Shown: positions 1-64,000 of the stretch, piece by piece | Layout of the letters: each line of letters begins with the position of its first letter | How positions within the stretch are numbered: the first letter of the stretch is position 1 | DNA from: an uncultured Candidatus Saccharibacteria bacterium | GTDB lineage: Bacteria > Patescibacteriota > Minisyncoccia > Phycocordibacterales > UBA918 | Direction of reading: 5' to 3' | DNA: 64,000 nt | Assembly: GCA_964502345.1 (NCBI GenBank) | Contig: CAZCWH010000001.1 | Coordinates: forward strand, 167 to 64,166 | Program-made: the position numbers and the translations under genes | Notes under the pieces: model-generated | Seen by the model: the letters and a program-made list of their open reading frames with translations, nothing else | The model's database searches: none | Told to the model about the DNA's origin: nothing

Positions 1-319
1 CTTTAATAATGGTCTCATTACGTATCGCAAGATTTTCAAGCTCATCAGTTACTTTTCTGAGATGCGTATCAATCAACTGCCGTGTTTCGCCAGTGTCCCC
101 AGTGAGAGTAATTGAAGCGAGGATCTCTTTACGGGTATGCTCAATATCATTTCGGATTTTTTCCATCTCAGCCTCATCTCCTTTTCGAACTGCTTGTGCA
201 AATCTATGTAAATCTTCTTGAATTCTAAGTCTGAATCTGCGCAACTCAGTTTCAAGATTTTCTCTTTCAACACTATCAGAAATATCAATTTCATCCATGA
301 CCGCGGTTGCTGATGTCAT
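1..319 (-). CDS. hypothetical coiled-coil protein, 3' end runs off window start
   Basis: minus-strand frame is open from ATG (plus 317-319) to position 1. The product is charged and heptad-like (MTSATAVMDEIDISDSVERENLETELRRFRLRIQEDLHRFAQAVRKGDEAEMEKIRNDIEHTRKEIL...). The same frame upstream is closed by stops at 428-430, 446-448 and 476-478. No clear SD. Confidence 0.4.
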   Translation of the reverse strand, partial: MTSATAVMDEIDISDSVERENLETELRRFRLRIQEDLHRFAQAVRKGDEAEMEKIRNDIEHTRKEILASITLTGDTGETRQLIDTHLRKVTDELENLAIRNETIIK

Positions 320-475
320 ATAGATTGGAGGAACATTCGATGTGCGAGATGAAGTCCCACTTGATTGCGGTTTGGTAGTTCCTGCGATGTACGTAGTGTC
401 TTCAAGCTCTGCATGAATCTGCTGTATTTCAACAACTTTCGCAGTCTCAGCTTCTGTGTGAACCGGTACAATAGC

Positions 476-2050
476 ATTAACGATTGATGCTGGAATACGT
501 GTGCTTTCCGTCACACCATACTGGTGCTTTACTCGTGCAAATACTTTGTAATTACCATTCGGTGTTTGTTTGGTAGGCCATTTAAACTTCCACGTATCAT
601 CGTTTTGCTTTTGTGCGCGACCTAAGAATAATGGTGTGAGTGCACTTGTTGGTTGAACGTACAACTCAACAAAGGTTGCGTCAGATACAGTGACAAAAAC
701 GTCAACATCACCATCAAGCGGAGAAGGCTTAGGGATCTGAATGAGTATCTGAGGCTCCAGCGCTGCCGTGGCAGTTGTCGTAGCTGTTGAACTAGCGTTT
801 GTCGCAGGGGTCGCATTATCAATTGATGTTGTAACCTCGTTACTTTGATAGGAAGCTCCTGTAAATAGCGCCTGTGCACGAACAGTATAGGTTCCCTTTG
901 GAAAGAGCGCTGTATTCCATTCAAACCGCCATTCTGTACCGTTGTGGTACGTTGCATACCCAAGTAATGAATAATTTGAGCTGCTACCACTTTTTACATA
1001 GAGCTTAACTCCAGTTGCACCTATAACCGTGGTCTCCATGGTTACGTAGCCCTTAAGTGGCGGAGCTTCATTAATGGTGAGCTGTACGAGTGGTGCCGAT
1101 GTTGCAGTAGTAGTTGTTGTCGGAGTTGACACTGTGGTTGTAGCCGAGGGTGGAGTGCTCGTCGTTGATCCAGTGCTAGTACTTGATCCTGTTTCTGCAT
1201 CAGAAGCCATGGAGACTGGGTAATTTTCTACAAAAATATTTGATGATTCCGTATGGTTGTACGTACCATACGCGTTTTTGACAAGTGCTTTAATACGATA
1301 CTCACCATCTGTGTAGCCTCGCGTATCCCAAAAAAATCTCCAGATATCACTACTTACATTGACTGCTCTTCCGAGCGTTATGCTTGTTCCTGTAGTTTTC
1401 TGATACGCATGTACATCAACGCTTGTGGCATAGGGCACAATGATAGTAATTGGAACAATATTTGCATACGGCGAGACTCCCTCAAACAAAAAGTCGACAG
1501 GTGGTGTTGGATCAACACTAGACCCTGTCGTTCCTGAGGTACCCGCTGTTTCATTTGTTGCACAGTACACCGCATCATAATTTGGGCTTGCTGTGTCAGA
1601 GCAGTTGTAGTTTGATCCAGTAGACTGGGCTACCAGACTTGCACTCTCTAGATTTGCATAGGTTCCACCGAAACTTTGCATATGAAAAAGCGTAAATAGA
1701 GCGCCAACGACAACAAAGAACACTCCGGCATAACGCGCAACCTGAGACGCAAGCCTGTCATTATCAATAGGAAGACGAAACGGTGAAAGTAAAGCTAGTT
1801 GTAAATTATTTCGCACCACAATTGCGCTTGGGAGCGCAAACGTAGTTTGAGGGCTATCCGCTTTAACTTTCTTTGAATCACCGCCAACAGTGATTTTCGT
1901 CTTTAAATTTTTTGAGGACTTTTGATCACGATGTGTAGCCTTAGTTAAAGAAACTGTATTCTTAATCTTTTTAGAACGCACTCGTGATGAAGAATCTTTT
2001 ACCTTCAGCAAAACTGCGGGCTTCTTTAATGCAGCTCCGTTCTTTGACAT
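476..2050 (-). CDS. type II membrane protein. Basic cytoplasmic N-terminus (~110 aa), one TM helix (YAGVFFVVVGALFTLF), then three Ig-like repeats each with a W-[RK]-F-x-W motif. 524 aa.
   Basis: manual codon-by-codon translation of the minus strand from ATG at 2050 to TAA at 476-478 found no in-frame stop. It is absent from the supplied ORF track. Track ORFs 622..990, 1378..1578 and 73..294 are other frames. Confidence 0.55.
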
Positions 2051-2100
2051 GCCATCATTATACTTTGATGTCGTCAGTAATTACGTGACTGTGTCGATAA

Positions 2101-4128
2101 CTATTTTGATTTCTTGAGCGACTCAAGTGCACGGATTTCATCTCGGATAATAGCGGCTGTTTCGAAATCAAGTTGCTTAACCGCCTCCTCCATCTGTTCA
2201 CGCTTTTCGATCAGTGTTTGTTTTGGATTCTTACGGTAAAGATCAATATCTACAGCAAGCAGTGTGTCGACGGTCTGCATATGTTCAGTGCGAAGATGCT
2301 CGGTAATGTCTTTAATTTCTTTAGCGATTGTTTGCGGGGTGATATTGTGCTTTTTATTATAGGCGAGTTGTATCTCACGTCTTCGCATTGTCTCATCAAT
2401 TGCATATTTAAGTGCTGGCGTTATTTCATCTGCATAGAGCAAAACTCTACCATTAACATTGCGTGCTGCTCGTCCTATAGTTTGAATAAGTGATGTTTCA
2501 GAACGCAAAAAACCAGCCTTATCTGCATCGAGAATGGCAACGAGCTCAACTTCGGGTAAATCGAGTCCCTCGCGGAGTAAATTGACTCCAACAAGACAAT
2601 CAAAAACACCCTTTCTGAAGTCTGTAAGAATCTGTATTCGCTCGATTGTCTTAATATCACTGTGCAGATACTTTGAATTAATACCTCGCTCAGTAAGAAA
2701 TTCAGAAAGATCTTCGGCCATCTGCTTCGTGAGCGTGGTTACAAGCACACGTGTACCACTCGTAATCACTTTTACGGCTTCCTCGATAAAGTCTTTTACT
2801 TGCCCCTTGTAATTTCCTTTCTCAACAATCGGTCGAAGATCTATAATTGGATCAACAAGTCCTGTTGGGCGAATAATCTGTGAGACGATTTCACCCTGTG
2901 CATTGTCAGCATGCGCAAACTCGTACTTCCCTGGTGTTGCAGAAGTATAAATGCACTGCCCCACGCGCTCCTCAAATTCTGAAAAGTTGAGAGGCCGATT
3001 ATCAATAGCACTCGGGAGTCTAAATCCATGTTCAACGAGTGTTACTTTACGTGAACGATCGCCTGCGTACATACCACCAAGTTGAGGAATGGTCACATGT
3101 GATTCATCAATAATCGTAAGAAAATCAGGAGTACCGTCAGCCTTGTGTGGAAAGTATGAGAGGAGCGTATAGGGTGCTTCTCCTTCTTTTCTTCCATCAA
3201 AATGGCGTGAGTAATTTTCGATACCATTGCAATAGCCAATTTCACGGATAAGTGCGAGATCATGTTCCGTTCTTCGCTTAATACGTTGTGCTTCTATGAG
3301 CTTCTCTTCCTTCTTAAACTTCTTGAGTTGCAAATCAAGCTCAAGCTTAATATCTGCCATAGCTCGCTTGCGCTCATCTTCTGGGGTAACAAAGTGCTTG
3401 GCAGGAAAAAGAAAGAAGACGTCACTTTCTTCAATAATTGCTCGTGAGACGGCATCAATCTTTGTAATGTCGCTTATTTCGTTCCCTTTAAAACCTAAAC
3501 GGAAGATGACTCGCTCATTGGTTGGCATAATTTCAACAGTATTTCCAACAGCTCTAAAGTGTCCTGGGGTTAAATCAGCATTTGTTCTTTCAAAATACAT
3601 CGAGACAAGTAATCTGAGCATTTCAGCGCGTGATATAGAAAAGCCACGCGTGATTTTCTTATGTACTTTCTCATACTCGATTGGTGAACCGAGCCCGTAA
3701 ATACATGACACGGAGGCAACTATGATGACATCCTTGCGTGTGAGTAAGGCCTGAGTCGAAGCATGTCGTAAGCGGTCAATCTCTTCATTTATCATCGCTT
3801 CTTTTTCGATGTACGTATCAGAAATTGGCATGTATGCCTCAGGCTGATAATAGTCATAGTATGAAACGAAGTAGTGAACAGCATTATTTGGGAAGAAATC
3901 TCGATACTCTTGCGCGAGCTGTGCAGCAAGAGTCTTATTGTGTGCAATAACTAGTGTCGGCTTTTGGACATGTGCAATCACATTCGCTGCCGTATAAGTT
4001 TTTCCAGAGCCAGTCACACCAAGTAACGTCTGGTGACGCATACCCGCTTCGTAACCTTTTACCAGCTTTTCTATTGCCTTTGGTTGGTCACCTGCAGGTG
4101 TTTTATCAGTATTAAGCTTGAATTCCAT
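2101..4128 (-). CDS. uvrB: excinuclease ABC subunit B (UvrB)
   Basis: 675 aa with a Walker A motif (GVTGSGKT), helicase motifs, and a C-terminal UVR domain (IRDEIRALESLKK). Full-length UvrB architecture. Confidence 0.95.
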   Translation of the reverse strand: MEFKLNTDKTPAGDQPKAIEKLVKGYEAGMRHQTLLGVTGSGKTYTAANVIAHVQKPTLVIAHNKTLAAQLAQEYRDFFPNNAVHYFVSYYDYYQPEAYMPISDTYIEKEAMINEEIDRLRHASTQALLTRKDVIIVASVSCIYGLGSPIEYEKVHKKITRGFSISRAEMLRLLVSMYFERTNADLTPGHFRAVGNTVEIMPTNERVIFRLGFKGNEISDITKIDAVSRAIIEESDVFFLFPAKHFVTPEDERKRAMADIKLELDLQLKKFKKEEKLIEAQRIKRRTEHDLALIREIGYCNGIENYSRHFDGRKEGEAPYTLLSYFPHKADGTPDFLTIIDESHVTIPQLGGMYAGDRSRKVTLVEHGFRLPSAIDNRPLNFSEFEERVGQCIYTSATPGKYEFAHADNAQGEIVSQIIRPTGLVDPIIDLRPIVEKGNYKGQVKDFIEEAVKVITSGTRVLVTTLTKQMAEDLSEFLTERGINSKYLHSDIKTIERIQILTDFRKGVFDCLVGVNLLREGLDLPEVELVAILDADKAGFLRSETSLIQTIGRAARNVNGRVLLYADEITPALKYAIDETMRRREIQLAYNKKHNITPQTIAKEIKDITEHLRTEHMQTVDTLLAVDIDLYRKNPKQTLIEKREQMEEAVKQLDFETAAIIRDEIRALESLKKSK

Positions 4129-4160
4129 AGTTTTGTGATTTTAACACATCAGAATAGTAA

Positions 4161-4189
4161 TTGACACTATAGCTTTTTTACGACATAAT
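4161..4189 (+). promoter_or_regulatory. sigma70-like promoter, TTGACA-N17-CATAAT
   Basis: -35 TTGACA at 4161-4166, a 17-nt spacer, then -10 CATAAT at 4184-4189. It lies 32 nt upstream of the GTG of the small plus-strand ORF. Confidence 0.4.
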
Positions 4190-4220
4190 AAATTATACGC
4201 TCATTCTGGAGGAACAGGCC

Positions 4221-4400
4221 GTGCTGACGAACATTGCACAGCAACTTGCGGTAGTTAGTTTTGTCCTTTTTGTTCTCCTTACCCCATGTGATTACTTTGG
4301 TTTATCACACTACCTAAAGTGGATGTATTTCACTGCAGTGGTTACTGGCATAGGCGCAGGAGTACTTTTCTTCTGCAACTACCTCCTGCAACGAAAATAA
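4221..4400 (+). CDS. small two-TM membrane protein (59 aa), GTG start
   Basis: GGAGG SD at 4209-4213 sits 7 nt before GTG at 4221. The ORF is VLTNIAQQLAVVSFVLFVLLTPCDYFGLSHYLKWMYFTAVVTGIGAGVLFFCNYLLQRK. It has a promoter upstream and a hairpin plus T-tract downstream. It is not in the ORF track. Confidence 0.45.
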   Translation: MLTNIAQQLAVVSFVLFVLLTPCDYFGLSHYLKWMYFTAVVTGIGAGVLFFCNYLLQRK

Positions 4401-4425
4401 GAAACAAATTACAAGCATGAATGAG

Positions 4426-4455
4426 GCTCCGTCACTGCGGGGCTTTTCTTTATTC
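4426..4455 (+). terminator. intrinsic terminator-like hairpin (GCUCCG/CGGGGC with one G-U wobble) followed by TTTTCTTTATTC
   Basis: stem 4426-4431/4438-4443, 6-nt loop, T-rich tract 4444-4455. The pairing only works in the plus-sense RNA. It overlaps the last codons of tgt. Confidence 0.35.
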
Positions 4456-5643
4456 GGAAAGAATCCTTTCTCTTAGTTTTTTTGTGAAGTTGACGATGAC
4501 GTACAGATTATGAAGAGATGCAAGGTGAGCACCAAGCATTTCATTAGCTCTAAAAAGATGCGCAAGATACGCTCGCGTATAGTGGGTACATACGTAGCAA
4601 TCACATCCTTCATCTGGCTTTCCTAGATCGTTCGTGTACTGTGCATTTTTTAAATTGAGTTTTTTGATTCCCTCATGTGTATGCACATAGATTGCTCCTG
4701 TGCGTGCGATGCGCGTAGGAGCTACACAATCAAATGTGTCACAACCCATACGTACCCCTGCTTCAATATCCTCAGGCTCACCAATACCAAGAAGGTGTCG
4801 AGGCTTGTCTTGAGGGAGTACCTCATTTACAGCTTTCAAAGATCCACCCAAATCCTCCTTACTAAATGAACCGCCAATACCAAATCCATCGAAGTCCATG
4901 TCACTTAAAATGCGTGCACTCTCTTTTCGTAAATCTAAGTGTCGTCCTCCCTGCACCACTCCATAAAGTCCCTGTTTTTGCAGTGCTTCATAGTTACGCT
5001 TATGCGCAAGAATAGAGCGCTTTGCCCAACGATGCGTCCGATTCATCGCTTCTTCTTGGTACTCCCGGGGTGCGGTAGGAGACGTGCATTCATCAAACGC
5101 AACGATGATATCAGCACCTATACTATGCTGAATTTCTATGGAGCGTTCTGCGGTGAACCGATGCATACTCCCATCAATGTGTGATGTGAATGTGACCCCA
5201 TCTTCATCGATGACACAGAGTTTACCGTGGCTCTCCGCAAGTTCTTTTGAGTACACCGTGAGCCCTTCGTCAGCATCTACGGTTTCACCTTTTGCAAACT
5301 TTGTTACTCCTTTACCAAACGCAGCGCCAAGTGAAAATACTTGAAACCCTCCTGAGTCAGTCATCGTTGGGAGCTTCCAGTTAGAAAATGAATGCAGTCC
5401 CCCTGCTTTTTCTATGAGCTCATGCCCAGGCTGAAGATAGAGATGGTAGGTATTTGCGAGCGCCACCTGTGCACCAACATACTCCTCAAGGTCCTCAGGT
5501 TTGAGTGATTTCACCGTCCCCTTTGTACCCACAACAACAAAAGCAGGTGTCAGAATATCACCATGGGGTGTATGAATAACACCAGCCCGTGCAAGAGTGC
5601 CTGGCTGGTGCTTTACTACTTCAAACGTGATGGGTGAAGCCAT
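4450..5643 (-). CDS. tgt: queuine tRNA-ribosyltransferase (tRNA-guanine transglycosylase)
   Basis: 397 aa with a TGT fold and a C-x-C-x2-C...H zinc site (CDCYVCTHY...H). Its ATG overlaps the stop of the upstream FKBP gene as TAATG. Confidence 0.93.
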   Translation of the reverse strand: MASPITFEVVKHQPGTLARAGVIHTPHGDILTPAFVVVGTKGTVKSLKPEDLEEYVGAQVALANTYHLYLQPGHELIEKAGGLHSFSNWKLPTMTDSGGFQVFSLGAAFGKGVTKFAKGETVDADEGLTVYSKELAESHGKLCVIDEDGVTFTSHIDGSMHRFTAERSIEIQHSIGADIIVAFDECTSPTAPREYQEEAMNRTHRWAKRSILAHKRNYEALQKQGLYGVVQGGRHLDLRKESARILSDMDFDGFGIGGSFSKEDLGGSLKAVNEVLPQDKPRHLLGIGEPEDIEAGVRMGCDTFDCVAPTRIARTGAIYVHTHEGIKKLNLKNAQYTNDLGKPDEGCDCYVCTHYTRAYLAHLFRANEMLGAHLASLHNLYVIVNFTKKLRERILSE

Positions 5644-6188
5644 TAATTAATCTTCACGAGTTCGATAGCGAAAATAAGTGTTGATCCTGCTTCAATTGGA
5701 CCTACTTTCCTCTCTCCGTAGCCAAGTGATGGTGGTATTACAAGAATTCGCTGACCACCAACCTGCATCCCAAGAATTCCTTTTTCCCAACCCTGAATGA
5801 CTCGATGATCACCAACGGTGAATGTGAAGGGTTCACCACGAACGTATGAATTATCAAACTGCACACCACTTTGTGTTGAACCAATATAGTGTGCAACAAC
5901 CGTGTCACCTTCCTTGACCTCGGGACCAGTTCCTATCTTTATGTCATCAACAACAAGCTTTTGTAGCTTTCCATCAACAGTTGCCGCATTTCGTAGTGCC
6001 TTCTCGAGATCGCCAGTACCCACTTCAGTATCAGCCTCAACTGCTACAAGCGCTGCCTGAGAGTCTCCTTCGAGCGTTGCGACAGTTGCATTAATGTCTG
6101 TCTGGAACCTAAGAAGACTAAGGGCTACTGCCATGACTGCAACACTCAAAAAGATGCCAATTACCTCAAATTTATTTACTGGACTCAT
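5643..6188 (-). CDS. FKBP-type peptidyl-prolyl cis-trans isomerase, membrane-anchored or secreted
   Basis: N-terminal hydrophobic segment, then an FKBP_C domain (VVAHYIGSTQSGVQFDNSY...FTVGDHRVIQGWEKGILGMQVGGQRILVIPPSLGYG). Confidence 0.85.
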   Translation of the reverse strand: MSPVNKFEVIGIFLSVAVMAVALSLLRFQTDINATVATLEGDSQAALVAVEADTEVGTGDLEKALRNAATVDGKLQKLVVDDIKIGTGPEVKEGDTVVAHYIGSTQSGVQFDNSYVRGEPFTFTVGDHRVIQGWEKGILGMQVGGQRILVIPPSLGYGERKVGPIEAGSTLIFAIELVKIN

Positions 6189-6235
6189 ATATTCATTGAT
6201 TGATTATCGAACCATAATAGCCGTGTTTCCCAAAT

Positions 6236-6470
6236 ATGCAACCTAAAGCGCAACGACCAAAGGGAGTATGCGTTTGGAAGTACTCCTGTGGTACAACCTA
6301 TTTTTTAAGGAGCCTCTGGCGACTATAAAAATGGAAGTACTCTTGTGGCACAACCTAAAGCGCAACGACCAAAGGGAGTATGCGTTTGGAAGTACTCCTG
6401 TGGTACAACCTGATTTTTAAGGAGCCTCTGGCGACTATAAAAATGGAAGTACTCTTGTGGTACAACCTGA
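6236..6470. repeat. tandem repeat, 2 x 112 bp. Each unit is two ~56-bp half-units ending GGAAGTACTCYTGTGGYACAACCT.
   Basis: direct inspection: acctaaagcgcaacgaccaaagggagtatgcgtttggaagtactcctgtggtacaacctRattttttaaggagcctctggcgactataaaaatggaagtactcttgtggY occurs twice head-to-tail, between the CapA-like and FKBP genes. Confidence 0.8.
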
Positions 6471-6547
6471 TAAGAGTTTGAATTTATGAAAACTATCTTA
6501 GAACCTGAACAGCCTCTGTAAGACAGCACTCGATATCCGTTCAATGC

Positions 6548-7576
6548 TTAATCACGCGACACCACAAAGTACGGGTGACCTACTTCGTTATACTTTCCAT
6601 CGGTAATTTTTTCGAAGCGTTTATAAATCTCCATTCGCTCATCACCGGTCACAACATAGGGTTGACTACGGGAATCCTTACTTGAAAATGGGATAAGCGT
6701 ATAGATGACTCGATCTCTCTCAAACATAAGATCTATGCCTAATCCCTTTTGAACTTCATCACTGAAGTACTGATCAAAAATGAAATTTCCAAGGGAATAG
6801 AAAATTGGTTTGTCATTATATATTTCAATATCTTGGATAACATGGGGGTGATGCCCAATAACTGCATCAATACCGTTATCTATTAGGAGATGCGCTAGAC
6901 CCTCCTCCTTATAACTATGGAGTAATTCGTACTCATTACCCCAATGAACAAAAACGATCTGAAAATCTGATTTCTGCTTCAACTCAGTAACTACTGCCTG
7001 GAGCGCGTCAAGATCCGGTTCTGTAAAGAGCGTATGCATAAACAAGAAACCAATCGTAGTATCACCCACTTTTTTTATACTCGTGGATGAGGATGTAACC
7101 GTGAGTGGATGACCAAAACACGAGATACCATACTGTGAGCATACTGATAGCGTATTTTCATAACTCTGAGGACCATAGTCGAGTGCATGATTATTAGCTA
7201 GCGAGAGGACATCAATTCCAGCATTATGTAACTCCTGCATATACTTTTCTTCTATGGAAAAGGTCATTCCAAGAGATTGTGTTGGGATATGATTCTGTGG
7301 AATCGTGCCCTCAAAATTTCCCACTGCAAGATCAGCACTCCTAATGAGTTCTTCGACTTTTCTAAATGAATATGATGTACCGTTTTGCTCACCAAGGACT
7401 TCAACATTCCTACCAAGCATTATGTCTCCAACAAACAGCACATGAGCATCGTCGTAGGTCTCCACAAATTGCCAAAACTCAAATGAAGGGATGCGAAATT
7501 CAGGAAAATTGACTACTGTAAGATGGACACCCGCTCCAACAATTGCAACAAAAAGTATGATTAGAAAAAATTTCAC
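6548..7576 (-). CDS. CapA/PgsA-family metallophosphatase (poly-gamma-glutamate/capsule synthesis protein-like)
   Basis: 342 aa with an N-terminal TM. Calcineurin-like motifs (VGDIMLGR, GNFE, ANNH, GHHPH, LGNF) are typical of PGA_cap. Confidence 0.7.
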   Translation of the reverse strand: MKFFLIILFVAIVGAGVHLTVVNFPEFRIPSFEFWQFVETYDDAHVLFVGDIMLGRNVEVLGEQNGTSYSFRKVEELIRSADLAVGNFEGTIPQNHIPTQSLGMTFSIEEKYMQELHNAGIDVLSLANNHALDYGPQSYENTLSVCSQYGISCFGHPLTVTSSSTSIKKVGDTTIGFLFMHTLFTEPDLDALQAVVTELKQKSDFQIVFVHWGNEYELLHSYKEEGLAHLLIDNGIDAVIGHHPHVIQDIEIYNDKPIFYSLGNFIFDQYFSDEVQKGLGIDLMFERDRVIYTLIPFSSKDSRSQPYVVTGDERMEIYKRFEKITDGKYNEVGHPYFVVSRD

Positions 7577-7594
7577 AGGTACAGTACTTATGCA

Positions 7595-7999
7595 TTATAG
7601 GTAGAATGGTCCAATTTTAAGTATAAACATCGCAATCGTAGAGGTAACCCCAGCAACTATAATCGCGGTCACAAATGTAATTAGTCTATGCACAAATGTT
7701 GCTTCTAAATTTTGAGCCATTTGATACTCGTCATGAGCCCTTGTAGTACTCGTGTGTATATGGATATTGAGAAGTGACAAAACTGCACCAGATGACAGTC
7801 GCGAATCACGATACAACACCTTCGAAGCTTCACTTTCCTCATGTTCTGCCACCACGACACCTCGAAGTGCCCTAAGTGCTTCTACTATGTCACCATCAGT
7901 CCAAGAAAACTTCTTTAGCTCAAGCGTAATTTCAGCATCAGTAGCTGTGCTTGAAATACCATTAATCCTCAAATAATTTTCAACATATTCTCGAGTCAT
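7595..7999 (-). CDS. hypothetical tail-anchored membrane protein
   Basis: 134-aa ORF with a C-terminal hydrophobic helix and no recognisable domain. Confidence 0.4.
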   Translation of the reverse strand: MTREYVENYLRINGISSTATDAEITLELKKFSWTDGDIVEALRALRGVVVAEHEESEASKVLYRDSRLSSGAVLSLLNIHIHTSTTRAHDEYQMAQNLEATFVHRLITFVTAIIVAGVTSTIAMFILKIGPFYL

Positions 8000-8008
8000 A
8001 CTGGGTTG

Positions 8009-9127
8009 CTACGTCTTACGGATTTGAGTTGCATACAATTCAATGAGCACTGTGAAGAAACTGAGAATGACTGGTCCAAGTATGAAACCGATAGGGCCAA
8101 AGAGTGCTATTCCTCCAAGCACAGAAAGTAGAATAAGAAATGGGTGCAGTGAGTTTCCACGACTCATCACGTACGGCCCAATGAAATTATCGATAATTCC
8201 AACTGCAAGCACACCCCACAGTGCAACACCCCCCGCAAGAAAATGTGAGCCAGTAACTATGAGATATATAACTGCAGGTATAAAAACTATTGTTGTTCCG
8301 ATGCCAGGTATGAGTGCACCAATAGCAGCAACACTCCCCCACAAGACTGCACGTTCAAATCCAAACATGTACAAACCAATTCCAGTTAAGGTTCCTTGAA
8401 GGAGCGCGACGAGTACCGTACCCAGCGCTACTGACCTCACTGATGTAGCAAGTCGCTTTAGAATGAGTTCATCCTGCACATTCTTAAGTGGACTAATCTT
8501 AACGAGATATGTAGTAAACAATTTGCCATCACGGAAAAAGTAAAAAGAAGCAATGAGTGCAATGAAAAAGAGAAATATGGTCGAAGCAGTACCAGCAAAA
8601 AGACTTACTATGTGAGTTGCTATAAAACTTGCAACTTGCTCTACAAAACTTGCCACATCAAGTGAAAATCCAGGAATGAACTCCTGCATAAATGATTCAA
8701 TCCGTTCAAGCTGTCCCGAGAATGTGAGGTATGTATTTGAATTGAAAAGTGAATACACCGAAAGCGCCTCACGCAGAATGAATGATGCAAGAACTGAGAG
8801 AGGTAACACAACAATGAGAATGACTGAAAGTACCGCAAGGAGTGATGCAACAGTTTTGTTTCCCCGCGGAACAATACTTAAAAGTCGTTCATAGAGTGGG
8901 TAGCAAATAGTCACAATAATCGCCGCAAGTGCGAGTGCTCCACCAAACGGTGCAAACAGCTTCCACATAAGAAATGCAGAACCTACAAGAACTGCAAAGA
9001 AAAATATGTGCTCAATGAGTTTGTCACTTACCATACGATTACTCCTATTGTACATTGTTCGTGAAAAGAAAAAAGCCAAGCGGATGCCTGGCTTTTTCTC
9101 TTTATTCAAAATTCTGCTTAGAAGCAA
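8009..9127 (-). CDS. AI-2E family transporter (PerM/YhhT-like permease)
   Basis: about 8 TM helices with AI-2E-like topology and a Gly-rich C-terminal half. The true start may be the internal Met (MVSDKLIEH...). Confidence 0.65.
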   Translation of the reverse strand: MLLSRILNKEKKPGIRLAFFFSRTMYNRSNRMVSDKLIEHIFFFAVLVGSAFLMWKLFAPFGGALALAAIIVTICYPLYERLLSIVPRGNKTVASLLAVLSVILIVVLPLSVLASFILREALSVYSLFNSNTYLTFSGQLERIESFMQEFIPGFSLDVASFVEQVASFIATHIVSLFAGTASTIFLFFIALIASFYFFRDGKLFTTYLVKISPLKNVQDELILKRLATSVRSVALGTVLVALLQGTLTGIGLYMFGFERAVLWGSVAAIGALIPGIGTTIVFIPAVIYLIVTGSHFLAGGVALWGVLAVGIIDNFIGPYVMSRGNSLHPFLILLSVLGGIALFGPIGFILGPVILSFFTVLIELYATQIRKT

Positions 9128-9396
9128 TCGCAGCTGCTTCTAATGCCTCAAATGTAGCCTTTCCTGCTACATCAGCGGCTTCAAAACTCTGAGTAAAGAG
9201 GTTGGATACGTACCACAGTACGAATATGAATCCTATGGCTCGAAACATAGTAATATTTTTGCAAATGCATGCTTTCTTTGACGAGAAGAAAGCTGAAAAA
9301 ATCGACATTTGCCCGAGCTCTCAAGAACTGTACTTCTACACTCTATTACAAAAACTATTCTTGTAAAGTTTCAAGCAGTAGTATGGACGAGCTCTG

Positions 9397-9954
9397 CTAT
9401 TCTTGTGGCACTATTCCACTCACATAGTCTTTGAGTTCTTCGCTCGTGAGTGAGCCTCTTTTATGAAATACGAGATTCCCAATTTCATCATAGAAAAGCG
9501 TCTCTGGCATAGCATACCCTTCAATGGTACTAAAAAGGTGATCGTCTTGATCAATGAGGTACTCAATACCCTCTTCTCTACCAATCGTGTTTAGATATGC
9601 AAGCGCAGTTTCCTTGGTCTCCATTCGATTCATTGCGACAACCGAAATCTTATCGCCATATTCTTTTTTAATTTCACCGAGCGCTTTTAGATCACCCTGA
9701 GAAAAAGGACTCCACGAAGCCCACATGTTGATGATAAGTGGCTTACCTTGGAAGTCAGCAATATTGACCGCATTTCCGCTTAAATTAGTGTATGGCAGTG
9801 TTTCATCATGAACAATACTCACAATGTCAGCATTCCTTTTGGCAAAATATCCATTTGGTGACTTAAGCTCATAGATAACAAAGATACCAATGAGTACGAT
9901 AACACCAAGAATCGTGAGTGTTATTAAGGTTGCTTTCGCCGGATGCTTCATCAC
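9397..9954 (-). CDS. TlpA/ResA-like thioredoxin-fold protein, membrane-anchored, with CXXC replaced by SPFS (probably redox-inactive)
   Basis: N-terminal TM. The redoxin motif context INMWASW-SPFS-QGDLKALGEI occupies the place of the canonical WASWCxPC. Confidence 0.7.
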   Translation of the reverse strand: MMKHPAKATLITLTILGVIVLIGIFVIYELKSPNGYFAKRNADIVSIVHDETLPYTNLSGNAVNIADFQGKPLIINMWASWSPFSQGDLKALGEIKKEYGDKISVVAMNRMETKETALAYLNTIGREEGIEYLIDQDDHLFSTIEGYAMPETLFYDEIGNLVFHKRGSLTSEELKDYVSGIVPQE

Positions 9955-10009
9955 TTAATTCTAATACACTCGGGTGGATTTAGGGCGGTCATCTACTTGA
10001 TAACAGTTG

Positions 10010-10489
10010 TTACCCTTTAATAAACAACTCAAAATCATCTGGAGTCTCATCACTACCTGCTGGAATTAAATTAAGCTCAACAGGTCTTCCTTCAAAGGTT
10101 GCTCGCATACTCGCGCCCTGACTTGCTTGAAATTCTACTTTGAATCGTTGATTCGTCACTACTTGGGCACAGGAATCAGATGTATTAATTACATCAAAGT
10201 TAATAGCAACTTGTTCGGGCATAGACTCAGCTACCACACTGTCCCAATTGAGCAAATCACACGCAGTTGGCATAGCAACTTCTCCAACAAGTGTATGTGT
10301 ACCATCTATAAAGAAGTGTTTTGCATCAATTCTCGTAATAGAGTCATATGGACCTGCTACGGGTTCCTCGACAACTGGAGTCACCCCAGTATTCTCAATC
10401 TCAGACTTCTTCAGGTACGCAAACACAAACATACCAATAATAATGAGTATAAAGAGTACAATGGCAACTATAATTCCATTATTTTTCAT
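10010..10489 (-). CDS. hypothetical N-terminally anchored extracytoplasmic protein
   Basis: 159 aa with a TM at residues ~5-25 and two Cys. Confidence 0.45.
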   Translation of the reverse strand: MKNNGIIVAIVLFILIIIGMFVFAYLKKSEIENTGVTPVVEEPVAGPYDSITRIDAKHFFIDGTHTLVGEVAMPTACDLLNWDSVVAESMPEQVAINFDVINTSDSCAQVVTNQRFKVEFQASQGASMRATFEGRPVELNLIPAGSDETPDDFELFIKG

Positions 10490-10551
10490 AGAGGATAGAG
10501 CTAAGCTACTAATGTATACCTAGTATATCACTTATAACTTCAAGCGATATA

Positions 10552-11904
10552 TTACTCTGACGTCGGTGATGGGATGACAGGCTGAGTCTCAAAGTTAGCT
10601 TTAACCTCATCATCAGAAAGTTTTCGTTCCCCATCACCTTCTTTGATCGTTATTTCATAATCTCGTTCTGGTTGAGACGCATCAGAAATATAGAGAACGG
10701 CCCCGACAAACCCGACAATAAGGAGTGCAACTGAAATGAAAAACATTTTATAGTGCACAATGAATGTCCAAATTGTACTGAGCACATCAAGAAATTCAGT
10801 TACTCTACTCAAGCGTCCCCGAAGATCCGCAGCACCACTACGGATCGGGGCTGATACTGCTCGATATGATACAAGCCGGGCAGGCTGCTTTTTAATTTCA
10901 AGTGTTTCCTCTCTCTCATTATTTGATTCTTCTGGGTGTACACCTGCAAGAGCAAGCATTCTGCGAATATACAATTTGATCATCCATGTCACCAATAAGA
11001 TAAATGCAATTACAATTGAAAGGGTTATGAGCGTTGCTTTTACAGGAATAACCCAGAAATACGTAACCGCATCAGTACTTTTAACCCCGTTTTCTCCATA
11101 CGCAAGTGTTACTATCGCCTTGTACCGCCCAATTTCAGTAACTGAGCCCTCTCCCTTCCAGGTAAACCTGAAGTCTCTAATACTTTTTGGTAACACGTTA
11201 CCAAAATGCGATTGGTTATTAATTGGTATGAGGCCTCGCTCAGTTCCCCACATATTGGTGATTACAATATGACCACGTGGCTGTAAATGCACATTGCCCT
11301 TATTTTCAAATCTAAGTGAGAACTCTGCTTCAGGTGTATCTACAATACTGTCGAGCACTCTAAACTCTCGAACTGAACCTAGCTCAGTAACATCTCCTTC
11401 AATACGTACAAAGAAGAGCGAAGTTATAGTTTGTGATGTGAGTAATTGAAGTTTTGCCTCAGAGTTTTTTGGTGGCTGTGTACCAACGAGTATTGCTGCG
11501 AAATGCCCACCAGGGGGTGCATCTTTTGGAATTTCGACAAAAAATGAAAGTTCTCTGCTTTGCTCGGGTGGTATGACATACGGCCCATTTGCAATCTCTA
11601 TCCACTCTGCAAGTGTGTTTCTACTTTCATCCTCGTCTTCTAGAACTGGAATAAATTTTCCTTGTCCCGATTCCCCTGAAGCTGCAAAATTTACAACTTC
11701 TGCATAAACGGTAATTTCGTATGGATTTCCATTCACAACCTTAACTGAGCTTTGCCAGATATCACCTCTTTCAACTGATAGTTGAAAGAGTGGTGGTGTC
11801 ACCGTGAGCACCTGTGCGTTTGATTGAGCATGTACTGAAAATGGTAGTGCAAGAAAAATGCTAAAGATAAAAACTATACTGTTTGTTACAACTCTTTGAC
11901 TCAT
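10552..11904 (-). CDS. DUF916/CscA-like cell-surface protein (signal peptide, beta-rich ectodomain, C-terminal TM helices)
   Basis: signal peptide, then xTVTPPLFQLSV...VKVVNGNP, which resembles the DUF916 N-terminal motif. TM near residue 290 and a second TM near 385. It overlaps the next gene by 4 nt. Confidence 0.45.
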   Translation of the reverse strand: MSQRVVTNSIVFIFSIFLALPFSVHAQSNAQVLTVTPPLFQLSVERGDIWQSSVKVVNGNPYEITVYAEVVNFAASGESGQGKFIPVLEDEDESRNTLAEWIEIANGPYVIPPEQSRELSFFVEIPKDAPPGGHFAAILVGTQPPKNSEAKLQLLTSQTITSLFFVRIEGDVTELGSVREFRVLDSIVDTPEAEFSLRFENKGNVHLQPRGHIVITNMWGTERGLIPINNQSHFGNVLPKSIRDFRFTWKGEGSVTEIGRYKAIVTLAYGENGVKSTDAVTYFWVIPVKATLITLSIVIAFILLVTWMIKLYIRRMLALAGVHPEESNNEREETLEIKKQPARLVSYRAVSAPIRSGAADLRGRLSRVTEFLDVLSTIWTFIVHYKMFFISVALLIVGFVGAVLYISDASQPERDYEITIKEGDGERKLSDDEVKANFETQPVIPSPTSE

Positions 11905-12935
11905 TGTTTTGTAAGATCTATGTCGTGATGGCGGGGGTCTGAACGAGATTCACGTATGCGAAGTGGAATCGGATCAGAATCATCCTGTATATCGTCGTCA
12001 AGATATTTTTTATGCACAAAGAAAGCAAGTACGACTACAAGAAGTGCAAGCGCTGCAAAAATACTCAGAAGCATTTTGAGCGGTATCACATAAAAAAATG
12101 AAGTGTCCTGGACAGAAGCTCGCTCAGTATTTCCATATTCAATATTGAGAAATGCTTTATATTTGCCAAAAAGTCCATCGACAGGTACCTCTACCGCAAA
12201 CTCCTTCTCCTCGCCTGCATTGATTGTCTGATTATCAGTGTTTACTGGAAGTGAAGCAACTTCAACCCCTTTGCTGTCATAGAAGATGATTTCGCCTTTG
12301 GGTGTAAGTGATTCATCTCCTGGATTTTTGATTGTGTACACTGCTGCCTGATTGCCCGCTCCCGTAATAAATCTATCAATTATAAACTTGCCTAGTTTTA
12401 GAAATTCAACCTTATTGTCTGCTATTGTTGCATTAATAATACTTCCAGGAGCATCACCACGCTTTACCTGCTCTGCTGCTTCATCTCTGTTTCTTCCATA
12501 CCCAAATCCTAAAAACGCATGGTATTCGCCAGGGACTGGACTCGGATGAACTCTGAATGTGACTTCTAAGGTTTTTGTCGCACCAATCATAAGATTAATC
12601 CCTTGCCTGCTGAACTCCATCCAGGAAGAGAGGGACGCGGAACGATCACTCTCAATTGGAGAATGATACTCTTCAATCATTCCCCCTTCATTGACAGAGA
12701 TGTTATTGATGCTCGGGTAGATGGTGACCGGAGAATCACCCGTGTTTGTAATGGTTATGATCTTAGTTACAATGTCGCGTGCTTCTAGATCTAAATCAAT
12801 GACTAGTGGAGAAACAAGGTAAGACGGAGCCGCGAAGCTGACCAAAGGAAATAGCAGTGAAAGACAAAAAAGTGTTATCGGAATCCTTGTTACCATACGC
12901 ACAGATAGTATCATACTAAAAAATTGGTACCGCAA
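11901..12935 (-). CDS. DUF916/CscA-like cell-surface protein with C-terminal TM and an acidic/basic tail
   Basis: signal peptide, beta-rich ectodomain, then TM (LLSIFAALALLVVVLAFFV) plus a charged tail. It lies immediately downstream of the 2471-aa giant gene with a 20-nt overlap. Confidence 0.45.
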   Translation of the reverse strand: MRYQFFSMILSVRMVTRIPITLFCLSLLFPLVSFAAPSYLVSPLVIDLDLEARDIVTKIITITNTGDSPVTIYPSINNISVNEGGMIEEYHSPIESDRSASLSSWMEFSRQGINLMIGATKTLEVTFRVHPSPVPGEYHAFLGFGYGRNRDEAAEQVKRGDAPGSIINATIADNKVEFLKLGKFIIDRFITGAGNQAAVYTIKNPGDESLTPKGEIIFYDSKGVEVASLPVNTDNQTINAGEEKEFAVEVPVDGLFGKYKAFLNIEYGNTERASVQDTSFFYVIPLKMLLSIFAALALLVVVLAFFVHKKYLDDDIQDDSDPIPLRIRESRSDPRHHDIDLTKQ

Positions 12936-15900
12936 TATACCTTATACTTGTGCCATATACACCAGCTGGCTGGGACTGACGGACCTTGAGTTTAAAGACG
13001 ATATCGGTTATTTCATTTGTCACGGGGACTGAACTATATGCCACCTCATCGAGAGTTGTGGTACTCATACGAGCGTACGTATCAATGGCAGAAAATCGTG
13101 CATTGCTGTTATATAGTGTGTCATCACCCGAATGGTAACCAGCACAACCAGTAGCCTCAGTGGAGCAACCTGTACTCCAATCTATTGGACTTGCATTTGT
13201 TCCTGTAATAGGTGGAATAATTGCTTCACTTCCACTCATGAAGTCATCTGTTGCTATCATAAAAATTCGATATCCTTCGGTAGCATTTGTAGTAACTCGC
13301 AACCGTTGAACTGCCTCTACATCTGAACCAATCGGAAGTATGCCAAATGGGATTGTTGTTGTACCAGAAGCAACGTCTGTCGTAATACCCTCAGTCGCAG
13401 TCGACGACGCAACGCCACCAACTGAAAATACGAGTGATGCTCCTTCAGTTACAAGTGACGGATACTGTTCACTATTGTTAGTAGACACGGGGACTCCCTG
13501 CACTACATCGTAAAGTCTAAAGTAGTACACAAGGTTTACGCGAGGACCTGCAGATTGAATGGTAAATTCGTATTCTGTAGCATCACCACCTTCATGCCGA
13601 AAACCACTCAACGCTTGAGGGGATTCATTATGCGTTCCACAACCGTTCCCAACACCCGCGACGCAACTGTCTGCATCAGAAAGTGTTCCGGTCGTTATTT
13701 CACTGTTATCGGTACCACCTCCATCTGCATAGCACCAGGTTGAAGTTGCTGTACACGTACTTGTTGCGACCACATCTGCAACAGTTTCGAAATTTGCATA
13801 CTCTGAGTACTGCAGTTTAAAACGCACATCATCACGTGATATATTTTTTACCTCTTTCACTACAACTCGGAGCTTGACCGCTTGACCATTTGCAATATCT
13901 ATTGGTGCAACATTTTCTATTGCAAGTGGTGTAACGGGTGTTTCATTATTTTCATCGTCGTACCAGCGCCAATTTTGCGTTTTGGGAGTAAAACTTGCAG
14001 TTCTAATTTTTGGATGTTGGTAATAATTTCCTAATAGTTCCCCATTTGTTTCAACCATTCGGAAACAGTAGTATGTTTCTGCATTTGCACCATTTTGTTC
14101 AACAATCCAATCATACTCAATGGTCTCATTCACCTGCACTGCATGCGCATTAGCATCAGTATCATTTTCTTCCTCAAGCGTACCAGCTACATCCGAAATG
14201 GAAGGAAGTACGAGATCGCCGAGCGTAGGAGGGTCTCCGGAAAGAAGCGTACCATCAGTTGTTCCTGTGGCATTAAAACCCCTCCAGATTGTACTTGAAG
14301 CAGCGTTCCCAAGTGTGTTCCAGTTTGCTTCACTAATTGCACTACATGTTGAGACCATTGGAGCATACTGGAGCTTAAATGCCTTAGTGCCAGCTGGCCA
14401 TGTGGCATTGAGTGCCTGAAGAGACATGCGAATACGAATCCGTTCTCCTTCACCTAGTGGTTCATCAGTAGCAGTTAAGGTTGTGTCTTCACCAAGATCT
14501 TGACCCCCGACAGGCCACGGGTCTGTTGGCTTGAGTGCATTGTTATCAACAAACAATTGATAATGGAGTTGCTCGAGTGCAAGCCCTGCAGTTGGCCATT
14601 CAACAATCTCCGCACGATACGTAAGCACTGAACCAGTATTACTGCGCCAGATTTCAAATGCAGTAGATGAAGCAATTGTTATACCTGCTATCGCTCGCGG
14701 GAAAATCGTAGTAGTGAGTGACGAACGAGCATTTGCAAATATTGATGCGTTTGTAAGGTCAGTCAGAACCTTTCCATTCGGAAGCGTGACGCTTACCGTA
14801 AGCGGAGCTGTGCCACCGGTCGTAAAACCATTTGACTGAGTGACTTCCATAGCTCCAGCTGCAGTTTGTGTATTTTCAATGATCCATGCGACTGAAGTCT
14901 GTCCAGACGGGGTTGTCGCACCAGCTTGAAGAAAGTACGACACAGAGCCAACACTAGAAAGCCACACCTCAGCACCAAATTCATCTGTTCCATTGAGTAG
15001 TCGATTATTTCTTTTCTGTGTATGTATAAACGTACGAGTTAGATTACCGAGGGCTGTAATTGCCTCAGTTTCAGTAACACCAGCTGCACTGTAGGTGTGT
15101 TCACTTCGTTGAACAACCCAATTCGGACCTTTAAATTCAACTACGGCATAACTTACCCGTACTGCATCCGTGCCGGTTGCTCCTCGCCAGAAATATGGTG
15201 TATCGTTATTTGCATCCCATGCTGAAGTACTCGGTAATGCATCATAGTTTGCCGAACCAGTATCAGGGCTTTGTTGCCCCGTAATAAATACAACTACATC
15301 ATCATCGTTTGTGATACCAGAAACTATACTGCCCGTAGCACTCGTAGAAGCTACTCCATACGCAATAAATGTTTGATCATGCACTATCATTTCATTATCG
15401 GAACCAGGCTCTCCAATAAATTCAATAATTTCCCAATCAACTCGTGTCGATGTTGCGACTCCTGTTCGTGCAATGGTCACTGAAGTCATGATATTTGAAG
15501 GGTTGAGTATATACGCTGTTGTGTTTGTTGCGTTTTGGGCTGCGGTATTCCCCGAAGCGTGACCAGCACCAGTAATACCGATATTTGTGATACGAATAAA
15601 TGCACTCGTTGAAGCGTTTGGTGTTATGTAGTGCACTCCAGCGACAAGTGTTGTTGAGGTAGCTCCCATGAGTATGGTTGCAGAGTTACGCTGGATTTCA
15701 AAATCTCGCTCAGGAGATGTGGTGAGCTCTGCATATTTTGAATACGCGTTAAGCTCAACACTCGAAGCAGCAAGCCTAAAACAATAGGTTATATCATTAC
15801 CCGCATCGACTGTTTGCTCAATACTAAACTCTGCTTCGAGGTACTCCGAACTCGTAATTGATGTAGTTGCAATGATTGATGATGTGTCCTTTATTGCACT

Positions 15901-18900
15901 GTTTGGTGAGAGGAAACTAGAGTTTTCATTTGATACCCCGCCCCCCAGTATAGAAATGTCTGTACTGTCATCACCATCCGTTAAATTAATCGAATCGTAC
16001 ATCTCCCAGGCGCCGCCAGTCGCACCCACATCAGTCCATGATGTTACAGCGCTACAGGTTGTGATTTTTGCTCCATACTCTAATCGTAATGCTCTGGCTA
16101 ATGAAGTAACAGTACCTTCGTTTGAAACTTGTAACCTCAAACGTACGGGAGTTGTCTGTGCAACATTTGAAATTGCCGTATCTTCCGCGTCACCCGAGAG
16201 CGAAGTTGCTGTTGTCTCATCTCCATTATCACTTCTCCAGTGGTAGTGGGTCTGTGTAAGGACTGCTCCTAAAAGTGTCGTTGACCCATTCATATCACGA
16301 GTAATTGAAGGACTTACTGAGCCTCCTCCAGAGACAATTAAATTTGATGATGGGCTTTCCATGATGATATCGATAGTTTCATCATTTTGTGCAGTGTCAG
16401 TCGTATCAAGTACGGTGTACAAACACATGGTCGACGTCGTCGAAATCGAGACTGACCCTGTAAATGTTGAGGTCCCATTGGGTCCTGAAAATCCATCAGT
16501 ATCTGTTGAACCAAACTGGGCTTCCCCTCCCGTATAACTATCACTTGCACAATCATAGGGAGCAGTGGTATCCAAATCATAATGAAGTTCTATATTGTCT
16601 AGATCGGTTTGTGCATCAACAGTCCCATTTTCTGAAATAGTAATGCTGGTAACATTGCGAGTGCTGACATTCTCAGTAATGACAAAAGCGCTCCCCACAT
16701 AGAAATCTGTTGCTGGTATTGTTGTCGTTGCTGTCTGACTTGTGGTTGCAATGGTCACGAGGACATCTGAAGAAATATTTGCACGCGGTATAACTGAATA
16801 CGCTGAGAGCGCTTGTCCTTGATTGGTAACTCTAAAACAGTATGTATTCCCTTCTACCGCGGTTGTTGAAGCTACTATTGAATACTCTAATTCAACAAAC
16901 TCTGATGATGACAGAGTAATTTGGCCGGTTTGAGATACAGTATCTTTTACACCACCATTTGGAGTAAGGAAGGTAGCATTTTCATCTGTCACAGCACCAT
17001 TGATTCCTGATGCTATATTTGTAGTATCTGCACCATCAGTTAAATTTAGTGTGTCGACCATATCAAAATCACCTCCTGCTGAACCAATGTCAGTCCATCC
17101 TGTTGCTGCTTCGCACGTGCTTGGATTTGGCGCATACTCCAAACGATACTGCATTGCTGGAGTTGAACTACTGCCCTCATTTGATACCTCTACACGGAGA
17201 CGTGTGGTTGATCCTTGTCGCATCGCAGTCAGTGAGGTGTCCTCAACTCCGCTCGTCTTTGAAGTGGCAGTCGTTTCATTTCCATCATCATTGCGCCAAT
17301 GATAGTGAACGAGAGTAGGAGTATCGTTATACACCAATGTTGTTCCAGAAAGATCTTGTGAAGCACTTGGCCCGGCACTACTACTCGTAACGGTCACATC
17401 GCTCGCTGGATTTGCAATAGAAATTTCAATTGTTGAACTACTGTCCGCTGAATCAAGCACGTCCATGACGGGATATACACAAAGTGCTTCAGTCGCATCT
17501 ACATTAACAGTCGAACCAGTAAACCCTGATGTACCATCTGCGCCAGAAAAACCATTACCATCCGTTGAACCAAACTGACTTTCACTTCCTCCATACGTGA
17601 CACTTGCACAATCGTATGGCGACACTGTATCGAGCTCATAAAACAACTTTACGTTAGCAATATCTGCCGAACCATCGATTGTTCCAGATTCAGTAATGGT
17701 AATTCCAGTAATATCATATGCTTGCGTTTCATCAGTATTGTAAAGACTAAACACACTACCGACATAGACATTACTCGTGCTTGCGTAGAGTGACGCAATT
17801 TGAGACCCAGTAGTTGCAATTGCAGTGCTTGGTAAATTTGCGAGTGTAGCACCATAGATATCATCGTCTGTATTATCAAACCATGTAACATACAAACGTT
17901 CACTATTGACGAATCCTACATCAACTCCATAGATATCATCTGGACTAGTATTTACTGGACCTTGTTCATATTCCCATGTAGTCATCCCATCAGTTGATCG
18001 TTTCCATAGTACATTCGCTGTGTTGGCTGTGTTTGCTGTGGCCTGTGCGCTATACGCTACATAGACGTCGTCATTGCTTGTATCCAGTGCAATGGCAACA
18101 TTTGTAAGACCAAGTACGACAGATGCACTCACATTAGTTTTTGGAGTCCACGTACCCGCGGAATAGACTGCTGTACGTAGCACGTCGTTCCCTGGTGTAG
18201 CATTATCTGCAATGTACGCGAGATATACATCTCCAGTCGTTGGACTCACAGTAACAGCCATACCTACGTCATATGTCGCATTATCGATTGCGTTTGAATC
18301 AATAGTCGTAGACGCCGCATCCCACGAGCCAGCTCCATTATTCCAAACTTTACTTTCAATATTTTCTGCAGCGGCGCCGACATCGCGATGAATTGCAATA
18401 ATGTTGCCCCCTGGAAGTGGGGCGAGTATTGCATAGTTGTTAGTGAGCCCAAAGGGGTTAGTTCCTGTTTCTGACCAACTTCCCGCAAGATTACAACTCG
18501 CAGAACATTCAACTACAAATGAATCAGATGCATCAATACTGCTTGCATAGATCGTCCCATCAGTTCCCTTCGTTATTGAAATCTGGTTGGTACCTACAGT
18601 AATCGTGCCTCCTTGAGCGTTTGTCGTACTTACCGGTGCACTACCCATAAGCAGTGTGTCGCTCGTCGTATCAAGCCGGTTGTACCAAACATCATCAGGG
18701 TTAGTATCGAGTGTCGCTATATGAATGTAATCTCCTGTATCTCCGGGCGTCCACTGGTCATACCATACTTGAATAGAGATACAGTCGACCTGAGCATCAA
18801 CCGTTGTGGTACCACTCCATGTCTGACCTCCATCAGTTGTTTTGCGGTACACACAGTATCCGGGTGCGTCAACAAAAAATTTGTACCCTGTCTGATCATC

Positions 18901-20331
18901 GGTAAAGACGGTTTGGGAGCCGGCTAACACATGTGATGTACCTGCGGTACTCACATTGCTATCTATTGTGTACTGGGTGTAGGAGTCATTACTATTGATT
19001 TCGTCAAAGGCAGTTGTGCGTACATGGATCCCTGGAAAAATATCAGCGAGAGTTTCTCCAAAAATATCATTATCTGTGTCATCAAACCACGTTGCATAAA
19101 TCCGTTCATCACTGACCAGATTTAAATTGATGCCGTACATATCATCAGCGCTCGTATTGAGTGGCCCCTGCTCATATCCCCAACTTGCCATGTCATCAGT
19201 CGACTTGCGCCAGTAAATATTTCCAGTCGCTAGTGTGAGAGGTGTTGTACGAGCACTATATGCTACGTACACATCGTCATTAGAGGCATCAAGTGCGATA
19301 GCAACATTCGTGATTCCTTTCTCACTATACCTCACAACCTCTTTTGTCGAGGTCCACGTACCACTCGAGTATCGTGCAGTGCGAATCTGATCGTCAGCTC
19401 CAAGGGTCGTATTACGTGCGATATATGCCAAATACACATCTCCTGTCGTCGGACTCACCGTAACAGCCATTCCAACATCATACGTAGTGTTATCTGTTGC
19501 ATTTGCATCTATGGTCGTCGATGCAGCGTCCCATGAGCCTGTGCCATTGTTCCAAACCTTACTCTCAATATTCTCTGCAACCGCAGCAACGTCACGATGA
19601 ATTGCTATGATGTCGCCACCTGGGAGAGGAGCGAGTATTGCATAGTTATTGGTAAGCCCAAATGGATTTGTACCGGTCTCAGACCAACTTCCTGCGACAT
19701 TACAACTTGAAGAACATTCAACAACAAATGAATCGGAGGCATCTATACTGCTTGCATAGATTGTTCCATCTGTTCCCTTCGTAATAGAAATTTGGTTTGC
19801 ACCTGCCGTAATGGTTCCACCCTGCCCCGTAGTCATACTAACTGGTGAGCTCCCCAAGAGGAGTGTATCCCCATTGGTATCAAGACGGTTATACCAAACA
19901 TCATCTGGGTTAGTATCGAGTGTAGCTATATGGATGTAAGTTCCAGTATCCCCTGGTGTCCACTGGTCGTACCAGACTTGCACTGAGATACAGTCAACCT
20001 GTGCATCGACTGTTGTTGTAGCGCTCCAGGTCTGCCCTCCATCCGTTGTTTTACGGTACACACAGTATCCTGGAGCATCAACAAAGAATTTGTATCCTGT
20101 TTGATCATCAATAAATACCGTTTGCGAACCCGACAGTATGTGCGACGTACCAACGGTACTTGCATCAGAATCAATAGTTGCCTGTGCAGCTTCAGCAGTA
20201 GGTACTATCCTCGTTAATAGTGCATCACCAAAACTGCTAAGCAAAAAAACGAGTATAAGAATAGACGCAACAGTCTTCTTCACTCGCAAGAGTTTTTTAA
20301 ATACAATACCTCCCATTGTCACCATTATCAC
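12916..20331 (-). CDS. giant secreted surface protein (2471 aa). It has two tandem BNR/Asp-box sialidase-like beta-propellers, repeated ~190-aa HYHWRxDDG...YCFR modules, and a conserved C-terminal module.
   Basis: signal peptide. Asp-box motifs TTDGGQTW and STDGMTTW occur in two ~390-aa units that are ~85% identical at the DNA level (about 17780-18980 and 19010-20180). The C-terminus ...GTSIRYIAVPIF is shared with the 378-aa protein. Confidence 0.85.
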   Translation of the reverse strand: MIMVTMGGIVFKKLLRVKKTVASILILVFLLSSFGDALLTRIVPTAEAAQATIDSDASTVGTSHILSGSQTVFIDDQTGYKFFVDAPGYCVYRKTTDGGQTWSATTTVDAQVDCISVQVWYDQWTPGDTGTYIHIATLDTNPDDVWYNRLDTNGDTLLLGSSPVSMTTGQGGTITAGANQISITKGTDGTIYASSIDASDSFVVECSSSCNVAGSWSETGTNPFGLTNNYAILAPLPGGDIIAIHRDVAAVAENIESKVWNNGTGSWDAASTTIDANATDNTTYDVGMAVTVSPTTGDVYLAYIARNTTLGADDQIRTARYSSGTWTSTKEVVRYSEKGITNVAIALDASNDDVYVAYSARTTPLTLATGNIYWRKSTDDMASWGYEQGPLNTSADDMYGINLNLVSDERIYATWFDDTDNDIFGETLADIFPGIHVRTTAFDEINSNDSYTQYTIDSNVSTAGTSHVLAGSQTVFTDDQTGYKFFVDAPGYCVYRKTTDGGQTWSGTTTVDAQVDCISIQVWYDQWTPGDTGDYIHIATLDTNPDDVWYNRLDTTSDTLLMGSAPVSTTNAQGGTITVGTNQISITKGTDGTIYASSIDASDSFVVECSASCNLAGSWSETGTNPFGLTNNYAILAPLPGGNIIAIHRDVGAAAENIESKVWNNGAGSWDAASTTIDSNAIDNATYDVGMAVTVSPTTGDVYLAYIADNATPGNDVLRTAVYSAGTWTPKTNVSASVVLGLTNVAIALDTSNDDVYVAYSAQATANTANTANVLWKRSTDGMTTWEYEQGPVNTSPDDIYGVDVGFVNSERLYVTWFDNTDDDIYGATLANLPSTAIATTGSQIASLYASTSNVYVGSVFSLYNTDETQAYDITGITITESGTIDGSADIANVKLFYELDTVSPYDCASVTYGGSESQFGSTDGNGFSGADGTSGFTGSTVNVDATEALCVYPVMDVLDSADSSSTIEISIANPASDVTVTSSSAGPSASQDLSGTTLVYNDTPTLVHYHWRNDDGNETTATSKTSGVEDTSLTAMRQGSTTRLRVEVSNEGSSSTPAMQYRLEYAPNPSTCEAATGWTDIGSAGGDFDMVDTLNLTDGADTTNIASGINGAVTDENATFLTPNGGVKDTVSQTGQITLSSSEFVELEYSIVASTTAVEGNTYCFRVTNQGQALSAYSVIPRANISSDVLVTIATTSQTATTTIPATDFYVGSAFVITENVSTRNVTSITISENGTVDAQTDLDNIELHYDLDTTAPYDCASDSYTGGEAQFGSTDTDGFSGPNGTSTFTGSVSISTTSTMCLYTVLDTTDTAQNDETIDIIMESPSSNLIVSGGGSVSPSITRDMNGSTTLLGAVLTQTHYHWRSDNGDETTATSLSGDAEDTAISNVAQTTPVRLRLQVSNEGTVTSLARALRLEYGAKITTCSAVTSWTDVGATGGAWEMYDSINLTDGDDSTDISILGGGVSNENSSFLSPNSAIKDTSSIIATTSITSSEYLEAEFSIEQTVDAGNDITYCFRLAASSVELNAYSKYAELTTSPERDFEIQRNSATILMGATSTTLVAGVHYITPNASTSAFIRITNIGITGAGHASGNTAAQNATNTTAYILNPSNIMTSVTIARTGVATSTRVDWEIIEFIGEPGSDNEMIVHDQTFIAYGVASTSATGSIVSGITNDDDVVVFITGQQSPDTGSANYDALPSTSAWDANNDTPYFWRGATGTDAVRVSYAVVEFKGPNWVVQRSEHTYSAAGVTETEAITALGNLTRTFIHTQKRNNRLLNGTDEFGAEVWLSSVGSVSYFLQAGATTPSGQTSVAWIIENTQTAAGAMEVTQSNGFTTGGTAPLTVSVTLPNGKVLTDLTNASIFANARSSLTTTIFPRAIAGITIASSTAFEIWRSNTGSVLTYRAEIVEWPTAGLALEQLHYQLFVDNNALKPTDPWPVGGQDLGEDTTLTATDEPLGEGERIRIRMSLQALNATWPAGTKAFKLQYAPMVSTCSAISEANWNTLGNAASSTIWRGFNATGTTDGTLLSGDPPTLGDLVLPSISDVAGTLEEENDTDANAHAVQVNETIEYDWIVEQNGANAETYYCFRMVETNGELLGNYYQHPKIRTASFTPKTQNWRWYDDENNETPVTPLAIENVAPIDIANGQAVKLRVVVKEVKNISRDDVRFKLQYSEYANFETVADVVATSTCTATSTWCYADGGGTDNSEITTGTLSDADSCVAGVGNGCGTHNESPQALSGFRHEGGDATEYEFTIQSAGPRVNLVYYFRLYDVVQGVPVSTNNSEQYPSLVTEGASLVFSVGGVASSTATEGITTDVASGTTTIPFGILPIGSDVEAVQRLRVTTNATEGYRIFMIATDDFMSGSEAIIPPITGTNASPIDWSTGCSTEATGCAGYHSGDDTLYNSNARFSAIDTYARMSTTTLDEVAYSSVPVTNEITDIVFKLKVRQSQPAGVYGTSIRYIAVPIF

Positions 20332-20335
20332 CTAC

Positions 20336-22123
20336 TTACGTGCTCGATGCGACTGTTTCCTGTGAGTCCAGAGTATCAGTAATTGGTTCAACGTACGGAG
20401 TAATAATTAGATCTTCAATATGCGCTACATCCTCCTCAAAGAGAGACTCAACTGAAGGGATAACGACATCTGAAATACTTGATGTGGCTCCATCAGTATC
20501 GAATTCAGTCTCAAGAATTACATCATCGGTCGATGTTGCAAAATGCGTAGGTGGGGGTATAACCACATCCACTAAAGTGCCTGTCTCCGTCGATGTCGCA
20601 TACGTATCATCGGTAGGATCAGGCTCTGGATTAGTTGACGTTGCTATTTTTGTTTTTACTTGAACGGGTGGTTGCACAAGTGCTCGTTCCTCACCAGTTT
20701 GCTCAGGATCTGGAATCTCTTGTGGTACAGATGTGGGAGAGGAATTAAGAGGCATGACCTCACCACTTTCAAGATCGTATCCTTTAGTCTCTACGTCACC
20801 GTTTTCATGCTTTGTATCATACACAAGCACAAAGCGAGGATTATCAACTGATGCTCCATCAGCATCCTCAATAATGCTTACCTGTTTCGTAATCCGATCA
20901 TAGACCTTTACACGCCATGCATTGTTATCAAATGCCTGCCAAATAATGTAGTTACCGTTTATACGTGGTGATACATCACTCGTGGTGTTATCAGTAATCA
21001 TACTGAGTTCACCTTTCTCTTCAAGCATTACTTCCCAATCACTGCCAACCCAACCCTGCCAAACTGTGATGTCACCATACCGAGAAGGCTCCATATTATT
21101 ATAGCGATCGCTCGTAAGTTGCGCTTCCTCTCCTGTCTCAACGTCATAAGAAATAATTTGGTACCGCTCATCTATGAGCCGGTGCCAAACAATTGTATTT
21201 GATACCTCGTCAAAGTAAGGAGCATCATCATCAAGCATATTAAAGGAAATTTGAATGAGTTCGCCATCTCGCTCAACGAAAATTTCTTTATCACCATCCT
21301 GATCTACTGCGGAAAATACTCTATCGGTTCCAAATACTGAAGGTGTCGTCGTTCCAGAAGAGCAGTAAAATGATCCGTCGCCTACACTCACACACTCATC
21401 TTTTGAAAAGGTGAATTTGCTAGCCTCATCAATCGCAAGGCTTATTGCAGTCGTATCTATCTGAACTACTTCTGGGGTTACAGTAGCAACCTCTGAAATG
21501 GGAGCTGTCTCAATATCTATAATATCCTCTGTACTTGATGCGGCAGGTGGTTGCACATCCTCTATAACAGGCGGGATACTTTCTGGAATTATTTCACCCG
21601 TAGTTGTGGCAGACTGATCATCTGATGTTGTTGTAGCTGTTTCTTCACTTTGAGAAATACCTTCGCTTTCAGGATTAGTAGAAGATGATGAGCTACTCAA
21701 TTCAACATCTTGCAGGACAGGCGCTTCTGTTTCCTCATCTTGAGAGATGTCTTCTAAAGTCGTACTAGCTTCACTCTCTTCAATATACTCAAGGCTTTCA
21801 ATGTTAGTTTCTTCTGTCGCGAGTTCGCTGTCAGGCAGTAAGTCATCAATAGCAGCAGTATCCTCATCACTAACTATTTCTTCTACTTTCGCACTTTCAG
21901 TAGTATCAGAAGAAATTTCAGCTTCAGTCACAGACTCAGATTCAACGCCTCCAGCATCTTCCTGAATGGAAGCTGTTTCTAGAGTATCCACTTCAGAAGC
22001 AAACGCAGGCGCCATCGGGAGAAGTACAAGTACACAGAAAAGGAAAGACGCCAAAAGGCGAGACATTTCATATAAAAATCCTCGCGTATTTTTCTTCGCT
22101 TCTTCTTTATGCGACCTGTTCAT
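20336..22123 (-). CDS. secreted protein with an acidic low-complexity N-region and beta-propeller-like repeats (IVWHR.../ITVWQGW.../YIIWQAF...)
   Basis: 595 aa with a signal peptide. An E/S/T-rich stalk is followed by three TolB-like repeat blades. Confidence 0.6.
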   Translation of the reverse strand: MNRSHKEEAKKNTRGFLYEMSRLLASFLFCVLVLLPMAPAFASEVDTLETASIQEDAGGVESESVTEAEISSDTTESAKVEEIVSDEDTAAIDDLLPDSELATEETNIESLEYIEESEASTTLEDISQDEETEAPVLQDVELSSSSSSTNPESEGISQSEETATTTSDDQSATTTGEIIPESIPPVIEDVQPPAASSTEDIIDIETAPISEVATVTPEVVQIDTTAISLAIDEASKFTFSKDECVSVGDGSFYCSSGTTTPSVFGTDRVFSAVDQDGDKEIFVERDGELIQISFNMLDDDAPYFDEVSNTIVWHRLIDERYQIISYDVETGEEAQLTSDRYNNMEPSRYGDITVWQGWVGSDWEVMLEEKGELSMITDNTTSDVSPRINGNYIIWQAFDNNAWRVKVYDRITKQVSIIEDADGASVDNPRFVLVYDTKHENGDVETKGYDLESGEVMPLNSSPTSVPQEIPDPEQTGEERALVQPPVQVKTKIATSTNPEPDPTDDTYATSTETGTLVDVVIPPPTHFATSTDDVILETEFDTDGATSSISDVVIPSVESLFEEDVAHIEDLIITPYVEPITDTLDSQETVASST

Positions 22124-22255
22124 AGCTCTACGTTCAGGGGCGTAGAAATTGACCTAATACCCCTGATACCTGTAATGGTACCAGTATATACACTGCTTCT
22201 CCACAGTTTTATCAACAGAGTAAGTTAATCTCTTTACCAAGCACATCTACGGAGC

Positions 22256-22993
22256 TTACTTAATAAATGAGTCAGCTAGAAGTATTGAAAAATCCTTAAG
22301 CGTCATGCGCCCGTCTCCATTAAAATCAAAAATCTTACCTTTTGTGAACCATGCTGCCATAAAGGCAGAGATGTCTTTAAGGTCCACTTCCCCATTACCG
22401 TCGAGATCAGTCACGAAGGCAACCTCAGCAGTTCCAATAAGCTCACCATCTACACCCGTTATGTAGATTCTTGTCTCGTCGTCCTCAACGTCCGCGACAT
22501 CAACAAGTGTTCCTAATCCATCTCCCGCAACAAATGTAGCGTTATCGGTGGTCACCTTAGCAATACCTGATTCGAGTGCTTTTGCATTGATTCGAGCAAT
22601 CGTATGCTCTCCAATAAAACCCTTTCTAAATGTTCCTCCCCGCATATATATGCGCCCATCCTTTGCATAGGGTTTCTCTGTCCACAGTGTAATGACTGAG
22701 GTCCCCGTATCAACACTTTCGATGCTCATCTGTGATTCTGGATACTTTATGGTTATATCAACAGCATTTACCGGTGTATGTGCTGTTGCGCGTACTTCTA
22801 TGTAAAAATTCTCACCTTCGAGTACTGAAGACGGACTTGTGTGAATTGAAATATATGAAGTATTTTCTGTGATTACAGAAGCAAGGCTTGCAAAGAGTGC
22901 CGTGAGTACAACCAGTGGAAATGCATATCGAACAGTCTTACCAGTTGTAAGCGTATATGATGGAAACATCATTTTCCAAATCTTTTCAAACAT
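22256..22993 (-). CDS. small secreted protein with an N-terminal cohesin-like domain and a C-terminal dockerin-like module
   Basis: cohesin-like segment VLEGENFYIEVRATAHTPVNAVDITIKYPESQMSIESVDTGTSVITLW. The C-terminus DLDGNGEVDLKDISAFMAAW...DFNGDGRMTLKDFSILLADSF is two Ca-binding dockerin-like repeats. Confidence 0.6.
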   Translation of the reverse strand: MFEKIWKMMFPSYTLTTGKTVRYAFPLVVLTALFASLASVITENTSYISIHTSPSSVLEGENFYIEVRATAHTPVNAVDITIKYPESQMSIESVDTGTSVITLWTEKPYAKDGRIYMRGGTFRKGFIGEHTIARINAKALESGIAKVTTDNATFVAGDGLGTLVDVADVEDDETRIYITGVDGELIGTAEVAFVTDLDGNGEVDLKDISAFMAAWFTKGKIFDFNGDGRMTLKDFSILLADSFIK

Positions 22994-22995
22994 AG

Positions 22996-23655
22996 TTACG
23001 TGCCAAGTTCAGCTCGTAAGTTATCAATCTGCTTATCAATAACGTTCAGTGTTTCTGATATGTTTTGTGCAGTACTTGCAAGCCCTTGCACGTTTTTACT
23101 TGATGTTTGCTCACCTTTTATAAGTGCGGTGATAATATCACCTTGTATAGTGGTAAGTTCTGTAAGATATGCACTTCGGTCTTTCTCAAGATCGATAATC
23201 TTCCCCCAGGTATCGAGATTATTGAACGAAACAGTTTTTGGGCTAATAACTTTAAGTAACGCAATACTTTCCTCTAATGATGCATACTCACGTTCGAGAC
23301 GCGACACCATGAGTGCCTTTCTTTCTGCATAGAAACTCCCGCAGCTTTCAAATAATTGTTGAACGATTATGAGATCCTTGTTTGTAAGTGACTCTAGGCG
23401 ACCCAAAAGGAGGTCAAATTCATTTCGTCTTGGACAGTCTTGAATAATTGCCCCAACGACACCATCTGCGCCATTCCAGTCTGTTGTATCAGCAAGTCCA
23501 ACCATGAGCTCGACTTGTGCATCAATGTTTTCTTGAATTTTTTGCACCACTTCTTCTTTTTGGTAATGTGCGACCCACGCACCGGCAGTAATTGCTCCTG
23601 CAATGATACAGAGGTGGATACTTATGAGTAAGTGCGAATTCAGAAAGGATTTCAT
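22996..23655 (-). CDS. hypothetical membrane-anchored coiled-coil protein
   Basis: 219 aa with an N-terminal TM. The remainder is predicted helical/coiled. Confidence 0.5.
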   Translation of the reverse strand: MKSFLNSHLLISIHLCIIAGAITAGAWVAHYQKEEVVQKIQENIDAQVELMVGLADTTDWNGADGVVGAIIQDCPRRNEFDLLLGRLESLTNKDLIIVQQLFESCGSFYAERKALMVSRLEREYASLEESIALLKVISPKTVSFNNLDTWGKIIDLEKDRSAYLTELTTIQGDIITALIKGEQTSSKNVQGLASTAQNISETLNVIDKQIDNLRAELGT

Positions 23656-23659
23656 GCTT

Positions 23660-25405
23660 CTATTGTACTATATGTTCGATATCTGATATTTCCTTTCGTA
23701 TCTTTGACCGTGCGTCAGCGAGATCTGTTTCAATTTGATCTATAAGAGTATTTTCTGCCTGTGTGAGCTTGCCTTTTCGTGACTCTTTCAGCTTTTCAAC
23801 ATTTTTGTGCATGTTGGTCATTACTTCGTCGAGCTCTATCTTCATTATACTCTCTACCTCAAGGGTTTCTTTCTCAACTTTTCGACGCCACACCGCAAGC
23901 CTGTGCCAGAGATACCAGCAACCAAAAATCAGTACAATAGAGAGTGAGATAAGCGGAACAAGTACAGAAAGCACCGTCACAACAAACGAACCAATTCGTA
24001 CGAATCCTGGTTCCTCAACTATAATTCTAATCGGATCTGAGACATCACTTGTTGCGCCGTGCATGTCTGTTGCAATTGCCGTTATGTCATACACACCAAT
24101 TTCAAATGGTGCGTCAGGGATGAATATGAATGCACCTCCCCCGTCGGATTTAAGTGTGTACGTTTTTGTAGCACCATCTGTTGGTGTCACTGACACCTCT
24201 ACCTGTGCGTCAGGACGTGTAGTACCCCTCAGTGCTGGGATTACTTCAGCGTTAATTCGTGATGGATACTCAGTAAAAAGTGGTTTCTCAAATGCTGTAA
24301 TATCAAATGAATATGTAGCAACTCGACTGTTACCTGCACCATCAAATGCTTCTACGATAAGTGTATGGTGTCCTGGCGCTATTGAAGGAAGCACGTACTT
24401 TCTCGTTTCTTCCTCATCTAGATATTCAAAAGGGTCAGTAGCATCAATCTGTATTTTGTATCGTGTTACAGGAGAAATATCTTCCACAGTAAACTGAAGT
24501 GTTCGCTTTGGATTTGATGGATCAAAATCAGTATCTTCTGAAACAGTAAATGCTGACGGCGCCTCACTATCTACCTGGATTTTAAAGTGGGTTACCCTAC
24601 CCCATCCCTCTGCATTTTTAAACTGAATATGGAAATACGATATGCCTTGTGGCAAATCCTCGAGTGTACGTGATCGAATGGGCTCGTCATATACGATGGT
24701 TGGTATTGTACTTGGAGCAGTGTCGAGTAATGTACGTACTGCAATAATTCCACTCGGTAGTTCCCAACTAAGCTCTGCAGCGTCATTCTTGTACCAGGTC
24801 TCCTGATTACCATGAGTCGTTGAAGTGACAACTGGAGCCTTTGGGGTATTGGCTGGTGCAATATACTCAGGCTCTGGATTACTCGTTACTGCAGAAATTG
24901 TATAGGAAGAACCAGTCATTGATGTCAGAACATTTGTTCCAAGTCCATCAGCTGCAAGCACTGAACCACTCTTAAAGGTGACTTTTGGATTACCTGCACC
25001 AAGAGGTCTAAACGTAATTGTTAAAATGTTCCCCGAGGCTCCGGTGTAACCCGTTGGTGATCCTCCTCCAAACGATATTGTGCCTAATGTATTTGAAAAA
25101 CTTGGCTCCTGTGTCCACAAATTAAAAATGGAACTCGCTCGAGAGACACTGACGACAGAAAGCTCCTTTGGGTTATAAGAAAGCTGACCATCTGCAGCAT
25201 TGACTGCTTTGTTTTGAGTATTAATGATCACATTTGCGGTAAATGTCCCTCCAACGGTATACACTCCCGTATCTGGACTCACACGAAGTGTTGCAGCATG
25301 TGCCGACTGTGTCATACAGATATACAACACACTCAAGAGACCAACGATGATGATCGTTCGTAAAAATACTATTCCTATACTATTCGATTTCAACATTGTC
25401 TTCAT
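23660..25405 (-). CDS. cohesin-domain bitopic membrane protein with a cytoplasmic coiled-coil tail
   Basis: signal peptide, then a cohesin-like domain (ATLRVSPDTGVYTVGGTFTANVIINTQNKAVNAADGQLSYNPKELSVVSVS...NLW). Ig-like domains follow, then a TM (IGSFVVTVLSVLVPLISLSIVLIFGCWYLW) and a ~90-aa charged helical tail. Confidence 0.7.
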   Translation of the reverse strand: MKTMLKSNSIGIVFLRTIIIVGLLSVLYICMTQSAHAATLRVSPDTGVYTVGGTFTANVIINTQNKAVNAADGQLSYNPKELSVVSVSRASSIFNLWTQEPSFSNTLGTISFGGGSPTGYTGASGNILTITFRPLGAGNPKVTFKSGSVLAADGLGTNVLTSMTGSSYTISAVTSNPEPEYIAPANTPKAPVVTSTTHGNQETWYKNDAAELSWELPSGIIAVRTLLDTAPSTIPTIVYDEPIRSRTLEDLPQGISYFHIQFKNAEGWGRVTHFKIQVDSEAPSAFTVSEDTDFDPSNPKRTLQFTVEDISPVTRYKIQIDATDPFEYLDEEETRKYVLPSIAPGHHTLIVEAFDGAGNSRVATYSFDITAFEKPLFTEYPSRINAEVIPALRGTTRPDAQVEVSVTPTDGATKTYTLKSDGGGAFIFIPDAPFEIGVYDITAIATDMHGATSDVSDPIRIIVEEPGFVRIGSFVVTVLSVLVPLISLSIVLIFGCWYLWHRLAVWRRKVEKETLEVESIMKIELDEVMTNMHKNVEKLKESRKGKLTQAENTLIDQIETDLADARSKIRKEISDIEHIVQ

Positions 25406-26471
25406 AGAGTGCTAACAGTTTTTGCTTGCGTCGCCAGAGCATGTATACAATAAGCCCACACACAACGATTACGAGCGTCCCCACAACAACCCACGTAATA
25501 ATTGTGCCCAAGGTTAATGTACGCATTGCCTCTGCAGGAACGAGGACCGCAACAGTTTCATTTCCTGCCTTATCAATTGCTTTGACACGTATTGTGCTAT
25601 TAAGTGTTTGATCAGTTAGGACATATGGGCTTTCAGTTGTCACCCATGGCGCATCAGCTCTCCCCCACCTAAATGCATAGAAATCTTCAAAGGGTTCTTC
25701 CATTACTTCATAGTGGTCGATTCCTGATTGTTTATCATGACTATTAAAGGATATGAAGTAGCGTCCACTAAACGCGAAATCATCTTTGAAAAGACTTATT
25801 AAAAAATCTGATGGCTTAGTGGTGTCCGTCTGGACACGATTTTTCCAGTCGTCTTCAGTTGTTTCACCTGCAGTGCCAAGTAGTGTGATTATGGCTCCCT
25901 GTGTACGTAGTGAAGCTGGAGTGCCGAAACCATCATGAATAAGCACTTGCGATGTCTCGTCAACCCAAATATTAGCTGTGGGTGCATCTCCAGCTCCGAT
26001 ACTAAAACCAGGTGACCGGAAGACAAGTTCTGCAATTATATTCGTGAGACTCGGATCACCAGCAATTCTTCCACAGTATCCACCAGGCAAGCCTCCTGCG
26101 AGTGTAATCGTGTGATTTTCTTCATCAATCTTAGGGTCCTCGAGCCAAATATTGAGAATTGAATCACCGCGCGATACATCAACGGCTCTGATGGCTGAAT
26201 CATACTTAATTACAGCATCGACTGCATTGATACATTCCCCTTCATCTGTATCAATTCTTAAACCGACCGTCACAGTATCACCTCGATTTAAATTTATTTC
26301 TCCTGGATCAAAATATAGAAGTGCAGCTTGTGTATGCACACATAACACCAAAAACAGTAGTGAAGAAAATAAAAAATAGGCGAAACCTCGCACGACATGC
26401 TGAATGGCGCTGTGCATATGTACGTATAGTATAACAGTCACTATAGTCTGACATAGCCCCACTACCCACAT
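25380..26471 (-). CDS. cohesin-domain membrane protein (N-terminal signal/anchor, cohesin-like domain, C-terminal TM)
   Basis: LLYFDPGEINLNRGDTVTVGLRIDTDEGECINAVDAVIKYDSAIRAVDVSRGDSILNIW is cohesin-like. The C-terminal TM is TIITWVVVGTLVIVVCGLIVYMLW. Confidence 0.65.
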   Translation of the reverse strand: MWVVGLCQTIVTVILYVHMHSAIQHVVRGFAYFLFSSLLFLVLCVHTQAALLYFDPGEINLNRGDTVTVGLRIDTDEGECINAVDAVIKYDSAIRAVDVSRGDSILNIWLEDPKIDEENHTITLAGGLPGGYCGRIAGDPSLTNIIAELVFRSPGFSIGAGDAPTANIWVDETSQVLIHDGFGTPASLRTQGAIITLLGTAGETTEDDWKNRVQTDTTKPSDFLISLFKDDFAFSGRYFISFNSHDKQSGIDHYEVMEEPFEDFYAFRWGRADAPWVTTESPYVLTDQTLNSTIRVKAIDKAGNETVAVLVPAEAMRTLTLGTIITWVVVGTLVIVVCGLIVYMLWRRKQKLLALYEDNVEIE

Positions 26472-26826
26472 AAAAAACCCATCTCGCTCTAAAGTGACCC
26501 AATGTCACTTTAGAGGAGGTTCTCGATAGTTTAATCCGCCTGAGGGCGGAGAGAACTATCATAGAACCAGAACAGCTTCTGTAAGAAGGTGGCTAGCCAC
26601 CACGAGCTTGGCTTTTCTTTTGAGCAAATCCATTTGCTCAAAAGAAAAACCCGTCTCGTGGTGCGACCCAATTTCTAAGGAGCGAAGCGACTATAGAAAT
26701 GGAAGTACTCCTAGATCAGCTCCGAACATCGCAGAATTCAAACATAGTGTAGCGGGTGGGATAAAAGAAAAACCCGTCTCGTGGTGGGAGATAGGGTTTT
26801 TCTAAACTCTTGTACTGTTGCTTGTT

Positions 26827-27963
26827 TTAGAACGTCGGTGTCGCAATGTAGCGAAGCTCCGTCGTATAGTCGTCGCCTGCTTCTTGGAGCGCCGAGATCT
26901 GAATCTGGTACCCGATGCGTGCGGCGCCTATTCCGGCAGTCACACCATCTGCTGGTCCCGTATGACCCATAACCACTATAGGTGTCGTGCTACCTGATAC
27001 CCATTCATCTGAACCAAACTCTTCTGGTGCAGAACGTGAAGTTGTAGCGTCAGTTGAGGTTAGACCCCAATGACCGTAGGTAGCGATGTCAGCAACAAGA
27101 GCACTTGGCCCTTGCCACGCAGTTGGTGTTTGCGTGTAGGCTCCATCGATGAATCCATCGATTATTCCGCCTGTTGTTGATTCGAGATCACCTGTTTGTT
27201 CTACTGTTACCGTGTAGCCGTGTAGGGCGTTTGTGGTAACAGAAAGATCTTGAGCAAGTGTTTTTGACGTATTGATTTCGAGTGTACCGAACGGTAGCGC
27301 TACATTAGTTGAAGTTGCTGCAGTCGTTGTTGGGCTCCCGTTCACGGTTGAGCTGGCTCCGACGCCAGTGACTGTGAATGTGAGCGAAGCATTGACGCTT
27401 GCAGATACCGTTACTTCATCAATGATAGCGACCCGAACTTGCCCTGAATCGGGCATGGTTCCACCGATTTCAATAAGATGCGATGTCGTTGTTGCAGTCG
27501 GGTTTGAGATCTGAGCATCCCCTCCTCCAAATAGACCAATCTCAATTACGAGTGGTGTACTTGATGCCTGCGGTACGTTACTCGGTGATGTGAGTGTTAG
27601 TACCTGAGCATTGAAGTAGGCTCCCCACACTCCACTTCCATTTACTGCCGCTACTGTTTGTGGAGTAGCTGATGCAGTGATGTCGATATCATCGAATGCC
27701 ATTGCTGGTATCGTGAAATCTACAGGAAATGTAATGGTGATCGTTGAACTTGCGAGCATACCAGTTGGCGTTGTAAACGCAATGGTGTGGTCGGAAGGCA
27801 ACCCTGGTGCAGAACTAGACAACGTATCACTTGCAAAAGTGATTGATGCAGCTTCCGCGGTGCGGAAGATGGTTGGAAGACCTGTACTCCAAAGGAATAC
27901 AGCGATACCAACAATCATTGCAACAGCCTGAAGAGTTCGCACGGTACTTGCCGTGTGAATCAT
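26827..27963 (-). CDS. secreted protein sharing the ~170-aa type-A C-terminal module with the 2471-aa giant protein
   Basis: 378 aa with a signal peptide. Its C-terminal half aligns by eye with the 2471-aa C-terminus (L.F.V.GV.ASST...PFG.L.I...VTTNA..GY... ...RYIA.P.F). Confidence 0.6.
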   Translation of the reverse strand: MIHTASTVRTLQAVAMIVGIAVFLWSTGLPTIFRTAEAASITFASDTLSSSAPGLPSDHTIAFTTPTGMLASSTITITFPVDFTIPAMAFDDIDITASATPQTVAAVNGSGVWGAYFNAQVLTLTSPSNVPQASSTPLVIEIGLFGGGDAQISNPTATTTSHLIEIGGTMPDSGQVRVAIIDEVTVSASVNASLTFTVTGVGASSTVNGSPTTTAATSTNVALPFGTLEINTSKTLAQDLSVTTNALHGYTVTVEQTGDLESTTGGIIDGFIDGAYTQTPTAWQGPSALVADIATYGHWGLTSTDATTSRSAPEEFGSDEWVSGSTTPIVVMGHTGPADGVTAGIGAARIGYQIQISALQEAGDDYTTELRYIATPTF

Positions 27964-28537
27964 AGGCTTTACGTTGTATTAACTACAGTATGTCGACTCT
28001 AATAATGAGCGGTTTGTATTGTTGTGCTCTTTCAACAATATTTACCTAGTAACCATGAGAGTCTCCACCCCTCTTTGATTCACTTTCGAACATACTACAC
28101 TCACCTCGACAACGCTCGGCTGTAAGCATTGGTACAGGATATTAATCCTAATACAAGTATTTCCTTCTCACATGTATGAAGTAAATACCTCGAAATGACT
28201 GTAAGTTCATTGTAACGTGAAGTTTTTTTATGAGCGGTTACTTATACACAAAATGGAGTAAAAATTCTTGTCACGGTAAATTTTTCACAAACCGCCAGCC
28301 TCCCTTGTACTCAAGGACTAAAAAGGCACCCCGTGTAATTGCAACTTATTTAACTAACTTGAGTTCCTTTCATCGCTTTTTCTTCATTGAAAAAGAAAAA
28401 GCGACGAACTCAGAAAATATCGGCCAGTTGCTTATGTCCAAATTGAAAGTTGGAGCAGGGCGTCTCCACAAAGCATCAGGAAAAGCATTGTGGAGACGGA
28501 CTCCTAAAGTATTGTCGCTGCGCTCTGTACTTTAGGG

Positions 28538-29662
28538 TCACCCGGTCCAGTTGAAGAGAAGGATTGAGAAGTCTTCGAGACTGACTCGACCATTTTGATT
28601 AATGTCTGCTGGAGGATTCGAGTTTCCACCTGGCGTATTCCACCAAAAAATCAGGATTGAAAAGTCGATTAGATTTACCTTCCCGTCACGATTGAGATCC
28701 GAGTTACTCGTCGGCCTCCCCTCAACTCCTACAAATAGTGACAGTGCCGTACCATAGGTACTTTCTGTTTTGAGGTTGCCTGTTCCTTCAATGAATCGTG
28801 CCTTTGCGGTGTGTGTATCTGCGGTGACGCTCGATGTATTGAAATCAACACTCCAATTTCCATTCGCGTCTGATGTTGTCCTCAGAGTTTGCTTTCCATT
28901 ATCAATTGATACTTCAACTGCAACACTTGGAACTGTTTGCCCACGCAAAATTATTGTCTCACCGGGATTAGGAGCATTATTGGAAGCACGTATAGTTGGT
29001 GGAATTAGCACACCGTTTACGTTTGTCACTGCACCCTGCGTTATATCAAACGTAGTACTGAATGTTGCAGATCGTGTCCCCGCAGTATCATTTGCCCAAA
29101 AGCTAAGTGATGCTGTACCAGGTTCAGTATCTGTATTAAATAAAAATTCTCCCCTACTATTTGTACGCACAGTCCCCACTGACTCACCATCAATTAAAAT
29201 AGTAACGGTGACATTCGGATACGCTTTCCCCTGCACAGTCACTTGCGTATCGCCAAGTTCGGTATCTCGTCCTCCTGACCCTGAATTTCCACCACCACCG
29301 GTCGATCCTCCTCCTGCATCTGCTTCTTCTTCTGTACAGTCTGCTGCACAAAAATCACCATCGGTATTGTTACCATCATCACACTCCTCTGAATAAATCG
29401 TTTGTAAAATAGCATCACCACAATATGGTGCCCACCTACAAATATCAGTGCACTGTCTTCCTGCGATTGTTGTGCTGTATTCCCCAGTATCTGTTGGGAT
29501 ATCACAGCTTTCTCCTGCATTGACAATAAGGTCACCACAAATACTAATGAGTAGCGAAGTCGTCGCAATACTTGATTGAGACGAAGCAACAAGAGGAACA
29601 AACATGGTGAGCAAACCACATATGCTTAGAATGAAATGATACGCAGGTCGTTTAGCGTACAT
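28538..29662 (-). CDS. secreted dockerin-bearing protein. Myxococcus-type Cys-rich repeats, a Gly-rich linker, two Ig-like domains, and a C-terminal dockerin.
   Basis: CGDxxxxxGEECDDGNNTDGDFCAADC-type repeats. The C-terminus DLNRDGKVNLIDFSILIFWW...DINQNGRVSLEDFSILLFNWTG is a dockerin duplicated-segment motif. Confidence 0.7.
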   Translation of the reverse strand: MYAKRPAYHFILSICGLLTMFVPLVASSQSSIATTSLLISICGDLIVNAGESCDIPTDTGEYSTTIAGRQCTDICRWAPYCGDAILQTIYSEECDDGNNTDGDFCAADCTEEEADAGGGSTGGGGNSGSGGRDTELGDTQVTVQGKAYPNVTVTILIDGESVGTVRTNSRGEFLFNTDTEPGTASLSFWANDTAGTRSATFSTTFDITQGAVTNVNGVLIPPTIRASNNAPNPGETIILRGQTVPSVAVEVSIDNGKQTLRTTSDANGNWSVDFNTSSVTADTHTAKARFIEGTGNLKTESTYGTALSLFVGVEGRPTSNSDLNRDGKVNLIDFSILIFWWNTPGGNSNPPADINQNGRVSLEDFSILLFNWTG

Positions 29663-29665
29663 ATG

Positions 29666-30604
29666 CTAACGTGCTCGCGAGCGTCGTGACTTCCCTATGC
29701 GTATGACAACAAACGCAAACGATATAATAAAGAATAATACTGGTGCAATCACAGAAAGCTTGTGCGGTAATGAAAGTCCACTAAACCCAAAACCAGCAGT
29801 CTGTAATGTTCCATACGGCAAGATACTCACGTTTACTTCACCATTTAACTTAACCTCCTCATCGTTCAATATCTCAAATCGTGCTAGGTAACTTCCTGCA
29901 GGGAGTCTTGTTGGCAATTCAGCGAACACAGTCTCAACTTTAAAAGGATCAACCTCATCTATTTTTCCCTTCTTATGAGTCTCTTCCAAAAGTACCTTGC
30001 CTGTGCTGTCATAGATTCTAAACACAACGTCACTTGGAGCGACTGGAACATTTCCTAAGTTTTCAAGAAGCATTTCAAAACGGATTTTTCCTGGGAAATA
30101 CAACCACCCAACTTTATGTCCTTCGTTTAAATCAGATATGCCAATTTTTCTTACTTTAAAATCTTTAATCTCCTTATCAATGACCGTAATATCTACATCG
30201 ATTTGTGCTCCTAGAGAAATATTTACTGCTCCACCAGACACCTGATCATCGGGGGCACCGGTCTTAATACGAATGTTACCAGTGTAATCCTTAAAATCAG
30301 CATCATCTGGAACCTTTACCCGAACGGTCATTGGAATTTTTTGCGCTCCCTGCGGTAGTAAAAATTCGTTTCCTTCAACAATAGTAAACCACTCATTGAT
30401 ACCAGGAACATCAACACTGATTGTTGCTTTAAGCGCAGTAGTTGGATCACTACGTACGAGATAAATTATTTGCTCATACTCAGAATTTCTTGTAAGACTT
30501 GCGTTCGATACATAGGGAGGCGTAATTCCAAATCCCGCATGAACAGTCGCAGTCACTGAAAAAGCAAGCAGTATAGCCAATAAAAGAGATCTATAGATTC
30601 CCAT
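29666..30604 (-). CDS. DUF916/DUF3324 (CscA)-like membrane-anchored cell-surface protein
   Basis: signal peptide, then GFGITPPYVSN... as a DUF916-like start. Two beta-rich domains, a C-terminal TM, and an RSRRSRAR tail. Confidence 0.5.
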   Translation of the reverse strand: MGIYRSLLLAILLAFSVTATVHAGFGITPPYVSNASLTRNSEYEQIIYLVRSDPTTALKATISVDVPGINEWFTIVEGNEFLLPQGAQKIPMTVRVKVPDDADFKDYTGNIRIKTGAPDDQVSGGAVNISLGAQIDVDITVIDKEIKDFKVRKIGISDLNEGHKVGWLYFPGKIRFEMLLENLGNVPVAPSDVVFRIYDSTGKVLLEETHKKGKIDEVDPFKVETVFAELPTRLPAGSYLARFEILNDEEVKLNGEVNVSILPYGTLQTAGFGFSGLSLPHKLSVIAPVLFFIISFAFVVIRIGKSRRSRAR

Positions 30605-30673
30605 TATTCAAAACGCAGCCGCAAAATGCGTATGCTACCTAATTATCAAACGGTTAAGCCATAAACGCAAGAA

Positions 30674-30699
30674 CCACCGTAGGATAACGGTGGTTTTTT
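30674..30699 (+). terminator. hairpin CCACCGT-aggata-ACGGTGG followed by TTTTTT
   Basis: a perfect 7-bp stem plus a T6 run in plus-sense. It lies just 3' of the stop of minus-strand gene 30718..32601, where the A-run on the other side is weaker. Confidence 0.35.
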
Positions 30700-30717
30700 G
30701 CTGATGGTATTTATAAA

Positions 30718-32601
30718 CTACCAGTCGATTGATTCTCCTACTTTTGCAGTGAAAGTGTTTTCACCGGTATAGTCACCTGCATATGAGATAGTTATTGGAA
30801 CTCTAATACCCCAGAAAGCATCTGCCGTGGCCTGTGATGAGGTTGCTGTAGACTTAGGTACGTTGATTTCAATTTCCTTTGGCGTGGTTGAAGATAGTGT
30901 GAATCCTGCATTAACAGCATCTGTATAGCTTATAGAGCTAGTTGCAAACACCTGCTCACTTTCTGGAATTGTCGATGATGCAGACTGAGGACAGAGAGTT
31001 GATCCAGTATACGTAGTACACATTGATTCACCTGTTACATCTTTATCGAGACCAACGTTTCCAGTTGCAGCTATAGTTGTCTCAGCTACAAGAGGATCCG
31101 TTTGTTGTCCAGGTTCAAGTGCACCATATGGAATCGAAAGCGTGTTGAGAGCGAATGCAAGGAAACTTGTTACCTCAACCCCAGTATCCGCTTCTGAAAG
31201 TGATCCAGTTAATGAGACACCGTTGTTACCTTGTTGCCCATCATCAATAGCACGAACTTGTGCCCTCCAATCGTTCCATGAATACTTGGTAGACGTTGCT
31301 GTTCCATCAGTTGGATCTGCGACATACCAAAGTGGGAATGTACAATTCCAAATCATATCAACGTCTGATGAACCAGTACATGAGGTAGTTGAAGCCGTAC
31401 AATTAAGATTCCAGACAGCACTTGAAACAGAGCTTGGGTAACAATTATTTGGGTCATATGGACCAGTAACTGGGCACGTTGATGATGAACTTGTGATGGT
31501 ACCAGTACCGTTTCTGTAAATACTCAAATCGTAATCAATGACTTCATCTCCAACTCCACCACCAACCGCATCGCAACTATTATTATCTACAGTAGTAAAT
31601 GACAAACTGAAGCCTGTAGTTTCAGCTGCTTCATTCACAAGAACTATATTAGTAGTTGTCGGTTGGACAAGTGAAATAGTCGAGGCAGTAACTGTCGGTG
31701 CAATATTACCTACCGTAAGTATCGAGTTTGTTCCTTGTGTAGTAGTAGCTTCAAATCCGTGACTATCAAAAACATACCCATACGCTCCATAGTTTTGGTC
31801 TTGAGTAGGAACAACTACTGTATACGTAGCGGTTGCATTAGCAGCAACAAATACTGTGGTACTTGCAAGCGTTGTTCCTGTGCATGAGTCAGTTGTCGTA
31901 CTGAAGCCTGCTGTTGCACAAACGAAGAGCTTTACAAAGTCCTGTGTTCCAGATACATCTGCATCAGTTGAAGTACTTGTGAAAACTACAGCATTACCTG
32001 GAGTTGTCGTTGAGTTATCCCAGAATGAAGTAAAGTTTGGTCGGTGATTGATTTCAAATGGTGATGAGTTGGTTGCATTTGTTCCTTGTGTGTATGAGCT
32101 ATTGCATCGTGGTGATACTGAGTTACCGTCGCAAATCCAAGCAAACCAAGCATTGGATTCTGACCAGCTGTGTAGTGATGTGGTTGCAGCTCGTGCCTGT
32201 GTTCCAGAAGTTGTTGTTGCTGAAACTGCATACTGCACACCGTTATTACAGTGTGGCGCGCCATTGCTAGTTGCAGATGCTGTATCGCTTGTACTACATA
32301 TGAGAAGCCAGTAATCCTCAGCGTTCGAGTCTGTAGCGACTGCAACCCACGCAACTACATCCCCTGCATTAGTTGGTGTTGTTGCTGAAGACTCCGTTTC
32401 CTCTGTTGTAGAGGCTGTCCACTGAGGAGGGGTGTTAAGAACAGTAACTGATGTAGTTGCATTTTCCTGAGCAACTACTTGCTTGAGATCATTTGTACCA
32501 AGATTGAAAATAAATACAAATGCAAAAATCAGCACTCCAATGATTGTGGTGTACACAGTGATTTTACCTGCCGTACGTAAATTATCTGTGTTATATGACA
32601 T
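30718..32601 (-). CDS. secreted Cys/Thr/Ser-rich surface protein (627 aa) with the type-B C-terminal module shared with the 7248-aa giant protein
   Basis: N-terminal TM/signal. The last ~330 aa align by eye with the giant protein's C-terminus (PNNCY...DPTDG...WRA...YGALE...FWGI.[IV]P...G[TE]NTF). Confidence 0.65.
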   Translation of the reverse strand: MSYNTDNLRTAGKITVYTTIIGVLIFAFVFIFNLGTNDLKQVVAQENATTSVTVLNTPPQWTASTTEETESSATTPTNAGDVVAWVAVATDSNAEDYWLLICSTSDTASATSNGAPHCNNGVQYAVSATTTSGTQARAATTSLHSWSESNAWFAWICDGNSVSPRCNSSYTQGTNATNSSPFEINHRPNFTSFWDNSTTTPGNAVVFTSTSTDADVSGTQDFVKLFVCATAGFSTTTDSCTGTTLASTTVFVAANATATYTVVVPTQDQNYGAYGYVFDSHGFEATTTQGTNSILTVGNIAPTVTASTISLVQPTTTNIVLVNEAAETTGFSLSFTTVDNNSCDAVGGGVGDEVIDYDLSIYRNGTGTITSSSSTCPVTGPYDPNNCYPSSVSSAVWNLNCTASTTSCTGSSDVDMIWNCTFPLWYVADPTDGTATSTKYSWNDWRAQVRAIDDGQQGNNGVSLTGSLSEADTGVEVTSFLAFALNTLSIPYGALEPGQQTDPLVAETTIAATGNVGLDKDVTGESMCTTYTGSTLCPQSASSTIPESEQVFATSSISYTDAVNAGFTLSSTTPKEIEINVPKSTATSSQATADAFWGIRVPITISYAGDYTGENTFTAKVGESIDW

Positions 32602-32673
32602 GATGCTTATGAACTTGTTAGTACAATTGTACCTAATCCACAGAATATTATAGCCAAGTTATGCACAGGTCGC

Positions 32674-33888
32674 TTATTCATACCGAATGGCATCAAGCGG
32701 GTTGAGAAGTGACGCTCTACGCGCTGGAAAAATTCCAGTTAAATAGCCTACTGCAGCCGAGAAAATCGCAATGAATGTAAGGAAGGTTAGCGGGAAAGAA
32801 AACAAGTTTACTGATTGACCACCGAACTGACTTGCCGCGATGTTCAACAGGATATTCACCACAATCCCCAGCGTTACCCCCATAGCTATCCCCGTCACAC
32901 CTCCCATGAACCCTACGACAATTGACTCGGAAATGAAGAGGAATTTAATGTCACGAGGCGAAGCGCCGAGCGTTCGCATAATCCCAATTTCTTTTGTACG
33001 TTCAAGAAGTGTGACTGTCATTGTGTTGAACATACCGATCGCTGAAACAAGGAGTGCAATACCTCCGAACGTTGCCAAGACTGCCTGCACTCCTTCAAAA
33101 ATCTTTGATGCTTGCTCAACTGTCTTTGAAAGTGCAGTAACCCGATACCCTGCCTTTATGAGTGATTCTTCGGTTACGGTGAGGAATTCATTTGATACCA
33201 CTTTCACTTGAGCACGGTCGTACTCTTCTACCCCCACGTAGTTTTTAAGTTCTTGAAGCATCATGAGTGCATTGAGTACACCTTCTTCCTTTGTAACCCC
33301 TCGAACCTTAAACTGCTTCTCGATTACAATCTCATTGATTGTATCTGTTCCATCGTCTGCAGGAATCAAGAGGCGAAATGAAACCTCCTGTCCTATAAAA
33401 GAATCGATTTTATCATCAGCAATACCGAAAAGCTTTAGAACAGCAGGTGAAATCATCACATCAGTTCCGTTTCCAATATCAGCTTCCTGAAAAACTTCTC
33501 CGTATGTCGCAGTTATACCTGAATATCGTATATATGCAGGTTCTGCTCCTTGAAGGAAGACATTACCAGTTAGACCTTTATAGGTAATGAGCGCAGGATA
33601 CCGTGCGAGCGGAGCAGCATCTTGAATATTTGGGTCCTTTTCAAATTCAGCGATAACCTCGTCAGTGATTGAAAGATTTCGTGCCCCCGTTGCCGAGACG
33701 CCAAGTGAGAGAAGACTGTCACCGAAGACAATCTGTTCAAGAATGATCTGCTGAAGACCAAACCCGAGTCCAACAAGCACAACGACTGCCCCGGTTCCCA
33801 CTCCCATACCAAGAATAGTAAGCCACGTACGAAGTGGATTCGTCTTAAACATTCTCGTTGAGAGTCGAGCGAGATCAGCAACTTGCAT
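32674..33888 (-). CDS. ABC transporter permease, FtsX/MacB-like, with a large extracytoplasmic domain
   Basis: 404 aa with TM1, an ~220-aa periplasmic-type domain, then a 3-TM FtsX domain with TLGAS...G motif context. Confidence 0.85.
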   Translation of the reverse strand: MQVADLARLSTRMFKTNPLRTWLTILGMGVGTGAVVVLVGLGFGLQQIILEQIVFGDSLLSLGVSATGARNLSITDEVIAEFEKDPNIQDAAPLARYPALITYKGLTGNVFLQGAEPAYIRYSGITATYGEVFQEADIGNGTDVMISPAVLKLFGIADDKIDSFIGQEVSFRLLIPADDGTDTINEIVIEKQFKVRGVTKEEGVLNALMMLQELKNYVGVEEYDRAQVKVVSNEFLTVTEESLIKAGYRVTALSKTVEQASKIFEGVQAVLATFGGIALLVSAIGMFNTMTVTLLERTKEIGIMRTLGASPRDIKFLFISESIVVGFMGGVTGIAMGVTLGIVVNILLNIAASQFGGQSVNLFSFPLTFLTFIAIFSAAVGYLTGIFPARRASLLNPLDAIRYE

Positions 33889-33982
33889 ACTGTAGTGTAA
33901 TAGTAAACAAAAAACACCGAATACGAAACCTGGTTGCTCGCATAACTAGCACTCAAAGCTAAAAGCGCACTTTGAGCGTGCA

Positions 33983-35305
33983 TTAATTTTTGTAACTCAC
34001 ATCAACACCGAGTGCGATGAGTTTCTCCATATAGCGAGCAATATCATCTGCTACTTTTTCCTTAAGACCAAGACCTCCTGTTTTTTCGCTTTCCATGAGC
34101 CCTTGATGGAACTGTACATCACCGTAAATACCCGAGAGCCTATCTGCAATGAGTCCAGCCATATTTTCATTTGTCTTTTTTGAAAGCGGTATATTATGAC
34201 ACTGGAGTAAATATTCCCGTACCCGTTCAGCAAATTTATGCTGTTGAAAGAATGCGGCATCTGATGTGTTATCACTTCGGTATCGTCGAACATCATCTGC
34301 CTGTGTTACGAGTGTGACTGAAAGGTCAGACATTCGCTCAGCCGTCACACGATCAATCCCAATACCTCCTTCTTCATACTTGCGGATGAGTGTCTGCGTA
34401 AAGAGTTTTTTATGTATTTTGCCTGAGATAAGCAGTCGAATCGCCTTTTCAAGTCGCACGAGTTGGTCAAATGTATAGTCTTGCGTGAGAAAGTTCGTGA
34501 GGCTTTTCACTCGAAGTGTTTCAACAGAGTCGTACGGAAAAAGACGAGCAAGTTGTTCAAGTTCAGTCACAATAGTCTCGCCTTCCATAACTGGTTTAAT
34601 CTGCTTACGTTGTGGATTAACAACCTCACGAACAATAAATCCATCTTTGAGATAGTACACGCGGTGCGCATATGCAAGGTGTGCTGCATTATGGGAAACC
34701 ATGATGATAGTACGCATATCAAATGTATTGATTTCATCAATCTTATCCATCACTTGCTGTGTCGAAACACTATCGAGATTCCCTGTCGGTTCATCCGCAA
34801 GAAGAATCTGAGGATCATTCACCATGGATCGAGCCACCGATACACGTTGCTGTTGTCCTCCAGAAAGCATAGAAGGAATTTTGTGCGATACCCCTCCCAC
34901 ACCAAAGCGATCAAGGAGCGACTGCGCTCGACGTTCACGAGTTGCCTTATTTGCATCACAAAAAATCATTGGGAGTGCCACATTATCAAGAACTGAGAGC
35001 GAACCAATGAGGTTAAATGACTGGAAGATAATACCCATGACGTATCGTTGAAAAAACACACGTTCTGCTGGTGGATACGCATATACATCATCACCACGAA
35101 TAAGCAGTGTTCCGTCCCCAGGCGGGAGTGAGCCTTGAATCGAATACATGAGTGTAGATTTACCACACCCTGATGGACCGAACAGAATGATATATTCACC
35201 CTCGTAGATATCAGTATTAACGCCTTGGAGTGCTTTAAACTCATTCGACTTACCTTTGTTGTAGGTAATCGTGAGATCTCGACAGACGATGAGTGGTTTA
35301 GCCAT
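33983..35305 (-). CDS. ABC transporter ATP-binding protein (FtsE/LolD/MacB family) with an unusual ~200-aa C-terminal extension
   Basis: Walker A GPSGCGKST, signature LSGGQQQRV, Walker B ILLADEPT, H-loop. The protein is 440 aa against ~230 for typical FtsE. Confidence 0.9.
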   Translation of the reverse strand: MAKPLIVCRDLTITYNKGKSNEFKALQGVNTDIYEGEYIILFGPSGCGKSTLMYSIQGSLPPGDGTLLIRGDDVYAYPPAERVFFQRYVMGIIFQSFNLIGSLSVLDNVALPMIFCDANKATRERRAQSLLDRFGVGGVSHKIPSMLSGGQQQRVSVARSMVNDPQILLADEPTGNLDSVSTQQVMDKIDEINTFDMRTIIMVSHNAAHLAYAHRVYYLKDGFIVREVVNPQRKQIKPVMEGETIVTELEQLARLFPYDSVETLRVKSLTNFLTQDYTFDQLVRLEKAIRLLISGKIHKKLFTQTLIRKYEEGGIGIDRVTAERMSDLSVTLVTQADDVRRYRSDNTSDAAFFQQHKFAERVREYLLQCHNIPLSKKTNENMAGLIADRLSGIYGDVQFHQGLMESEKTGGLGLKEKVADDIARYMEKLIALGVDVSYKN

Positions 35306-35311
35306 AGTGTG

Positions 35312-36823
35312 TTATCCACCGATATTCTTAACCCAACCAAAGGTGCCTTGGAAGTTTTCAATGATTATATCAATGATATTTTTCTCCTGTATTGGAGTAA
35401 AAAGTACGTAGTTCTCGGAATCCACTGCATTCTTCGCTTCATCTTCACAATTAAGCCAAAACTGATACACAGTAGCTGGTGCAAATTCAACAATAACTTC
35501 AACGTGTTGTTCACTGTAGCTGACATCTTTTGCTTCAACTAAGGTTGGGTCTACTCCTCCCACGATACCTTCTCGATAGAAAAGCTTACAAAAAGCTGGT
35601 TCATCAGTACTCCACTCAATGATAGTCTGAATACGCGATTCACCTCCTGGAAAAAGAGTTGACTCGTTTGTTACGTTACTGATTATTGGTGCAGCAGTGT
35701 CCTTAACGGTAATAAATGTAATCGGATTACTTTTTACACGATCACCACCAGCATTTTCTGCAATAACGAATGCGACATATCGTGTCCCAAGCGTGAGGTC
35801 AGCAATACGCATCTGATGTGTCGAAGCAAGTGTTGGACGCCCAATTGAATTTTGTGTACCGGTAGTAAGGTCTTGATACTCAATGAGTGCTTTTGCGGGG
35901 ACTGTTGTGTCCCACGCGAGTGTTGCTGAGTTTTCTTCAACTTTGACGATACGTAGATTTTTAATTTCTGGAAGCGAAGCCTTCGTCATAAATGTGTAAT
36001 CACGACTTTCTCCCAGAATCCCATATGTGTCCTTCGAGCGAACCTTAAAGTGATATTCGGTATATGCTTCAAGGCCAATGAGTCGAACTTCGTGCTCTGT
36101 TGTATTACCACCTGGGTCAGCTTGAGAAAAACTATACTGATCTGGGACATATGAATCAGTTGGTGAAAAAACGACTTCAGAACTTGATTCACGATCTGTG
36201 GTCCACTTGACGATAGCGCTCGTGGTCTCGGCAATAACGGTTGGAGGACCAACAATAGTAAGATCTTCGGTGATACCCTCAATTGCCTTCACGGTCTCAT
36301 TGAGGATTTCCTGCAAAATTTCAGGAGATTGAATTTGTTCAATTTGTTCAACAATTTCCTGTGTTGTCTGTGATTGAGATTGTGATTCACTCTGTACTGT
36401 TTGTTCAGTTTGAGTTTGTGACTCTGCGCCTTCCCCAGCTTCTGCACCAACCTGTGGTGTTCCTTCGGTCAGCACTTTATAGTTAGCTGAAATACCTTGG
36501 TTTCCATCTTCATCAGAAGAAACTACACGAAAATAGTATGTGCGCCCTGGTTCAAGACCGTTGAGGGTGATGGTGTGCTCCGTTTTATCAACTTGAGGAA
36601 CACGAACGATACCGTAATCCTCTTGAAGACCATAATTCACGAGTGAATCTGCATTTTCATCTGTCTCCCAGGTAATCGTTACTGTATCCTCCGCAACATT
36701 CGTAATTTGCACATTGGTTATATCAGGCGGAATTGCGTCAGCAGCACGAACGACTGGTGACACCTGTATGTAGTAAATCAACACAAAAAGCGTGAGCGCT
36801 ACTGAAGAGAGCGAACGTAACAT
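35312..36823 (-). CDS. secreted protein with tandem fibronectin type III domains
   Basis: signal peptide. Four FN3-like units (ITWETDENADSLVNYG..., IVKWTTDRESSSEVVF..., TLAWDTTVPAKALIEYQ..., IIEWSTDEPAFCKLFY...). Confidence 0.7.
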   Translation of the reverse strand: MLRSLSSVALTLFVLIYYIQVSPVVRAADAIPPDITNVQITNVAEDTVTITWETDENADSLVNYGLQEDYGIVRVPQVDKTEHTITLNGLEPGRTYYFRVVSSDEDGNQGISANYKVLTEGTPQVGAEAGEGAESQTQTEQTVQSESQSQSQTTQEIVEQIEQIQSPEILQEILNETVKAIEGITEDLTIVGPPTVIAETTSAIVKWTTDRESSSEVVFSPTDSYVPDQYSFSQADPGGNTTEHEVRLIGLEAYTEYHFKVRSKDTYGILGESRDYTFMTKASLPEIKNLRIVKVEENSATLAWDTTVPAKALIEYQDLTTGTQNSIGRPTLASTHQMRIADLTLGTRYVAFVIAENAGGDRVKSNPITFITVKDTAAPIISNVTNESTLFPGGESRIQTIIEWSTDEPAFCKLFYREGIVGGVDPTLVEAKDVSYSEQHVEVIVEFAPATVYQFWLNCEDEAKNAVDSENYVLFTPIQEKNIIDIIIENFQGTFGWVKNIGG

Positions 36824-36858
36824 ATGTAATCAAAGTGTAGCATCCGACTACTCAAGAG

Positions 36859-36885
36859 CTGATGCATGTTATTAACATGCATCAG
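36859..36885. promoter_or_regulatory. perfect 27-nt palindrome CTGATGCATGTTA-T-TAACATGCATCAG
   Basis: direct inspection. It lies between the giant gene stop (37020) and the FN3 gene start (36823). There is no adjacent U-tract, so it looks more like an operator than a terminator. Confidence 0.4.
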
Positions 36886-37019
36886 TCCCCAATCGCATAG
36901 AACGTGACCAGAAAATAATGAGCGTAGCGATTATATTTTCTGAGTCCATCTTCATGAGCTTTTCCTATGCCTCATGAAGATGCCGTAATCAAACGCTCAA
37001 TAAAATATGGAAGTAGTAT

Positions 37020-40000
37020 CTAATCTCCAATTGCGTAAAACGTATTCGTCCCCTGGTGTGGATTCCCTGCAACTCCAAATGGAATTGCTATACCCCAGAA
37101 AAGTTGATCACTCACAGAAGGTGTCGTAGAAGTCGGCTTTGTGAGGTCAAGTTCATAATTCGTAGAACTTGCAGAAAGCTGGCTACAGAACGTACACGTG
37201 GTGTATGTAAATGTTGACGTTGCAAAGATTTGCTCATTAACAGGAATGAGTGAGGAATTACCATCAGTAAGGTCAGTTCCTGCTATCGCAATATCGAGAG
37301 CGTCATTTCCGATATTTTCAACCGTTGTTGTTGCATTATAAGAACCTGTGTCGTTATTAACTTCTAGAGCCCCATAGTTAATAGTGCTGTCTACTGTAAT
37401 TGCACGCAAAGTGAGTAGATCTATCGAAGGTGCTGTGCCTGTCGCAATAGCACCGCTTTGATCACTCACCGAAAGTTCTGCGCGCCATGTTTGACCAGCG
37501 TAGGTACCAACATCTGTTGGGTCTGCATGGTAATAGAAATCTGCCGAACACGTTACGTCACATGAACTTCCACTACAATTTTCAAACACGCACTGTGTTG
37601 GAGAAGCTATGTAGCAGTTATTTGGATCACTCGTACATGACGAGAGCACACTTGAGCGGAACATGGTAGTTGTTGCGAGATTCAAATCACCATACCCGTT
37701 GAGGTCCGAGACTGTCCCTGTTGCGTAAATTGTCGTTGTCGCACCAGGTGAAAGAGTGATGTCATTTCCACCATTAAGTGAGAGTGAGGTTACGACCGGT
37801 GTAAACACAAGACTCAATTCTGCAACCTTTGTGTATGCGTCGAGCTCTGCCCCTTCGTTTGTCACACGGAAACAATAGTTCGAATCACTCACGTTAATTG
37901 TGGGTGCGATTACATACTCAAGTTCTGTAAACTCACCTGAATCGACATCTAGGCTTCCTGTGTTATTGCTTGAATCTTCCACTACCTGTCCTGGTGTAAA
38001 CACACCCGAGCCTCCGAGGAGGTCAGTCGTACTTTCCAAGTCTGTAATATTGGAAGAAGACACCATACAAATATCACTCGTACCGCAACTTGCGACATTC
38101 GGAACCTCTACATAGTCATTGTAATCAACAGATTCACAGCTCGGTGCTGCACCCTTTGGTGCAAACTCAATCTCATAATTTTGCGCACTCACTGGAGTTC
38201 CGCTATTTTCTACGAGGAATCGAACGCGAGCAGTTTCCCCTATATCAATTCCAGAAGCAGGGGTATTACGAGCAGAAGTCCATGTTGCACCACCAGGAAC
38301 CTGTTCACCACCTAAGCTCGTAGTTGCAGCGGTTGCCATGAGCGGACGAGCTGAGTAAATATCCCATCCACCGTGGTATCCCCAAAGTGTAAATCCAACA
38401 CCTCCCGAGGTGTAGCTACTGTCCGTCGCACTGGTTGTTGCAACCACACTGCCATTTTTCGATAGCCGTACATATATTGAGTCATCGGTATCCCAATCAA
38501 CTTCAACTTCATACCAACCTGTACTGTACGTTACTGTTGTTGATGCAAGTACGGTACCACTCGTATCACGATGGGTTGCATTTTCAGAAATAGAGAGTCG
38601 ATCAACACCGAAAAGTTCGAGACATACCGCATAACTTGTCGCTCCTGTCTGAACACCAAAGTGGGTACATGATTCGTCCGCTGCTCCACTCACAGTATCA
38701 ATGTATTGGAGCCATCTAAGTGTCTGCCCTTGCGCTACCGTCACGCCAAGATTACGCATGTTCTGATCTGTCTTTGAATTGGTTTGATCAAACGCTTCAA
38801 GCCTATATGTTCGCTCATATGCGCTACTTCCCACCACACTAAAGTCTCCAGTGTCACCAGTGTACTCACTGATATTTCCATCTTCAAAGTTGTCCATGAA
38901 GTCAAACGTCGATGTTGCACTTCCATCACTCACCGTACCTTCCCCGTAGTACATGTATACAGTTGCTGTTGTTGACGTTGCAAGTGTTGGTACCTTGACC
39001 CACACAACAGCTTGTGTACTTGCAGTATATGATTCGGTGAAGTGTTCTACCGCAGTGAGCCCATCTTCTTCTGTAAATCTTAGATCATCAAAATCGGCCT
39101 GCATATCACTGTCATATGGCACGATGACCTTCACGGCGACGTCATGATAGGTTACTGGATCAGAATTTGTTACCGTGACACGCTTTCGCTTACTCCAGTC
39201 AAAGTCAAACCACTCTGAATTTGGTACGCCTTCCCCACCATCGTCGTTTCGGAATCGATACGCTGATTGCTCAATGAGTATACAGTTGCTATCGTCCCAT
39301 CGTATTGAACCACAGGCATCCCCACCATCAATATCGAATGCTTCACCATCAAAGTTTCCTGTATGTGACACAAATGTCCATGCACTCGGCGTAGAGCCAC
39401 TCAACTCTACGTTTGCTCCAGTGATAGCCGTTGTTGTTGCAAAGGCAACTCCAGTCACAAAGAGTCCTGCGTTGTAGTTGAGTGTTGTTGAGGAGAGCGT
39501 TATGAGTGAACCTCCATTTACCGCAAGCGTGAAGTTACCTTCGGTGAGTGAACTTACGGTCGTGAGACCACTTAATTTTAGTCCGTCAACATTCATATTT
39601 GCGAAGCTGTAGTAGAGTGCATTGAGTGTGCCTCCAAGAATATCAATCGCATAGGTACCGCTTCCTTGATTAGAAATAGTTGTATCAAATCCACTTGCTC
39701 CTACGATATTGAGTGATCCACCCTGAAGTGTCGTGGTTGCATTCGCCGCAATGTACACAAATACCTGTCTTGAACTTCCGCCAAGCGCGGTGCCATCGAA
39801 ATCAGTTGCATAGCTCCAGTAGTCAGCACCTGCGGTTCGCTCATAATCTCCATAGATGTAGAGGACACCACTTACACCTGCATGATCTTGTGAGTAAAAT
39901 GAACTTTCTGAATCAGTGATTGTAATCGTGCCCGTACTATCCCACGCACGAAGCTCCGTACTTGAACCAACGCGGATATTGTTGTAGGTATCTCCACCCG

Positions 40001-43000
40001 CACTCTTACTGTTAATTGTGTACGAACTGCCTGAATTGATAACGAGCGTACTACCCGTCCAAGTCGTTGGGGCACCACCTACAAGATTCGTAAAGACTCC
40101 ACCAACATATAGTCGTGTACTAGAGCTCTGCGTAAAGCTCGACGCTGAAGTTAGTGAGAAATTCCCTGTTGTTGTCGCATTAGCTGATATGGTCCATCCA
40201 CCACCGCCACTCGCAAGCGTCACATTGTGGAATAATGAATTGCCTGGATTAATAATTTCACCAGTATCACTCGAATTGAAGAGTATACTGCCTGATGCAT
40301 TATTGAATGAGCCTCCAGTATTTAGAAGTGATCCTCCAATAGACATGGTTCCAGTCGCCAAAGTCACTGCACCACTCTGGATAGTTAAACTACCAAGCAA
40401 AGCAACATTTGTATTAGTGAATGTATATGCCCCTCCTCCGGCAAAGGTTGTGCTGTAGAGATCGGAGGTACTTGCGGTCACAACGACTGCACCTGCACTA
40501 GTGAATCGGAGTTCCCCACTGCCGTGCACAAAGACATCACTATTTATAAAGTTACCGCCTATCGTCAAGGTACCCGTTGCACTGGTGAATGATCCATCAA
40601 CGATTCGTACATCTCCCGTCGTAGTTGCATACCCTCCTTGGAGTGAGAAACTACCCACCCCATTCACGACGAGGGTACCGAAACTGGAACTACGTGGGCG
40701 AATAGTCTCAGCACTTCCTGAGTTAAAGACCATTGTTCCACCGCTCGAGGTGAATGAGCCTCCGGTGACACTCAATGAACCTGTGACTGTCGTCGTCGCA
40801 GATGGAAGTGTTACAGTACCCTGTGCAACAGTAAAATCATTACCAATATCAAACGTGGTATTGGTAACAGTCCAGCTACCTGATCCGTTAAATGTGGCAT
40901 CATACAAACTACTCGAATTAGTATCGACGGTCCGTCCTGCTCCTGATGTTGTAAATACAAATGTAGAGGTCTCATCATCGATACTTGCTCCAGTGCCACT
41001 AATGAGGCTTCCTCCAATTGAGTGTGTCTCACTACCCGTCGCATCAAATACTGCATTTGTATACAATTCAAGCGTTCCATCGTATGCACTGCCACCCCCA
41101 CCACCCGTTACCGTGATGTTTCCGTTTGGTTCAAACTCTTTCCCTGTCCATACAATAAGCTTACGATTTGCAGGTAGGGTAAGTGTGTCCGGAGTACCAT
41201 CGACAGCAGTAAATGGAATATCAGCGTCATCACTTGAGTCCCAAAGTGACATATCAACAATTGAGAGTGGGTCGCTACTCTCATGACGAACAATCACACG
41301 ATTTTCATAGAGATCGAGACCAGTTATGTTTGAAACTGGGTCTTCAGTAACAGTTGCTGCCTTTTCAGTCTCACCATCAATATATACAACGAGTGAATCA
41401 TTCGGACTATAGAGCACTCCTGGAATTGAATAAAGGCCTGAACCATTACATGAGCCAGTATATGACGTAAGACCACCAACACGCAGATGAATGCTTTGAG
41501 TCGAACCATCACACACAGACACACCCATTGGAGTAGTACCCTCATCGCTATATACCGTTCCCGAAACAGTAATACTTGACGACGAATTATCCCATACGAT
41601 ATAACCTGGGTTACCATCTGGATCCACATCAAAATCTTCACCATCAATTGATCCTGCATGATTCGTAAATCTCCACGAACTAGCCGTAGTACCTGTTGCA
41701 GTGACGTTATACGCAGGAGTAATTCCTGTTGAAGTTGCAAAGTAATTATTTGTGAATGTTTTTGCAGGATTTTGTGTAATGACAGTCCCCCCTACGGTCA
41801 TTGCTGTACCGCTATTTTGAGAAACAGTGATGTCACCATACGCGAGTGTTACCACATTCGGTGTACCGCTCAAGGTAAGTCCAGATGCATCCATATCTTG
41901 CATGTCGTAATACGACCATGTTGTTGATGCGCTACCACCAATACGGAATGAGTACGTACCACTTCCCTGATTCTGAATTGTTGTAGAAGCGCTGTCTAAA
42001 CCGAGTACAGAAAGTCCTCCACCCGTATAAAGAACGCTACCACCACCTCGAATGTATACGTCGACGTTACGTGGTGTACCGCTGATATTTGTGCCATCAA
42101 AGTCTGTTGTATAGCTCCAGTAGTCAGTACCAGATGTTTTGCTGTATGCACCATATATATACAAGTCTCCATTCACTCCCCCATGATCTTGTGAGTACAG
42201 TGAACCATTTGCATGTGTATCATATGTACCCGCAGTACTATTCCACATACGTATTTGTGTCCCACTGCCGACACTCAGTTTCTCATAGGTGTCACTCGTC
42301 GTAGAGGCATTTATAGAGTAGCTTCCACTTCCATAGAAATGGAGCACGGAACTAGTCCATGTGGTGACTCCACCACCTTGTCCGTTCGTAAAGAGACCAC
42401 CCACCGCGAGTGATTGACCGCTTGCGAGCGTAAATGATCCTGCATTGGTGAGCGAAAATGCACCTGTCGTTGTTGCCGGTTCGGATACCGTAAATGCTCC
42501 CGAGCCATTAATCGTGAGATTCGCAAAAGGTGAGTTACCTGCAGCGATTGATGGAGTACCTGCACCATCAAAGGTAACTGTTCCACTACTTCCAGTATAA
42601 GTACCATTATTATCCCAACTGCCAGCAACAGTGAAGTTTGCACTTGCACTTCCTATGAGCGTTCCTGTGGAATCAATGGTGATGTTTCCATTTACATCAA
42701 ACGCCGGATCACTTGTATCCAGTGTAAACGTTGTTGCATTAGGACCTCCCACAGTGAGATTGTTGCTCACAATAATACCAAGACCTGTTCCGGTATATGT
42801 TGGTGAGCTTCCCTGTGCCTTCAAGTCGAGATTATAGTAAGTCGTTGAAATAACATTGGTTGCGCCAGCACCGCTATATCGCACCGTACTTGTATCCTCA
42901 AGGAAAGTACCGCTCTCAACAAATACATTTCCTGTTCCAGAAAGATTCCAGAGCGAACTTCCTGCATCAAGGTAATGTGCAGTATTTATTGTGAGTTTTC

Positions 43001-46000
43001 CGAGAATCGTAGTTGTTGCGTTACTTCCAGGTGTTGTGGTCCCAATGATACTTCCGTTACCAAGGACGAGGTTTGCGAGAGTCCATGCAGTTGTACCTCC
43101 AAGCGTATTTGTTTGGTAGATTGTTGTTGTACCACTTCCCATTGAGAGGACTCCATTTCCAGAAAGTGAGCCATTTACCACCGTGATATCAGCCGTTCCT
43201 GTGACCGTACCAAGCGTTACATCAATGTCCTGTAATGCTCTAATATCACCATTAATATTCCATCCACCACCAAGACCATTGAACTCAATTGTATTAAATG
43301 TAATCTCCTGAGTTCCAGTAGTGGTGATAGTCTTCCCCGTAGTCGTTGCATTCATAATGACCGTCGTTGAAGCACTCGCGAATGTTGCACCATCATCCAT
43401 AGTGAAACTTCCTCCAATTGTGTATGTAGATGAGGCAGATCCTGTAAAGATTGCATTATTGTCAATATGCAAAGATCCATCAAACGCGGTGGACGAGGCA
43501 TTCCCGTTAATGGTGATATTACCGTCTGGTGCAAACGTACTGCTCGAAGCAATGTGGAGCTCAGTATTAGCGAGCACGGTAAGTGTGCCTGTCGCGGCAA
43601 CAAACGAGATGTCACTATCGTTATCATTGTCATATGCTGACATCTTTAGAATGGTCATTGGCTCCGTATCCTCATGACGCGTAATAACTCTATTCTGATA
43701 GATATCAAGATCAGTGATATCTGAAATTGGTGTACGTGTTACTACTGTCCCCTTTGCACCACCGTTTGTATTGAGGTACACAGTTACCACCGGATCCCCC
43801 ACAACAACGACACCAGGAATACTAAATGAACCGTTTGCTGAGGCACAGGTACCTGTATACGAACTTCCACCTTGCACGACGATACGAATATTTGCTGTCA
43901 CATCATCACACACTGGATTTCCCATTCGGGTAACCCCGTCATCACTGTAGACGACACCAGAAACAGTAATGACAAGTGAGCTATCGTCCCATCTGACTGA
44001 ACCTGGGTCACCAGTATCATTATCAAATGCTTCACCATCAATATTTCCTGTTGAGTCTCGGAACCACCAGTACGATGTCGGTGTACCATCTGTCTGCGTT
44101 ACATTGGTCGCTGAAATTGCGGTCGTTGTTGAGAAATTGACTCGATATATTTGGAACCCTGGATTTGCGTTGATTGATGAGGAGGCAACAGTAAATCCAG
44201 TTCCTGCAGATATTCCTGGTTTTACAAAACCATCGTTCAGTGAAGATATGGTGCCTGCTCCTCTAAAAGTTACCCCTGCTGTCCCAAGATTACTAAATTC
44301 ATAATTATTGAATGTCGTCGCCGTTGAAGAAGCGATTACAACATACGTACCGCTTCCTTGATTAGCAACTGTTGTCGTAGCTGTCGAAGATCCAATCATT
44401 GAGAAAGTACTTCCAGAGAGTGTCGCACTCGTTCCTGAAGCAAGTCGTACATCAACTTGGCGTGAACTTCCACCAAGCGCTGTGCCATCAAAATCAGTTG
44501 CATAGCTCCAATGCTCAGTACCGGACGTTCGTGTATAGTCACCAAAAATATAGAGATCCCCGTCTACTGCAGAGTGATCCTGTGAGTAAATTGATGCTGT
44601 ATCGAGTGTTGAATATGTGTTTGCACTTGAATTCCACATGGAGATGTCAGTATCACCAACAACGAGAAGCGTGCCGTACACATCTCCCGCGTGACTCTTA
44701 CTATTAAGGGCACTGTCTCCACCAGTGAGTCGAAGCGTTGATCCTGTCCATGTTGTATTGCTGCCATTTGCTGCATGTGTAAATGTTCCACTTGCAGTAA
44801 GTGTCAGACCACTATTGAGCGTAAACTGGGACACATTGGTCAAAGACACTGCTACTGTTCCTGTTGCAGACTCGGTGACGGTGAAGTCTCCGGACGCACT
44901 ATTAAAATCAAGAGTTGAAAATGCTGAAGTACCAGCTGCAATAGTTTCACTGCCTCCAGAAGAATTGAATCTGACAGTGCCCCCATTTGCATCAAATATT
45001 GCATTATTGTCAAACGAACCACCTATCGACAGCACCCCTGTTGGGAATACAGCATCTCCACCGAGCTCAGAAATATAGTTTCCGAGAATCGTAGTATTCG
45101 TATCGCTAAATCTGCGTGAGCGAGAGCTCTCTTCTCCGCCAGCGGTGTAAAACGATGTCGAGGTTGCCATGTTGCGGTATTCTGCATCACGCCATGCATC
45201 AGCTCGAGTAGTTGTTGATACGCGCACCTCGTCAATTCGACCATCAAATGAAATAGGTGGTACACGATTCGGTCGAAGCCCAGATATGGTGAAGTTTGCA
45301 GTTGGGTCTGAATTGCCGGCTGTAAAACTACCGCGAGCAACACCGTTTACGCGGGTCGTGACAGTACTATTTCTCACTGCATTAATTGAGACATGGTACC
45401 AATTTCCTGCAACTAGATCAGCACCAGTTGTCACATTACACGTCGTCACGGTAGTAAATGCACGCACGCACACTTCATCAGGAGCCGGTGTGCCACCAAC
45501 TGATGTCCAGTCATAAACTCCCGCTGTTGAAACTCCGTACAAACTATACCCATAGGTATTAGTCTCCTGAGGTGCAGCTCCTGCGAGCGTATCAGGATTA
45601 AACCACATTGATACGTTGTACTGCGTCTGCCCATTGAGGAAGCTGCCTGTGTATTGAATCGGTGTTGTATCAAAGGATTGTGCTTTCTTTACACGCCCAG
45701 TTGAAACCTCGAGCGGGTTGTTCGAAACGGGGCTACCCGCTGTGTCTGTCTTAACACCAGTGATTGTACGAACACTATTCTGTACCACGCTCGTCGTGAG
45801 ATCATTCATGTGACTGACGAGTGTATAGCCATTACTCCATACACTTCGTGCTCCATATGGAGAAGTTGATGCGTAGGCACTCGCACCACTGTTACCATAG
45901 TAGATATAGAATGTCGTATCAGTCGTTGAAGAGACTGAAGTCGCTCTAAAGTAGAGTTCACCATCAGTGCCACTCGTGTCAATTGATACGAGTTCGATTG

Positions 46001-49000
46001 GTACTTCAGTCACTCCGTCACTCTCCGTGACACGGATATCACTACCATCGGTCTTTACGGTACTGAAGAATGCGGATGAGAGGTCGTCGAGATTGACGTA
46101 GACTGGGAAATTCGTGAGTCCTGCATCTATTTGGGAGGCTTGGATGGTGATCGGAATACGTCGAGTCCAAGAATCATTGTACCAAGAGGTCGCGATACCG
46201 CCTCGCGTACGTACATTATTAAATGAAGAACCATTTGTACTCACTGTCTTAGAGTTTTGTACAACAAAGATTACTTCGCCCGAATTATGTGTGAAGGCAC
46301 CAGTACCAGTGGTAGTAAAATCACCACTTACCGTAAGCGTACCTGATGGGAGTGTCACGGTACCAGCCTGGATACGGAATGTGTTGGATGTTGTTGCATT
46401 ACTTTCTGTAAATGCCCATGAACCAGAACCAGTGAAGACGAGATTATAAAAAGCATTAAGGAATGTTCCGCCACTCTGCGTAATCGAACGACCACCAGCA
46501 GTACTACTCATGACGACTGTCCCGTTATTGTGAGCAAACACACCCCCTGTATTAAGGAAGGATCCTGCGACTGTTGTCGTTGCTGTTGGTAACGTTACCG
46601 TCCCTGTTGCAATCGTGAGATGGTTACTTACCGTGAGTGTTGGAGCAGTGAATGACCATGAACCACCAACCCCAGAGAAGGTTAAGTTATAGAATGCACT
46701 CGAGCCGGTCGTAATGATTCTGTTCGTTGTTGTTGCAATGAAGGAAACAGTTCCAGTTCGAGCAGTAAAGGTATTATTGTTGATCCAATCTTCGTATACG
46801 GAAGCACTGAATCCTGTGATTGAAGCATCAAAGGCATCGTTTGCTCCAATAGTCATTGATTGCATGGTCACATTACTTCCCAGGACAAGTGTCTTTGTCG
46901 TACCATCAACAAGCACACGTCCAACATTTTGTTTAACAGCATTATTATCTGTCCATGTCGATGGGTTAATTCCATCAAATGTAGTCGTCCCCATACCGGT
47001 CCAATAACCACTTGCACCTATCGTGAGGTTGCCAGCGACGAAAATAGATGTGGTTCCTCGAGCAAGTGTTCCAAACGACACTCCTAAGTTACCATCCACA
47101 TCAAGTGTCGAAAGCGTATTCCATGTTGCTGTTCCACTCGTCTCACCAAAGGTTACGTTATTGAATCCACTAGTCACTGATCCAGTCTCATCTATTGATT
47201 CAGTTGATGAGGTGGCAGTGAATATGACCGTCGAGCCAGTCATGGTCGTTGTCGCATTATTGTCCCATGAACCACTCACTCGAATACTGTTACTACCTGC
47301 AGTAAAGGTGCCATAATTCCTAAGATCATGTGTAGTGACATCAGCTCCAGTTCCTGGTGCATACGTATTTCGTGTAAGTACAACAATACTTGCATCAGTA
47401 CAACCAGTATCAGCACACATAGTGAGATCATTCCCTGCATTCACATCAAAGAAGAGATCTTCATCATTCGTGTAATCGTACATACCAATCTGTGTATTCG
47501 TAGCAGTCACAAAGTCATTTGAACCAATGGTGAGATGACGTTTTTGAAGACGCATACCTGTCACGTCAGGCGTACCATCAAATACGGTGACCCCTACAGC
47601 TTCATCCACGTCATTCGCCCCACTTATAAATGTAGTAATTACATCCCCACTGAAGAGTGGGATATTCTCAATCTCCCATGTGCCGTCTCCAAGAATTGCA
47701 CCCGTCGCGCCAGACTGAAGTACTCCATTTACTGCTACTGCAACAGTACCCGCTGTGGTAGATGATACCCCGTCATACTCAAGCGCAGTACCCGATACCG
47801 TGAAGCCAGCTATCCATGTGACTGTCCAATCATCAAGTGTTGGACAATTTGCTCCACTACAATTGAGATTTCCAACAATCCGTATCTGGTTGTATGTTGT
47901 TGTATTAAGCGCTTCTAGATCAATAGGTGATGTGGTAAATCCTGTTGAATTCCCCGGAAGTGCACTATCAGGAATGAGTCCCCATACGCCAAGTCCATTA
48001 AGGAACTCGATCTGATATCGCACTTCACTTCCGCCTGGCTCAGAATCTCGCCATGACAATTCTCCCCACCCTGGTCCACTACCATCATCAAAATCTATAG
48101 TATCTGATTTAATACTACCCGAACTCAATACTGCTGGATTAACTGCGAATTGGAATCCTGTTGCACTATCGGCGACGCTCAAGCCAACAGTTGCTGCTCC
48201 TGTTCCTCCGGCACTTGCCACCAATTGAGTTCCCCATACTCCAGACGCATTAGCAGTTCCGCCTCCTGCCTGTATTTCATCACTCTCAGTCCAGCCTGTT
48301 CCTGAAACAGTGAATGGGTATACATCTCCACCGTCTCCACTTAAGAGATAGAATGCCAACGACTGGTCTTCTGTCGTCGTAATACCAGTAACTGCATGAC
48401 TGGCAGCACTTCCTCCATTATAGTCAGCACCAATAACATTTATAGGATCCGTGGTACTTGCTCCGGTTACTCTAATGTAGAATCCCCAGAAATCATCCGA
48501 TGATTGTGCGGGAACATTAATTGTTGTCCCCTCTGAACCATTTGCAACACGATAGAATGCTGCTGCATGAGCATCTGATACAGTGTCATTTCCTGATTCA
48601 TTAATGAGTGTGAACCCAGACGGCTTGAGTGTCGTATCATTCCACTGCGCTGTTGCAGAGTTATCATCACTTCCTACCAAAATAAGGAGGAGGTCACCTG
48701 AGACCACTCCGGATGGCTTCGTGAGTGTAAGCGAACTGCCAGGAATTGCTGTATTTGATGTCCAGCCACTTTCAACCACAATCCCTCCACCGATTCCTAC
48801 ACTATTTGTCGCTGCATCAACTCCTGAGAGTGTACCCTTATCAAACTGAAGTCCAAGAGTTTGGAACCAAGTTGACACTTGCACTGGTTCACCTGACGTT
48901 GCAGTCGTAAAACTCCATGGCTCTGACCATGTTGAAAAATTATCGCTTCCGCTTGGATCTTTAGCGCGAGCACGCCACCAGTACGTTGTACTTGCAGAAA

Positions 49001-52000
49001 GTGCGTCTCCTGGTTGAATTTTATACGAAATCGTGTCCCCTGAATCAAATGGGTTTGTGTCCCCACCATTAACAAGATTCACGAATCCTGTTGGTGAAGT
49101 GCTTGAGTTTCTTGTAGTGCTTCCCGTAGCGAAATTGTAATCTGTTGACCACGATACTTCGTACTCAATGTCGTCATTCTCTGGGTCAGAAGAAGAGAAG
49201 CCGAACGTTGGAGATGTTGTTGCAAATTTTTCATTATCAAATGGAGCACTGAGCGTTGGTACTTCTATACTTTCTGCCCATGCAAGTGTCCAATCAAGAA
49301 GTGTTGGCGCTCCAGTTCTAAAGTTTGCTCGAATGCGTATGACGTCGTACAGTGTGACATCAAGCCCACTAAGGTCAACGGGTGATGAGTCGTATCCAGC
49401 CGCATTTCCAGAGAGCGCACTGTCTGGAATCAAGAACCAGTCCCCATCATTTTCGTATTCAATATGGTAGAGAATATCATTTGCAGAACCTGTCTCGTTA
49501 AATGAAAGCTCCCCCCACACATTACCAATTGTTGCGTCGCTAAAATCAATCGCTGTTGATGTAGTCGTCGCGACCGTAGATCCACTTGCAAAAGCGACGA
49601 GATCGCTCGCAGTTGCTTCAGTACCATCATGAGTGTTTGTTTCAAACTGCTCCTCAGTTGTTTGGTACCACGTAGAGACAGTGAGTGATGTGTCTACTGT
49701 AAAACTCTGTGGAGTAGACCAGTCTCCATATGCAGCAGATCCACTCGCATCCTTAGAACGCACTCGCCACCAATACGTGACCCCATTGCTGAGTGACGAC
49801 GGAATTGTGTAACGCATTCTTGCATAATTATTAAACGGTGTTTTGTCTGAAGGAGTAGCAATGTTAAGGAAATCATCCAAATTAGTCTCTGAATCAGTAT
49901 CTATCACTGTGGAACTGAAAGCATAGTCATTATCAATCTGAATCTGATAATCAACTTCATCACCATTTTCATCGTAGCCAATAAACTCAAACCATGGTGA
50001 TGTGCTTGCAAGCTTTTCATTATCAAATGGCGCAAACATGTCTTCGATCAGTGGAGAAGCGTTTGTTACAAGTGTCGGAAACTGGGTGTAGGTATCAAGT
50101 TCTGTCCCGTCTGCATTAACCATTCTGAAACAGTACTGTGCTCCCGGTGTTGCATCATTATTTTGTAAAGCAAAATCCCACTCGGCAGCTTCACCAACAT
50201 TAATAGCATTTGGATTGGGTACTGTTGGATTTCCTTCCTCATAGGTTTCGAGTACATCTGAGTCAGTGAGCAATAGTGAGGTGAGCTCATACCCATCAGC
50301 GCTTCCACCCATCGATTCATCCGAAACGGTATAGAAATCCGTAGAGGTCGCCATATTGCGATACTCAGCGTCTCGCCATGCATCAGCTCGAGTCGTTGTC
50401 GATACACGGACCTCATCAATTCGTCCATCAAAACCGATGTTTCGTTGGGGTGTACCACGTAGATCACCGATAGTGAAGTTTGCACCCACGTTGTTCTCAC
50501 TACCATTAATATACGATAGTCGCTGTACTCCATTGACTCGAACAGTAGTGGTACCTCCGTCAATTGCATTCACCGATGTGTGGTACCAGTTACCTGTAGC
50601 TAGCCCTGCGCCACTTGTTGGCACACATGTGGTGGCTGTATCTTCATACGCACAGAGACGTAGCTCAGTGAGATTACCTGTACCCCCTGCAGTAAGCCAT
50701 TGATATGGTGCGGCTGTTGGTGAAATACCGTAGAGTGACAATCCATAGGTGCCCAAGTCTCCACCCCCGGTGAGTGCATCGGGATTAAACCAGAGTGAGA
50801 CAGCGTATTGGGTTGCATTTGTGAGCATGGTACCGGTGTACTGTATGAGATCAAGGCTAAAGTCTTGAGCCTCTGAAACAGGACCTGTACTTACTTCTGC
50901 AGGATTTCCAGCACTCGTCTTTACTCCATTGAGCGTCCCGGCACTATTCTCGACGACACTCGTCGTGAGATCATTCATATGGCTCACGAGAATGTATCCA
51001 TTACTCCATACACTTCGTGCTCCATATGGAGAAGTTGATGCGTAGGCACTCGCACCACTGTTACCATAGTAGATATAGAATGTCGTATCAGTCGTTGAAG
51101 AGACTGAAGTCGCTCTAAAGTAGAGTTCACCATCAGTGCCACTCGTGTCAATTGATACGAGTTCGATTGGTACTTCAGTCACTCCGTCACTCTCCGTGAC
51201 ACGGATATCACTACCATCGGTCTTTACGGTACTGAAGAATGCGGATGAGAGGTCGTCGAGATTGACGTAGACTGGGAAATTCGTGAGTCCTGCATCTATT
51301 TGGGAGGCTTGGATGGTGATGCGAGTCCTACTACTCCAATTTTCGTCGTACCAATCATCCATCGCAATACCATTTTCATATCCGCGCCAGAGCGCTGTAG
51401 TACTTGCAGCATCACCCACGTCGTACCATGTGAGATCAACGCTACATGTATCCCCTTCAGCATACTGTAAATTGAAGAGCTCAGAATCTGCACTTGCATT
51501 TGTACTCGAACCAACAAGTGACATGCGAAGCCGGAGTACATCAGCATTGAGTACTGCACTCGATGAGTCAATCGCTTCATTTTCATTTAGATCTACGCCT
51601 CCAACCGGCCATATGTCCGTTGGTGTGGTTGAAGCAGCATTTACATACCATTGGTAATCTTGCTGTACAAATTGGGGCGAGAGCACCCAACTCACGGTCC
51701 AATCTTCTAGTATTGGCGAGGTACTCGCACTGTCTTGCTGTAACTCCATCTGAAGACAAATACGATTGTAAGTCGTTGTAGATAGTGTTGAGATATCAAG
51801 TGGGCTCGTATCACTGGTAAAGCCTGTACTGTTTCCAGGAAGCGCTCCGTCAGTGATGATGGTGTCGCACACAGTAGTACTCGAGTAATACAAGCGCATG
51901 CGCGTCTCAGAACCTGCTGGCTCAGTGACGCTCCAACTCACCTCTCCCCATGTGCTTTGATTTGGCACTGAATCATGATCAACTTCAGTTGACATTATGG

Positions 52001-55000
52001 TTCCTTGGCTACCGGTACCTGCAACCTTTAAACTGATACCACTCATTGAATCATGCGTACCAGCGGCACTCGCGGTATGTCCGGAGGCTTCTGTCCCCGC
52101 CGTCGTGACGTTCCGATTATTGATATGGAATCCAAGACCCCAGTTAGTACCCGGTACATACGTTGCCGCAACAGACGATGGACTCGGCCAGGTTGCATTT
52201 GACCATGTGGTTACTGTACGTACACCAGCACCAGCTGTTGAACGTGCGAGATTAATGACCTCAATTGCTTGATCTCCTTGATTGATAGTGAGACCAGCTG
52301 AGAATGGACCTACTGTGGCATTTGCAGTGGCGCCACTGAAGTAGTTGCGTGCATCAGTCACTACAGTTGTTTGATCAACTCCTGCAAAAACAGCTGCATA
52401 TACGTAATTGTAATAGGAGGTTCCACCAGTAATGGTCACATCGAGGTCGTCCCCCGAGGCAGCAGCAATTCCCGCATCATTGAGGTAGAAAATGTACGTA
52501 TGATTTCGGTTGGTAGCATTTGTCGCATCCCCCACAGCAAGGGTCATAGCCTGACCGCCGTACGTCACACTCACGGACTGTGTCCCTACTGTGGTTCGAG
52601 TAGAACCAATTGCAACTACGAGCATTCGGTCAGTGCCTGCTGCTATTGCATAGCTCGCATTAACTGTTCCTGCTGGGTACGCAGTACTTGCGTACTGTTG
52701 CAGCCAGTCTGCTTGAGTCGTGATGACCGTTGAAGGAGTTCCGATGGTCTCAATCTCAACACTGTCTCCACTTGTCGTTGCATTTGAAAGTGTGGCTTCA
52801 TCAAACTGTGCATCAGTGGTTTGGTACCATTCAGGTACTCCTATAAACGTATTAACCGACATACTACGTGCAGTTGAAGTAGCACTCCATGTGTTGGTAC
52901 CAGAAGGATCTCGTGCGCGTACTGCCCACCAATAGGTTGTGCCTACCGTAAGCTCATCTCCAGCCTGGAGTGCATAGGTTGTCGTCGCCCCTGAGGCAAA
53001 TGTTGATGCACTCCATCCTGCATCAGTCGGATAATTTGAAGACTGCTTCGTCAAGATTGGCGAAGTGAGATTTGAACTTGTACTTACAATAAGCTCAAAT
53101 TCCATTGCGTCACCCTCAAAGTCAGTCGCAGCAAAACCTCCAAGTGTCGGTCGTGTTGTCGTGGCACGAAGATTATTAAACGCAGGATAAAGCGCGAGAT
53201 TTGGCGTATACGGTATCTGATTTGGAACCGCCCAGTCCACAGTCCAATCATTAAGCGACGGTGAGGTGGTACCAAAACCTAGATCGAAGGTCATCCGCAG
53301 ACAGATGCGATTATAGGTCGTCGTTGAAAGTGTATTGATGAACAACTCTGACGCCGTAACATCAAATCCAGTACTATTTCCTGGAAGTGCCGAGTCAGGA
53401 AGTATGGTGTCGCAGGCAAGCGTACTCGTATAGAACAACTGGAGTCGTGTATCGGTATGCGTTGGCTCAGTCGTATTCCAAGTCACTACTCCCCAGTCAC
53501 TCTGTCCGGATACAGAGTCAAAATCTACTTCAGGCGACATTACGGTACCTTTCACGTGTGAAGGATTAATAGCGAACTGGAATCCAGATGAGCTATCGTT
53601 CACAGAGAATGCAACCGTGGCAGCACCAGTTGCGCCCGCAGTCACCATCGAACGTGTTCCCCACGTACCAGCAGATCCATTTCCTCCAGCCCCTACCTGA
53701 ACTTCTGCACTCTCACTCCATCCAGTTCCTGAAACACTAAATGGGTATGTATCATCCCCATCACCAGAGATGACGTAGAATGCGAGCGTATTATTGACCG
53801 TTGTATTGACGCTTGTAACGGCGTGACTGACAGCTCCTGCATCGTCATTATCTGCTCCGACTACATTGATTGGATTTGTTGTTGATGCTCCCGTTACTCG
53901 AATATAGTATCCCCAATAATCGGCTGAGATTTGAGCAGGAACACTCGTTGTCGCTCCTTCTGTTCCGTCTGCAACTCGATAAAATGCAGCGGTGTGTGTA
54001 TCGGATGTGGTGTTTCCCGATTCATTGATGAGCGTGAATCCTGTTGGTTTAAGTGTCGTGTTATTCCACTGCGCGTTTGCAGTATTGTCATCATTACCCA
54101 CGATGATCATCAAAAGGTCCCCGATTTCTACATTTGATGGCTTCGTGAGTACGAGTGATGCACCTGGAGATGTGGTAGCTACTCTCCAGCCACTCACAAC
54201 GGTCGGGACAGCAGTACTTGTTGTCGCGAGCTGTGCAGTACCGGAGGTCGAAGCTGTATTTGTGAGTGTTCCTCTCTCAAATTGGCTACCTTCAGTCTGG
54301 AACCACGTCGATGGATCAATACCAGTCGTATACGTAAAACTTCGGACACTACTCCATTCACCCCAAATATTACCAACTGTTTCTTTCGCTCGAACACGCC
54401 AATAGTACGTCACTCCATTTGTAAGCGCAGTCTGTATGGTAAAGCGCATCTGTTCATTTTCGGTATACGGATGTGTATCGGTCGATGAGGCGGTATTGCT
54501 AAAACAATTCGGTGTACATCCGCTTTCATTGTCTGATGTCCGATCTCCAACAGGTGAAGTACCTACATCAACATCATCATCCCATTGGAACTGGTATACC
54601 AAGGTATCACTACCGTCAGGATCATTTGCAGTAAATGTGAAGGATGGTGTTGAAGTACCAGTCTGTTCATTATCAAAAAGCGCAATAGTAGTAGGTGCCT
54701 CAGGCACAGCACCTCCTACATCTCGCTTTGCAAACACTGCAGTTCTGAATGGAGGTATCGTTGCTACCGCTGAGAAGTTTGTGACGTCGACTTGATGCGT
54801 ATGTGCATTAGTCGTGACTGTATTATCAATAGTCACAAGGTCACGAGTCTGTGTACCACTTGGCCCCTGCGAGGTTACGGTAATGTTACTGTGAGTCGTC
54901 GTTGCAGCTCCGCCAGTGCCTCCATAAGTCGTGCTCGCTTTTACAAAGCGATTTTCAAATGGATCAGATGGTCCTGAGAGATCACCCCACCCGAGCGGTG

Positions 55001-58000
55001 CTTCATCTGTCCACATTGCAATCATTGCATCGGTTGGAGATGACGTTGCATTTAGTTTTCCGAGTACTGCTTCTCGATATGGTGGTTCATGGTTGACTGT
55101 ACCAGTGACAGAACTCACGATGTGTGTGTGGTTAGCAGACGCAGTATTTACCAAATTGTCACCTGCCGCTGCGGTAGTAAAGTTTCCTGTCGCCACAAGA
55201 CTTCCGGTAATACTGTGCGTGTGTGTATTAGAACTACTTGCGGTTCCTACCGTCGTTGTTGCTGCACCTCGTATATACCTTCCATCTTGTGCGGAATACT
55301 GTGTCCAACCAGTTGGAACGGCCGCATCAAAAATCGCAATGGCTCCCGCTGGGATTGTTGGTGGTGAACCAGCAGAATTGTACTGAATCACTACTAATTC
55401 CCGATAGGCGGGAAGATTGTTATCAGTTGAAATTGTGGGAGTATATGTGTGTGCGTGAGCAACTGTAGGCACATTCGTAGCACCTCCACCACCAGAGTTT
55501 ATTGACGTACTTGAAGCAGAGGCGGTAACTCCACCCGTTGCAGTGTGTGTGTGTGTCGAGACCCCACCATTAGTACCTGCAGTAGAAGAACCCTGAATGA
55601 ATCGTTGATAGAACACGTCCCCTGGCAGACACGATACACAGGTCCATCCTGATGGGATGTTTGTCCCGTCCCAGTACAAGAGCATATTTCCTGTCGCATC
55701 TGAAGCAATCTGCCACTGTCGGTGTTCAACAAATACAATATTTGTGGATGTAGCAACAACAAGAGGGGCGTCCCCAGTCGCAACTTCATCAAGAACAACG
55801 GTGCTGGTAGCCGTTTCTACATCTTCTTCCATTTCAACACCAGTATCTTCCGGGATTATTTCTTCTTCTAACAAAGGTACAGATTCATCTTCCACCTCAG
55901 TAGTAAACTCTGTTGTTTCAGCTTGTGTGAATAAGAACTTACCGATAACTTTCTTAAAGACCGAGACATACGATGATTCGTCACCCTCAGTCTGAAGAGA
56001 TGATTCGGTTGGTTCGGGAGCTACTTCCTCTTCTGGAGCCTCAGCTTCAGACTCAGTCGAAGGAACAGGTTCTGGTTCTACAGGGGTTTGCTCAGGTGTG
56101 ATTTCACCTGTCTCGCTCTCAACTGTAGACGAATCATCTGTTGGCACAGGCTCTGATGTTTCAGGAGTTACTGGCTCTACCGGAGACTCGTCTACCACTG
56201 GAGTGGATGATGCTTCAGGCTCGATAGGACTCTGTGTATCAGGTTCCATAGAACCTGATACATCAACCGGACCCTGACCTTCCGTGCCCTCCTCTATGAC
56301 TTCTGGTGACTGCACTTCCTCCCCAGTAACGGCAGCAACTGGCTCAATTTCATTTGAAATAAGTTGAGCGGGGCCAAGCTCATAGAGATATGGTGATATA
56401 TCGGGAGCATCAAATTCATACGAGACCGTAAGGCTCGAACTACTCGCCATATCCACCTTCCAGACGAGTTCAGTGTAGCTTTCCTGTGGTCTGATCTCTG
56501 CATCAGTATTAAATATTGCAAAACTTTTTGGTACACGCTCGACTATCTCACCAGTAAATGATCGACGCAGTGCATGGACGGTGAGTTCCATTGCGTATGG
56601 TGACGGTGGATAAATTCGAGTTGGCCCACTGCGCTCAATCACAATAGGTTGATTGCTTGCTACAAAGAACGTCTCTAGCGTATGTGAAATTACACTTCCA
56701 GACTCATCGACTCGCTCAAGGTACATTTCGTATTCACCTGGAACTCCTGTTACAAATTGGCTGCTGTAGTCCGGAACATCAATGACATTGTTTCCATTAC
56801 AGTAACCCGAAGGGAGAACTTGTGTGCTCGATATAAAGCCATTTGGGTCAGAAATGTATAGATTGAGATTTGCGTCACAGAGTGTATTTCCATTTGAGGT
56901 AAGCGCACCCATTGAAATATCTGCAACATCACCACTTTCATAGGTCGTTTGATTGCTGTTGATTGAGAGAAGTCCCCACTGGAATTCAAATGTATCAGTC
57001 GAGACGAGTCCTCCTTCATTGATTTCGAGCTCAACGGTGTAGATACCCGGGAAAAGCTGTTCTTTATCAGCCTCTGTCAACACAACTGAAATGAGCCCCT
57101 CTTGTGTGACCGTTACCTCAGGTGAGATCTCAACTTCCTCCCCTTCATTGTGGACAAATTCCACAGACTCTACTGTTGCCAGATCTCGTCCAAAGAAACT
57201 CCTAAACGCCTGCACGAGGAAATTACGTTGTGAGTTGTACCGGAGATTAAATTGTGGCAATTCCTCACGAAGGAAATCAAGTTTCTCACTCAAGAGTTCC
57301 ATACTCACAGGGCCATCCAAGTGCTTCAACATTTCATCAGATGAAAATCGTTCCTTGAGAAGTTCCTTATCAAATACGACCGTCCCAACCTCAAGCCACG
57401 CAGCATCTATGTAGAGAGACTGAAGTTGTTTCACGTCTCCATCAAATGAAATCGTGATGACAAGTTGCTTGAGAAGCTCTGGGTCTGTTATTGATGGGAG
57501 TGGAATGAGGTAATAGCCACCATTAATCGCATTCGATATTTCAGCATCAAGTAATATGCTTCCCGCATCTCGAGAGAATTCTCCAAACGAATATTCTACA
57601 GAAACGAACCCGGGCTTCTGTCCATTACTCATGTCATATTGACCAGCGAGCGAGAGACGAAGTTGTAAATTATTAATAAACTGTCCGGAAGCGAGCCCTG
57701 GGATACCAAAATTACTCAAAGTAATCTGTGGAGCAGCATTTGTTTCTTGTATAGGTTGAGCAACTGTTTGTCCACCAGTAGGTGCAGGTTCTTCGTCCTC
57801 GATTGAAGAGGTCGCTTCTTCAGCTGCTGGCAATATTTCTTCAGTCTCAGTTACGACTTCATCAGAAATAGTTTCTTCGGGTATTGAACTACTGGTCTCT
57901 TCCTCTGCAATAGGGATCTCTTCAGATGTTAATTCCTCCTCATTCAAAGGCTCGGAAGATTCCTCGTTAGTTTCCAAGATAAGTTCAGTCGTTTCAGCTT

Positions 58001-58766
58001 GCGTGAACAAGAACTTACCGACAACTTTCTTAAACACTGAGAAATAGGAAACTTCCTCCGGTGCTATTTCAGGAGAATCATTACTTGATTGCGAATCAGA
58101 TTCCTCGACAGCTGGAACGACTGTTTCTGTGACTGGGTCTTCTTCAGGTATTTCAGGAGAAACATCATCCTGCGGAGCTTGAGTATCACCTTCTGCATCT
58201 GGTAAATTCTCATTCTGCTCTGCATTACCCTCCTCAGTGCTATCTACTGACTCAGACTCGACCGAAGTATCCTCATCTGCTGTTCCAGAGTTTGAATCAG
58301 CATGTTGCAGCGCATACTCCCGATCAATGTGTGCAGAATTACTCGTATTAAACTCATGCGTAAGTGACTGCTCACTCAAATCCTGATTATTCACTGTCTG
58401 CACATTCAACCATCCTTGAGAAGAAATATCTGAAGGATACACATCAATGGACTCATTCTGAGGTTTAAAACTGCTTTCCTTTTTGGCTTGTGCAACAGAT
58501 GCATCGAATGAAGAGAGAAGCGTAAATGAAAGCAGAACACAGAAAGCAACGCATGCGAAGAGGACTTTTCTCTTACTGCGCTGAATATTTGTAACATGAG
58601 AAAAATTAAAAATTTCAACAAAATTTGTTACATACTTAATTTTTTGTGTACTAAAATCAACAAAACGCCACAGCTTTGATTCCAGCGCTCTAAATATGAT
58701 TATTTTATTGTCCGCTCTTGTTTTTCTTGAGAAAAATCTCATCAACTCAACAAGCAACCCGACCAC
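37020..58766 (-). CDS. giant secreted surface protein (7248 aa, 21.7-kb ORF). Signal peptide, acidic low-complexity stalks, phage-tail-collar-like HxH repeats, FN3/Ig-like domains, DUF2341+LamG pairs, long beta-helix-like repeat region, and the type-B C-terminal module.
   Basis: uninterrupted ORF. DUF2341-like W..R..ItI......LtNFPV.V.L...........dG.D.R....dg...P.E...........YF......YIYYGN followed by LamG_3-like ...DEVRVSTTTRADAWRDAEYRNM (twice). HTHT/NHTHI/NAHTHQ repeats each ending PPYR/PPFR. The start codon is uncertain because a 75-aa basic leader precedes the signal peptide. Confidence 0.9.
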   Translation of the reverse strand: MVGLLVELMRFFSRKTRADNKIIIFRALESKLWRFVDFSTQKIKYVTNFVEIFNFSHVTNIQRSKRKVLFACVAFCVLLSFTLLSSFDASVAQAKKESSFKPQNESIDVYPSDISSQGWLNVQTVNNQDLSEQSLTHEFNTSNSAHIDREYALQHADSNSGTADEDTSVESESVDSTEEGNAEQNENLPDAEGDTQAPQDDVSPEIPEEDPVTETVVPAVEESDSQSSNDSPEIAPEEVSYFSVFKKVVGKFLFTQAETTELILETNEESSEPLNEEELTSEEIPIAEEETSSSIPEETISDEVVTETEEILPAAEEATSSIEDEEPAPTGGQTVAQPIQETNAAPQITLSNFGIPGLASGQFINNLQLRLSLAGQYDMSNGQKPGFVSVEYSFGEFSRDAGSILLDAEISNAINGGYYLIPLPSITDPELLKQLVITISFDGDVKQLQSLYIDAAWLEVGTVVFDKELLKERFSSDEMLKHLDGPVSMELLSEKLDFLREELPQFNLRYNSQRNFLVQAFRSFFGRDLATVESVEFVHNEGEEVEISPEVTVTQEGLISVVLTEADKEQLFPGIYTVELEINEGGLVSTDTFEFQWGLLSINSNQTTYESGDVADISMGALTSNGNTLCDANLNLYISDPNGFISSTQVLPSGYCNGNNVIDVPDYSSQFVTGVPGEYEMYLERVDESGSVISHTLETFFVASNQPIVIERSGPTRIYPPSPYAMELTVHALRRSFTGEIVERVPKSFAIFNTDAEIRPQESYTELVWKVDMASSSSLTVSYEFDAPDISPYLYELGPAQLISNEIEPVAAVTGEEVQSPEVIEEGTEGQGPVDVSGSMEPDTQSPIEPEASSTPVVDESPVEPVTPETSEPVPTDDSSTVESETGEITPEQTPVEPEPVPSTESEAEAPEEEVAPEPTESSLQTEGDESSYVSVFKKVIGKFLFTQAETTEFTTEVEDESVPLLEEEIIPEDTGVEMEEDVETATSTVVLDEVATGDAPLVVATSTNIVFVEHRQWQIASDATGNMLLYWDGTNIPSGWTCVSCLPGDVFYQRFIQGSSTAGTNGGVSTHTHTATGGVTASASSTSINSGGGGATNVPTVAHAHTYTPTISTDNNLPAYRELVVIQYNSAGSPPTIPAGAIAIFDAAVPTGWTQYSAQDGRYIRGAATTTVGTASSSNTHTHSITGSLVATGNFTTAAAGDNLVNTASANHTHIVSSVTGTVNHEPPYREAVLGKLNATSSPTDAMIAMWTDEAPLGWGDLSGPSDPFENRFVKASTTYGGTGGAATTTHSNITVTSQGPSGTQTRDLVTIDNTVTTNAHTHQVDVTNFSAVATIPPFRTAVFAKRDVGGAVPEAPTTIALFDNEQTGTSTPSFTFTANDPDGSDTLVYQFQWDDDVDVGTSPVGDRTSDNESGCTPNCFSNTASSTDTHPYTENEQMRFTIQTALTNGVTYYWRVRAKETVGNIWGEWSSVRSFTYTTGIDPSTWFQTEGSQFERGTLTNTASTSGTAQLATTSTAVPTVVSGWRVATTSPGASLVLTKPSNVEIGDLLMIIVGNDDNTANAQWNNTTLKPTGFTLINESGNTTSDTHTAAFYRVADGTEGATTSVPAQISADYWGYYIRVTGASTTNPINVVGADNDDAGAVSHAVTSVNTTVNNTLAFYVISGDGDDTYPFSVSGTGWSESAEVQVGAGGNGSAGTWGTRSMVTAGATGAATVAFSVNDSSSGFQFAINPSHVKGTVMSPEVDFDSVSGQSDWGVVTWNTTEPTHTDTRLQLFYTSTLACDTILPDSALPGNSTGFDVTASELFINTLSTTTYNRICLRMTFDLGFGTTSPSLNDWTVDWAVPNQIPYTPNLALYPAFNNLRATTTRPTLGGFAATDFEGDAMEFELIVSTSSNLTSPILTKQSSNYPTDAGWSASTFASGATTTYALQAGDELTVGTTYWWAVRARDPSGTNTWSATSTARSMSVNTFIGVPEWYQTTDAQFDEATLSNATTSGDSVEIETIGTPSTVITTQADWLQQYASTAYPAGTVNASYAIAAGTDRMLVVAIGSTRTTVGTQSVSVTYGGQAMTLAVGDATNATNRNHTYIFYLNDAGIAAASGDDLDVTITGGTSYYNYVYAAVFAGVDQTTVVTDARNYFSGATANATVGPFSAGLTINQGDQAIEVINLARSTAGAGVRTVTTWSNATWPSPSSVAATYVPGTNWGLGFHINNRNVTTAGTEASGHTASAAGTHDSMSGISLKVAGTGSQGTIMSTEVDHDSVPNQSTWGEVSWSVTEPAGSETRMRLYYSSTTVCDTIITDGALPGNSTGFTSDTSPLDISTLSTTTYNRICLQMELQQDSASTSPILEDWTVSWVLSPQFVQQDYQWYVNAASTTPTDIWPVGGVDLNENEAIDSSSAVLNADVLRLRMSLVGSSTNASADSELFNLQYAEGDTCSVDLTWYDVGDAASTTALWRGYENGIAMDDWYDENWSSRTRITIQASQIDAGLTNFPVYVNLDDLSSAFFSTVKTDGSDIRVTESDGVTEVPIELVSIDTSGTDGELYFRATSVSSTTDTTFYIYYGNSGASAYASTSPYGARSVWSNGYILVSHMNDLTTSVVENSAGTLNGVKTSAGNPAEVSTGPVSEAQDFSLDLIQYTGTMLTNATQYAVSLWFNPDALTGGGDLGTYGLSLYGISPTAAPYQWLTAGGTGNLTELRLCAYEDTATTCVPTSGAGLATGNWYHTSVNAIDGGTTTVRVNGVQRLSYINGSENNVGANFTIGDLRGTPQRNIGFDGRIDEVRVSTTTRADAWRDAEYRNMATSTDFYTVSDESMGGSADGYELTSLLLTDSDVLETYEEGNPTVPNPNAINVGEAAEWDFALQNNDATPGAQYCFRMVNADGTELDTYTQFPTLVTNASPLIEDMFAPFDNEKLASTSPWFEFIGYDENGDEVDYQIQIDNDYAFSSTVIDTDSETNLDDFLNIATPSDKTPFNNYARMRYTIPSSLSNGVTYWWRVRSKDASGSAAYGDWSTPQSFTVDTSLTVSTWYQTTEEQFETNTHDGTEATASDLVAFASGSTVATTTSTAIDFSDATIGNVWGELSFNETGSANDILYHIEYENDGDWFLIPDSALSGNAAGYDSSPVDLSGLDVTLYDVIRIRANFRTGAPTLLDWTLAWAESIEVPTLSAPFDNEKFATTSPTFGFSSSDPENDDIEYEVSWSTDYNFATGSTTRNSSTSPTGFVNLVNGGDTNPFDSGDTISYKIQPGDALSASTTYWWRARAKDPSGSDNFSTWSEPWSFTTATSGEPVQVSTWFQTLGLQFDKGTLSGVDAATNSVGIGGGIVVESGWTSNTAIPGSSLTLTKPSGVVSGDLLLILVGSDDNSATAQWNDTTLKPSGFTLINESGNDTVSDAHAAAFYRVANGSEGTTINVPAQSSDDFWGFYIRVTGASTTDPINVIGADYNGGSAASHAVTGITTTEDQSLAFYLLSGDGGDVYPFTVSGTGWTESDEIQAGGGTANASGVWGTQLVASAGGTGAATVGLSVADSATGFQFAVNPAVLSSGSIKSDTIDFDDGSGPGWGELSWRDSEPGGSEVRYQIEFLNGLGVWGLIPDSALPGNSTGFTTSPIDLEALNTTTYNQIRIVGNLNCSGANCPTLDDWTVTWIAGFTVSGTALEYDGVSSTTAGTVAVAVNGVLQSGATGAILGDGTWEIENIPLFSGDVITTFISGANDVDEAVGVTVFDGTPDVTGMRLQKRHLTIGSNDFVTATNTQIGMYDYTNDEDLFFDVNAGNDLTMCADTGCTDASIVVLTRNTYAPGTGADVTTHDLRNYGTFTAGSNSIRVSGSWDNNATTTMTGSTVIFTATSSTESIDETGSVTSGFNNVTFGETSGTATWNTLSTLDVDGNLGVSFGTLARGTTSIFVAGNLTIGASGYWTGMGTTTFDGINPSTWTDNNAVKQNVGRVLVDGTTKTLVLGSNVTMQSMTIGANDAFDASITGFSASVYEDWINNNTFTARTGTVSFIATTTNRIITTGSSAFYNLTFSGVGGSWSFTAPTLTVSNHLTIATGTVTLPTATTTVAGSFLNTGGVFAHNNGTVVMSSTAGGRSITQSGGTFLNAFYNLVFTGSGSWAFTESNATTSNTFRIQAGTVTLPSGTLTVSGDFTTTGTGAFTHNSGEVIFVVQNSKTVSTNGSSFNNVRTRGGIATSWYNDSWTRRIPITIQASQIDAGLTNFPVYVNLDDLSSAFFSTVKTDGSDIRVTESDGVTEVPIELVSIDTSGTDGELYFRATSVSSTTDTTFYIYYGNSGASAYASTSPYGARSVWSNGYTLVSHMNDLTTSVVQNSVRTITGVKTDTAGSPVSNNPLEVSTGRVKKAQSFDTTPIQYTGSFLNGQTQYNVSMWFNPDTLAGAAPQETNTYGYSLYGVSTAGVYDWTSVGGTPAPDEVCVRAFTTVTTCNVTTGADLVAGNWYHVSINAVRNSTVTTRVNGVARGSFTAGNSDPTANFTISGLRPNRVPPISFDGRIDEVRVSTTTRADAWRDAEYRNMATSTSFYTAGGEESSRSRRFSDTNTTILGNYISELGGDAVFPTGVLSIGGSFDNNAIFDANGGTVRFNSSGGSETIAAGTSAFSTLDFNSASGDFTVTESATGTVAVSLTNVSQFTLNSGLTLTASGTFTHAANGSNTTWTGSTLRLTGGDSALNSKSHAGDVYGTLLVVGDTDISMWNSSANTYSTLDTASIYSQDHSAVDGDLYIFGDYTRTSGTEHWSYATDFDGTALGGSSRQVDVRLASGTSATLSGSTFSMIGSSTATTTVANQGSGTYVVIASSTATTFNNYEFSNLGTAGVTFRGAGTISSLNDGFVKPGISAGTGFTVASSSINANPGFQIYRVNFSTTTAISATNVTQTDGTPTSYWWFRDSTGNIDGEAFDNDTGDPGSVRWDDSSLVITVSGVVYSDDGVTRMGNPVCDDVTANIRIVVQGGSSYTGTCASANGSFSIPGVVVVGDPVVTVYLNTNGGAKGTVVTRTPISDITDLDIYQNRVITRHEDTEPMTILKMSAYDNDNDSDISFVAATGTLTVLANTELHIASSSTFAPDGNITINGNASSTAFDGSLHIDNNAIFTGSASSTYTIGGSFTMDDGATFASASTTVIMNATTTGKTITTTGTQEITFNTIEFNGLGGGWNINGDIRALQDIDVTLGTVTGTADITVVNGSLSGNGVLSMGSGTTTIYQTNTLGGTTAWTLANLVLGNGSIIGTTTPGSNATTTILGKLTINTAHYLDAGSSLWNLSGTGNVFVESGTFLEDTSTVRYSGAGATNVISTTYYNLDLKAQGSSPTYTGTGLGIIVSNNLTVGGPNATTFTLDTSDPAFDVNGNITIDSTGTLIGSASANFTVAGSWDNNGTYTGSSGTVTFDGAGTPSIAAGNSPFANLTINGSGAFTVSEPATTTGAFSLTNAGSFTLASGQSLAVGGLFTNGQGGGVTTWTSSVLHFYGSGSYSINASTTSDTYEKLSVGSGTQIRMWNSTAGTYDTHANGSLYSQDHGGVNGDLYIYGAYSKTSGTDYWSYTTDFDGTNISGTPRNVDVYIRGGGSVLYTGGGLSVLGLDSASTTIQNQGSGTYSFRIGGSASTTWSYYDMQDMDASGLTLSGTPNVVTLAYGDITVSQNSGTAMTVGGTVITQNPAKTFTNNYFATSTGITPAYNVTATGTTASSWRFTNHAGSIDGEDFDVDPDGNPGYIVWDNSSSSITVSGTVYSDEGTTPMGVSVCDGSTQSIHLRVGGLTSYTGSCNGSGLYSIPGVLYSPNDSLVVYIDGETEKAATVTEDPVSNITGLDLYENRVIVRHESSDPLSIVDMSLWDSSDDADIPFTAVDGTPDTLTLPANRKLIVWTGKEFEPNGNITVTGGGGGSAYDGTLELYTNAVFDATGSETHSIGGSLISGTGASIDDETSTFVFTTSGAGRTVDTNSSSLYDATFNGSGSWTVTNTTFDIGNDFTVAQGTVTLPSATTTVTGSLSVTGGSFTSSGGTMVFNSGSAETIRPRSSSFGTLVVNGVGSFSLQGGYATTTGDVRIVDGSFTSATGTLTIGGNFINSDVFVHGSGELRFTSAGAVVVTASTSDLYSTTFAGGGAYTFTNTNVALLGSLTIQSGAVTLATGTMSIGGSLLNTGGSFNNASGSILFNSSDTGEIINPGNSLFHNVTLASGGGGWTISANATTTGNFSLTSASSFTQSSSTRLYVGGVFTNLVGGAPTTWTGSTLVINSGSSYTINSKSAGGDTYNNIRVGSSTELRAWDSTGTITITDSESSFYSQDHAGVSGVLYIYGDYERTAGADYWSYATDFDGTALGGSSRQVFVYIAANATTTLQGGSLNIVGASGFDTTISNQGSGTYAIDILGGTLNALYYSFANMNVDGLKLSGLTTVSSLTEGNFTLAVNGGSLITLSSTTLNYNAGLFVTGVAFATTTAITGANVELSGSTPSAWTFVSHTGNFDGEAFDIDGGDACGSIRWDDSNCILIEQSAYRFRNDDGGEGVPNSEWFDFDWSKRKRVTVTNSDPVTYHDVAVKVIVPYDSDMQADFDDLRFTEEDGLTAVEHFTESYTASTQAVVWVKVPTLATSTTATVYMYYGEGTVSDGSATSTFDFMDNFEDGNISEYTGDTGDFSVVGSSAYERTYRLEAFDQTNSKTDQNMRNLGVTVAQGQTLRWLQYIDTVSGAADESCTHFGVQTGATSYAVCLELFGVDRLSISENATHRDTSGTVLASTTVTYSTGWYEVEVDWDTDDSIYVRLSKNGSVVATTSATDSSYTSGGVGFTLWGYHGGWDIYSARPLMATAATTSLGGEQVPGGATWTSARNTPASGIDIGETARVRFLVENSGTPVSAQNYEIEFAPKGAAPSCESVDYNDYVEVPNVASCGTSDICMVSSSNITDLESTTDLLGGSGVFTPGQVVEDSSNNTGSLDVDSGEFTELEYVIAPTINVSDSNYCFRVTNEGAELDAYTKVAELSLVFTPVVTSLSLNGGNDITLSPGATTTIYATGTVSDLNGYGDLNLATTTMFRSSVLSSCTSDPNNCYIASPTQCVFENCSGSSCDVTCSADFYYHADPTDVGTYAGQTWRAELSVSDQSGAIATGTAPSIDLLTLRAITVDSTINYGALEVNNDTGSYNATTTVENIGNDALDIAIAGTDLTDGNSSLIPVNEQIFATSTFTYTTCTFCSQLSASSTNYELDLTKPTSTTPSVSDQLFWGIAIPFGVAGNPHQGTNTFYAIGD
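45831..46150. repeat. intragenic direct repeat, copy 2 (about 320 bp, 100% identical to 51000..51320) inside a ~1.1-kb diverged duplication
   Basis: direct comparison of the two stretches encoding DUF2341 unit 2. Flanking sequence is ~80% identical. Confidence 0.8.
51000..51320. repeat. intragenic direct repeat, copy 1 (identical to 45831..46150)
   Basis: same as above. It encodes ...IQASQIDAGLTNFPVYVNLDDLSSAFFSTVKTDGSDIRVTESDGVTEVPIELVSIDTSGTDGELYFRATSVSSTTDTTFYIYYGNSGASAYASTSPYGARSVWSNGY. Confidence 0.8.
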
Positions 58767-58794
58767 TTTATTAGAGTGGGGGCTAATTGTAATT

Positions 58795-58826
58795 ATAGCG
58801 CGCTAAACGTTCGTTTAGTGCGCTAT
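58795..58826. promoter_or_regulatory. 15-bp inverted repeat (one mismatch) ATAGCGCGCTAAACG-tt-CGTTTAGTGCGCTAT
   Basis: direct inspection. It lies between the cohesin gene stop (58850) and the giant gene start region. Confidence 0.35.
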
Positions 58827-58849
58827 GACTGTGGATTGGAATGTATTTG

Positions 58850-60379
58850 TTACTTTAGAATTTTATTGACGTCACTTATTTCCTTTTCTATAAGCGTCTC
58901 AGAGACTTCGAGTGCCTGATTGAGGCCTTCTACAGCTTCACGCTCCTTCTTTGATAGTCGTTGTTTCTTAGTAATGAGGTTAATCTGATCGTAAATTTCG
59001 TCACGAAGTGCAGAGAATATCTTTTCCATCTGGTCCTGAATTTCCTTCGTCTCTTTACGAAGTTTGTGCTCCTTCTGGTCATGCTGCTTTCGTAGATAAA
59101 TCATATACCCTGTCTGGCAGAAGAAAAGGATTATGAGGAGCATAATTATGAGATTCTTTCCCTTGAAGAAATCCCAAATTGAACTTTCATCAATAACCGC
59201 TGATGGAGGAAGCCATCCGGCAGTAATAAGGACAGGGACAGTTGAACGCATCTTATTGCCTGCAAAGTCATATGCTACAACCTCAACAGTATATGTTCCG
59301 TCCTCGAGCTTATTGAGAAGGTAACCAAGTTTCGCCTCATCAGGCGTTACTTCAATCATCTCTTGGTCGGCGATGGTCATTTCGTATCGCTCAATACCTG
59401 AAGTTTCATCTTTTGCTTCAAAGGTGAGCATCGGGAATGATGTAGGTGAGTTGCCAGCACGCACATTTATCGTAAATGGCTGCGGAGGTTGCGTATCAAT
59501 CTTCAACATTCGATGCAGAATACCTCCCCACCCAACCTGATTCTTAAATTGAAGCGTCAAGTACTGCACTCCTTCAAAAAGTACTTCATCATTAGTTGTA
59601 AACTCTTCAATCGGAGGGTCATATCGGGTGACTGGTGTAAAGTCTGATGACGTTGCAATATCGAGCGCTACTTCAGTAACATCAAATGGAAGCGTCCAGG
59701 TAAAAATACCAGTCTTGGTTGAATACCATAATTCAGGATCTAAAAATGTGGTTGAGCCTGCCTCTGGAGCGCGGGGTGGATCACCAAATGTAATAGTTGC
59801 ATCGTCAGATGGCTCTTCTGCAACAGGCTCTTCTTCGGATGGTGGAGGTGTTACCGGTGCGGTTGCCGCGGTTACTGTATAGCTTGCTGGATTTCCACGT
59901 GTATAGACATCAGTGCCGAGGCCGTCAGCCGCAAGCACTGAAGCTGACGCAACAGTGGCTGCGCCTGTTCCTTCCGCAAGTGTTTTAAAGGTTACAGCAA
60001 TCAGGGTTGACCGTGCAGTGAACGGTGTCGGACTTCCTCCTCCAAAGTCAATGGTACCAGCACTGTTTGAAAAGGTTGGTTCTGTTGTCCATAGTGAAAA
60101 TACTGAACCAGTTTTTGAAACACTTACCACCGAGAGCTTTGTATTATCAAATGACAATTTCGCTTCAACCGCATTGACACTTTTACCCTGTGGATCAACC
60201 TGCACCGTCACCGTGAACGATTGTCCAATTGCATAACTGCCCGTTGATGGCGAAAAGTTGATTTCCGCCGCATGTGCAAACGTCGCTGCACCAAAAAAAC
60301 CGAGTGCAAGCACCGTGAGGTAAAATATTTTTCTAAATTGATTTAAATGAACTGAAAGAACCATAAACGTAAGACACAT
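58850..60379 (-). CDS. cohesin-domain bitopic membrane protein with a cytoplasmic coiled-coil tail
   Basis: signal peptide. Cohesin-like AEINFSPSTGSYAIGQSFTVTVQVDPQGKSVNAVEAKLSFDNTKLSVVSVS...SLW. TM (IIMLLIILFFCQTGYMIY) plus a ~100-aa charged helical tail. The likely start is ATG at 60379 with an AAGGAG SD. The track start 60382 is GTG. Confidence 0.7.
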   Translation of the reverse strand: MCLTFMVLSVHLNQFRKIFYLTVLALGFFGAATFAHAAEINFSPSTGSYAIGQSFTVTVQVDPQGKSVNAVEAKLSFDNTKLSVVSVSKTGSVFSLWTTEPTFSNSAGTIDFGGGSPTPFTARSTLIAVTFKTLAEGTGAATVASASVLAADGLGTDVYTRGNPASYTVTAATAPVTPPPSEEEPVAEEPSDDATITFGDPPRAPEAGSTTFLDPELWYSTKTGIFTWTLPFDVTEVALDIATSSDFTPVTRYDPPIEEFTTNDEVLFEGVQYLTLQFKNQVGWGGILHRMLKIDTQPPQPFTINVRAGNSPTSFPMLTFEAKDETSGIERYEMTIADQEMIEVTPDEAKLGYLLNKLEDGTYTVEVVAYDFAGNKMRSTVPVLITAGWLPPSAVIDESSIWDFFKGKNLIIMLLIILFFCQTGYMIYLRKQHDQKEHKLRKETKEIQDQMEKIFSALRDEIYDQINLITKKQRLSKKEREAVEGLNQALEVSETLIEKEISDVNKILK

Positions 60380-60840
60380 CACTGCTCCTTTGTACGTGCT
60401 CGACTTATCTTTAAACGAACCTTCTCCTTTTCTTCAGGTCGCAGAAGAGGAAGGATAAGGACCAGTACTCCATTCTTAATCTTTGCCTCTGCACCCTCAA
60501 TATCAACACTTTCTGGTAAGATGATTCGTCTATAAAAATCGCCCCAGACGCATTCTTCAGTAAAGAAAGCACCTTCAGGCTTTTTCTTTGGGAATGCCAA
60601 ATGTTCTGGGCGCAACCGCTTACCCTCAATAAGCACAACATCGGCATCACCCTCAATAGACACATGAATATCGGTGAGCTCAGCCCCGGCAGCTTGTGCA
60701 TATACGGTAATAAGATCAGTCGTCTGAAATACATCGACATCGAGTTGCACAATCTTATCAAGTGCCGTTTCTTCTTCGCTCGATTGCAGACGTTGTTCAG
60801 TTCGAATACCTCTTCCCTTGAGTCTTTGCAAAAAGGACAT
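60379..60840 (-). CDS. Hsp20/alpha-crystallin family small heat-shock protein
   Basis: 153 aa with an alpha-crystallin domain (LDVDVFQTTDLITVYAQAAGAE...IEGKRL...GDFYRRIILPESVDIEGAEAKIKNGVLVLILP). Its stop TGA overlaps the ATG of the downstream cohesin gene as TGATG. Confidence 0.85.
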   Translation of the reverse strand: MSFLQRLKGRGIRTEQRLQSSEEETALDKIVQLDVDVFQTTDLITVYAQAAGAELTDIHVSIEGDADVVLIEGKRLRPEHLAFPKKKPEGAFFTEECVWGDFYRRIILPESVDIEGAEAKIKNGVLVLILPLLRPEEKEKVRLKISRARTKEQ

Positions 60841-61030
60841 ACGATATCATTCTACTTGAAATGTTCAAAATATTACTGCGACTTATACACAAATGTTGCT
60901 TTAAGAAGATATCAGAAAAATGCTGACAGAAATTACTATCGCTGCAACTCCGAGGGGCGGTACACCTTTCGCAGAGATTGGCCCAGGCCACTCTCTCTGC
61001 CTACTGCATTCACCTTGTGTTCAAGGTCCT

Positions 61031-61053
61031 AAAAAAGCACCCCGTGCTTTTTT
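61031..61053. terminator. bidirectional intrinsic terminator AAAAAAGCAC-ccc-GTGCTTTTTT
   Basis: perfect 10-nt complementary arms with a GC core, flanked by an A-run and a T-run. A degenerate copy sits at ~28321-28345. Confidence 0.55.
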
Positions 61054-61084
61054 AGCCCGTCCAGTTGAAGATCATGATTGAAAA
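61052..61084 (-). pseudogene. orphan remnant of a dockerin C-terminus (encodes FSIMIFNWTG-stop) without an upstream ORF
   Basis: reverse-complement reads ttt tca atc atg atc ttc aac tgg acg ggc taa. That is 10/10 aa identical to the end of the 61171..63042 protein and ~70% nt identical to the 3' ends of both dockerin genes. The frame is closed a few codons upstream. Confidence 0.4.
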
Positions 61085-61170
61085 ATTAAATGAAGAAATG
61101 AAAGTAATGAATATTCTGAATTTATGTCCCGATTTTCCCCTTTCAAGGGAAAATCGCTGGACCACGCCAA

Positions 61171-63042
61171 TTATCCAGTCCAATTAAAGATCATGATCGA
61201 GAAGTCCGTCAAAGATACCTTTCCGTCACGATTGATGTCTGCAGGTGGATTTGAAGCACCTCCGTTTGAATTCCACCAGTAGAGAAGAATAGAAAAGTCG
61301 ATTAGATTTACCTTGCCGTCACGATTCAGGTCTGATGTTTGTGGTACTTGCGCCTGTGCACCTACTCCGTAATATGTAAAGTCAGAAAAATTAGTCGAGA
61401 CACCTCCATCCTGGCGAGCTTTTGCCCTTACCTTGTACGTACCTGTTTGAAAACCTGAAGTACTTAAATCGATTGACCACGCACCATTTGCGTCGGATGT
61501 AGCGGTGAGTGTTTTAAGACTGGCACTTGATTTATCATTTTGATTTTCAATAGTAATGGTAGCGTCTGGAATCGCAAATCCTGATATTTGGACTATACTA
61601 TTAGGATCGACAGGGTTTGGGGTCACCTTGATTGAAGGCATTACATTAATGTTAGAAAGTGTCGAACCACGAGCCCCTGAGACGGTAAATGTTGTCGAGA
61701 AAGTACTTGAACGAGTGCCGTTTTTATCTACAGCATACACACCAAAGGTATATACGCCACGGGCAATAAGATCAATGAGTACAGAAAATTCTCCTGTTGT
61801 CCCTGCTGTATCCTGCTCAGCAATCTGACCGTCGACGAGTACATACACCGTACTACGCGGGAAGGCGTACCCATTAACAATAACCCTACCATCGCCACTC
61901 TGGTACACTTTCTCTGACCCCTCCAGTCCACCTCCGCCATCGTCTCCACCACTTGATGATCCTGTACCCCCTCCGCCACCTCCACCTCCGCCTCCGCCAG
62001 AAGAGCCACCACTCGAGTCATCACCACCGGAAGGATCTCCCCCACCATCATCTACATCCCCCGAACCTTCTCCTGTACCAGAGCCCTCTCCTTCATCTTC
62101 ACCCTCTGCTCCTGGTGTTCCTTCCGGATATTCAGGCACAGTAAAGGTGAGTACATAGTCATCAATATTTACGTTCCCTTCATCGTCAATACAACGAATG
62201 AAAAACGTGTAGGTGGTACTTGTGGACACAGATATTGTTTCAGGATGAATCGTCGTAAAATTTGAAGTAAACTCAGACCCCATTGAAAAGTATGGCGTGC
62301 CTGAGGCAGTGCTATATCGACATTTCGAAAACTCATCAGTCTCAACGGAAATTTGCACTGCAAGTGAAGTACCTGAAATAGTTCCTGAAGGAGCCCCATT
62401 GAAGCGGACTGGTGGGTCAGTCTCCGTCGTGTCAAGATTAGGAACCGAGACTCTATCGACAGTAGCCACATGTCCTCTCACTCGCTCATCAGTACCTCCA
62501 CCTCCTGCCTCAATATGAAACTCAAATGTACCTGTTGCTGATGGATTAAGTAAACCAACATCTGTAGTAGTCGCATTTGTTGTGTGTGAACCAATAAGTA
62601 GACGAATGTATCTATTTGCTGGAATCCCAGTGGTCGAATTGAGTGTCACTTCAATATTCCCTGAAGTCCCAGTCGTAATTGCCACACCATCATCCACGGC
62701 ATCAGGAGTCACTGTTGCTGTACGAAGCGTATACCCTGACTCTGCTGAAGCTGATACATACATTTCAACATTATCAATATCAAAATCAGATACAGGTACA
62801 GTAAACGCTCCATCCTCAGGTATGAATCGTACATAGCCACCAGGTGGAATAGCAACGGTCGTCTTAAACTGTATGGTGTGGTTTGAATACTCACTCGGAA
62901 CAGAGTTAGAAAGTGTGTCCTTGTACTCGTGTATTGTTGCAGCAAAAACTGCATGTACTACAAATAAAAAAGACAAAACGCTCAGTGCAACAAAAGCGAG
63001 TTTAAATAAATCTTTATATAAAAAACGGCCCCATACATCCAT
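61171..63042 (-). CDS. secreted dockerin-bearing protein (623 aa). N-terminal head domain, long Gly/Ser/Asp linker (G13 run), two Ig-like domains, and a C-terminal dockerin.
   Basis: signal peptide. The C-terminal ~200 aa are paralogous to the 28538..29662 protein and end DLNRDGKVNLIDFSILLYWW...DINRDGKVSLTDFSIMIFNWTG. Confidence 0.7.
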   Translation of the reverse strand: MDVWGRFLYKDLFKLAFVALSVLSFLFVVHAVFAATIHEYKDTLSNSVPSEYSNHTIQFKTTVAIPPGGYVRFIPEDGAFTVPVSDFDIDNVEMYVSASAESGYTLRTATVTPDAVDDGVAITTGTSGNIEVTLNSTTGIPANRYIRLLIGSHTTNATTTDVGLLNPSATGTFEFHIEAGGGGTDERVRGHVATVDRVSVPNLDTTETDPPVRFNGAPSGTISGTSLAVQISVETDEFSKCRYSTASGTPYFSMGSEFTSNFTTIHPETISVSTSTTYTFFIRCIDDEGNVNIDDYVLTFTVPEYPEGTPGAEGEDEGEGSGTGEGSGDVDDGGGDPSGGDDSSGGSSGGGGGGGGGGGTGSSSGGDDGGGGLEGSEKVYQSGDGRVIVNGYAFPRSTVYVLVDGQIAEQDTAGTTGEFSVLIDLIARGVYTFGVYAVDKNGTRSSTFSTTFTVSGARGSTLSNINVMPSIKVTPNPVDPNSIVQISGFAIPDATITIENQNDKSSASLKTLTATSDANGAWSIDLSTSGFQTGTYKVRAKARQDGGVSTNFSDFTYYGVGAQAQVPQTSDLNRDGKVNLIDFSILLYWWNSNGGASNPPADINRDGKVSLTDFSIMIFNWTG

Positions 63043-63342
63043 GGTACTTGCTTATTGTACCGTACGTAACCACTGATTATTGACTCCCGGTGCGTATAAA
63101 TCCATCCTCAGTGCTCATTTGTATAGAACATGCTTCCCTGAGCAAAGTTCGAGATAAAAGAAGCATTAGGAAAAGCATTATCGCTAATATTCTTATATTT
63201 CAGTTATTTTGAGACGTCTAGCCCTTTCATCATGAACGATGAAAGGGAGACGGAAGTTCGCAATAGTCGCTACTTCTTACAGAAGCTGTTTAGGTTGTTG
63301 CAAGTTTGTCTCCAGAGTCACAAACTTGCTAACAACCTCTTG

Positions 63343-63364
63343 CAAAAGTGCACAGCACTTTTTC
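63343..63364. terminator. intrinsic terminator-like hairpin AAAAGTGC-aca-GCACTTTT with a flanking T-run
   Basis: 8-nt complementary arms, plus-sense TTTTT at 63359-63363, and an A-run on the other side so it is bidirectional. It lies in the 460-bp intergenic region upstream of the dockerin gene. Confidence 0.45.
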
Positions 63365-63504
63365 ACTCGTTGCTCACTTTTTATAAAACCTGATTTCCTG
63401 AGCAAAGTTCGAGGCAAAACTAAGTTTTTGATTAAGCCCTACTTGGCGTAGGGTGAGATGAAAAACTGACGTTTTAACGAGGAAATTTGCCAGGAAAGCA
63501 GGTT

Positions 63505-64000
63505 TTATTTCACACATCTAAAGCCGATACCTATACTCGCAGACGTAGGGAGTGTATCGGCATGAATTGAATAGGTACCTGCATCTTTACCACTATCGTA
63601 GTAACCGCCACGGATCATACCGTAAGCACCTGTCTCATTAACCCAGAAATAGTCTTCCCCAAAAAGTGACTGGGGGATATCAGTTGAAACGATAGCGACT
63701 CCTCCAACATCGACTTGTGCAACATACCCTTCCTGAGGCAGTAATCGTTCTTTATATTTTCCATCGATTATGTCATCACTTACCCACTCCCACACATTAC
63801 CCACAAAATCATATGCACCATGTGGAGAAACACATTCTGCATAGGCACCTGTTTTTGAAACTTGTTTAGAATTTACATTACATGCTGCTTCTACAGTGGT
63901 CATACCAAGACTGAGTTGATACCACTCCTCTGCGGTCGGTAAGCGCTTACCAGCCCGTGCACACATCTGCATCGCCTGATCACGAGTGACAAACCCCCAT
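63505..64000 (-). CDS. formylglycine-generating-enzyme (FGE-sulfatase/SUMF1) domain protein, 5' end beyond window
   Basis: ...WGFVTRDQAMQMCARAGKRLPTAEEWYQLS...GNVWEWVSD...RGG matches conserved FGE-sulfatase motifs. The frame stays open to the last base of the window. Confidence 0.75.
   Translation of the reverse strand, partial: WGFVTRDQAMQMCARAGKRLPTAEEWYQLSLGMTTVEAACNVNSKQVSKTGAYAECVSPHGAYDFVGNVWEWVSDDIIDGKYKERLLPQEGYVAQVDVGGVAIVSTDIPQSLFGEDYFWVNETGAYGMIRGGYYDSGKDAGTYSIHADTLPTSASIGIGFRCVK

What the first reader, a model, noticed from the sequence alone, without database searches (positions are those of the whole stretch)
12916..20331. 2471-aa surface protein with a recently duplicated pair of BNR/sialidase-like propellers plus four copies of an unnamed ~190-aa WRxDDG...YCFR module
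Asp-box motifs (TTDGGQTW, STDGMTTW) define two ~390-aa units that are ~85% identical at the DNA level (about 17780-18980 and 19010-20180). This is a candidate host-glycan-binding or sialidase head for an episymbiont-type adhesin. The WRxDDG module (HYHWRNDDGNE..., HYHWRSDNGDE..., NWRWYDDENNE...) recurs in the 7248-aa protein and has no name I can assign.
Basis: partly seen in the sequence, partly recalled or inferred. Interest (0 to 1): 0.65.

Follow-up and report, generated by a model that had tools for sequence, protein, structure and literature searches.

The report
Giant propeller-headed Pam-pilus-type adhesin subunit
This 2471-residue secreted protein of an ultrasmall (CPR/Paceibacteria) bacterium carries two seven-bladed propeller heads (not sialidases) on a stalk of unnamed Ig-like modules and ends in a domain like the subunits of the recently described CPR "Pam" pilus, so it is a candidate for the unknown host-binding part of that fibre.

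Summary
The ORF, the two propeller units, the four modules and their recurrence in the 7248-aa protein are all real. Two details are wrong. The units are 72% identical in DNA, not about 85%. Synonymous sites are saturated (dS≥2, dN/dS≈0.05), so the duplication is lineage-specific but not recent.

A confident AlphaFold2 model shows a seven-bladed propeller. It is closest to lectin and GH145/PL42-type propellers, and the family lacks a conserved arginine triad, so it is not a sialidase.

The last 148 residues match NCBIfam CPR_Pam_pilin_C (E=1.8e-10, below the naming cutoff). A 378-aa pilin-sized paralogue shares this domain. The two downstream genes encode membrane-anchored two-Ig proteins homologous to E. 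faecium WxLIP1, matching the described PamC/PamD chaperones. The cassette is syntenic in four other Paceibacteria genomes.

Best reading: a giant adhesin subunit of a Pam-type donor-strand pilus. This is a new variant of a very recently described system.

The parts
12916..20331 (-). ORF of the giant protein. It is 2471 aa from the GTG start; the likely true start is the ATG at 20316, giving 2466 aa.
   Evidence: Syntenic orthologues of about 2050 aa occur in L001-L004.
20188..20316 (-). Sec signal peptide (aa 6-48), ending ...TAEA|AQ
   Evidence: This is the only hydrophobic segment of the protein. The same TAEA|A end occurs in the 378-aa pilin-like paralogue.
19009..20184 (-). Propeller 1 (aa 50-441), seven-bladed. 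Asp-box at aa 95-102, degenerate box at aa 377-384.
17806..18975 (-). Propeller 2 (aa 453-842), a tandem paralogue of propeller 1
   Evidence: 78% aa and 72% nt identity, dN 0.15, dS about 2.5. It keeps all 25 family-invariant residues. None of the other 131 homologues has two propellers.
17323..17775 (-). B1 domain (aa 853-1003), unnamed, about 150 aa
   Evidence: 46% identical to B2. It recurs in 50 segments of related proteins. No Pfam hit.
16768..17322 (-). Module M1 (aa 1004-1188), WRxDDG...YCFR type
16261..16710 (-). B2 domain (aa 1208-1357)
15712..16260 (-). Module M2 (aa 1358-1540)
14578..15711 (-). Middle region (aa 1541-1918), conserved, fold unknown
   Evidence: It is present in 34 segments of the 150 top module proteins. 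No Pfam hit and no PDB sequence hit.
13996..14577 (-). Module M3 (aa 1919-2112). It lacks the WRxDDG motif but keeps YCFR.
13444..13989 (-). Module M4 (aa 2115-2296), NWRWYDDE...YYFR type. It always directly precedes the C-terminal domain in relatives.
12919..13443 (-). A conserved strand (ASLVFSVGGV) followed by the Pam-pilin-like C-terminal domain. The NF058581 match covers aa 2324-2471 (nt 12919-13362).
   Evidence: NCBIfam CPR_Pam_pilin_C hit: E 1.8e-10, 41.1 bits, profile positions 3-148 of 148. All 12 homologues hit it, best E 5.4e-12. 43 of 150 module proteins end in this domain.
11901..12935 (-). 344-aa chaperone-like protein: signal peptide, two Ig-like domains, C-terminal TM helix. 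Its gene overlaps the end of the giant gene by 20 nt.
   Evidence: Weak WxLIP_PGBD hit. TM helix at aa 279-312. The family profile hits EfmWxLIP1 (9i25) at E 1.7e-5.
10552..11904 (-). 450-aa second chaperone-like protein with the same architecture plus an extra C-terminal TM region
26827..27963 (-). 378-aa pilin-sized paralogue: signal peptide, N-terminal domain, a strand (ASLTFTVTGV), and the same C-terminal domain
   Evidence: 33% identical to the giant's CTD. NF058581 E 8e-4. Equivalents occur in L001-L004.
20336..22123 (-). 595-aa secreted protein immediately upstream, conserved in all syntenic loci, function unknown
37809..38345 (-). Intact module copy in the 7248-aa ORF
   Evidence: 206 bits
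50061..51665 (-). Module copy in the 7248-aa ORF, split by an insertion of about 340 aa (halves at 51372-51665 and 50061-50345)

Best explanation
The ORF encodes a Sec-secreted giant subunit of a Pam-type (donor-strand-exchange) surface fibre of a Paceibacteria/Minisyncoccia (CPR) bacterium.

Shown here:
- After signal-peptide cleavage, the protein starts with two tandem seven-bladed beta-propellers. Both are under strong purifying selection.
- A stalk follows, built from unnamed beta-sandwich units: (B + M) twice, a 378-aa middle region, then M3 and M4.
- The protein ends with a conserved beta-strand plus a 148-aa domain homologous to the C-terminal domain of Pam pilins.
- The same strand plus domain ends a 378-aa pilin-sized protein in the cluster.
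- Two translationally coupled downstream genes encode proteins with a signal peptide, two Ig-like domains and a C-terminal TM helix. They are homologous to WxL-interacting protein.
- The cassette is conserved in four other genomes.

Inferred:
- The C-terminal domain is an incomplete Ig fold.
- It is first capped by the membrane-anchored chaperone-like proteins. These correspond by architecture to PamC/PamD as described in bioRxiv 10.64898/2026.03.03.709456.
- It is then completed by a strand from the neighbouring pilin or an anchor protein. This mounts the 2250-residue N-terminal part on or along the fibre.
- The propellers act as the distal ligand-binding heads, probably binding a carbohydrate on the host cell surface. 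They are not catalytic sialidases.
- Relatives keep the stalk and pilin domain but swap the head, as expected for host-specificity determinants.
For: C-terminal domain:
- NF058581 CPR_Pam_pilin_C hits it over its full length at E 1.8e-10.
- 12 of 12 homologues hit the same model.
- The domain always sits at the extreme C-terminus.

Operon:
- A pilin-sized paralogue carries the same domain in the window and in L001-L004.
- The downstream proteins have a signal peptide, Ig-like domains and a TM helix.
- Their profile hits only EfmWxLIP1 in the PDB, at E 1.7e-5 over 226 aa.
- Weak DUF916 hits occur in 8 of 11 orthologues.
- Synteny is shown. Gene overlaps are shown.

Heads:
- The AF2 model has pLDDT 92.9 and seven-bladed neighbours.
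- dN/dS is about 0.05, and both copies keep all 25 invariant residues.
- The same propeller is fused to a type IV pilin N-terminus in P0042.
- Of the 150 top module proteins, 43 end in the CTD, and only 9 of those 43 have the propeller.

Stalk and extracellular location:
- The module model has pLDDT 96.7 with an Ig-like core.
- The Cys69/Cys161 pair covaries: 238 modules have both, 122 have neither, 33 have one.
Against: - The NF058581 score (41.1 bits) is below NCBI's 55-bit naming cutoff.
- No PamT-like (CTD-only) or PamR-like component was identified.
- The pilin-like N-terminal domain shows no similarity to the modules (hhalign probability 0.7%).
- Pam pilins were reported mainly in Saccharimonadia and Microgenomatia, not Paceibacteria.
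- No ligand, binding site or filament has been observed. The adhesin role is inference from architecture.
Confidence: 0.55

Rival explanations
1. The protein is a wall- or membrane-tethered surface protein of the WxL type, not a pilus subunit. The C-terminal domain would be held non-covalently at the envelope by the two WxLIP-like membrane proteins, as in the large WxL proteins of enterococci and lactobacilli, with no polymerisation.
For: - The downstream proteins are homologous to EfmWxLIP1 and give recurrent DUF916 hits.
- The locus has one small and one large protein sharing a C-terminal domain plus WxLIP-like genes. This matches the WxL cluster logic of PMC10599100.
Against: - The C-terminal domain gives no Pfam WxL hit even at E≤10 and lacks the dual W-x-L motif.
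- It does hit the Pam pilin model.
- The pilin-sized paralogues occur in one to two copies per locus, like major pilins.
Confidence: 0.25
2. The propellers are carbohydrate-active enzymes, such as a GH145/PL42/PL25-like lyase or hydrolase. They would be displayed on the same scaffold to degrade the host envelope rather than merely bind it.
For: - The top Foldseek hits are GH145 enzymes (E 1e-13), with PL42 and PL25 lyases also listed.
- The profile gives weak sequence hits to 4irt, 5muk and 7esk over about 90 residues.
- A single strongly conserved patch, with invariant His134, Asp122/128/155 and Lys94/185, looks more like one active or binding site than a multivalent lectin.
Against: - No conserved Arg neutraliser exists. 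Only one column reaches 50% Arg, and it lies in blade 7.
- Pfam BNR_2 is below threshold.
Confidence: 0.15
3. One reading: the heads are sialidases (GH33-like BNR propellers).
For: - There are Asp-box motifs.
- Pfam BNR_2 scores 24.7 bits.
- The profile matches sialidases locally around the Asp-boxes at E about 1e-4.
Against: - The fold has seven blades, not six.
- Sialidases rank below seven-bladed folds in both structure searches.
- There is no Arg triad and no conserved Glu or RIP motif.
- The matches to sialidases are confined to the stretches of about 45 residues around the Asp-boxes.
Confidence: 0.03

Closest known systems
Pam pilus of Candidatus Mycosynbacter amalyticus: PamA/PamB pilins, PamC/PamD membrane-anchored chaperones (bioRxiv 10.64898/2026.03.03.709456; NCBIfam NF058581)
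   Same: - Found in CPR bacteria only.
- Sec signal peptide.
- C-terminal pilin-type domain at the extreme C-terminus, preceded by a conserved strand.
- A beta-sandwich unit directly before that strand.
- Paired cysteines.
- Operon partners with two beta-domains and a C-terminal TM helix.
   Different: - This protein has 2471 aa; the Pam pilins are 38.7 kDa (PamB) and 55.3 kDa (PamA).
- About 2250 extra N-terminal residues carry propeller heads and a multi-module stalk.
- The score is below the family's naming cutoff.
- The host lineage is Paceibacteria, not Saccharimonadia or Microgenomatia.
- PamT-, PamE- and PamR-like parts were not identified.
- No filament has been observed.
Two-domain tip adhesins of chaperone-usher pili (FimH, PapG)
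   Same: The logic of an N-terminal receptor-binding head plus a C-terminal incomplete Ig pilin domain that is chaperone-capped and then completed by a neighbour's strand.
   Different: - There is no sequence relationship.
- There is no usher or outer membrane.
- The head is a pair of propellers rather than a lectin beta-sandwich.
- The stalk is enormous.
- The giant protein appears to retain a possible donor strand of its own.
WxL clusters of Firmicutes: large and small WxL proteins plus WxLIP (DUF916-DUF3324-TM) (PMC10599100; PDB 9i25/9i1y EfmWxLIP1)
   Same: - The two downstream proteins are sequence homologues of WxLIP1 over both Ig domains and carry the TM helix.
- The locus has a large and a small protein sharing a C-terminal domain.
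   Different: - The C-terminal domain is not a recognisable WxL domain: no PF13731 hit and no dual W-x-L motif.
- The Pfam DUF916 hits are below threshold.
- The organism is a CPR bacterium.
Seven-bladed propellers: PLL/PHL/BP39L lectins, CylK C-terminal domain, GH145 / PL42 / PL24 / PL25 enzymes
   Same: - GH145 members also carry BNR-like annotation.
   Different: - Sequence identity is 10-14%.
- There is no blade-to-blade sequence repeat as in PLL lectins.
- There is no His/His/Arg/Tyr catalytic set as in PL42/GH145.
- The family has its own invariant WYDQWTPGDTGxxIHI motif.
Bacterial sialidases (GH33)
   Same: Asp-box (SxDxGxTW) motifs on a beta-propeller.
   Different: - Sialidases have six blades; this has seven.
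- The catalytic Arg triad, the Tyr/Glu pair and the Asp are absent here.

Membership tests
Sialidase / GH33 BNR propeller | Six-bladed beta-propeller | tested here: not met
   [not shown]
Sialidase / GH33 BNR propeller | Catalytic Arg triad, Tyr/Glu nucleophile pair, acid/base Asp | tested here: not met
   In 72 aligned homologues only one column has Arg at 50% or more (R361, 75%). No Glu column exceeds 60%.
Sialidase / GH33 BNR propeller | Pfam BNR_2/BNR above the gathering score; several Asp-boxes | tested here: not met
   BNR_2 scores 24.7 bits against a cutoff of 31.4, and BNR scores 15.8 against 27. Each unit has one canonical and one degenerate Asp-box.
GH145 / PL42 / PL24 / PL25 propeller enzymes | Seven-bladed propeller | tested here: met
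GH145 / PL42 / PL24 / PL25 propeller enzymes | Conserved catalytic His (plus neighbouring His), Arg neutraliser and Tyr (PMC8377490) | tested here: inconclusive
   There is one invariant His (His134) and no conserved Arg in blades 1-6. Residue equivalence could not be checked because no model coordinates were available.
[not shown]
   [not shown]
PLL-type seven-bladed lectins | Seven sequence-similar blades, each contributing a Trp-based sugar site | tested here: not met
   [not shown]
Pam pilus pilin (NCBIfam NF058581 CPR_Pam_pilin_C) | C-terminal pilin domain matching the model at or above its cutoff | tested here: inconclusive
   Full-length match at E 1.8e-10 but 41.1 bits, below 55. 12 of 12 homologues match, best E 5.4e-12.
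Pam pilus pilin (NCBIfam NF058581 CPR_Pam_pilin_C) | Sec signal peptide; N-terminal domain, linker strand and CTD order | tested here: inconclusive
   A signal peptide is present. A conserved strand before the CTD is shared with the pilin-sized paralogue. A nine-strand module precedes it (the model was made of M1). There is no sequence similarity to the pilin-like N-terminal domain.
Pam pilus pilin (NCBIfam NF058581 CPR_Pam_pilin_C) | Operon with PapD-like chaperones bearing a C-terminal TM helix (PamC/PamD) | tested here: met
   This holds for architecture and position only. Two adjacent genes encode a signal peptide, two Ig-like domains and a TM helix, and they are syntenic in four genomes. 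Homology to PamC/PamD themselves was not testable.
Pam pilus pilin (NCBIfam NF058581 CPR_Pam_pilin_C) | Assembly into filaments by donor-strand exchange | not testable with these tools
WxL cluster (PMC10599100) | WxLIP protein: DUF916 + DUF3324 + TM helix | tested here: met
   Profile A5 hits EfmWxLIP1 (9i25/9i1y) at E 1.7e-5 over 226 aa. TM helices are present. Pfam DUF916 hits are sub-threshold in 8 of 11 proteins.
WxL cluster (PMC10599100) | C-terminal WxL domain with dual Trp-x-Leu motif | tested here: not met
   There is no PF13731 hit at E≤10 and none in 12 homologues. The motifs are absent from alignment A4.

The most novel reading that the evidence does not exclude
The CPR Pam pilus and the Firmicute WxL/WxLIP surface complexes are one homologous strand-complementation system. 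On it, CPR bacteria mount a large family of head-swapping giant adhesins, built from a variable head, a WRxDDG-type stalk and a pilin C-terminal domain. These adhesins would be the missing host-recognition determinants of episymbiotic Paceibacteria. The tandem propeller here would be one lineage's doubling of its receptor-binding head.
Probability: 0.3. Interest if true: 0.8.

Novelty: new variant of a known kind. Interest (0 to 1): 0.62.

Why it matters
How CPR/Patescibacteria recognise and hold their hosts is largely unknown. The 2026 Pam-pilus preprint says that how the filament contacts the host is unresolved, and it names no adhesin.

This locus suggests an answer for Paceibacteria: giant subunits that carry interchangeable heads, here two seven-bladed propellers, on a conserved stalk ending in a Pam-type pilin domain.

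It also does three other things:
- It defines a very widespread but unnamed extracellular module, found in at least 2754 clusters at 50% identity.
- It links the Pam chaperone-like proteins to WxL-interacting proteins of Gram-positive bacteria. That link is absent from the Pam paper.
- It offers concrete residues and constructs for testing.

Tried and rejected
- **Module word-index search.** A single-sequence search found nothing. The exhaustive profile search was needed.
- **Whole-protein scans.** Pfam and NCBIfam scans of the full protein gave only a weak BNR_2 hit and missed the Pam domain. Scanning the isolated C-terminus found it.
- **PDB sequence searches.** The propeller gave only local Asp-box hits. 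The module gave nothing significant. The C-terminal domain gave none, the middle region none and the pilin-like protein none.
- **WxL identity of the C-terminal domain.** Rejected at the sequence level.
- **Pilin-like N-terminal domain versus the WRxDDG module.** hhalign probability was 0.7%.
- **The search for related loci with alignment A3.** It failed because no conserved stretch was available. It was rerun with M1 alone.
- **The look-up of encoding contigs for the window's own product.** It is not on record.
- **Recent gene conversion between the two propellers.** Rejected: the longest identical run is 17 nt.
- **Pam domain on the 7248-aa protein.** Its last 1000 aa have no hit.
- **Paper searches.** Searches for prior descriptions of Parcubacteria giant adhesins or WxL in Patescibacteria found none.

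Full report
**Observation.**
The window holds a 7416-nt ORF on the minus strand (12916-20331) encoding 2471 aa from a GTG. The product on record in public collections starts at Met6 (nt 20316, 2466 aa) and comes from a 64,253-bp NCBI contig.

Chunked self-BLAST and a local HMM give this architecture:
- signal peptide;
- unit A1 (aa 50-441) and unit A2 (aa 453-842);
- B1 (853-1003) plus module M1 (1004-1188);
- B2 (1208-1357) plus M2 (1358-1540);
- a 378-aa middle region (1541-1918);
- M3 (1919-2112) and M4 (2115-2296);
- a 175-aa C-terminal segment.

DNA identity is 72% overall and 77% over the best 813 nt. Protein identity is 78%. Nei-Gojobori dS is about 2-2.5 (saturated), and dN is 0.15, or 0.08 in the first 270 codons. 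The longest identical DNA run is 17 nt, and only 50% of conserved degenerate residues share a codon. The duplication is therefore old at the nucleotide level, and both copies are under strong purifying selection.

The duplication is nevertheless lineage-specific. Each copy is only 59-60% identical to the single propeller of the syntenic 2062-aa orthologue P0125. None of the other 131 retrieved homologues has two propellers. Both copies keep all 25 family-invariant residues.

**The propeller.**
A search of 5.8 billion proteins found 120 homologues. All named ones come from Parcubacteria-type CPR bacteria, and most are stand-alone proteins of about 400-670 aa behind a signal peptide. One of them (P0042) fuses the propeller to a type IV pilin N-terminus.

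With a 72-sequence alignment, AlphaFold2 gave a confident model (pLDDT 92.9, pTM 0.92) with 27 strands arranged as seven four-stranded blades.
- Foldseek ranks GH145 enzymes first by E-value, then PLL-type lectins, PL42 and PL25. Six-bladed sialidases rank lower, with TM about 0.45-0.5.

Sequence-profile hits to sialidases are confined to the roughly 45 residues around the Asp-boxes. Pfam BNR_2 is below its gathering score. In the family alignment only one column reaches 50% Arg, and no Glu column exceeds 60%. The sialidase Arg triad and Tyr/Glu pair are therefore absent.

**The WRxDDG module.**
All four copies are real, and each is orthologous one-to-one to a module in P0125 at 67-72% identity. 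The 7248-aa ORF has one intact copy and one copy split by about 340 residues.

A profile of the five window copies, searched exhaustively against 1.84 billion cluster representatives, found 2754 proteins at E≤1e-3 and 1434 at E≤1e-10, with up to 21 copies per protein. Ten members scanned against Pfam have no family covering the module. Named members and 61 loci in GTDB species genomes are almost all labelled Patescibacteria, Paceibacteria, Kaiserbacteria or Nomurabacteria. One is Chloroflexota, and a few carry other labels such as Gammaproteobacteria or Acidimicrobiales, which I did not verify.

Across 393 modules, Cys69 and Cys161 covary: 238 have both, 122 have neither and 33 have one. This indicates a disulfide and an extracellular location. 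The family-wide signature is RxR, E143, Y[CY]FR and Y174. WRxDDG itself marks only one subtype. 'Unnamed module' is therefore correct, and the module is far more widespread than the window suggests.

**The C-terminus and the operon.**
The last 175 residues are conserved at the extreme C-terminus of all orthologues. They are 33% identical to the C-terminal half of a 378-aa protein in the same cluster (ORF 26827-27963).

Scanned on its own, this segment matches NCBIfam NF058581 CPR_Pam_pilin_C ('Pam pilus system pilin subunit') over the whole 148-position model. The match has E=1.8e-10 and 41.1 bits, below the 55-bit naming cutoff. The 378-aa protein matches more weakly. All 12 aligned homologues match, with best E 5.4e-12. 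The whole-protein scan had missed this hit.

The Pam pilus was described in a 2026 preprint:
- PamA and PamB have a nine-strand beta-sandwich N-terminal domain, a linker strand and a truncated Ig-like C-terminal domain.
- They polymerise by donor-strand exchange.
- PamC and PamD are PapD-like chaperones with a C-terminal TM helix.
- How the filament contacts the host is stated to be unknown.

In the window, the two genes immediately downstream of the giant gene overlap it by 20 nt and each other by 4 nt. They encode proteins with a signal peptide, two Ig-like domains and a C-terminal TM helix. A profile of these proteins and their orthologues hits exactly two PDB sequences, both E. faecium WxL-interacting protein 1 (9i25, 9i1y), at E 1.7e-5 over 226 residues. 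Sub-threshold Pfam WxLIP_PGBD (DUF916) hits recur in 8 of 11 of them.

The cassette is: a protein of about 590 aa, the giant, a protein of about 335 aa, then one of about 450-570 aa. It is syntenic in four other Paceibacteria-type genomes. Each of those loci also carries one or two proteins with the same C-terminal domain, about 380 aa where the gene is complete.

Of the 150 best module-bearing representatives, 43 end in this domain, and only 9 of those 43 carry the propeller. The rule is therefore a variable head, a module stalk and a pilin-type C-terminal domain.

**Mechanism.**
The steps shown are the domain anatomy, the homologies, the synteny, the selection and the extracellular signature. 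The steps inferred are these:
- The C-terminal domain is an incomplete Ig fold.
- It is capped by the membrane-anchored chaperone-like proteins and then completed by a strand from a neighbouring pilin or anchor.
- This mounts the propeller heads on a Pam-type fibre, where they bind a host-surface ligand, probably a glycan.

The conserved strand ASLVFSVGGV before the domain is also present in the pilin-like paralogue. It may be a donor strand, in which case the giant protein is an in-line or sub-terminal subunit rather than a cap.

The rivals are:
- a non-polymerising, WxL-like tethered surface protein;
- an enzymatic (lyase or hydrolase) head;
- a sialidase, which is essentially excluded.

**Comparison and novelty.**
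The protein works like a FimH/PapG-type adhesin on a Pam-type scaffold. Membership of the Pam pilin family is supported statistically but is below NCBI's cutoff and remains structurally untested. The downstream proteins are WxLIP homologues, but the C-terminal domain is not a recognisable WxL domain.

The Pam preprint does not mention adhesins, lectins, WxL, DUF916 or Paceibacteria. Literature searches found no prior description of such giant subunits.

I rate the finding a new variant of a very recently described kind. It has moderate-to-high interest because it gives a testable candidate for host recognition in CPR bacteria, and because it hints that the Pam and WxL systems are related.

**Limits.**
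- No ligand or filament evidence exists.
- Taxonomic labels come from record titles of related MAGs.

Noticed in passing
window 22256-26471, 28538-29662, 58850-60382, 61171-63042 (-): A run of small secreted proteins gives weak cohesin, dockerin/EF-hand, Big_13 and Big_6 hits. The 363-aa and 581-aa proteins also have a C-terminal TM helix. They may be further fibre or anchor components (PamR-like?), but this is untested.
   Followed up: partly
window 37020-58766 (-): The 7248-aa ORF has DUF2341 domains and two WRxDDG-type module copies, one of them split by about 340 aa. Its last 1000 residues have no Pam-pilin-like domain, so it must be attached or secreted differently from the 2471-aa protein.
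   Followed up: partly
window 10552-12935 (-); PDB 9i25/9i1y: The profile of the two downstream membrane-anchored proteins hits only E. faecium WxLIP1 in the PDB (E 1.7e-5). This suggests that the chaperone-like proteins encoded next to Pam-type pilin-domain genes in this CPR lineage are related to the WxL-interacting proteins of Firmicutes. The Pam preprint does not make this link.
   Followed up: partly
P0042 (665 aa, ENA metagenome protein): The same propeller family is fused to a classic type IV pilin N-terminus (MNARRGFTLVETLIAL...). The head is therefore reused on a second kind of surface fibre.
   Followed up: no
window 20188-20316 and 27850-27963 (-): The giant protein and the 378-aa pilin-like protein share the end of their signal peptides (...TAEA|A), about 13-16 residues after the hydrophobic core. 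Orthologues have AxA|A at the same place.
   Followed up: no
window 17806-20184 (-): The two propeller copies are 88-90% identical in protein over blades 1-5 but only 47-57% over blades 6-7, although synonymous sites are saturated throughout. The C-terminal blades may have diverged in function, or may contact different neighbouring domains.
   Followed up: partly
L002 16123-19886 (GCA_040879725.1, JBBDJV010000015.1): In this relative, two pilin-like genes of 380 and 384 aa and a third WxLIP-like gene lie directly after the two chaperone-like genes. This gives a compact layout of adhesin, chaperones and pilins.
   Followed up: partly
window 32674-35305 (-): A MacB/FtsX-type ABC transporter pair (ABC_tran; MacB_PCD plus FtsX) sits between the two giant-protein regions. 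Any role in exporting or processing these surface proteins is unknown.
   Followed up: no
method note (vs 81): hmmscan of the whole 2471-aa protein missed a domain that scores E 1.8e-10 when the C-terminal 175 aa are scanned alone. The word-index homologue search with the propeller returned neither the window's own protein nor its orthologues of about 2050 aa.
   Followed up: yes

Follow-up and report, generated by a model that had tools for sequence, protein, structure and literature searches.

Attachment to host cells is the presumed lifestyle of CPR bacteria, whose genomes are rich in unannotated giant surface proteins. A 64,000-nucleotide stretch of a contig (CAZCWH010000001.1) from an uncultured Candidatus Saccharibacteria bacterium, hereafter the window, encodes a 2471-aa giant and a 378-aa protein which appear to share the same C-terminal module (here called type A). 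The question raised by this locus is what such a module does at the end of two proteins that have little else in common. It was originally predicted to be a surface-anchoring or sorting module, e.g., a cell-wall or S-layer binding domain or a secretion signal.

The resemblance of the two C-termini, first noticed by eye, is genuine. By BLASTP, the giant's final 174 residues match residues 192-378 of the small protein with 33% identity and 45% positives (E=1e-10, composition-based statistics), and the Smith-Waterman score of the module pair is 156 against 41 +/- 7 (maximum 77) in 1000 shuffles (z=16). Chance or purely compositional similarity is thereby ruled out. The same approach scored the N-terminal domain of the small protein against the remainder of the giant at shuffle level (56 vs 52 +/- 6), so the two proteins are otherwise unrelated, as had been predicted. 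The BLAST boundary reproduces the predicted extent of the module in the giant, while in the small protein the module is present but starts about 13 codons earlier than predicted (26827..27390 instead of 26827..27351). Conservation is not merely a matter of T/S-rich composition: N, G, W, G and Q columns are invariant over 62 homologues, and the motifs PFG.L, VTTNA..GY, LQEAG.Y and Y[IV]A.P.F-COOH recur in the module alignments. The module of the giant additionally carries two conserved cysteines (GC...GC.GYH) typical of a giant-type subfamily. When the window was translated in six frames, an HMM built from the two sequences found just these two copies. Kinship between type-A and type-B modules was considered as well; their motifs are colinear, but hhalign returned a probability of 1% (E=0.046), and we rejected this relationship as unproven.

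Table 1. Coordinates (window numbering) of the two module-bearing proteins, their parts and the adjoining chaperone-like genes.
Feature	Position	Strand	Details
2471-aa giant (ORF)	12916..20331	-	ORF check confirms the earlier description
Type-A C-terminal module (Pam-pilin-like CTD) of the giant	12916..13440	-	residues 2298-2471 and stop codon; BLASTP, NF058581
378-aa pilin-type protein (ORF)	26827..27963	-	ORF check confirms the earlier description
Signal peptide of the 378-aa protein	27850..27963	-	residues 1-38, ...FRTAEA/AS; hydrophobic segment and A-x-A site read from sequence
Segment between signal peptide and linker of the 378-aa protein	27460..27849	-	
Linker (candidate donor strand) of the 378-aa protein	27391..27459	-	residues 169-191, ...GQVRVAIIDEVTVSASVNA
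Type-A C-terminal module (CTD) of the 378-aa protein	26827..27390	-	residues 192-378 and stop codon; BLASTP, NF058581, AF2 model
Chaperone-like gene 1 (344 aa; database product P0246, 331 aa)	11901..12935	-	signal peptide, ~250-aa ectodomain, C-terminal TM helix, short tail
Chaperone-like gene 2 (450 aa)	10552..11904	-	signal peptide, two beta-sandwich domains (residues 33-142, 159-285), TM helix, helical segment, second TM helix

The module belongs to a large family comprising at least 2,509 representative clusters (50% identity). It is C-terminal in all of the 150 top relatives; among 100 close homologues it coincides with the protein end in 98, and the final residue is F or Y in 97. Lengths of the proteins in this family are bimodal, falling into ~340-400 aa and 1,000-3,762 aa classes. 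Some database entries consist of the CTD only and resemble truncated gene calls. All named homologues, as well as the 80 genome loci, come from Patescibacteria (CPR) MAGs; the names include Kaiserbacteria, Paceibacteria/Paceibacterota, Parcubacteria, Nomurabacteria and Falkowbacteria together with some TPA assemblies labelled Saccharibacteria. Every homologue carrying a source name has the product name "hypothetical protein".

Extreme C-terminal location in secreted proteins is the sole observation in favour of a secretion or sorting signal (T9SS-CTD, LPXTG, PEP-CTERM or a novel one) that would be recognised and cleaved during export, and we regard this part of the original prediction as highly improbable. 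With ~175-187 aa in the two proteins and a high-confidence fold, the module does not look like such a signal. The proteins end in ...ATPTF or ...AVPIF with neither a terminal hydrophobic helix nor a basic tail, no LPXTG- or PEP-CTERM-type signal is present, and Pfam and NCBIfam gave zero matches to sorting-signal families. Both proteins already have ordinary Sec signal peptides at their N-termini, and sortase, exosortase and T9SS genes were absent from Pfam scans of the window's proteins.

The predicted cell-wall or S-layer binding domain has not been borne out either: no SLH, LysM, SH3b or CWB match was found in the modules with Pfam or NCBIfam, and Pfam yielded nothing consistent, whether for the two modules or for the 62 relatives. 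Just one family is matched consistently, NCBIfam NF058581 ("CPR_Pam_pilin_C"), with matches ending at the protein C-terminus. The giant's module scores 38.5 bits (E=1.1e-9, model positions 3-148 of 148; E=1.9e-8 in a second NCBIfam scan) and that of the small protein 19.5 bits (E=8e-4, positions 5-148 of 148). Both values are under the curated cut-off of 55 bits, which sets these modules apart from the Pam pilins proper, so NCBI's pipeline would withhold the Pam pilin name from both proteins. NF058581 is also matched by 52 of the 62 relatives, with a best E-value of 3.6e-13. The matches support homology to the NF058581 family at a level short of curated membership, and we rate the module itself as a new, divergent but ordinary member of a family described in 2026.

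The Pam pilus is known from one cultured Saccharimonadia species. The Pam CTD of Ca. Mycosynbacter amalyticus is an incomplete Ig-like open beta-barrel completed by a beta-strand of the neighbouring subunit. The filament-forming pilins PamA and PamB (PDB 25PZ, 25QA) consist of nine N-domain strands, a linker and the C-domain, the donated linker and the CTD site being the most conserved parts, while PamT is a single-domain tip pilin. PamE shares the architecture of PamA and PamB, and the latter two rank with the most abundant proteins. Membrane-anchored FimC/PapD-like chaperones PamC and PamD are encoded with the pilins, and PamR, the terminator/anchor, has two FnIII domains, an N-terminal strand and a C-terminal TM segment (bioRxiv 10.64898/2026.03.03.709456).

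The 378-aa protein has the same domain plan as a Pam pilin (signal peptide, nine-strand N-terminal beta-sandwich, single linker strand, CTD). In its AF2 model (pLDDT 95) DSSP assigns nine strands to the N-domain, followed by the linker and a nine-strand C-domain; in this monomer model an unpaired segment comes after the QVRVAII strand. Alternate positions of the V-x-V-x-A-x-V linker pattern (V, V, A, V) are conserved, and the 8-mer VTVSASVN ranks in the family's top ten by conservation. As in Pam pilins, conservation is highest in the linker and the CTD, the mean information being 2.6 bits for the linker, 2.8 for the CTD and 2.1 for the N-terminal domain. Since the linker is the donated strand in the Pam pilus (bioRxiv 10.64898/2026.03.03.709456), we infer that it is the putative donor strand here too. 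The likeness to Pam pilins is that of the NF058581 profile, the domain plan and the published description. Fold searches with the pilin model in a PDB copy returned generic Ig-like and cohesin-like matches only, PamA and PamB not being among them. PDB sequence searches with both proteins, the module profile, the chaperone-like profile and the chaperone-like N-domain yielded chance matches only, neither PamA/PamB nor WxLIP.

The giant is laid out differently. It starts with a signal peptide (...PTAEA/AQ), which is followed by a BNR/sialidase-like segment (approximately residues 299-394), ~2,200 aa of beta-rich domains without a family assignment and the CTD. Self-BLAST of the giant found zero internal repeats, and Pfam recognised almost nothing in three other giants. 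Orthologues of this protein are present in the colinear loci L001, L003 and L006. The pilin linker is missing upstream of its CTD, and the linker motif is absent in 34 of 35 giants, with ...YYFRLYD...YP/SLxTEGA in its place. Of the pilin plan, the giant therefore retains only the signal peptide and the CTD, i.e., the acceptor-only logic of PamT, and our analysis suggests that it may be a tip adhesin on the pilus.

Two chaperone-like genes are located directly downstream of the giant, and their products are membrane-anchored and two-domain. Gene 1, read from a TTG start, overlaps the giant's stop by 20 nt, and the start of gene 2 overlaps the gene 1 stop by 4 nt. The gene 1 product has a weak WxLIP_PGBD match and is a paralogue of the 450-aa protein (E=1e-15). 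The closest folds to the modelled chaperone-like protein are Enterococcus WxLIP and the pilus chaperones CfaA, FimC and PapD; it aligns structurally with CfaA, SafB, FimC, CsuC and PapD over 155-185 residues. The giant's neighbours thus share with the Pam system the membrane-anchored FimC/PapD-like chaperones encoded alongside. This pairing is conserved: in 43 related loci a chaperone-like gene lies at most 300 nt downstream of a CTD gene.

Such pairing is hard to reconcile with a generic domain (an Ig-like stalk or a carbohydrate binder) that is C-terminal by chance and plays no role in assembly or anchoring. A passive spacer would account neither for the tight association with a chaperone-like gene, nor for the extreme C-terminal position with an aromatic final residue, nor for the specific similarity to NF058581, and we consider this reading improbable.

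The WxLIP-like fold of the neighbour brings in another alternative, which is the nearest form of the original idea. WxL clusters of Firmicutes consist of small WxL, large WxL and WxLIP (DUF916-DUF3324-TM) proteins (PMC9772566, PMC10599100; PDB 9i1y). By analogy, the module could be a WxL-like domain binding peptidoglycan non-covalently, the proteins being wall-bound via the WxLIP-like membrane neighbour and forming no filament. We find this unlikely, though less so than the generic domain. PF13731 is not matched by any of 62 members, even at E<=1, and the dual Trp-x-Leu motif is absent: the pilin type has a single W-G-L and the giant type lacks any W-x-L, the C-terminal motif being [RT]-Y-[IV]-A. 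It is the Pam pilin model NF058581 that is matched instead, and the small protein has an extra N-domain and a conserved linker, like the filament-forming PamA and PamB. WxL proteins are also described as peptidoglycan-bound rather than filamentous and belong to another phylum, and peptidoglycan binding by WxL itself is largely predicted. tblastn of the chaperone-like ectodomain against plasmids found zero WxL plasmids and only a weak Deinococcus match. In AF2 models from the WxL work a strand of WxLIP inserts into WxL (PMC9772566, PMC10599100); therefore wall binding of the WxL kind and donor-strand exchange may turn out to be the same mechanism.

Returning to the Pam-like reading, the match to NF058581 and the adjoining genes for PapD/WxLIP-like membrane-anchored chaperones point to a domain for donor-strand-exchange polymerisation and docking. 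We consider it probable that the type-A module is a divergent Pam-pilin CTD, i.e., a donor-strand acceptor through which pilin subunits would polymerise and the giant would be docked at the tip of the pilus. The original notion of surface anchoring would then hold in a modified form: a discrete conserved C-terminal module would attach unrelated secreted proteins to a cell-surface structure, with wall or S-layer binding and sorting falling away. In the proposed assembly, the module and linker of the 378-aa protein would let subunits chain head-to-tail into a thin pilus. The giant has an acceptor domain with no donor linker and therefore could be held by the strand of the first pilin but could not extend the chain. 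Its ~2,300 beta-rich, BNR-containing residues would thus be placed at the distal tip as an adhesin, which would parallel FimH and PapG of chaperone-usher pili, PamT of Pam pili and, in Firmicutes, the "large WxL" proteins. Once the open CTD has been exported by Sec, the two membrane-anchored chaperone-like proteins would cap it and pass it on by donor-strand exchange. As these bacteria lack an outer membrane, an usher would play no part in this; usher families are missing from the Pfam results for the window's proteins.

The locus resembles the Pam system in its restriction to CPR, in the membrane-anchored PapD-like two-domain chaperones encoded alongside and in the lack of an usher, but differs from it in several respects. 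The lineage concerned is the Parcubacteria group (Kaiserbacteria/Paceibacteria names) and not Saccharimonadia or Microgenomatia. Giants of 1,000-3,762 aa carry the acceptor domain as well, in contrast to the single-domain PamT, and a second TM helix plus a cytoplasmic helical segment is present in one of the chaperone-like proteins. Cohesin/dockerin genes are interspersed in the locus, whereas the Pam locus adjoins ATP synthase genes: of the five genes that separate the pilin gene from the giant, three encode cohesin or dockerin domains, and the TM proteins adjoining the pilin are cohesin-like. A further difference is that Pfam and NCBIfam scans and sequence reading recognised no PamR-like terminator/anchor in the window; nor did they recognise a single-domain tip pilin like PamT there. 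An fn3 protein encoded at 35312..36823 has no C-terminal TM helix, and no other Pam families were found among the remaining neighbours in the NCBIfam scan. A promoter/terminator scan of positions 9900-29000 gave fewer promoter-like sites than shuffled sequences and was therefore uninformative.

With the chaperone-usher pili carrying FimH and PapG the locus would share an acceptor-only pilin domain that presents an adhesive N-terminal region at the tip and is capped by a two-domain chaperone. It does not conform to classical chaperone-usher pilins, which have an usher in the operon and a donor strand in an N-terminal extension: here the outer membrane and usher are absent, and the conserved candidate donor strand is an internal interdomain linker. 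Besides, the chaperone is TM-tethered, and the putative adhesive region is roughly tenfold larger.

A broader scheme can be put forward only tentatively, as we think it rather doubtful that all of it holds. The giants of the Parcubacteria branch may be tip adhesins on usher-less, chaperone-assembled Pam-type pili, and Pam and WxL/WxLIP may constitute one ancient donor-strand system of bacteria without an outer membrane, linked through its chaperones to the Gram-negative chaperone-usher pili. The WxL "cell-wall binding" domains would then be strand acceptors as well.

Overall, should the type-A module prove to be a strand acceptor of the Pam kind, the range of Pam pili would extend to the large Parcubacteria group, and display at a pilus tip would be the concrete prediction for the way in which giants of 1,000-3,762 aa face the host. 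Pilus assembly would also be tied to the WxL clusters found in lactobacilli, enterococci and Listeria, via the common fold of WxLIP- and PapD-like chaperones.

The last 174 residues of the 2471-aa giant align with residues 192-378 of the 378-aa protein at 33% identity and 45% positives (BLASTP with compositional adjustment, E = 1e-10). The local-alignment score of this pair is 156, against 41 ± 7 (maximum 77) for 1000 composition-preserving shuffles (z = 16), which excludes purely compositional similarity. Against the remainder of the giant, the small protein's N-terminal domain scored no better than shuffles did. A two-sequence HMM detected no further copies in a six-frame translation of the window, which is read almost wholly on the minus strand. 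Therefore, the shared (type-A) module is real, restricted to the C-termini and not a T/S-rich artefact. The original prediction that the last ~170 residues of two otherwise unrelated proteins align is borne out, and its boundary in the giant agrees with the alignment; the module of the small protein starts some 13 codons upstream of the proposed position.

Features of the locus (window positions)
Feature	Position	Strand	Remarks
Small (pilin-type) protein	26827..27963	-	ORF, 378 aa
Type-A module of small protein	26827..27390	-	start ~13 codons further upstream than first proposed
Giant	12916..20331	-	ORF, 2471 aa
Chaperone-like ORF 1	11901..12935	-	344 aa with TTG start; 20-nt overlap with the giant's stop
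Chaperone-like ORF 2	10552..11904	-	450 aa; start overlaps stop of the 344-aa ORF
627-aa protein with type-B module	30718..32601	-	
7248-aa giant with type-B module	37020..58766	-	
312-aa protein	29666..30604	-	directly downstream of the 627-aa gene; signal peptide, TM helix; weakly similar to chaperone-like proteins (E = 0.004)
Cohesin/dockerin proteins	22256..26471, 28538..29662, 58850..60382, 61171..63042	-	
MacB/FtsX-type ABC transporter pair	32674..35305	-	
Hsp20 gene and FGE-sulfatase-like ORF	60379..60840, 63505..63972	-	

A two-module profile search retrieved 100 proteins, every one unnamed or 'hypothetical'; the organism names that some sources give are Pacebacteria/Paceibacterota, Kaiserbacteria or Falkowbacteria. 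In 98 of the 100 no more than two residues follow the module, and the last residue is Phe or Tyr in 97 (typically ...ATP[TV]F). A profile of 23 diverse modules, run against 1.84 billion representatives, matched 2,509 clusters at E ≤ 1e-3 (1,422 at ≤ 1e-10, 440 at ≤ 1e-30), and the module was at the extreme C-terminus in all 150 matches listed. Among 144 newly returned proteins, 82 have 330-470 aa, 35 reach 900 aa or more (maximum 3,762 aa) and 27 are shorter or intermediate. The alignment contains two subfamilies: the pilin type with T-Y-G-H-W-G and the giant type with two conserved cysteines (GC...GC.GYH).

Pfam gave no consistent match for the modules or 62 relatives, and none to WxL (PF13731); searches of PDB sequences gave nothing either. 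The sole NCBIfam match of the modules is NF058581.1 (CPR_Pam_pilin_C, Pam pilus system pilin subunit), hit by the giant at E = 1.1e-9 (38.5 bits, model positions 3-148 of 148) and by the small protein at E = 8e-4 (19.5 bits, positions 5-148). Both matches stop exactly at the protein C-terminus and both score below the curated cut-off of 55 bits. The same family is matched by 52 of the 62 relatives (best E = 3.6e-13), and no second family recurs. Homology to the Pam-pilin C-terminal domain (CTD) is supported, and the module is most suitably classed with this family as a divergent new member, short of the curated threshold. Of the earlier proposal of a surface-anchoring or sorting module, surface display stands, but a wall or S-layer binder or a sorting signal is the wrong kind.

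The NF058581 model originates from a cryo-EM study of Ca. Mycosynbacter amalyticus filaments (2026 preprint, 10.64898/2026.03.03.709456). In that system PamC and PamD are FimC/PapD-like chaperones with an additional C-terminal TM helix, PamT is a tip pilin consisting of the CTD only, PamR is a terminator anchored in the membrane, and an usher is not involved. WxL, DUF916, Paceibacteria and adhesins go unmentioned in the preprint.

In the AF2 model of the mature 378-aa protein (62-sequence alignment, pLDDT 95.1), DSSP assigns nine strands to the N-terminal 130 residues, then a strand QVRVAII, an unpaired segment DEVTVSASVNA and a C-domain of nine strands, the first at SLTFTV. Across 51 pilin-type sequences the linker, a candidate donor strand, carries on average 2.6 bits per column, compared with 2.8 in the CTD and 2.1 in the N-domain. 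Its 8-mer VTVSASVN is among the ten best conserved in the family, and the alternation of conserved residues (V, V, A, V) is, at the sequence level, the signature of a putative strand with one buried face. Fold searches with the whole pilin model returned generic Ig-like proteins only; PamA and PamB (25PZ, 25QA) were absent from the matches in the PDB copy searched.

The spacers flanking the pilin-type gene are unusually long (26472..26826, 355 nt; 27964..28537, 574 nt), while the rest of the array is tight and often overlapping. This fits a major subunit expressed independently and possibly highly; a simple promoter and terminator scan of 9900-29000 gave fewer promoter-like sites than shuffles did and so was uninformative. 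In four related loci (L016, L019, L024 and L025) a second pilin-type paralogue with a type-A CTD lies ~3 kb upstream of the 63505..63972 homologue, at a place that corresponds to just beyond window position 64000, and so heads the block holding the 7248-aa giant. On many MAG contigs two pilin-type genes occur 40-50 kb from each other.

The 2471-aa giant has a signal peptide with a pilin-like cleavage region (...PTAEA|AQ versus ...RTAEA|AS). A weak BNR/sialidase-like segment lies around residues 299-394, and BLAST detected no repeats within the protein. In place of the pilin linker ...RVAIIDxVxVxAxV, its CTD is preceded by ...YYFRLYD...EQYP|SLVTEGA. The giant-type junction occurs in 34 of 35 representative giants and the linker in the full-length pilin-size proteins listed, apart from a few pilin-size entries with the giant-type junction. 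PamT, like FimH and PapG of chaperone-usher pili, is defined by an acceptor domain without a donor strand, and a subunit of this kind can be placed only at the distal end. The giant has the acceptor domain and lacks the donor linker, and from this architecture we infer that it is a putative tip adhesin.

The two chaperone-like proteins are paralogues (24% identity over 311 aa, E = 1e-15), each with a signal peptide, a ~250-265-aa ectodomain and a TM helix. They match Pfam WxLIP_PGBD (DUF916) weakly (E = 6e-5 and 3e-3), as do 31 of 66 relatives. The one modelled is closest in fold to Enterococcus WxLIP and to pilus chaperones, which include CfaA (12.3), SafB (11.3), FimC (11.1), CsuC (10.9), YadV (10.5), CupB2 (10.0) and PapD (9.8), each alignment spanning 155-185 residues, i.e., both domains. 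After its first TM helix the 450-aa protein (residues ~320-450) has a helical segment, then another TM helix and a small beta-hairpin plus helix, which are not described for published PamC/PamD or WxLIP; some relatives have a LytR_C domain (PF13399) instead. A hypothetical protein on the Deinococcus sp. D7000 plasmid CP058536.1 (80340..81242) shares 22% identity over 95% of the ectodomain (tblastn E = 3e-4) and lies in a cluster of secreted hypothetical proteins (189, 291 and 1018 aa), which may be a related system outside CPR.

Among 80 related Patescibacteria MAG loci, 53 contain a chaperone-like gene, in 43 cases on the same strand as a CTD-bearing gene and no more than 300 nt downstream of it. 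Four loci (L001, L002, L003, L006) keep the gene order of the window over the stretch that runs from the ABC transporter to the giant.

We propose that after Sec export the membrane-tethered chaperones would cap the open CTD. The first pilin would then insert its linker strand to complete the CTD of the giant, the next pilin would do so for the first, and so on, yielding a thin pilus that carries the giant on its tip. Its base would perhaps be held by a chaperone or by some other anchor; the genes of the window include no recognisable PamR-like or PamT-like one. The sequence and model data show homology, architecture, conservation pattern, the fold of the chaperone-like protein and gene linkage, and from these strand insertion, filament formation, tip position and adhesin function are predicted.

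The pilin gene and the giant have five genes between them, of which three encode cohesin or dockerin domains; this weakens the proposal, as do the lack of a recognisable PamR-like or PamT-like gene and the family scores below the curated cut-off. Interspersed among the pilus-like genes are those for three membrane-anchored cohesin-like proteins (363, 581 and 510 aa) and for three proteins with a dockerin domain at their end (245, 374 and 623 aa). Homologues of these occur in most related loci, which suggests a cohesin-dockerin surface-display system within the same island. The ABC transporter pair between the two giant blocks is kept in the colinear loci. Upstream of the 7248-aa giant block lie a gene for Hsp20 and an ORF that matches the FGE-sulfatase family over the C-terminal end of that family.

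The 627-aa protein and the 7248-aa giant share a type-B C-terminal module of ~240 aa (32% identity, E = 2e-17), C-terminal in 27 of 27 locus homologues. Its motifs PYG.LEPG, STTP.E and AG.Y..T are colinear with type A; hhalign between the two types was not significant (probability 1%) and NCBIfam gave no NF058581 match for type B. Together with the 312-aa protein, the type-B proteins may form a second, parallel small-plus-giant-plus-chaperone set.

The Pam pilus is the closest known kind. The window locus differs from it in lineage (Parcubacteria-group names instead of Saccharimonadia or Microgenomatia), in its giant acceptor-only subunits, in a chaperone-like protein with an added TM helix and cytoplasmic segment, and in genomic context. 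Classical chaperone-usher pili have the chaperone fold and adhesin logic in common with this locus but use an usher and an N-terminal donor strand. A giant at the pilus tip and a connection between Pam, WxL and chaperone-usher systems are unproven but interesting extensions.

What the first reader, a model, noticed from the sequence alone, without database searches (positions are those of the whole stretch)
22256..26471. Cluster of cohesin-like proteins: three bitopic membrane proteins displaying a cohesin outside with a long cytoplasmic coiled-coil tail, plus a small cohesin-dockerin fusion
23660..25405, 25380..26471 and 58850..60379 share the architecture signal peptide, cohesin-like beta-sandwich (...L.YDP.VLSVVSVS......LW...), Ig-like domains, TM, and an 80-100-aa charged helical tail. 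A cytoplasmic coiled-coil behind a cohesin is unusual because classic cohesins are on secreted scaffoldins or S-layer-anchored. It suggests the docking platform is coupled to a cytoplasmic partner such as cytoskeletal or signalling proteins. 22256..22993 carries both a cohesin-like N-domain and a dockerin-like C-terminus, so it could act as an adaptor or self-assemble.
Basis: partly seen in the sequence, partly recalled or inferred. Interest (0 to 1): 0.8.

Follow-up and report, generated by a model that had tools for sequence, protein, structure and literature searches.

The report
Membrane-anchored cohesin–dockerin docking set in Parcubacteria
Four neighbouring genes of an ultrasmall (CPR/Parcubacteria) bacterium encode genuine cohesin modules anchored in the cell membrane, two of them with a conserved, previously undescribed cytoplasmic tail; they sit next to dockerin-tagged proteins, a pilin and giant adhesins, so they probably form the docking base of the cell's attachment apparatus.

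Summary

C581 and E510 are type-I membrane proteins: signal peptide, cohesin, 3 or 2 Ig domains, TM helix, then an ~80-aa cytoplasmic tail predicted as helix-turn-helix. The tail is as conserved as the ectodomain and matches no known family.

These are large Parcubacteria families (1,719 clusters at 50% identity with E<=1e-30) in fixed gene neighbourhoods. One neighbourhood runs dockerin protein - (Pam-type pilin) - D363 - C581 - B219 - A245 - ... - 2,471-aa giant. The other runs dockerin protein - HSP20 - E510 - 7,248-aa giant.

Most likely this is a membrane-anchored, non-cellulosomal cohesin-dockerin system that holds dockerin-tagged surface proteins on the cell. Binding and any cytoplasmic partner remain untested. 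I rate it a new variant of a known kind, with moderate to high interest.

The parts
23660..25405 (-). C581: signal peptide (aa 1-37), cohesin (aa 38-172), Pro-rich hinge, three Ig/FnIII-like domains (aa 193-464), TM helix (aa ~470-500), conserved cytoplasmic helix-turn-helix tail (aa 501-581)
24890..25294 (-). Cohesin module of C581 (aa 38-172)
23663..23905 (-). Cytoplasmic tail domain of C581 (aa 501-581): R/K-rich stop-transfer, helix 1, turn with near-invariant L547-T548-x-x-E551, helix 2
   Evidence: AF2 helices 467-542 and 549-580. Conservation 0.67 in close and 0.44 in distant relatives, equal to the Ig domains. No PDB or Pfam match. The tail HMM hits only the C-termini of this architecture.
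25380..26471 (-). D363: signal peptide, cohesin-like domain, one Ig-like domain, TM helix (aa ~320-347), 15-aa tail; the true start is probably Met19 (345 aa)
   Evidence: Pfam Cohesin 17.9 bits, sub-threshold. BLASTP to the C581 cohesin E 2e-12. Large conserved family of ~340 aa. Lies upstream of C581 in 71 of 73 loci. Overlaps the C581 start by 26 nt.
22996..23655 (-). B219: N-terminal TM helix plus ~190-aa helical domain with two conserved Cys; probably N-in/C-out
   Evidence: No Pfam family. Found downstream of C581 in 50 of 70 loci. Conserved Cys pair and charge bias. 4-nt and 2-nt gaps to its neighbours.
22256..22993 (-). A245: conserved N-terminal signal-anchor-like segment (aa 20-43), cohesin (aa 44-180), dockerin (aa 195-245)
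   Evidence: Foldseek top 35 hits are all cohesins, best 2vo8 with TM 0.83. Two Ca-loop motifs at aa 196 and 223. 46 of 49 orthologues hit Dockerin_1 and 19 of 49 hit Cohesin. N-terminal segment conservation 0.71, with net charge +4 before the TM and -0.1 after.
58850..60382 (-). E510: paralogue of C581 with signal peptide, cohesin, two Ig-like domains, TM helix and the same 79-aa tail domain
   Evidence: Pfam Cohesin 30.4 bits. 36% identical to C581 over 381 aa, with tail E 2e-5. Tail HMM 58.7 bits. 57 orthologous metagenome loci.
60379..60840 (-). HSP20/alpha-crystallin gene, cytoplasmic, translationally coupled to E510 (TGATG junction, AAGGAG upstream)
   Evidence: Pfam HSP20 40.1 bits. Immediately upstream of E510 orthologues in 44 of 44 loci. 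Junction sequence.
28538..29662 (-). 374-aa dockerin-bearing surface protein (Cys-rich repeat, two Ig-like domains, C-terminal dockerin); proposed ligand of the C581/D363 cohesins
   Evidence: Dockerin_1 34.1 bits, above the cut-off. Found upstream of C581 in 41 of 44 loci. Lies directly upstream of the D363-like gene in 9 of 11 distant loci.
61171..63042 (-). 623-aa protein: pilin-NTD-like module, Gly-rich linker, two Ig-like domains, C-terminal dockerin (80% identical to the 374-aa dockerin); proposed ligand of the E510 cohesin
   Evidence: Dockerin_1 36.6 bits. NTD similar to the 378-aa pilin NTD. Found upstream of E510 orthologues in 43 of 44 loci. Dockerin identity.
26827..27963 (-). 378-aa Pam-type pilin homologue (context)
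   Evidence: NCBIfam CPR_Pam_pilin_C: 9 of 12 orthologues match, best E 2.3e-10; the window protein scores 19.5 bits.
12916..20331 (-). 2,471-aa giant surface protein ending in the same pilin C-terminal domain (context)
   Evidence: BLASTP of aa 2298-2471 against the 378-aa CTD gives 31.6% identity, E 3e-6. Present downstream in 38 of 48 loci.
37020..58766 (-). 7,248-aa giant surface protein immediately downstream of E510 (context)
   Evidence: DUF2341 and Ig_Rha78A_N domains. A homologue lies directly downstream of E510 orthologues in 28 of 30 loci.
10552..12935 (-). Two paralogous proteins (450 and 344 aa) with signal peptide, beta-domains and TM; WxLIP/PapD-like chaperone candidates (context)
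   Evidence: Paralogy. WxLIP_PGBD sub-threshold hits in 4 of 7 family members, best 26.6 bits against a cut-off of 27.3. TM segments.
32674..35305 (-). MacB/FtsX-type permease and ABC ATPase with a ~200-aa C-terminal extension (context; conserved upstream block)
   Evidence: Pfam domains. Synteny in 30 of 39 and 25 of 35 loci at ~74% identity. The extension has no PDB match.

Best explanation
The finding is the membrane-anchored docking module of a conserved Parcubacteria (class Paceibacteria; Kaiserbacteria-like genome) cell-surface locus. It is a non-cellulosomal cohesin-dockerin system.

Shown:
- C581 and E510 are Sec-exported type-I membrane proteins. Each places one true cohesin at the tip of a stalk of Ig-like domains (3 or 2), crosses the membrane once, and ends in a conserved ~80-aa cytoplasmic tail predicted as helix-turn-helix.
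- D363 is a shorter cohesin-Ig-TM protein without that tail.
- A245 carries a cohesin and a canonical dockerin behind a conserved N-terminal hydrophobic segment.
- Each tail-bearing cohesin gene lies in a fixed neighbourhood with a dockerin-tagged, Ig-rich secreted protein and a giant surface protein. The C581 neighbourhood also holds a Pam-type pilin, WxLIP-like membrane proteins and a MacB-type ABC transporter.

Inferred:
- The cohesins bind the neighbouring dockerins in a Ca-dependent way. The domain classes suggest the pairing: the C581 and E510 cohesins (51% identical) with the 374-aa and 623-aa dockerins (80% identical), and the D363 and/or A245 cohesin with the distinct A245 dockerin.
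- This tethers dockerin-tagged surface proteins to the cytoplasmic membrane of a cell with no SLH or sortase anchoring. Through the pilin-like N-domain of the 623-aa protein, it may also tether parts of the pilus and giant-adhesin apparatus.
- The conserved tail most likely fixes the oligomeric state or position of the anchor, or binds a cytoplasmic factor that is still unidentified.

For: Dockerins: three proteins carry paired Ca-loop motifs. Dockerin_1 scores exceed the cut-off for the 374-aa and 623-aa proteins. 46 of 49 A245 orthologues match Dockerin_1.

Topology: an N-terminal signal peptide, a single TM helix, and an R/K-rich segment after the TM.

Family size and full-length conservation: 1,719 representative clusters at E<=1e-30, with the top 150 almost all ~570-600 aa and aligned to the end of the tail.

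Tail: it is as conserved as the ectodomain and occurs only with this architecture.

Synteny around C581: D363 in 71/73 loci, A245 in 57/69, B219 in 50/70, the 374-aa dockerin protein in 41/44, the giant in 38/48, and the pilin in 44/56, all on the same strand. The order dockerin gene, D363-like gene, C581-like gene holds in 9 of 11 distant lineages.

Synteny around E510: HSP20 in 44/44 loci, the dockerin protein in 43/44, and the giant in 28/30.

Matching domain classes. Overlapping or 2-4-nt-spaced genes indicate one operon.
Against: No binding was tested or modelled, because no multimer prediction was available. The pairing rests on gene neighbourhood and domain classes only.

D363 is below the Pfam cohesin cut-off, and the A245 dockerin is below the Dockerin_1 cut-off in the window protein.

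The giant proteins carry no dockerin, so their link to the cohesins is indirect at best.

Two of 11 distant loci show no nearby dockerin.

The A245 dockerin region is modelled at only pLDDT 55-70.

Nothing identifies a partner or a role for the tail.

The cohesin fold is a beta-sandwich that could have been recruited for another ligand.
Confidence: 0.6

Rival explanations
1. The cohesin-like proteins are assembly or anchoring factors of a Pam-like donor-strand-exchange pilus. In this view they are functional equivalents of the membrane-anchored PamC/PamD chaperones or the PamR terminator/anchor, and they act on pilin domains and not on dockerins.
For: The locus contains a Pam-type pilin and a giant protein ending in the same pilin C-terminal domain. 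In the published Pam system the accessory proteins PamC, PamD and PamR are beta-sandwich proteins with a C-terminal TM helix (bioRxiv 10.64898/2026.03.03.709456). That is the same general layout as D363, C581 and E510.
Confidence: 0.15
2. The cohesin-like modules are direct adhesins or receptors for a host-cell or environmental ligand such as a glycan or a host surface protein. The TM helix and conserved tail would report or regulate that contact. The neighbouring dockerins would be unrelated or would bind elsewhere.
For: CPR bacteria are thought to live attached to hosts, and the locus is rich in giant adhesin-like proteins. The cohesin sits at the membrane-distal tip of an Ig stalk. The tail is strongly conserved.
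Against: The cohesin domain is the most conserved part of the protein: 0.79 column identity among close relatives, with 55-67% overall identity across many genera. That is unusual for host-specific receptors, which normally diversify. It fits better with an internal protein partner that co-evolves slowly. The linkage of dockerin genes to these cohesin genes is conserved.
Confidence: 0.12
3. The cytoplasmic tail has no separate partner. It is a self-association module, for example a helical hairpin that pairs into a four-helix bundle. It sets the oligomeric state or clustering of the anchor and retains it in the membrane. This contradicts the reader's idea of coupling to cytoskeletal or signalling proteins.
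For: The tail shows a narrow hydrophobic stripe with a 3-4-4 spacing and periodicity ~3.6 on both helices, typical of helix-helix packing. The invariant L-T-x-x-E is a helix N-capping box (established knowledge of capping motifs), so the conserved residues are structural. The tail resembles no interaction domain or known family. No cytoskeletal or kinase gene lies in the conserved neighbourhoods.
Against: Conservation equal to that of the folded ectodomains over >1,700 clusters is more than simple oligomerisation usually demands. An HSP20 gene is translationally coupled to E510 in 44 of 44 loci. A conserved ABC ATPase with an unexplained 200-aa extension lies in the C581 locus. Either could be a partner.
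Confidence: 0.4

Closest known systems
Single-cohesin anchoring scaffoldins of cellulosomes (e.g. C. thermocellum OlpA/OlpC/SdbA, R. flavefaciens ScaE)
   Different: Those proteins are anchored by SLH domains or sortase and have no cytoplasmic part (established knowledge; summarised in PMC9012536). Here the anchor is a TM helix followed by a conserved cytoplasmic domain. The dockerin partners carry no glycoside hydrolases. The organism is a CPR bacterium.
Non-cellulosomal cohesin-dockerin pairs: Archaeoglobus fulgidus AF2375/AF2376 and the Clostridium perfringens glycoside-hydrolase toxin complexes
   Same: These are the best structural matches: 2vo8, 2jh2 and 2w1n (C. perfringens) and 2xdh (A. 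fulgidus). A cohesin and a dockerin in one polypeptide, as in A245, is known for AF2375 (own knowledge: Bayer et al. 1999; Voronov-Goldman et al. 2011). The cohesin plus FnIII arrangement resembles 2w1n.
   Different: Those are secreted enzymes or soluble proteins. None has the TM anchor, the cytoplasmic tail, or the linkage to pilins and giant adhesins.
Pam pilus system of CPR bacteria (Troman et al., bioRxiv 10.64898/2026.03.03.709456)
   Same: The same superphylum. The neighbouring 378-aa protein and the 2,471-aa giant carry the Pam pilin C-terminal domain. Accessory proteins are beta-sandwich proteins with a C-terminal TM helix.
   Different: The paper mentions no cohesin, dockerin or MacB transporter and reports Pam mainly in Saccharimonadia and Microgenomatia. 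The proteins here have a cohesin fold, not a PapD or RbmA fold.
Dockerin/cohesin proteins of ANME archaea and dockerin-rich giant proteins of Omnitrophota
   Same: These are non-cellulosomal cohesin and dockerin modules in uncultured, partner-dependent microbes. They are proposed to mediate cell-cell or surface assembly (PMC9012536; PMC10066038).
   Different: Those reports describe scaffoldin-like multi-cohesin proteins or dockerins inside giant ORFs. They do not describe a single cohesin on a TM anchor with a conserved cytoplasmic domain in a fixed operon.

Membership tests
Cohesin module (Pfam PF00963) | Significant match to the Cohesin HMM at or above the gathering cut-off (24.1 bits) | tested here: met
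   C581 33.2 bits and E510 30.4 bits pass. A245 scores 24.0 (borderline; 19 of 49 orthologues match at E<=0.01). D363 scores 17.9, below the cut-off, but it is BLAST-homologous to the C581 cohesin at E 2e-12.
Cohesin module (Pfam PF00963) | Nine-stranded beta-sandwich (jelly-roll) fold superimposable on solved cohesins | tested here: met
Cohesin module (Pfam PF00963) | Specific, Ca-dependent binding of a dockerin | not testable with these tools
   Only indirect evidence: conserved gene linkage to dockerin proteins and matching domain classes.
Type I dockerin (Pfam PF00404) | HMM match above the gathering cut-off (22.9 bits) | tested here: met
   The 374-aa protein scores 34.1 and the 623-aa protein 36.6 bits. 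A245 itself scores 17.9, below the cut-off, but 46 of 49 orthologues match, best E 1.9e-7.
Type I dockerin (Pfam PF00404) | Duplicated ~22-residue segment, each an EF-hand-like Ca loop (D-x-[DN]-x-[DN]-G-...-D) followed by a helix | tested here: met
   Paired loops at A245 aa 196/223, 374-aa protein aa 322/353, and 623-aa protein aa 571/602. No other window protein has them. Two C-terminal helices are modelled in A245 at pLDDT 55-70.
Cellulosome (scaffoldin-based multienzyme complex) | Scaffoldin with multiple cohesins, and dockerins carried by carbohydrate-active enzymes | tested here: not met
   There is one cohesin per protein. The dockerin proteins carry Ig-like, Cys-rich-repeat or pilin-like modules and no glycoside hydrolase domain.
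Cellulosome (scaffoldin-based multienzyme complex) | Cell anchoring through SLH domains or sortase (LPXTG) | tested here: not met
   No SLH or sortase-signal hit was found. Anchoring is by a TM helix.
Pam pilus system (CPR) | Pilin with the Pam C-terminal truncated-Ig domain (NCBIfam NF058581) | tested here: inconclusive
   This applies to the neighbouring 378-aa protein, not to the cohesin proteins. 9 of 12 orthologues match, best E 2.3e-10. The window protein scores 19.5 bits, far below the curated 55-bit cut-off. The result indicates distant homology, not curated membership.
Pam pilus system (CPR) | C581, D363 or E510 being PamC/PamD (PapD-like) or PamR (RbmA-like) equivalents | tested here: not met
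   The fold search returns cohesins and generic Ig/FnIII hits. No PapD-like chaperone or RbmA is in the top 60. No Pam NCBIfam model matches these proteins.
Bitopic type-I membrane protein with a cytoplasmic domain | Cleavable N-terminal signal peptide, a single TM helix, positive-inside flank, C-terminal domain in the cytoplasm | tested here: met
   Hydropathy and charge analysis. AF2 helix 467-542 spans the TM. The signal peptide is poorly conserved (0.25), as expected for a cleaved peptide. This is prediction only; no experimental topology exists.

The most novel reading that the evidence does not exclude
The cohesin-TM-tail proteins could be transmembrane couplers in the manner of integrins. 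In this reading, occupancy of, or tension on, the extracellular cohesin (through a dockerin-tagged adhesin or pilus component attached to a host) is transmitted through the single TM helix to the conserved cytoplasmic hairpin. The hairpin then recruits or releases a cytoplasmic factor. Candidates are the HSP20 that is translationally coupled to E510, or the extended C-terminus of the cluster's MacB-type ABC ATPase. This would link host attachment to intracellular responses, or to ATP-driven remodelling of the surface apparatus, in an ultrasmall bacterium.
Probability: 0.12. Interest if true: 0.85.

Novelty: new variant of a known kind. Interest (0 to 1): 0.6.

Why it matters
Parcubacteria/Paceibacteria are among the most abundant uncultured bacteria, and how they build their surface and attach to partners is essentially unknown.

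This locus gives a concrete, widely conserved parts list: membrane-anchored cohesins, cognate-looking dockerin proteins, a Pam-type pilin, giant adhesins, WxLIP-like membrane proteins and a MacB-type transporter. It also gives a simple, testable assembly rule, namely which cohesin binds which dockerin.

It extends the cohesin-dockerin principle to direct TM anchoring combined with a conserved, previously undescribed cytoplasmic domain. It also suggests that Pam-type pilins reach beyond the classes in which they were reported.

If the tail has a cytoplasmic partner, this would be a rare example of a bacterial adhesion platform wired across the membrane.

Tried and rejected
- A profile of full-length C581 against PDB sequences found only the SiiE-type Ig domain and no cohesin. 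The cohesin call therefore rests on Pfam and on fold searches.
- The tail profile against PDB and Pfam gave only apolipoprotein-like helical noise. I rejected it as homology.
- I considered an apolipoprotein-like, membrane-surface amphipathic helix for the tail. I judged it less likely because only ~30% of positions are hydrophobic, which gives a narrow stripe.
- B219 as the cytoplasmic partner of the tail: rejected, because its helical domain has a conserved Cys pair and an N-in charge bias, so it is probably outside the cell.
- The promoter and terminator scan of 20000-30000 was uninformative, with fewer promoter-like sites than in shuffles.
- A strict dockerin regular expression under-detected dockerins in distant loci (3 of 11). 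tblastn corrected this to 9 of 11.
- No E510-type genes were among the genome-contig loci. They were found by the metagenome scan instead.
- The afdb50 library was unavailable. Peer et al. 2009 was not held. The window's own protein P0001 is not on record for contig look-up, and the cluster look-up gave no names.
- Literature searches found no paper describing this architecture in CPR bacteria.
- I considered a mirror-tree co-evolution test of cohesin-dockerin pairs and did not run it, because short dockerins and shared phylogeny would make it non-decisive.

Full report
**1. What is at the coordinates**

All genes in this part of the window lie on the minus strand. The finding covers four tightly packed ORFs plus one distant paralogue:
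- D363 (25380-26471)
- C581 (23660-25405)
- A245 (22256-22993)
- E510 (58850-60382)

D363 and C581 overlap by 26 nt. The C581-to-B219 and B219-to-A245 gaps are 4 and 2 nt, so these four genes form one operon-like unit.

The window comes from a CPR bacterium of the Parcubacteria/Paceibacteria. The closest relatives of C581 are named Kaiserbacteria, Paceibacterota or Minisyncoccia. The surrounding housekeeping genes (uvrB, tgt and others) are ordinary.

**2. Is the N-terminal domain a cohesin? Yes.**

The four proteins share one homologous N-terminal domain.

Pfam Cohesin scores, against a gathering cut-off of 24.1 bits:

| Protein | Score (bits) | Result |
|---|---|---|
| C581 | 33.2 | passes |
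| E510 | 30.4 | passes |
| A245 | 24.0 | borderline |
| D363 | 17.9 | below cut-off |

The A245 model has pLDDT 85-93 over its sandwich. Its top 35 Foldseek hits are all cohesins, best 2vo8 with TM 0.83 and rmsd 2.3 Å.

That criterion is clearly not met.

**3. Dockerins**

A245 ends in two canonical Ca-loop and helix repeats: DLDGNGEVDLKD-ISAFMAAWF and DFNGDGRMTLKD-FSILLADSF. The same paired motif occurs in exactly two other window proteins, the 374-aa protein (28538-29662) and the 623-aa protein (61171-63042). It does not occur in either giant protein.

Dockerin_1 scores exceed the cut-off for the 374-aa and 623-aa proteins (34.1 and 36.6 bits). The score is sub-threshold for A245 itself (17.9 bits), but 46 of 49 A245 orthologues match, best E 1.9e-7.

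None of the dockerin proteins carries a glycoside hydrolase. They hold Ig-like domains, a Cys-rich repeat or a pilin-like N-domain. This is not a cellulosome.

**4. Architecture and topology**

C581 has the following layout:
- a poorly conserved signal peptide, which is therefore probably cleaved
- the cohesin
- a Pro-rich hinge
- three Ig/FnIII-like domains (aa 193-278, 284-369, 376-464), the last of Big_13 type
- a TM helix that continues as a cytoplasmic helix to aa 542
- a short turn
- a second helix at aa 549-580

The segment after the TM is R/K-rich (HRLAVWRRK), which places the tail in the cytoplasm.

E510 aligns with C581 through the second Ig domain and again over the tail. It therefore has two Ig domains.

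D363 has a cohesin-like domain, about one Ig-like domain and a TM helix, but only 15 residues after it.

A245 has an unusually long and conserved N-terminal region. Its hydrophobic segment shows 0.71 column identity, higher than its own cohesin, and the net charge is +4 before the segment and about 0 after it. This looks like an uncleaved N-in signal anchor. A245 is probably membrane-tethered and not a free adaptor (inference).

**5. The tail is a conserved domain**

Among relatives at 55-67% identity, the tail is as conserved as the ectodomain (0.67). Among relatives at only 30-35% identity, it keeps its length and pattern (0.44, equal to the Ig domains). The consensus is:

KE..EAE..LH..F..L......I..LEK...KR.LT.EE..I...L...L...EK...KEI.DIE

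L547 and E551 are invariant, and T548 is nearly so. L-T-x-x-E at the start of helix 2 is a classical helix N-capping box (established knowledge). The invariant residues therefore look structural: they fix a helix-turn-helix geometry.

Hydrophobic positions follow a 3-4-4 spacing with periodicity about 3.6 on both helices. That suits helix-helix packing, such as a hairpin that may pair into a bundle. It does not prove a canonical coiled coil.

A profile of the tail finds nothing meaningful in the PDB or Pfam. A tail HMM hits only the extreme C-terminus of C581- and E510-type ORFs. It found one per locus in 77 of the 79 related loci and two in the window.

**6. How widespread**

C581 retrieves 8,114 representative clusters (50% identity) at E<=1e-3 and 1,719 at E<=1e-30. 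The top 150 are almost all 565-605 aa and align from the signal peptide to the last residues of the tail.

D363 and A245 are similarly large, length-conserved families.

In one-genome-per-species contigs, the family occurs in Kaiserbacteria, Nomurabacteria, Paceibacteria, Wolfebacteria, Uhrbacteria, Gribaldobacteria and unnamed Patescibacteria. A few records are labelled Gammaproteobacteria or Deferribacteres; these are most likely mis-binned contigs.

NCBI already names some members "cohesin domain-containing protein". I found no paper describing the architecture, the tail or the locus.

**7. Context: two conserved neighbourhoods**

Around C581, in 79 genome loci, the following genes were found on the expected side and the same strand:

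| Gene | Loci found / loci with room |
|---|---|
| D363 | 71/73 |
| B219 | 50/70 |
| A245 | 57/69 |
| 595-aa acidic protein | 52/64 |
| 2,471-aa giant | 38/48 |
| 378-aa protein | 44/56 |
| 374-aa dockerin protein | 41/44 |
| 312-aa TM protein | 36/43 |
| 627-aa protein | 34/41 |
| MacB/FtsX permease | 30/39 |
| ABC ATPase | 25/35 |

The same order appears in a complete Kaiserbacteria genome. In the most distant lineages (<45% identity), the order 374-type dockerin gene, then D363-like gene, then C581-like gene is kept in 9 of 11 loci.

Around E510, in 57 orthologous metagenome loci:
- an HSP20 gene is immediately upstream in 44/44
- the 623-aa dockerin protein is upstream in 43/44
- a 7,248-aa-like giant gene is directly downstream in 28/30

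The HSP20 stop and the E510 start share TGATG, with AAGGAG just upstream. This indicates translational coupling.

**8. What else the locus is**

The 378-aa neighbour is a distant homologue of the recently described Pam pilins of CPR bacteria. NCBIfam CPR_Pam_pilin_C matches 9 of 12 orthologues, best E 2.3e-10, although all are far from the curated cut-off. The paper is bioRxiv 10.64898/2026.03.03.709456.

Further shared modules:
- The 2,471-aa giant ends in the same C-terminal domain as the 378-aa protein.
- The 623-aa dockerin protein begins with a module similar to the pilin N-domain.
- The 627-aa protein shares its C-terminus with the 7,248-aa giant.

Two paralogous proteins with signal peptide, beta-domains and TM (344 and 450 aa) give repeated near-threshold WxLIP_PGBD hits. 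They are better candidates than the cohesin proteins for the membrane-anchored PapD-like chaperones of the Pam model.

The Pam paper mentions neither cohesin, dockerin nor MacB. It reports Pam mostly in Saccharimonadia and Microgenomatia.

**9. Mechanism**

Shown:
- the cohesin fold
- canonical dockerins
- bitopic topology (predicted)
- a conserved tail
- fixed gene linkage of cohesin genes with dockerin genes, giants and a pilin

Inferred: the cohesins capture the neighbouring dockerins and so tether dockerin-tagged surface proteins to the membrane. The domain classes fit the two neighbourhoods. The C581 and E510 cohesins are 51% identical, against 30-42% for all other pairs. The 374-aa and 623-aa dockerins are 80% identical. 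The A245 dockerin is distinct, at 40-47%. This suggests 374 with C581, 623 with E510, and the A245 dockerin with D363 or with A245's own cohesin.

With three Ig domains and a hinge, the cohesin would sit roughly 15-20 nm from the membrane (inference from domain sizes).

The role of the tail is open. Self-association is the most economical reading. A cytoplasmic partner (HSP20, or the ~200-aa unexplained C-terminal extension of the ABC ATPase) cannot be excluded. B219 is probably extracytoplasmic, given its conserved Cys pair and N-in charge bias, so it is not that partner.

**10. Rivals**

(a) Pam-type chaperone or anchor role. This is weakened by the cohesin fold, by the lack of PapD or RbmA similarity, by the presence of other chaperone candidates, and by dockerin linkage in loci without the pilin.

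(b) Direct host-ligand receptor. This is weakened by the unusually high conservation of the cohesin.

(c) A tail with no partner. This remains plausible.

**11. Comparison and novelty**

Functionally, these proteins resemble the single-cohesin anchoring scaffoldins OlpA, OlpC and ScaE. Structurally, they are closest to the non-cellulosomal cohesins of C. perfringens and A. fulgidus. The cohesin-plus-dockerin fusion has a precedent in A. fulgidus AF2375 (own knowledge).

They fail the tests for cellulosome membership: there is no multi-cohesin scaffoldin, no enzyme-borne dockerins, and no SLH or sortase anchor.

What is new:
- direct TM anchoring combined with a conserved, family-specific cytoplasmic domain
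- the very large and uniform distribution in Parcubacteria
- the integration with a Pam-type pilin, giant adhesins and a MacB transporter in one conserved locus

I rate this a new variant of a known kind, with interest 0.6.

**12. Limits**

- No multimer modelling or binding test was possible.
- Only two structure predictions were available. D363, E510, the pilin and the chaperone candidates were not modelled.
- afdb50 was unavailable.

Noticed in passing
window 60379-60840 (-): A cytoplasmic HSP20/alpha-crystallin gene is translationally coupled to E510 (TGATG junction, AAGGAG Shine-Dalgarno sequence). It lies immediately upstream of E510 orthologues in 44 of 44 metagenome loci. It is a candidate partner for the cytoplasmic tail, or a chaperone for the giant protein encoded downstream.
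   Followed up: partly
window 26827-27963 (-) and 12916-13500 (-): The 378-aa protein is a distant Pam-type pilin: NCBIfam CPR_Pam_pilin_C matches 9 of 12 orthologues, best E 2.3e-10. The 2,471-aa giant ends in the same domain and the same ...Y[IV]A[TV]P[TIV]F C-terminus. This suggests Pam-like pili, with a giant subunit, in Paceibacteria, outside the classes reported in the Pam preprint.
   Followed up: partly
window 61171-63042 (-): The 623-aa protein is a chimera. Its N-terminal module is similar to the pilin N-domain (aa 34-200 against aa 38-186 of the 378-aa pilin). A Gly-rich linker, two Ig-like domains and a dockerin follow. It could bridge pilus-type and cohesin-dockerin assembly.
   Followed up: partly
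window 10552-12935 (-): Two adjacent paralogues (450 and 344 aa) have a signal peptide, beta-domains, TM helices and near-threshold WxLIP_PGBD (DUF916) matches. They may correspond to the membrane-anchored PapD-like chaperones PamC and PamD. The 312-aa protein (29666-30604) has the same layout of signal peptide, beta-domain and C-terminal TM helix.
   Followed up: partly
window 33983-35305 (-): The MacB-partner ABC ATPase is 440 aa. About 200 residues follow the nucleotide-binding domain and match no Pfam family or PDB sequence. The gene is ~74% identical across loci.
   Followed up: partly
window 37020-58766 (-): The 7,248-aa giant gene contains a 300-nt direct repeat at 93% identity (45748-46047 and 50917-51216). 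It lies within two long near-identical protein segments that carry DUF2341. The giant's C-terminal ~200 aa resemble the C-terminus of the separate 627-aa protein (30718-32601).
   Followed up: partly
window 22996-23655 (-): B219 is a conserved 219-aa protein with an N-terminal TM helix, a helical domain and two conserved cysteines. It sits between C581 and A245 with 4-nt and 2-nt gaps. It matches no family and its role is unknown.
   Followed up: partly
window 23660-25405 and 25380-26471 (-): The public gene calls for these two proteins (551 aa and 345 aa, P0001 and P0121) differ from the longest ORFs. The 551-aa call for C581 starts after the signal peptide and is probably too short. The 345-aa call for D363 is probably right.
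   Followed up: partly
proteins P0245, P0273, P0322: The first Ig-like domain of C581 (aa ~186-285) recurs 7-16 times in tandem in very large proteins (1,700-5,817 aa) elsewhere in the protein representative library (clusters at 50% identity). This stalk module is therefore also a building block of giant proteins.
   Followed up: no
loci L034, L066, L077, L079: Contigs carrying clear homologues of this Parcubacteria protein are filed under Gammaproteobacteria, Deferribacteres or Azotimanducaceae MAGs. Many others carry a blanket 'uncultured Candidatus Saccharibacteria' title. Mis-binning or placeholder taxonomy is likely.
   Followed up: no
window 20336-22123 (-): A 595-aa secreted protein has a long acidic, Ser/Thr/Glu-rich N-terminal half and weak beta-propeller-repeat matches (TIGR04275). 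It is conserved between A245 and the giant gene in 52 of 64 loci.
   Followed up: no

Follow-up and report, generated by a model that had tools for sequence, protein, structure and literature searches.

The window, by which we mean the whole stretch of 64,000 nucleotides analysed here, carries all of its long ORFs on the minus strand. The spacer under study lies between a gene encoding a 378-aa protein (27963..26827, minus strand; stop codon 26829-26827) and a downstream ORF listed at 26471..25380, and it separates two syntenic surface-protein genes. A Pfam scan found no Pfam domain in the 378-aa protein. This protein has more than 1000 homologs, with identities of 63-100% among the 120 matches listed; one homolog among the matches listed is labelled Minisyncoccia. 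Relatives in species-representative genomes come from MAGs titled Kaiserbacteria, Paceibacteria and Parcubacteria, and some records read 'uncultured Saccharibacteria'. Judging from these record titles, the host is a CPR/Patescibacteria bacterium of the Paceibacteria/Kaiserbacteria type. Besides cohesin/dockerin surface proteins, the window encodes UvrB, TGT, FKBP, an ABC transporter and HSP20, while Pfam scans of the 64 kb recognised no transposase, integrase or reverse transcriptase. For the comparison of orthologs, we used 15 fetched loci with identical gene order, whose proteins are 50-77% identical.

The original prediction placed a hairpin 16 nt upstream of the start codon of a downstream cohesin gene. 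The protein is indeed weakly cohesin-like, but its Pfam Cohesin match (E = 0.0033) lies below the cut-off. The distance has to be revised: position 26471 is only the first in-frame ATG, and taking it as the ORF start is an artefact of ORF listing. The orthologs of the downstream gene encode 338-343 aa, which is matched by the 345-aa product from the ATG at 26417-26415. In 15/15 orthologs, T(A/G)TACT, mostly with an upstream TG, occurs 6-17 nt before the ATG of this gene, and in the window the region of promoter and start (26415..26436, minus strand) contains the extended -10 element TGtTATACT at 26436-26428. Based on the ortholog lengths and on this motif in front of the ATG, the real start of the downstream gene is predicted to be the ATG at 26417-26415. 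Its mRNA would then be nearly leaderless. With the start at 26417, the spacer measures about 410 nt.

At the other end of the spacer, the 378-aa gene is followed by terminator T (26763..26803, minus strand), which begins 23 nt past the stop codon. It reads AGAAAAACCC-UA-UCUC, loop CCACCAC, GAGA-C-GGGUUUUUCUUUU. The stem comprises 8 + 4 bp and a small bulge, the loop has 7 nt, and TTTTTCTTTT comes after the hairpin. A stable stem-loop with a U-tract at the 3' end of a gene identifies 26803-26763 as an intrinsic (Rho-independent) terminator. A simple consensus terminator scan of the window did not flag it, because the inner stem has only two G-C pairs and a bulge. In all 15 of the 15 orthologous loci, AAAAACCCTATCTCCCACCACGAGAnGGGTTTTT stands directly after the stop codon, with 26 invariant columns including the 7-nt loop. 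The terminator is thus kept nearly invariant although the proteins are only 50-77% identical, and two orthologs show compensating changes in its arms (GCTATCTC/GAGGTAGC in L011 and CCTATCTC/GAGATAGG in L157).

The hairpins and repeats listed in the original prediction all lie where it placed them. Overall, the spacer folds at -162.6 kcal/mol, compared with -108.3 +/- 5.8 kcal/mol for 100 shuffles (z = -9.3). This comparison with shuffles, together with a chance expectation of 0 for the motifs, bears out the claim that the density of structure is atypical. Every palindrome and every repeat in the spacer could be traced to the terminator, to copies of the terminator, or to one of two repeat families, module A and the P-unit. 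Insert 1 (26664..26762, minus strand, about 91 nt) follows the terminator. It starts with ATCCCACC, which may resemble the 5' side of the terminator loop, and contains one module A on the plus strand (26661-26713; 60.1 bits with covariance model R1). Next to it lies X copy 2 (CACCACGAGACGGGTTTTTCTTTT, 26640..26663, minus strand), a direct duplicate of the 3' half of the terminator (repeat of 27 nt, 96%, spacing 123). The adjoining fold-back (26597..26639, minus strand) consists of a hairpin, GAGCAAAT-gg-ATTTGCTC (26639-26622), and an inverted X copy, AAAAGAAAAGCCAAGCTCGTGGTGG (26621-26597). X copy 2 and the fold-back together make up a palindrome at 26598-26663. This is the palindrome first described with 17-bp arms, which is present and extends to 32-nt arms (26598-26629/26632-26663, 88% complementary). 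In the orthologs, an analogous hairpin is built with the T-tract of the terminator.

The remaining repeats of the spacer have the same origin. The 14-mer GGTGGCTAGCCACC, which is present at 26588..26601 as reported, arises where the end of the inverted X (..GGTGG) meets CCACC (26592-26588), which repeats the 5' side of the terminator loop in direct orientation. In comparison with the terminator, 26596-26588 on the minus strand reads CTAG and then CCACC. Downstream of this junction comes a three-hairpin P-unit of about 104 nt (26487..26590, minus strand), which model R2 detects at 26488-26590 with 56.2 bits and E = 2.4e-10. X copy 3 (CGAGATGGGTTTTTT, 26472..26486, minus strand) stands directly after its third hairpin, as a direct repeat with spacings of 172 and 123. 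With CCACC before its first hairpin and X copy 3 after its last, the P-unit sits inside a partial copy of the terminator loop (CCACC/A/CGAGAC..); the CCACC and CGAGA... that bracket the P-unit are adjacent in the terminator loop itself. The 19-mer AAAAACCCGTCTCGTGGTG, which had been noticed twice, is X read on the plus strand. It does occur exactly twice in the 64 kb against 0 expected, with a third, shorter copy at 26473-26486.

The three hairpins of the P-unit are designated P1, P2 and P3. In the window copy, the family alignment places the P1 loop CTTACAG at 26585-26579. P2 (about 26569-26518) has the outer stem GGTTCT/AGAACC and the apical hairpin CCGCC-ctca-GGCGG, and P3 (26515-26487) reads CTCTAAAGTGAC-attgg-GTCACTTTAGAG. 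Two hairpins of the original prediction are therefore parts of one element: the hairpin at 26487-26498/26504-26515 (12 bp, 100%) is P3, and CCGCC-tgag-GGCGG, found inside 16-nt arms at 26525-26540/26545-26560, is the tip of P2. Across the family, the P-unit is about 90-105 nt long. P1 consists of a variable stem of 4-5 bp with the invariant loop CTTACAG and is followed by the junction CTGTTC. P2 has the outer stem AGGTTGT/ACAACCT, of which the outer stem in the window copy is a compensatory variant, and a variable inner hairpin, which occurs in two subtypes. P3 is a hairpin of about 12 bp, commonly CTTGCGAAAG-nnn-CCC-nnn-CTTTCTCAC, with a GTGACATTGAGTCAC-type tip in some copies. The loops and junctions (CTTACAG, CTGTTCAGGTTGT, ACAACCTCTTGCG and the CCC loop) are strongly conserved, and the stems vary. 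Such conservation of loops and junctions with variable stems also fits a functional RNA or a site recognised by a protein.

Model R2 was built from 33 P-unit copies. It finds 4 copies in the window, 14 in 492 kb, and 129 in 100 of the metagenome loci matched by the core pattern, where one spacer often holds several of them and both orientations occur. The best copy in the window is consensus-like and antisense to the genes (63271..63367, plus strand, 80.7 bits), and two others are degenerate (60995..61056, plus strand, 27.1 bits; 6459..6527, minus strand, 24.8 bits). The last of these is a 'dispersed block' already noticed at 6.5 kb; it shares a P2 loop motif with one metagenome copy (L019:54), which is a subfamily trait and not positional orthology. 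The P-unit core pattern CTTACAGNNNCTGTYCAGRTTGT matched at least 120 metagenome contigs. Among 122 copies, 113 are intergenic, and with respect to the flanking ORFs, 25 lie antisense between co-directional genes, 11 sense, 11 between divergent and 8 between convergent genes. When 814 ORFs within 2.5 kb of P-units were clustered, no recurrent neighbour protein family emerged other than housekeeping families, the largest clusters being EF-G, DnaE, RNase Y and ribosomal proteins. Rfam 15 gave 0 hits in the whole window at the gathering threshold. At permissive E-values, 26300-27000 and 63230-63420 returned only sub-threshold miRNA-type noise, the copy at 63271..63367 had no match even at E <= 5, and there was no Rfam match on the P-units in 7 metagenome loci. 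P-unit patterns had no matches in viral contigs.

Module A is a hairpin with a variable A/T-rich stem and the conserved loop AAGGAGCGAAGCGACTATA. Within this loop, a small hairpin covaries between copies (GC-GAA-GC, GCC-TCT-GGC or GAC-GGTA-GTC). GAGYCCGTC often comes next, together with a second hairpin, B, that has the loop TATTCCTAATAA. R1 finds 23 matches to module A in 492 kb. Its covariation is strong, with 93.8% of cells paired versus 68.9% in shuffles. Beside the copy in insert 1, the window contains four tandem module-A hairpins at 6236..6457 (plus strand; a 112-nt unit present twice, seen as direct repeats and with R1) and two complete copies of module A plus B. One lies directly past the stop codon of a dockerin gene (28440..28547, minus strand; R1 59.1 bits for 28492-28544), the other antisense to the genes (36901..36990, plus strand; R1 54.1 bits for 36901-36953). 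The original prediction had pointed to two dispersed blocks shared with 6.3-6.5 kb. Both do recur there, and one has a further copy at 63.28 kb, whereas the shuffles gave an expectation of 0. They can now be assigned: GCGACTATAGAAATGGAAGTACTC is module A, and GAACCAGAACAGCTTCTGTAAGA (plus strand) is the 5' part of the P-unit. Reading ATGGAAGTACTC as a small ORF was ruled out, for most module-A copies have no ATG there. A search of viral contigs for the module-A loop pattern matched only a phage kinase-like coding sequence, which we regard as chance. A literature search found no description of either the module A/B or the P-unit repeats, and a paper on group I introns in tRNA genes of Patescibacteria does not mention duplications or repeats.

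Among the 15 orthologous loci, the spacer ranges from about 100 to about 735 nt, and terminator and promoter are always present. Four genomes (L016, L011, L020 and L017) have a spacer of about 100-120 nt with terminator and promoter only. The longer spacers are filled with recurring modules in differing combinations, orientations and tandem copies; elements are inverted in L005 and L010 and replaced in other orthologs. In three MAGs, assembly gaps (N-runs) fall exactly in these spacers. The closest relative with data (L156, 76% amino acid identity) shares only the first ~70 nt of insert 1 and has neither X copy 2, i.e. the second terminator copy, nor the large palindrome, nor the P-unit.

The covariation within the P-unit raises the question of whether the structure is kept at the level of RNA or of DNA. 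In the model-fitted alignment, 96.7% of the cells in the stems are paired, compared with 74.1% in shuffles and 35-55% with slid partners, and the double-sided changes number 516 versus 133. Almost all pair changes lead from one Watson-Crick pair to another, and there are hardly any G-U pairs. One pair in P2 departs from this rule, being U-A in 63 copies and U-G in 55, and it is strand-specific. No strand asymmetry was found in folding energy or G-U content: sense and antisense fold at -32.17 and -32.29 kcal/mol (Wilcoxon p = 0.78), and the two strands have 57/1528 and 46/1515 G-U pairs, about 3-4% on either. Promoter-like hexamers occur in one subtype only, inside P1 and P2, and the T-run behind the window copy is present only through the duplicated terminator. 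The scarcity of G-U pairs, the lack of strand asymmetry, the mixed orientation, and the absence of a partner gene, an Rfam match or a viral copy therefore favour a palindromic repeat at the DNA level, or an element that acts on both strands, over a classical one-strand RNA. A promoter, CTTACA-16-TATGAT, as the main explanation of the P-unit block was rejected: the hexamers lie inside the covarying helices P1 and P2, the second subtype (GGTTGTCGCT...) lacks them, and P-units are found in either orientation.

The flanks of the P-unit provide a further clue. For the 101 P-units with enough upstream sequence, we counted exact copies of at least 14 nt of the 3' flank located 40-250 nt upstream. Such copies were found for 18 of the 101 (~18%), compared with 12/1556 random positions, and the copied stretch begins right where P3 ends. 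What is copied differs from case to case. It may be the first ~24 nt of tRNA-Thr or tRNA-Asn, in antisense; for tRNA-Gln or tRNA-Ser it is an internal part, and for tRNA-Ile the 3' part, in sense (L153 and L080). Other flanks repeat 5S rRNA from about position 24 to the 3' end (L047, sense) or the 5' end of the coding region of a divergent gene. To the left of P1, 6-9 nt also continue the neighbour sequence in 6 of 20 cases. In these six, the P-unit is enclosed by a partial duplicate of a tRNA, a 5S rRNA or another neighbour that is truncated on its left side, and the intact gene stands beside it. The flank pattern of the window copy, with the element inside a partial copy of a hairpin, is thus also seen at tRNA and 5S genes. 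In a 'type I' architecture, P3 is missing and inverted copies of a tRNA T-arm stand on both sides. Two copies beside tRNA-Thr (L074 and L104), which are probably orthologous, show compensatory differences in P1 and P3. They share an identical 24-nt flank copy, while the intervening sequence is only roughly 75% identical by eye. This identity of the flank copy points to constraint or else to gene conversion involving the tRNA gene, which lies 100 nt away. Reading the P-unit as a tRNA with an insertion or intron was ruled out by ARAGORN, which places complete tRNAs beside the elements and not across them.

Taken together, these results make it probable that palindromic repeats, non-autonomous and acting at the DNA level, form a nested mosaic between the terminator and the promoter of this spacer. 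They are similar to REP/BIME repeats but distinct from them. The dissection of the spacer, the membership of its parts in the two families and their variable presence among relatives are direct observations; from these we infer that the modules spread as DNA and that they serve no dedicated function for the genes on either side, except perhaps as additional terminator or insulator hairpins. The decay of the degenerate P-unit copies in the window (24.8 and 27.1 bits) also speaks for repeats. Under this explanation, one module A element and one P-unit of about 104 nt would each have entered the loop region of the terminator, and both times the terminator would have stayed intact on the upstream side, with part of it duplicated next to the insert in direct or inverted orientation. 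The modules may have spread through hairpins on single-stranded DNA, through template switching where replication stalls, or by the action of an HUH-type enzyme in trans. Some observations stand against this explanation, namely the conserved loops and junctions, the strand-specific U-A/U-G pair in P2 and the identical flank copy at L074 and L104; no mobilising enzyme was identified, and no fresh pair of empty and filled sites was caught.

The original prediction had offered an sRNA, a riboregulatory leader or a mobile-element scar. The last of the three is the best supported, in the form of mobile or repeat elements. A single insertion of an IS or MITE, with its terminal inverted repeats and a target-site duplication of fixed length, does not explain the spacer: members of two families are nested here in a mosaic, and parts of the terminator have been duplicated in direct and in inverted orientation. 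P1 and P3, which form the ends of the P-unit, are separate, mutually non-complementary hairpins and not terminal inverted repeats. The direct repeats are variable, 14-58+ nt long and seen at ~18% of the copies, and no fixed short target-site duplication was found. The P-unit often lies inside the duplicated copy rather than between direct repeats. A simple model of target-site duplication was tried for the family as a whole; it fits some loci (L153) but not L074, L142 or L047, where the element is inside the duplicated copy.

The best of the alternatives, which we nevertheless consider unlikely, takes the P-unit as a structured small RNA. Its flank copy (tRNA 5' part, tRNA T-arm, mRNA 5' coding region or terminator) would serve as a guide or antisense for a trans-acting protein, in RNA-guided targeting, modification, processing or homing. 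The conserved scaffold with covarying stems and invariant loops speaks for such an RNA, as does a flank copy that begins exactly where P3 ends. At L074, L104, L042, L048, L089, L142, L075, L121 and L082, the flank runs antisense to the neighbouring tRNA or to the 5' end of the coding region of the divergent gene, and it is identical at L074 and L104 despite the diverged surroundings. The U-G pair in 55 copies points in the same direction, and P2 of one subtype appears to fit the kink-turn consensus. However, the flank copies elsewhere are sense (tRNA-Ile at L153 and L080, 5S at L047, and the terminator in the window), and therefore simple antisense pairing fails. Only ~18% of the P-units have an exact flank copy at all. 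The symmetry of folding, the near absence of G-U pairs, the mixed orientation relative to genes and the lack of a conserved partner gene nearby also argue against a small RNA, and transcription from the promoter-like hexamers, which one subtype alone possesses, would start inside P2. The sRNA option thus survives in a weakened form, for the P-unit, with the degenerate copies counting against it as well.

Related to this is a broader possibility, to which we assign a similarly low likelihood: the P-unit, and perhaps module A/B, may be a new CPR-specific structured element that enters the loops of structured-RNA genes and terminators and carries a copy of its target beside a conserved scaffold. 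Whether a guide-like RNA or single-stranded DNA, it would depend in trans on an enzyme such as an HUH nuclease, a reverse transcriptase or an RNA-guided protein, and it may influence the expression of tRNA, rRNA or mRNA in genomes that are extremely streamlined in other respects.

It is improbable that we are dealing with remnants or att-site modules derived from small integrative elements, which would target tRNA, 5S rRNA and hairpin sites by site-specific recombination and leave direct repeats as the identity blocks of attL and attR. Three loci (L153, L080 and L061) do have the expected arrangement of an intact tRNA, an insert of ~150-230 nt and a repeat running from the anticodon loop or T-loop of the tRNA to its 3' end. 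But other cases duplicate the 5' part or internal segments of a tRNA, coding sequence or a terminator, so many different identity blocks that a fixed site-specific system cannot carry them, and the insert is often inside a partial copy and not between repeats. Neither the window nor the regions within 2.5 kb of the elements in 120 loci contain an integrase. An insert of only ~150-230 nt, the lack of an integrase and the many other targets likewise set these elements apart from tRNA-targeting integrative elements.

A role of the hairpins as a cis-regulatory leader, attenuator or riboswitch of the downstream cohesin-like gene is more improbable still. The region is highly structured, and upstream of the gene the gene strand does show a promoter-like CTTACA-16-TATGAT, behind which come two hairpins and GGGTTTTTT. 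Yet the conserved promoter, with its extended -10 element, lies about 10 nt before the ATG and downstream of all hairpins. Four orthologs do without the elements, which are inverted (L005 and L010) or replaced in others, the P-unit also occurs beside unrelated genes and RNA genes, and there is no Rfam match. The riboregulatory leader of the original prediction is thus disfavoured. Finally, we give hardly any credence to an ordinary terminator-plus-promoter spacer whose extra palindromes arose by chance or simple local duplication: terminator and promoter are really present and some of the repeats are local duplications, but the motifs with 0 expected chance occurrences, the fold z of -9.3, and a P-unit core found in at least 120 metagenome contigs, with 129 covarying copies in 100 loci, speak against it.

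With a size of about 1 Mb, CPR/Patescibacteria genomes count as highly streamlined. Yet at least two families of structured repeats have enlarged this spacer and many more in related genomes, and the P-unit is abundant in environmental metagenomes, where it breaks assemblies. If the elements are only selfish DNA, they offer a new handle on CPR genome dynamics and on mis-annotation, such as false ORF starts, 'sRNA' and promoter calls. If the target-derived flank is functional, the P-unit would represent a new kind of guide-bearing element. The density of hairpins in this spacer is no evidence for a riboregulator of the cohesin-like gene.

Among known systems, the PATEs of the IS200/IS605 group with their TnpA (HUH) resemble our elements in having hairpin-rich ends, a link of insertion to hairpins of single-stranded DNA, which for our elements is a candidate route, and no classical target-site duplication. 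The tetranucleotide TTAC, the target of IS608, also occurs inside the invariant P1 loop CTTACAG. However, this TTAC is in a loop and not 5' of a left end, no TnpA or TnpB lies within 2.5 kb, and the partial flank duplications of the P-unit are not a feature of peel-and-paste transposition. The 3' end of the P-unit is sharply defined by the end of P3; no conserved left end or fixed flanking tetranucleotide was seen. Guide-RNA scaffolds, such as the reRNA or omega RNA of TnpB and TIGR-Tas arrays, are similar in that a structured scaffold is followed by a variable segment matching a target. TIGR-Tas systems have been reported in CPR bacteria, and a TIGR-Tas array consists of tandem short repeat-spacer units beside a Tas (Nop-domain) gene (PMC12045711). 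By contrast, P-units are units of ~100 nt that occur singly or in irregular clusters with no recurrent neighbouring protein; they come without a nuclease or Nop-domain gene, a tandem array or 36-nt units. Their 'guide' of 14-58+ nt is present in a minority of the copies, and the strand asymmetry expected of an RNA scaffold is missing.

Closer parallels are found among short intergenic repeats, which are unexpected in a CPR host with a genome of about 1 Mb. BOX of Streptococcus pneumoniae, Correia and ERIC elements are likewise modular, variable in number and order, strongly structured by prediction, intergenic and non-coding. They have no sequence relation to our families, and Correia and ERIC have terminal inverted repeats and a fixed TA duplication, neither of which the P-unit shares. 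The REP/BIME repeats of enterobacteria and pseudomonads are short, extragenic, dispersed palindromes, which occur in either orientation and form mosaics between genes and behind terminators. Our families match this description in being high-copy, extragenic, imperfect palindromes in mosaics and in both orientations, with DNA-type stems of Watson-Crick pairs only and no adjacent gene. The conserved GTAG head, a hallmark of REP, was not found in the repeats, and neither the Pfam scans of the window nor the recurrent neighbours contained a Y1 transposase/RAYT. Moreover, the units described here differ from REP/BIME in being larger and composite, with three hairpins in ~90-105 nt or the two-hairpin module A/B, in combining conserved loops and junctions with stems that differ completely between copies, and in being inserted together with partial duplications of a tRNA, a 5S rRNA or a terminator.

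The gene downstream of the spacer, whose product is weakly cohesin-like, carries the promoter motif TGnTATACT 6-17 nt upstream of its ATG, as do 15 of 15 orthologs, and no Shine-Dalgarno sequence precedes the ATG in this gene or in the 15 orthologs. The short distance between motif and start codon, together with the missing Shine-Dalgarno sequence, suggests that the mRNA is nearly leaderless. Position 26471 as the ORF start of this gene is spurious; the motif-to-ATG arrangement at window 26415-26436 (minus strand) is the one common to the orthologs. The surroundings of two giant ORFs with internal repeats, of 7248 aa (37020-58766) and 2471 aa (12916-20331), both on the minus strand, form a cohesin/dockerin/Ig-domain surface-protein cluster.

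At the other end of the spacer, the terminator of the 378-aa gene (26763-26803, minus strand) also stands directly behind the matched gene in the relative loci L004-L020. Across 15 genomes it is more conserved than the protein encoded ahead of it (50-77% identity), with 26 invariant columns that include the loop CCACCAC and the 5' arm TATCTC. The invariant loop is possibly a protein- or RNA-binding site, or it may belong to a C-rich RNA derived from the 3'-UTR.

Further copies of module A/B, a dispersed family in which hairpin A is often followed by hairpin B, were located at 6236-6457 (plus strand, a 112-nt tandem duplication at 6.3 kb), 28440-28547 (minus strand) and 36901-36990 (plus strand). 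Their conserved loop is AAGGAGCGAAGCGACTATA, and the second hairpin of the module has the loop T(A/T)TTCCTAAT(A/G)A; AGGAG in loop A could pair with UUCCU in loop B. Tandem repeat modules in the orthologous spacers break MAG assemblies: the N runs in L005 (~11210-11350), L009 (~11340-11440) and L013 (~11165-11260) fall exactly within these spacers and adjoin the modules. Further dispersed blocks occur in L004 (~11355-11420), 3' of the P-unit in L050 and L081, and in L004 and L157. One reads AAGGTGAAT..GAGAGGnTGCCCTGGnGTACTTG; another, with the 3' end TTAGAAAATCTTAGCCGT (L004, L157), is located before module A/B copies.

P-units, the dispersed three-hairpin elements (P1-P3), also lie inside partial duplicates of tRNA or 5S rRNA genes, with the intact gene copy adjoining (L074 12838-13091; L047 2883-3230; L042, L048, L089, L104, L142 and L153). 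On the right, these duplicates often stop where an RNA gene ends, namely at tRNA position 1, the 5S 3' end, or the discriminator base plus 2 nt. The P-unit at 63.3 kb lies between two more distant copies of the direct repeat CCTGAGCAAAGTTCGAG (63128-63145 and 63389-63406, plus strand), one ~140 nt upstream of it and the other 22 nt downstream, an arrangement reminiscent of the flank duplications at other loci.

The kink-turn-like sequence of hairpin P2 is missing in subtype 2 P-units. In subtype 1 P-units and at 26518-26569 (minus strand), P2 can be read as a C-stem, a 3-nt bulge and tandem G-A pairs, and this sequence, GGUUG-UAU-GA...GA-CAACC, would fit the kink-turn consensus.
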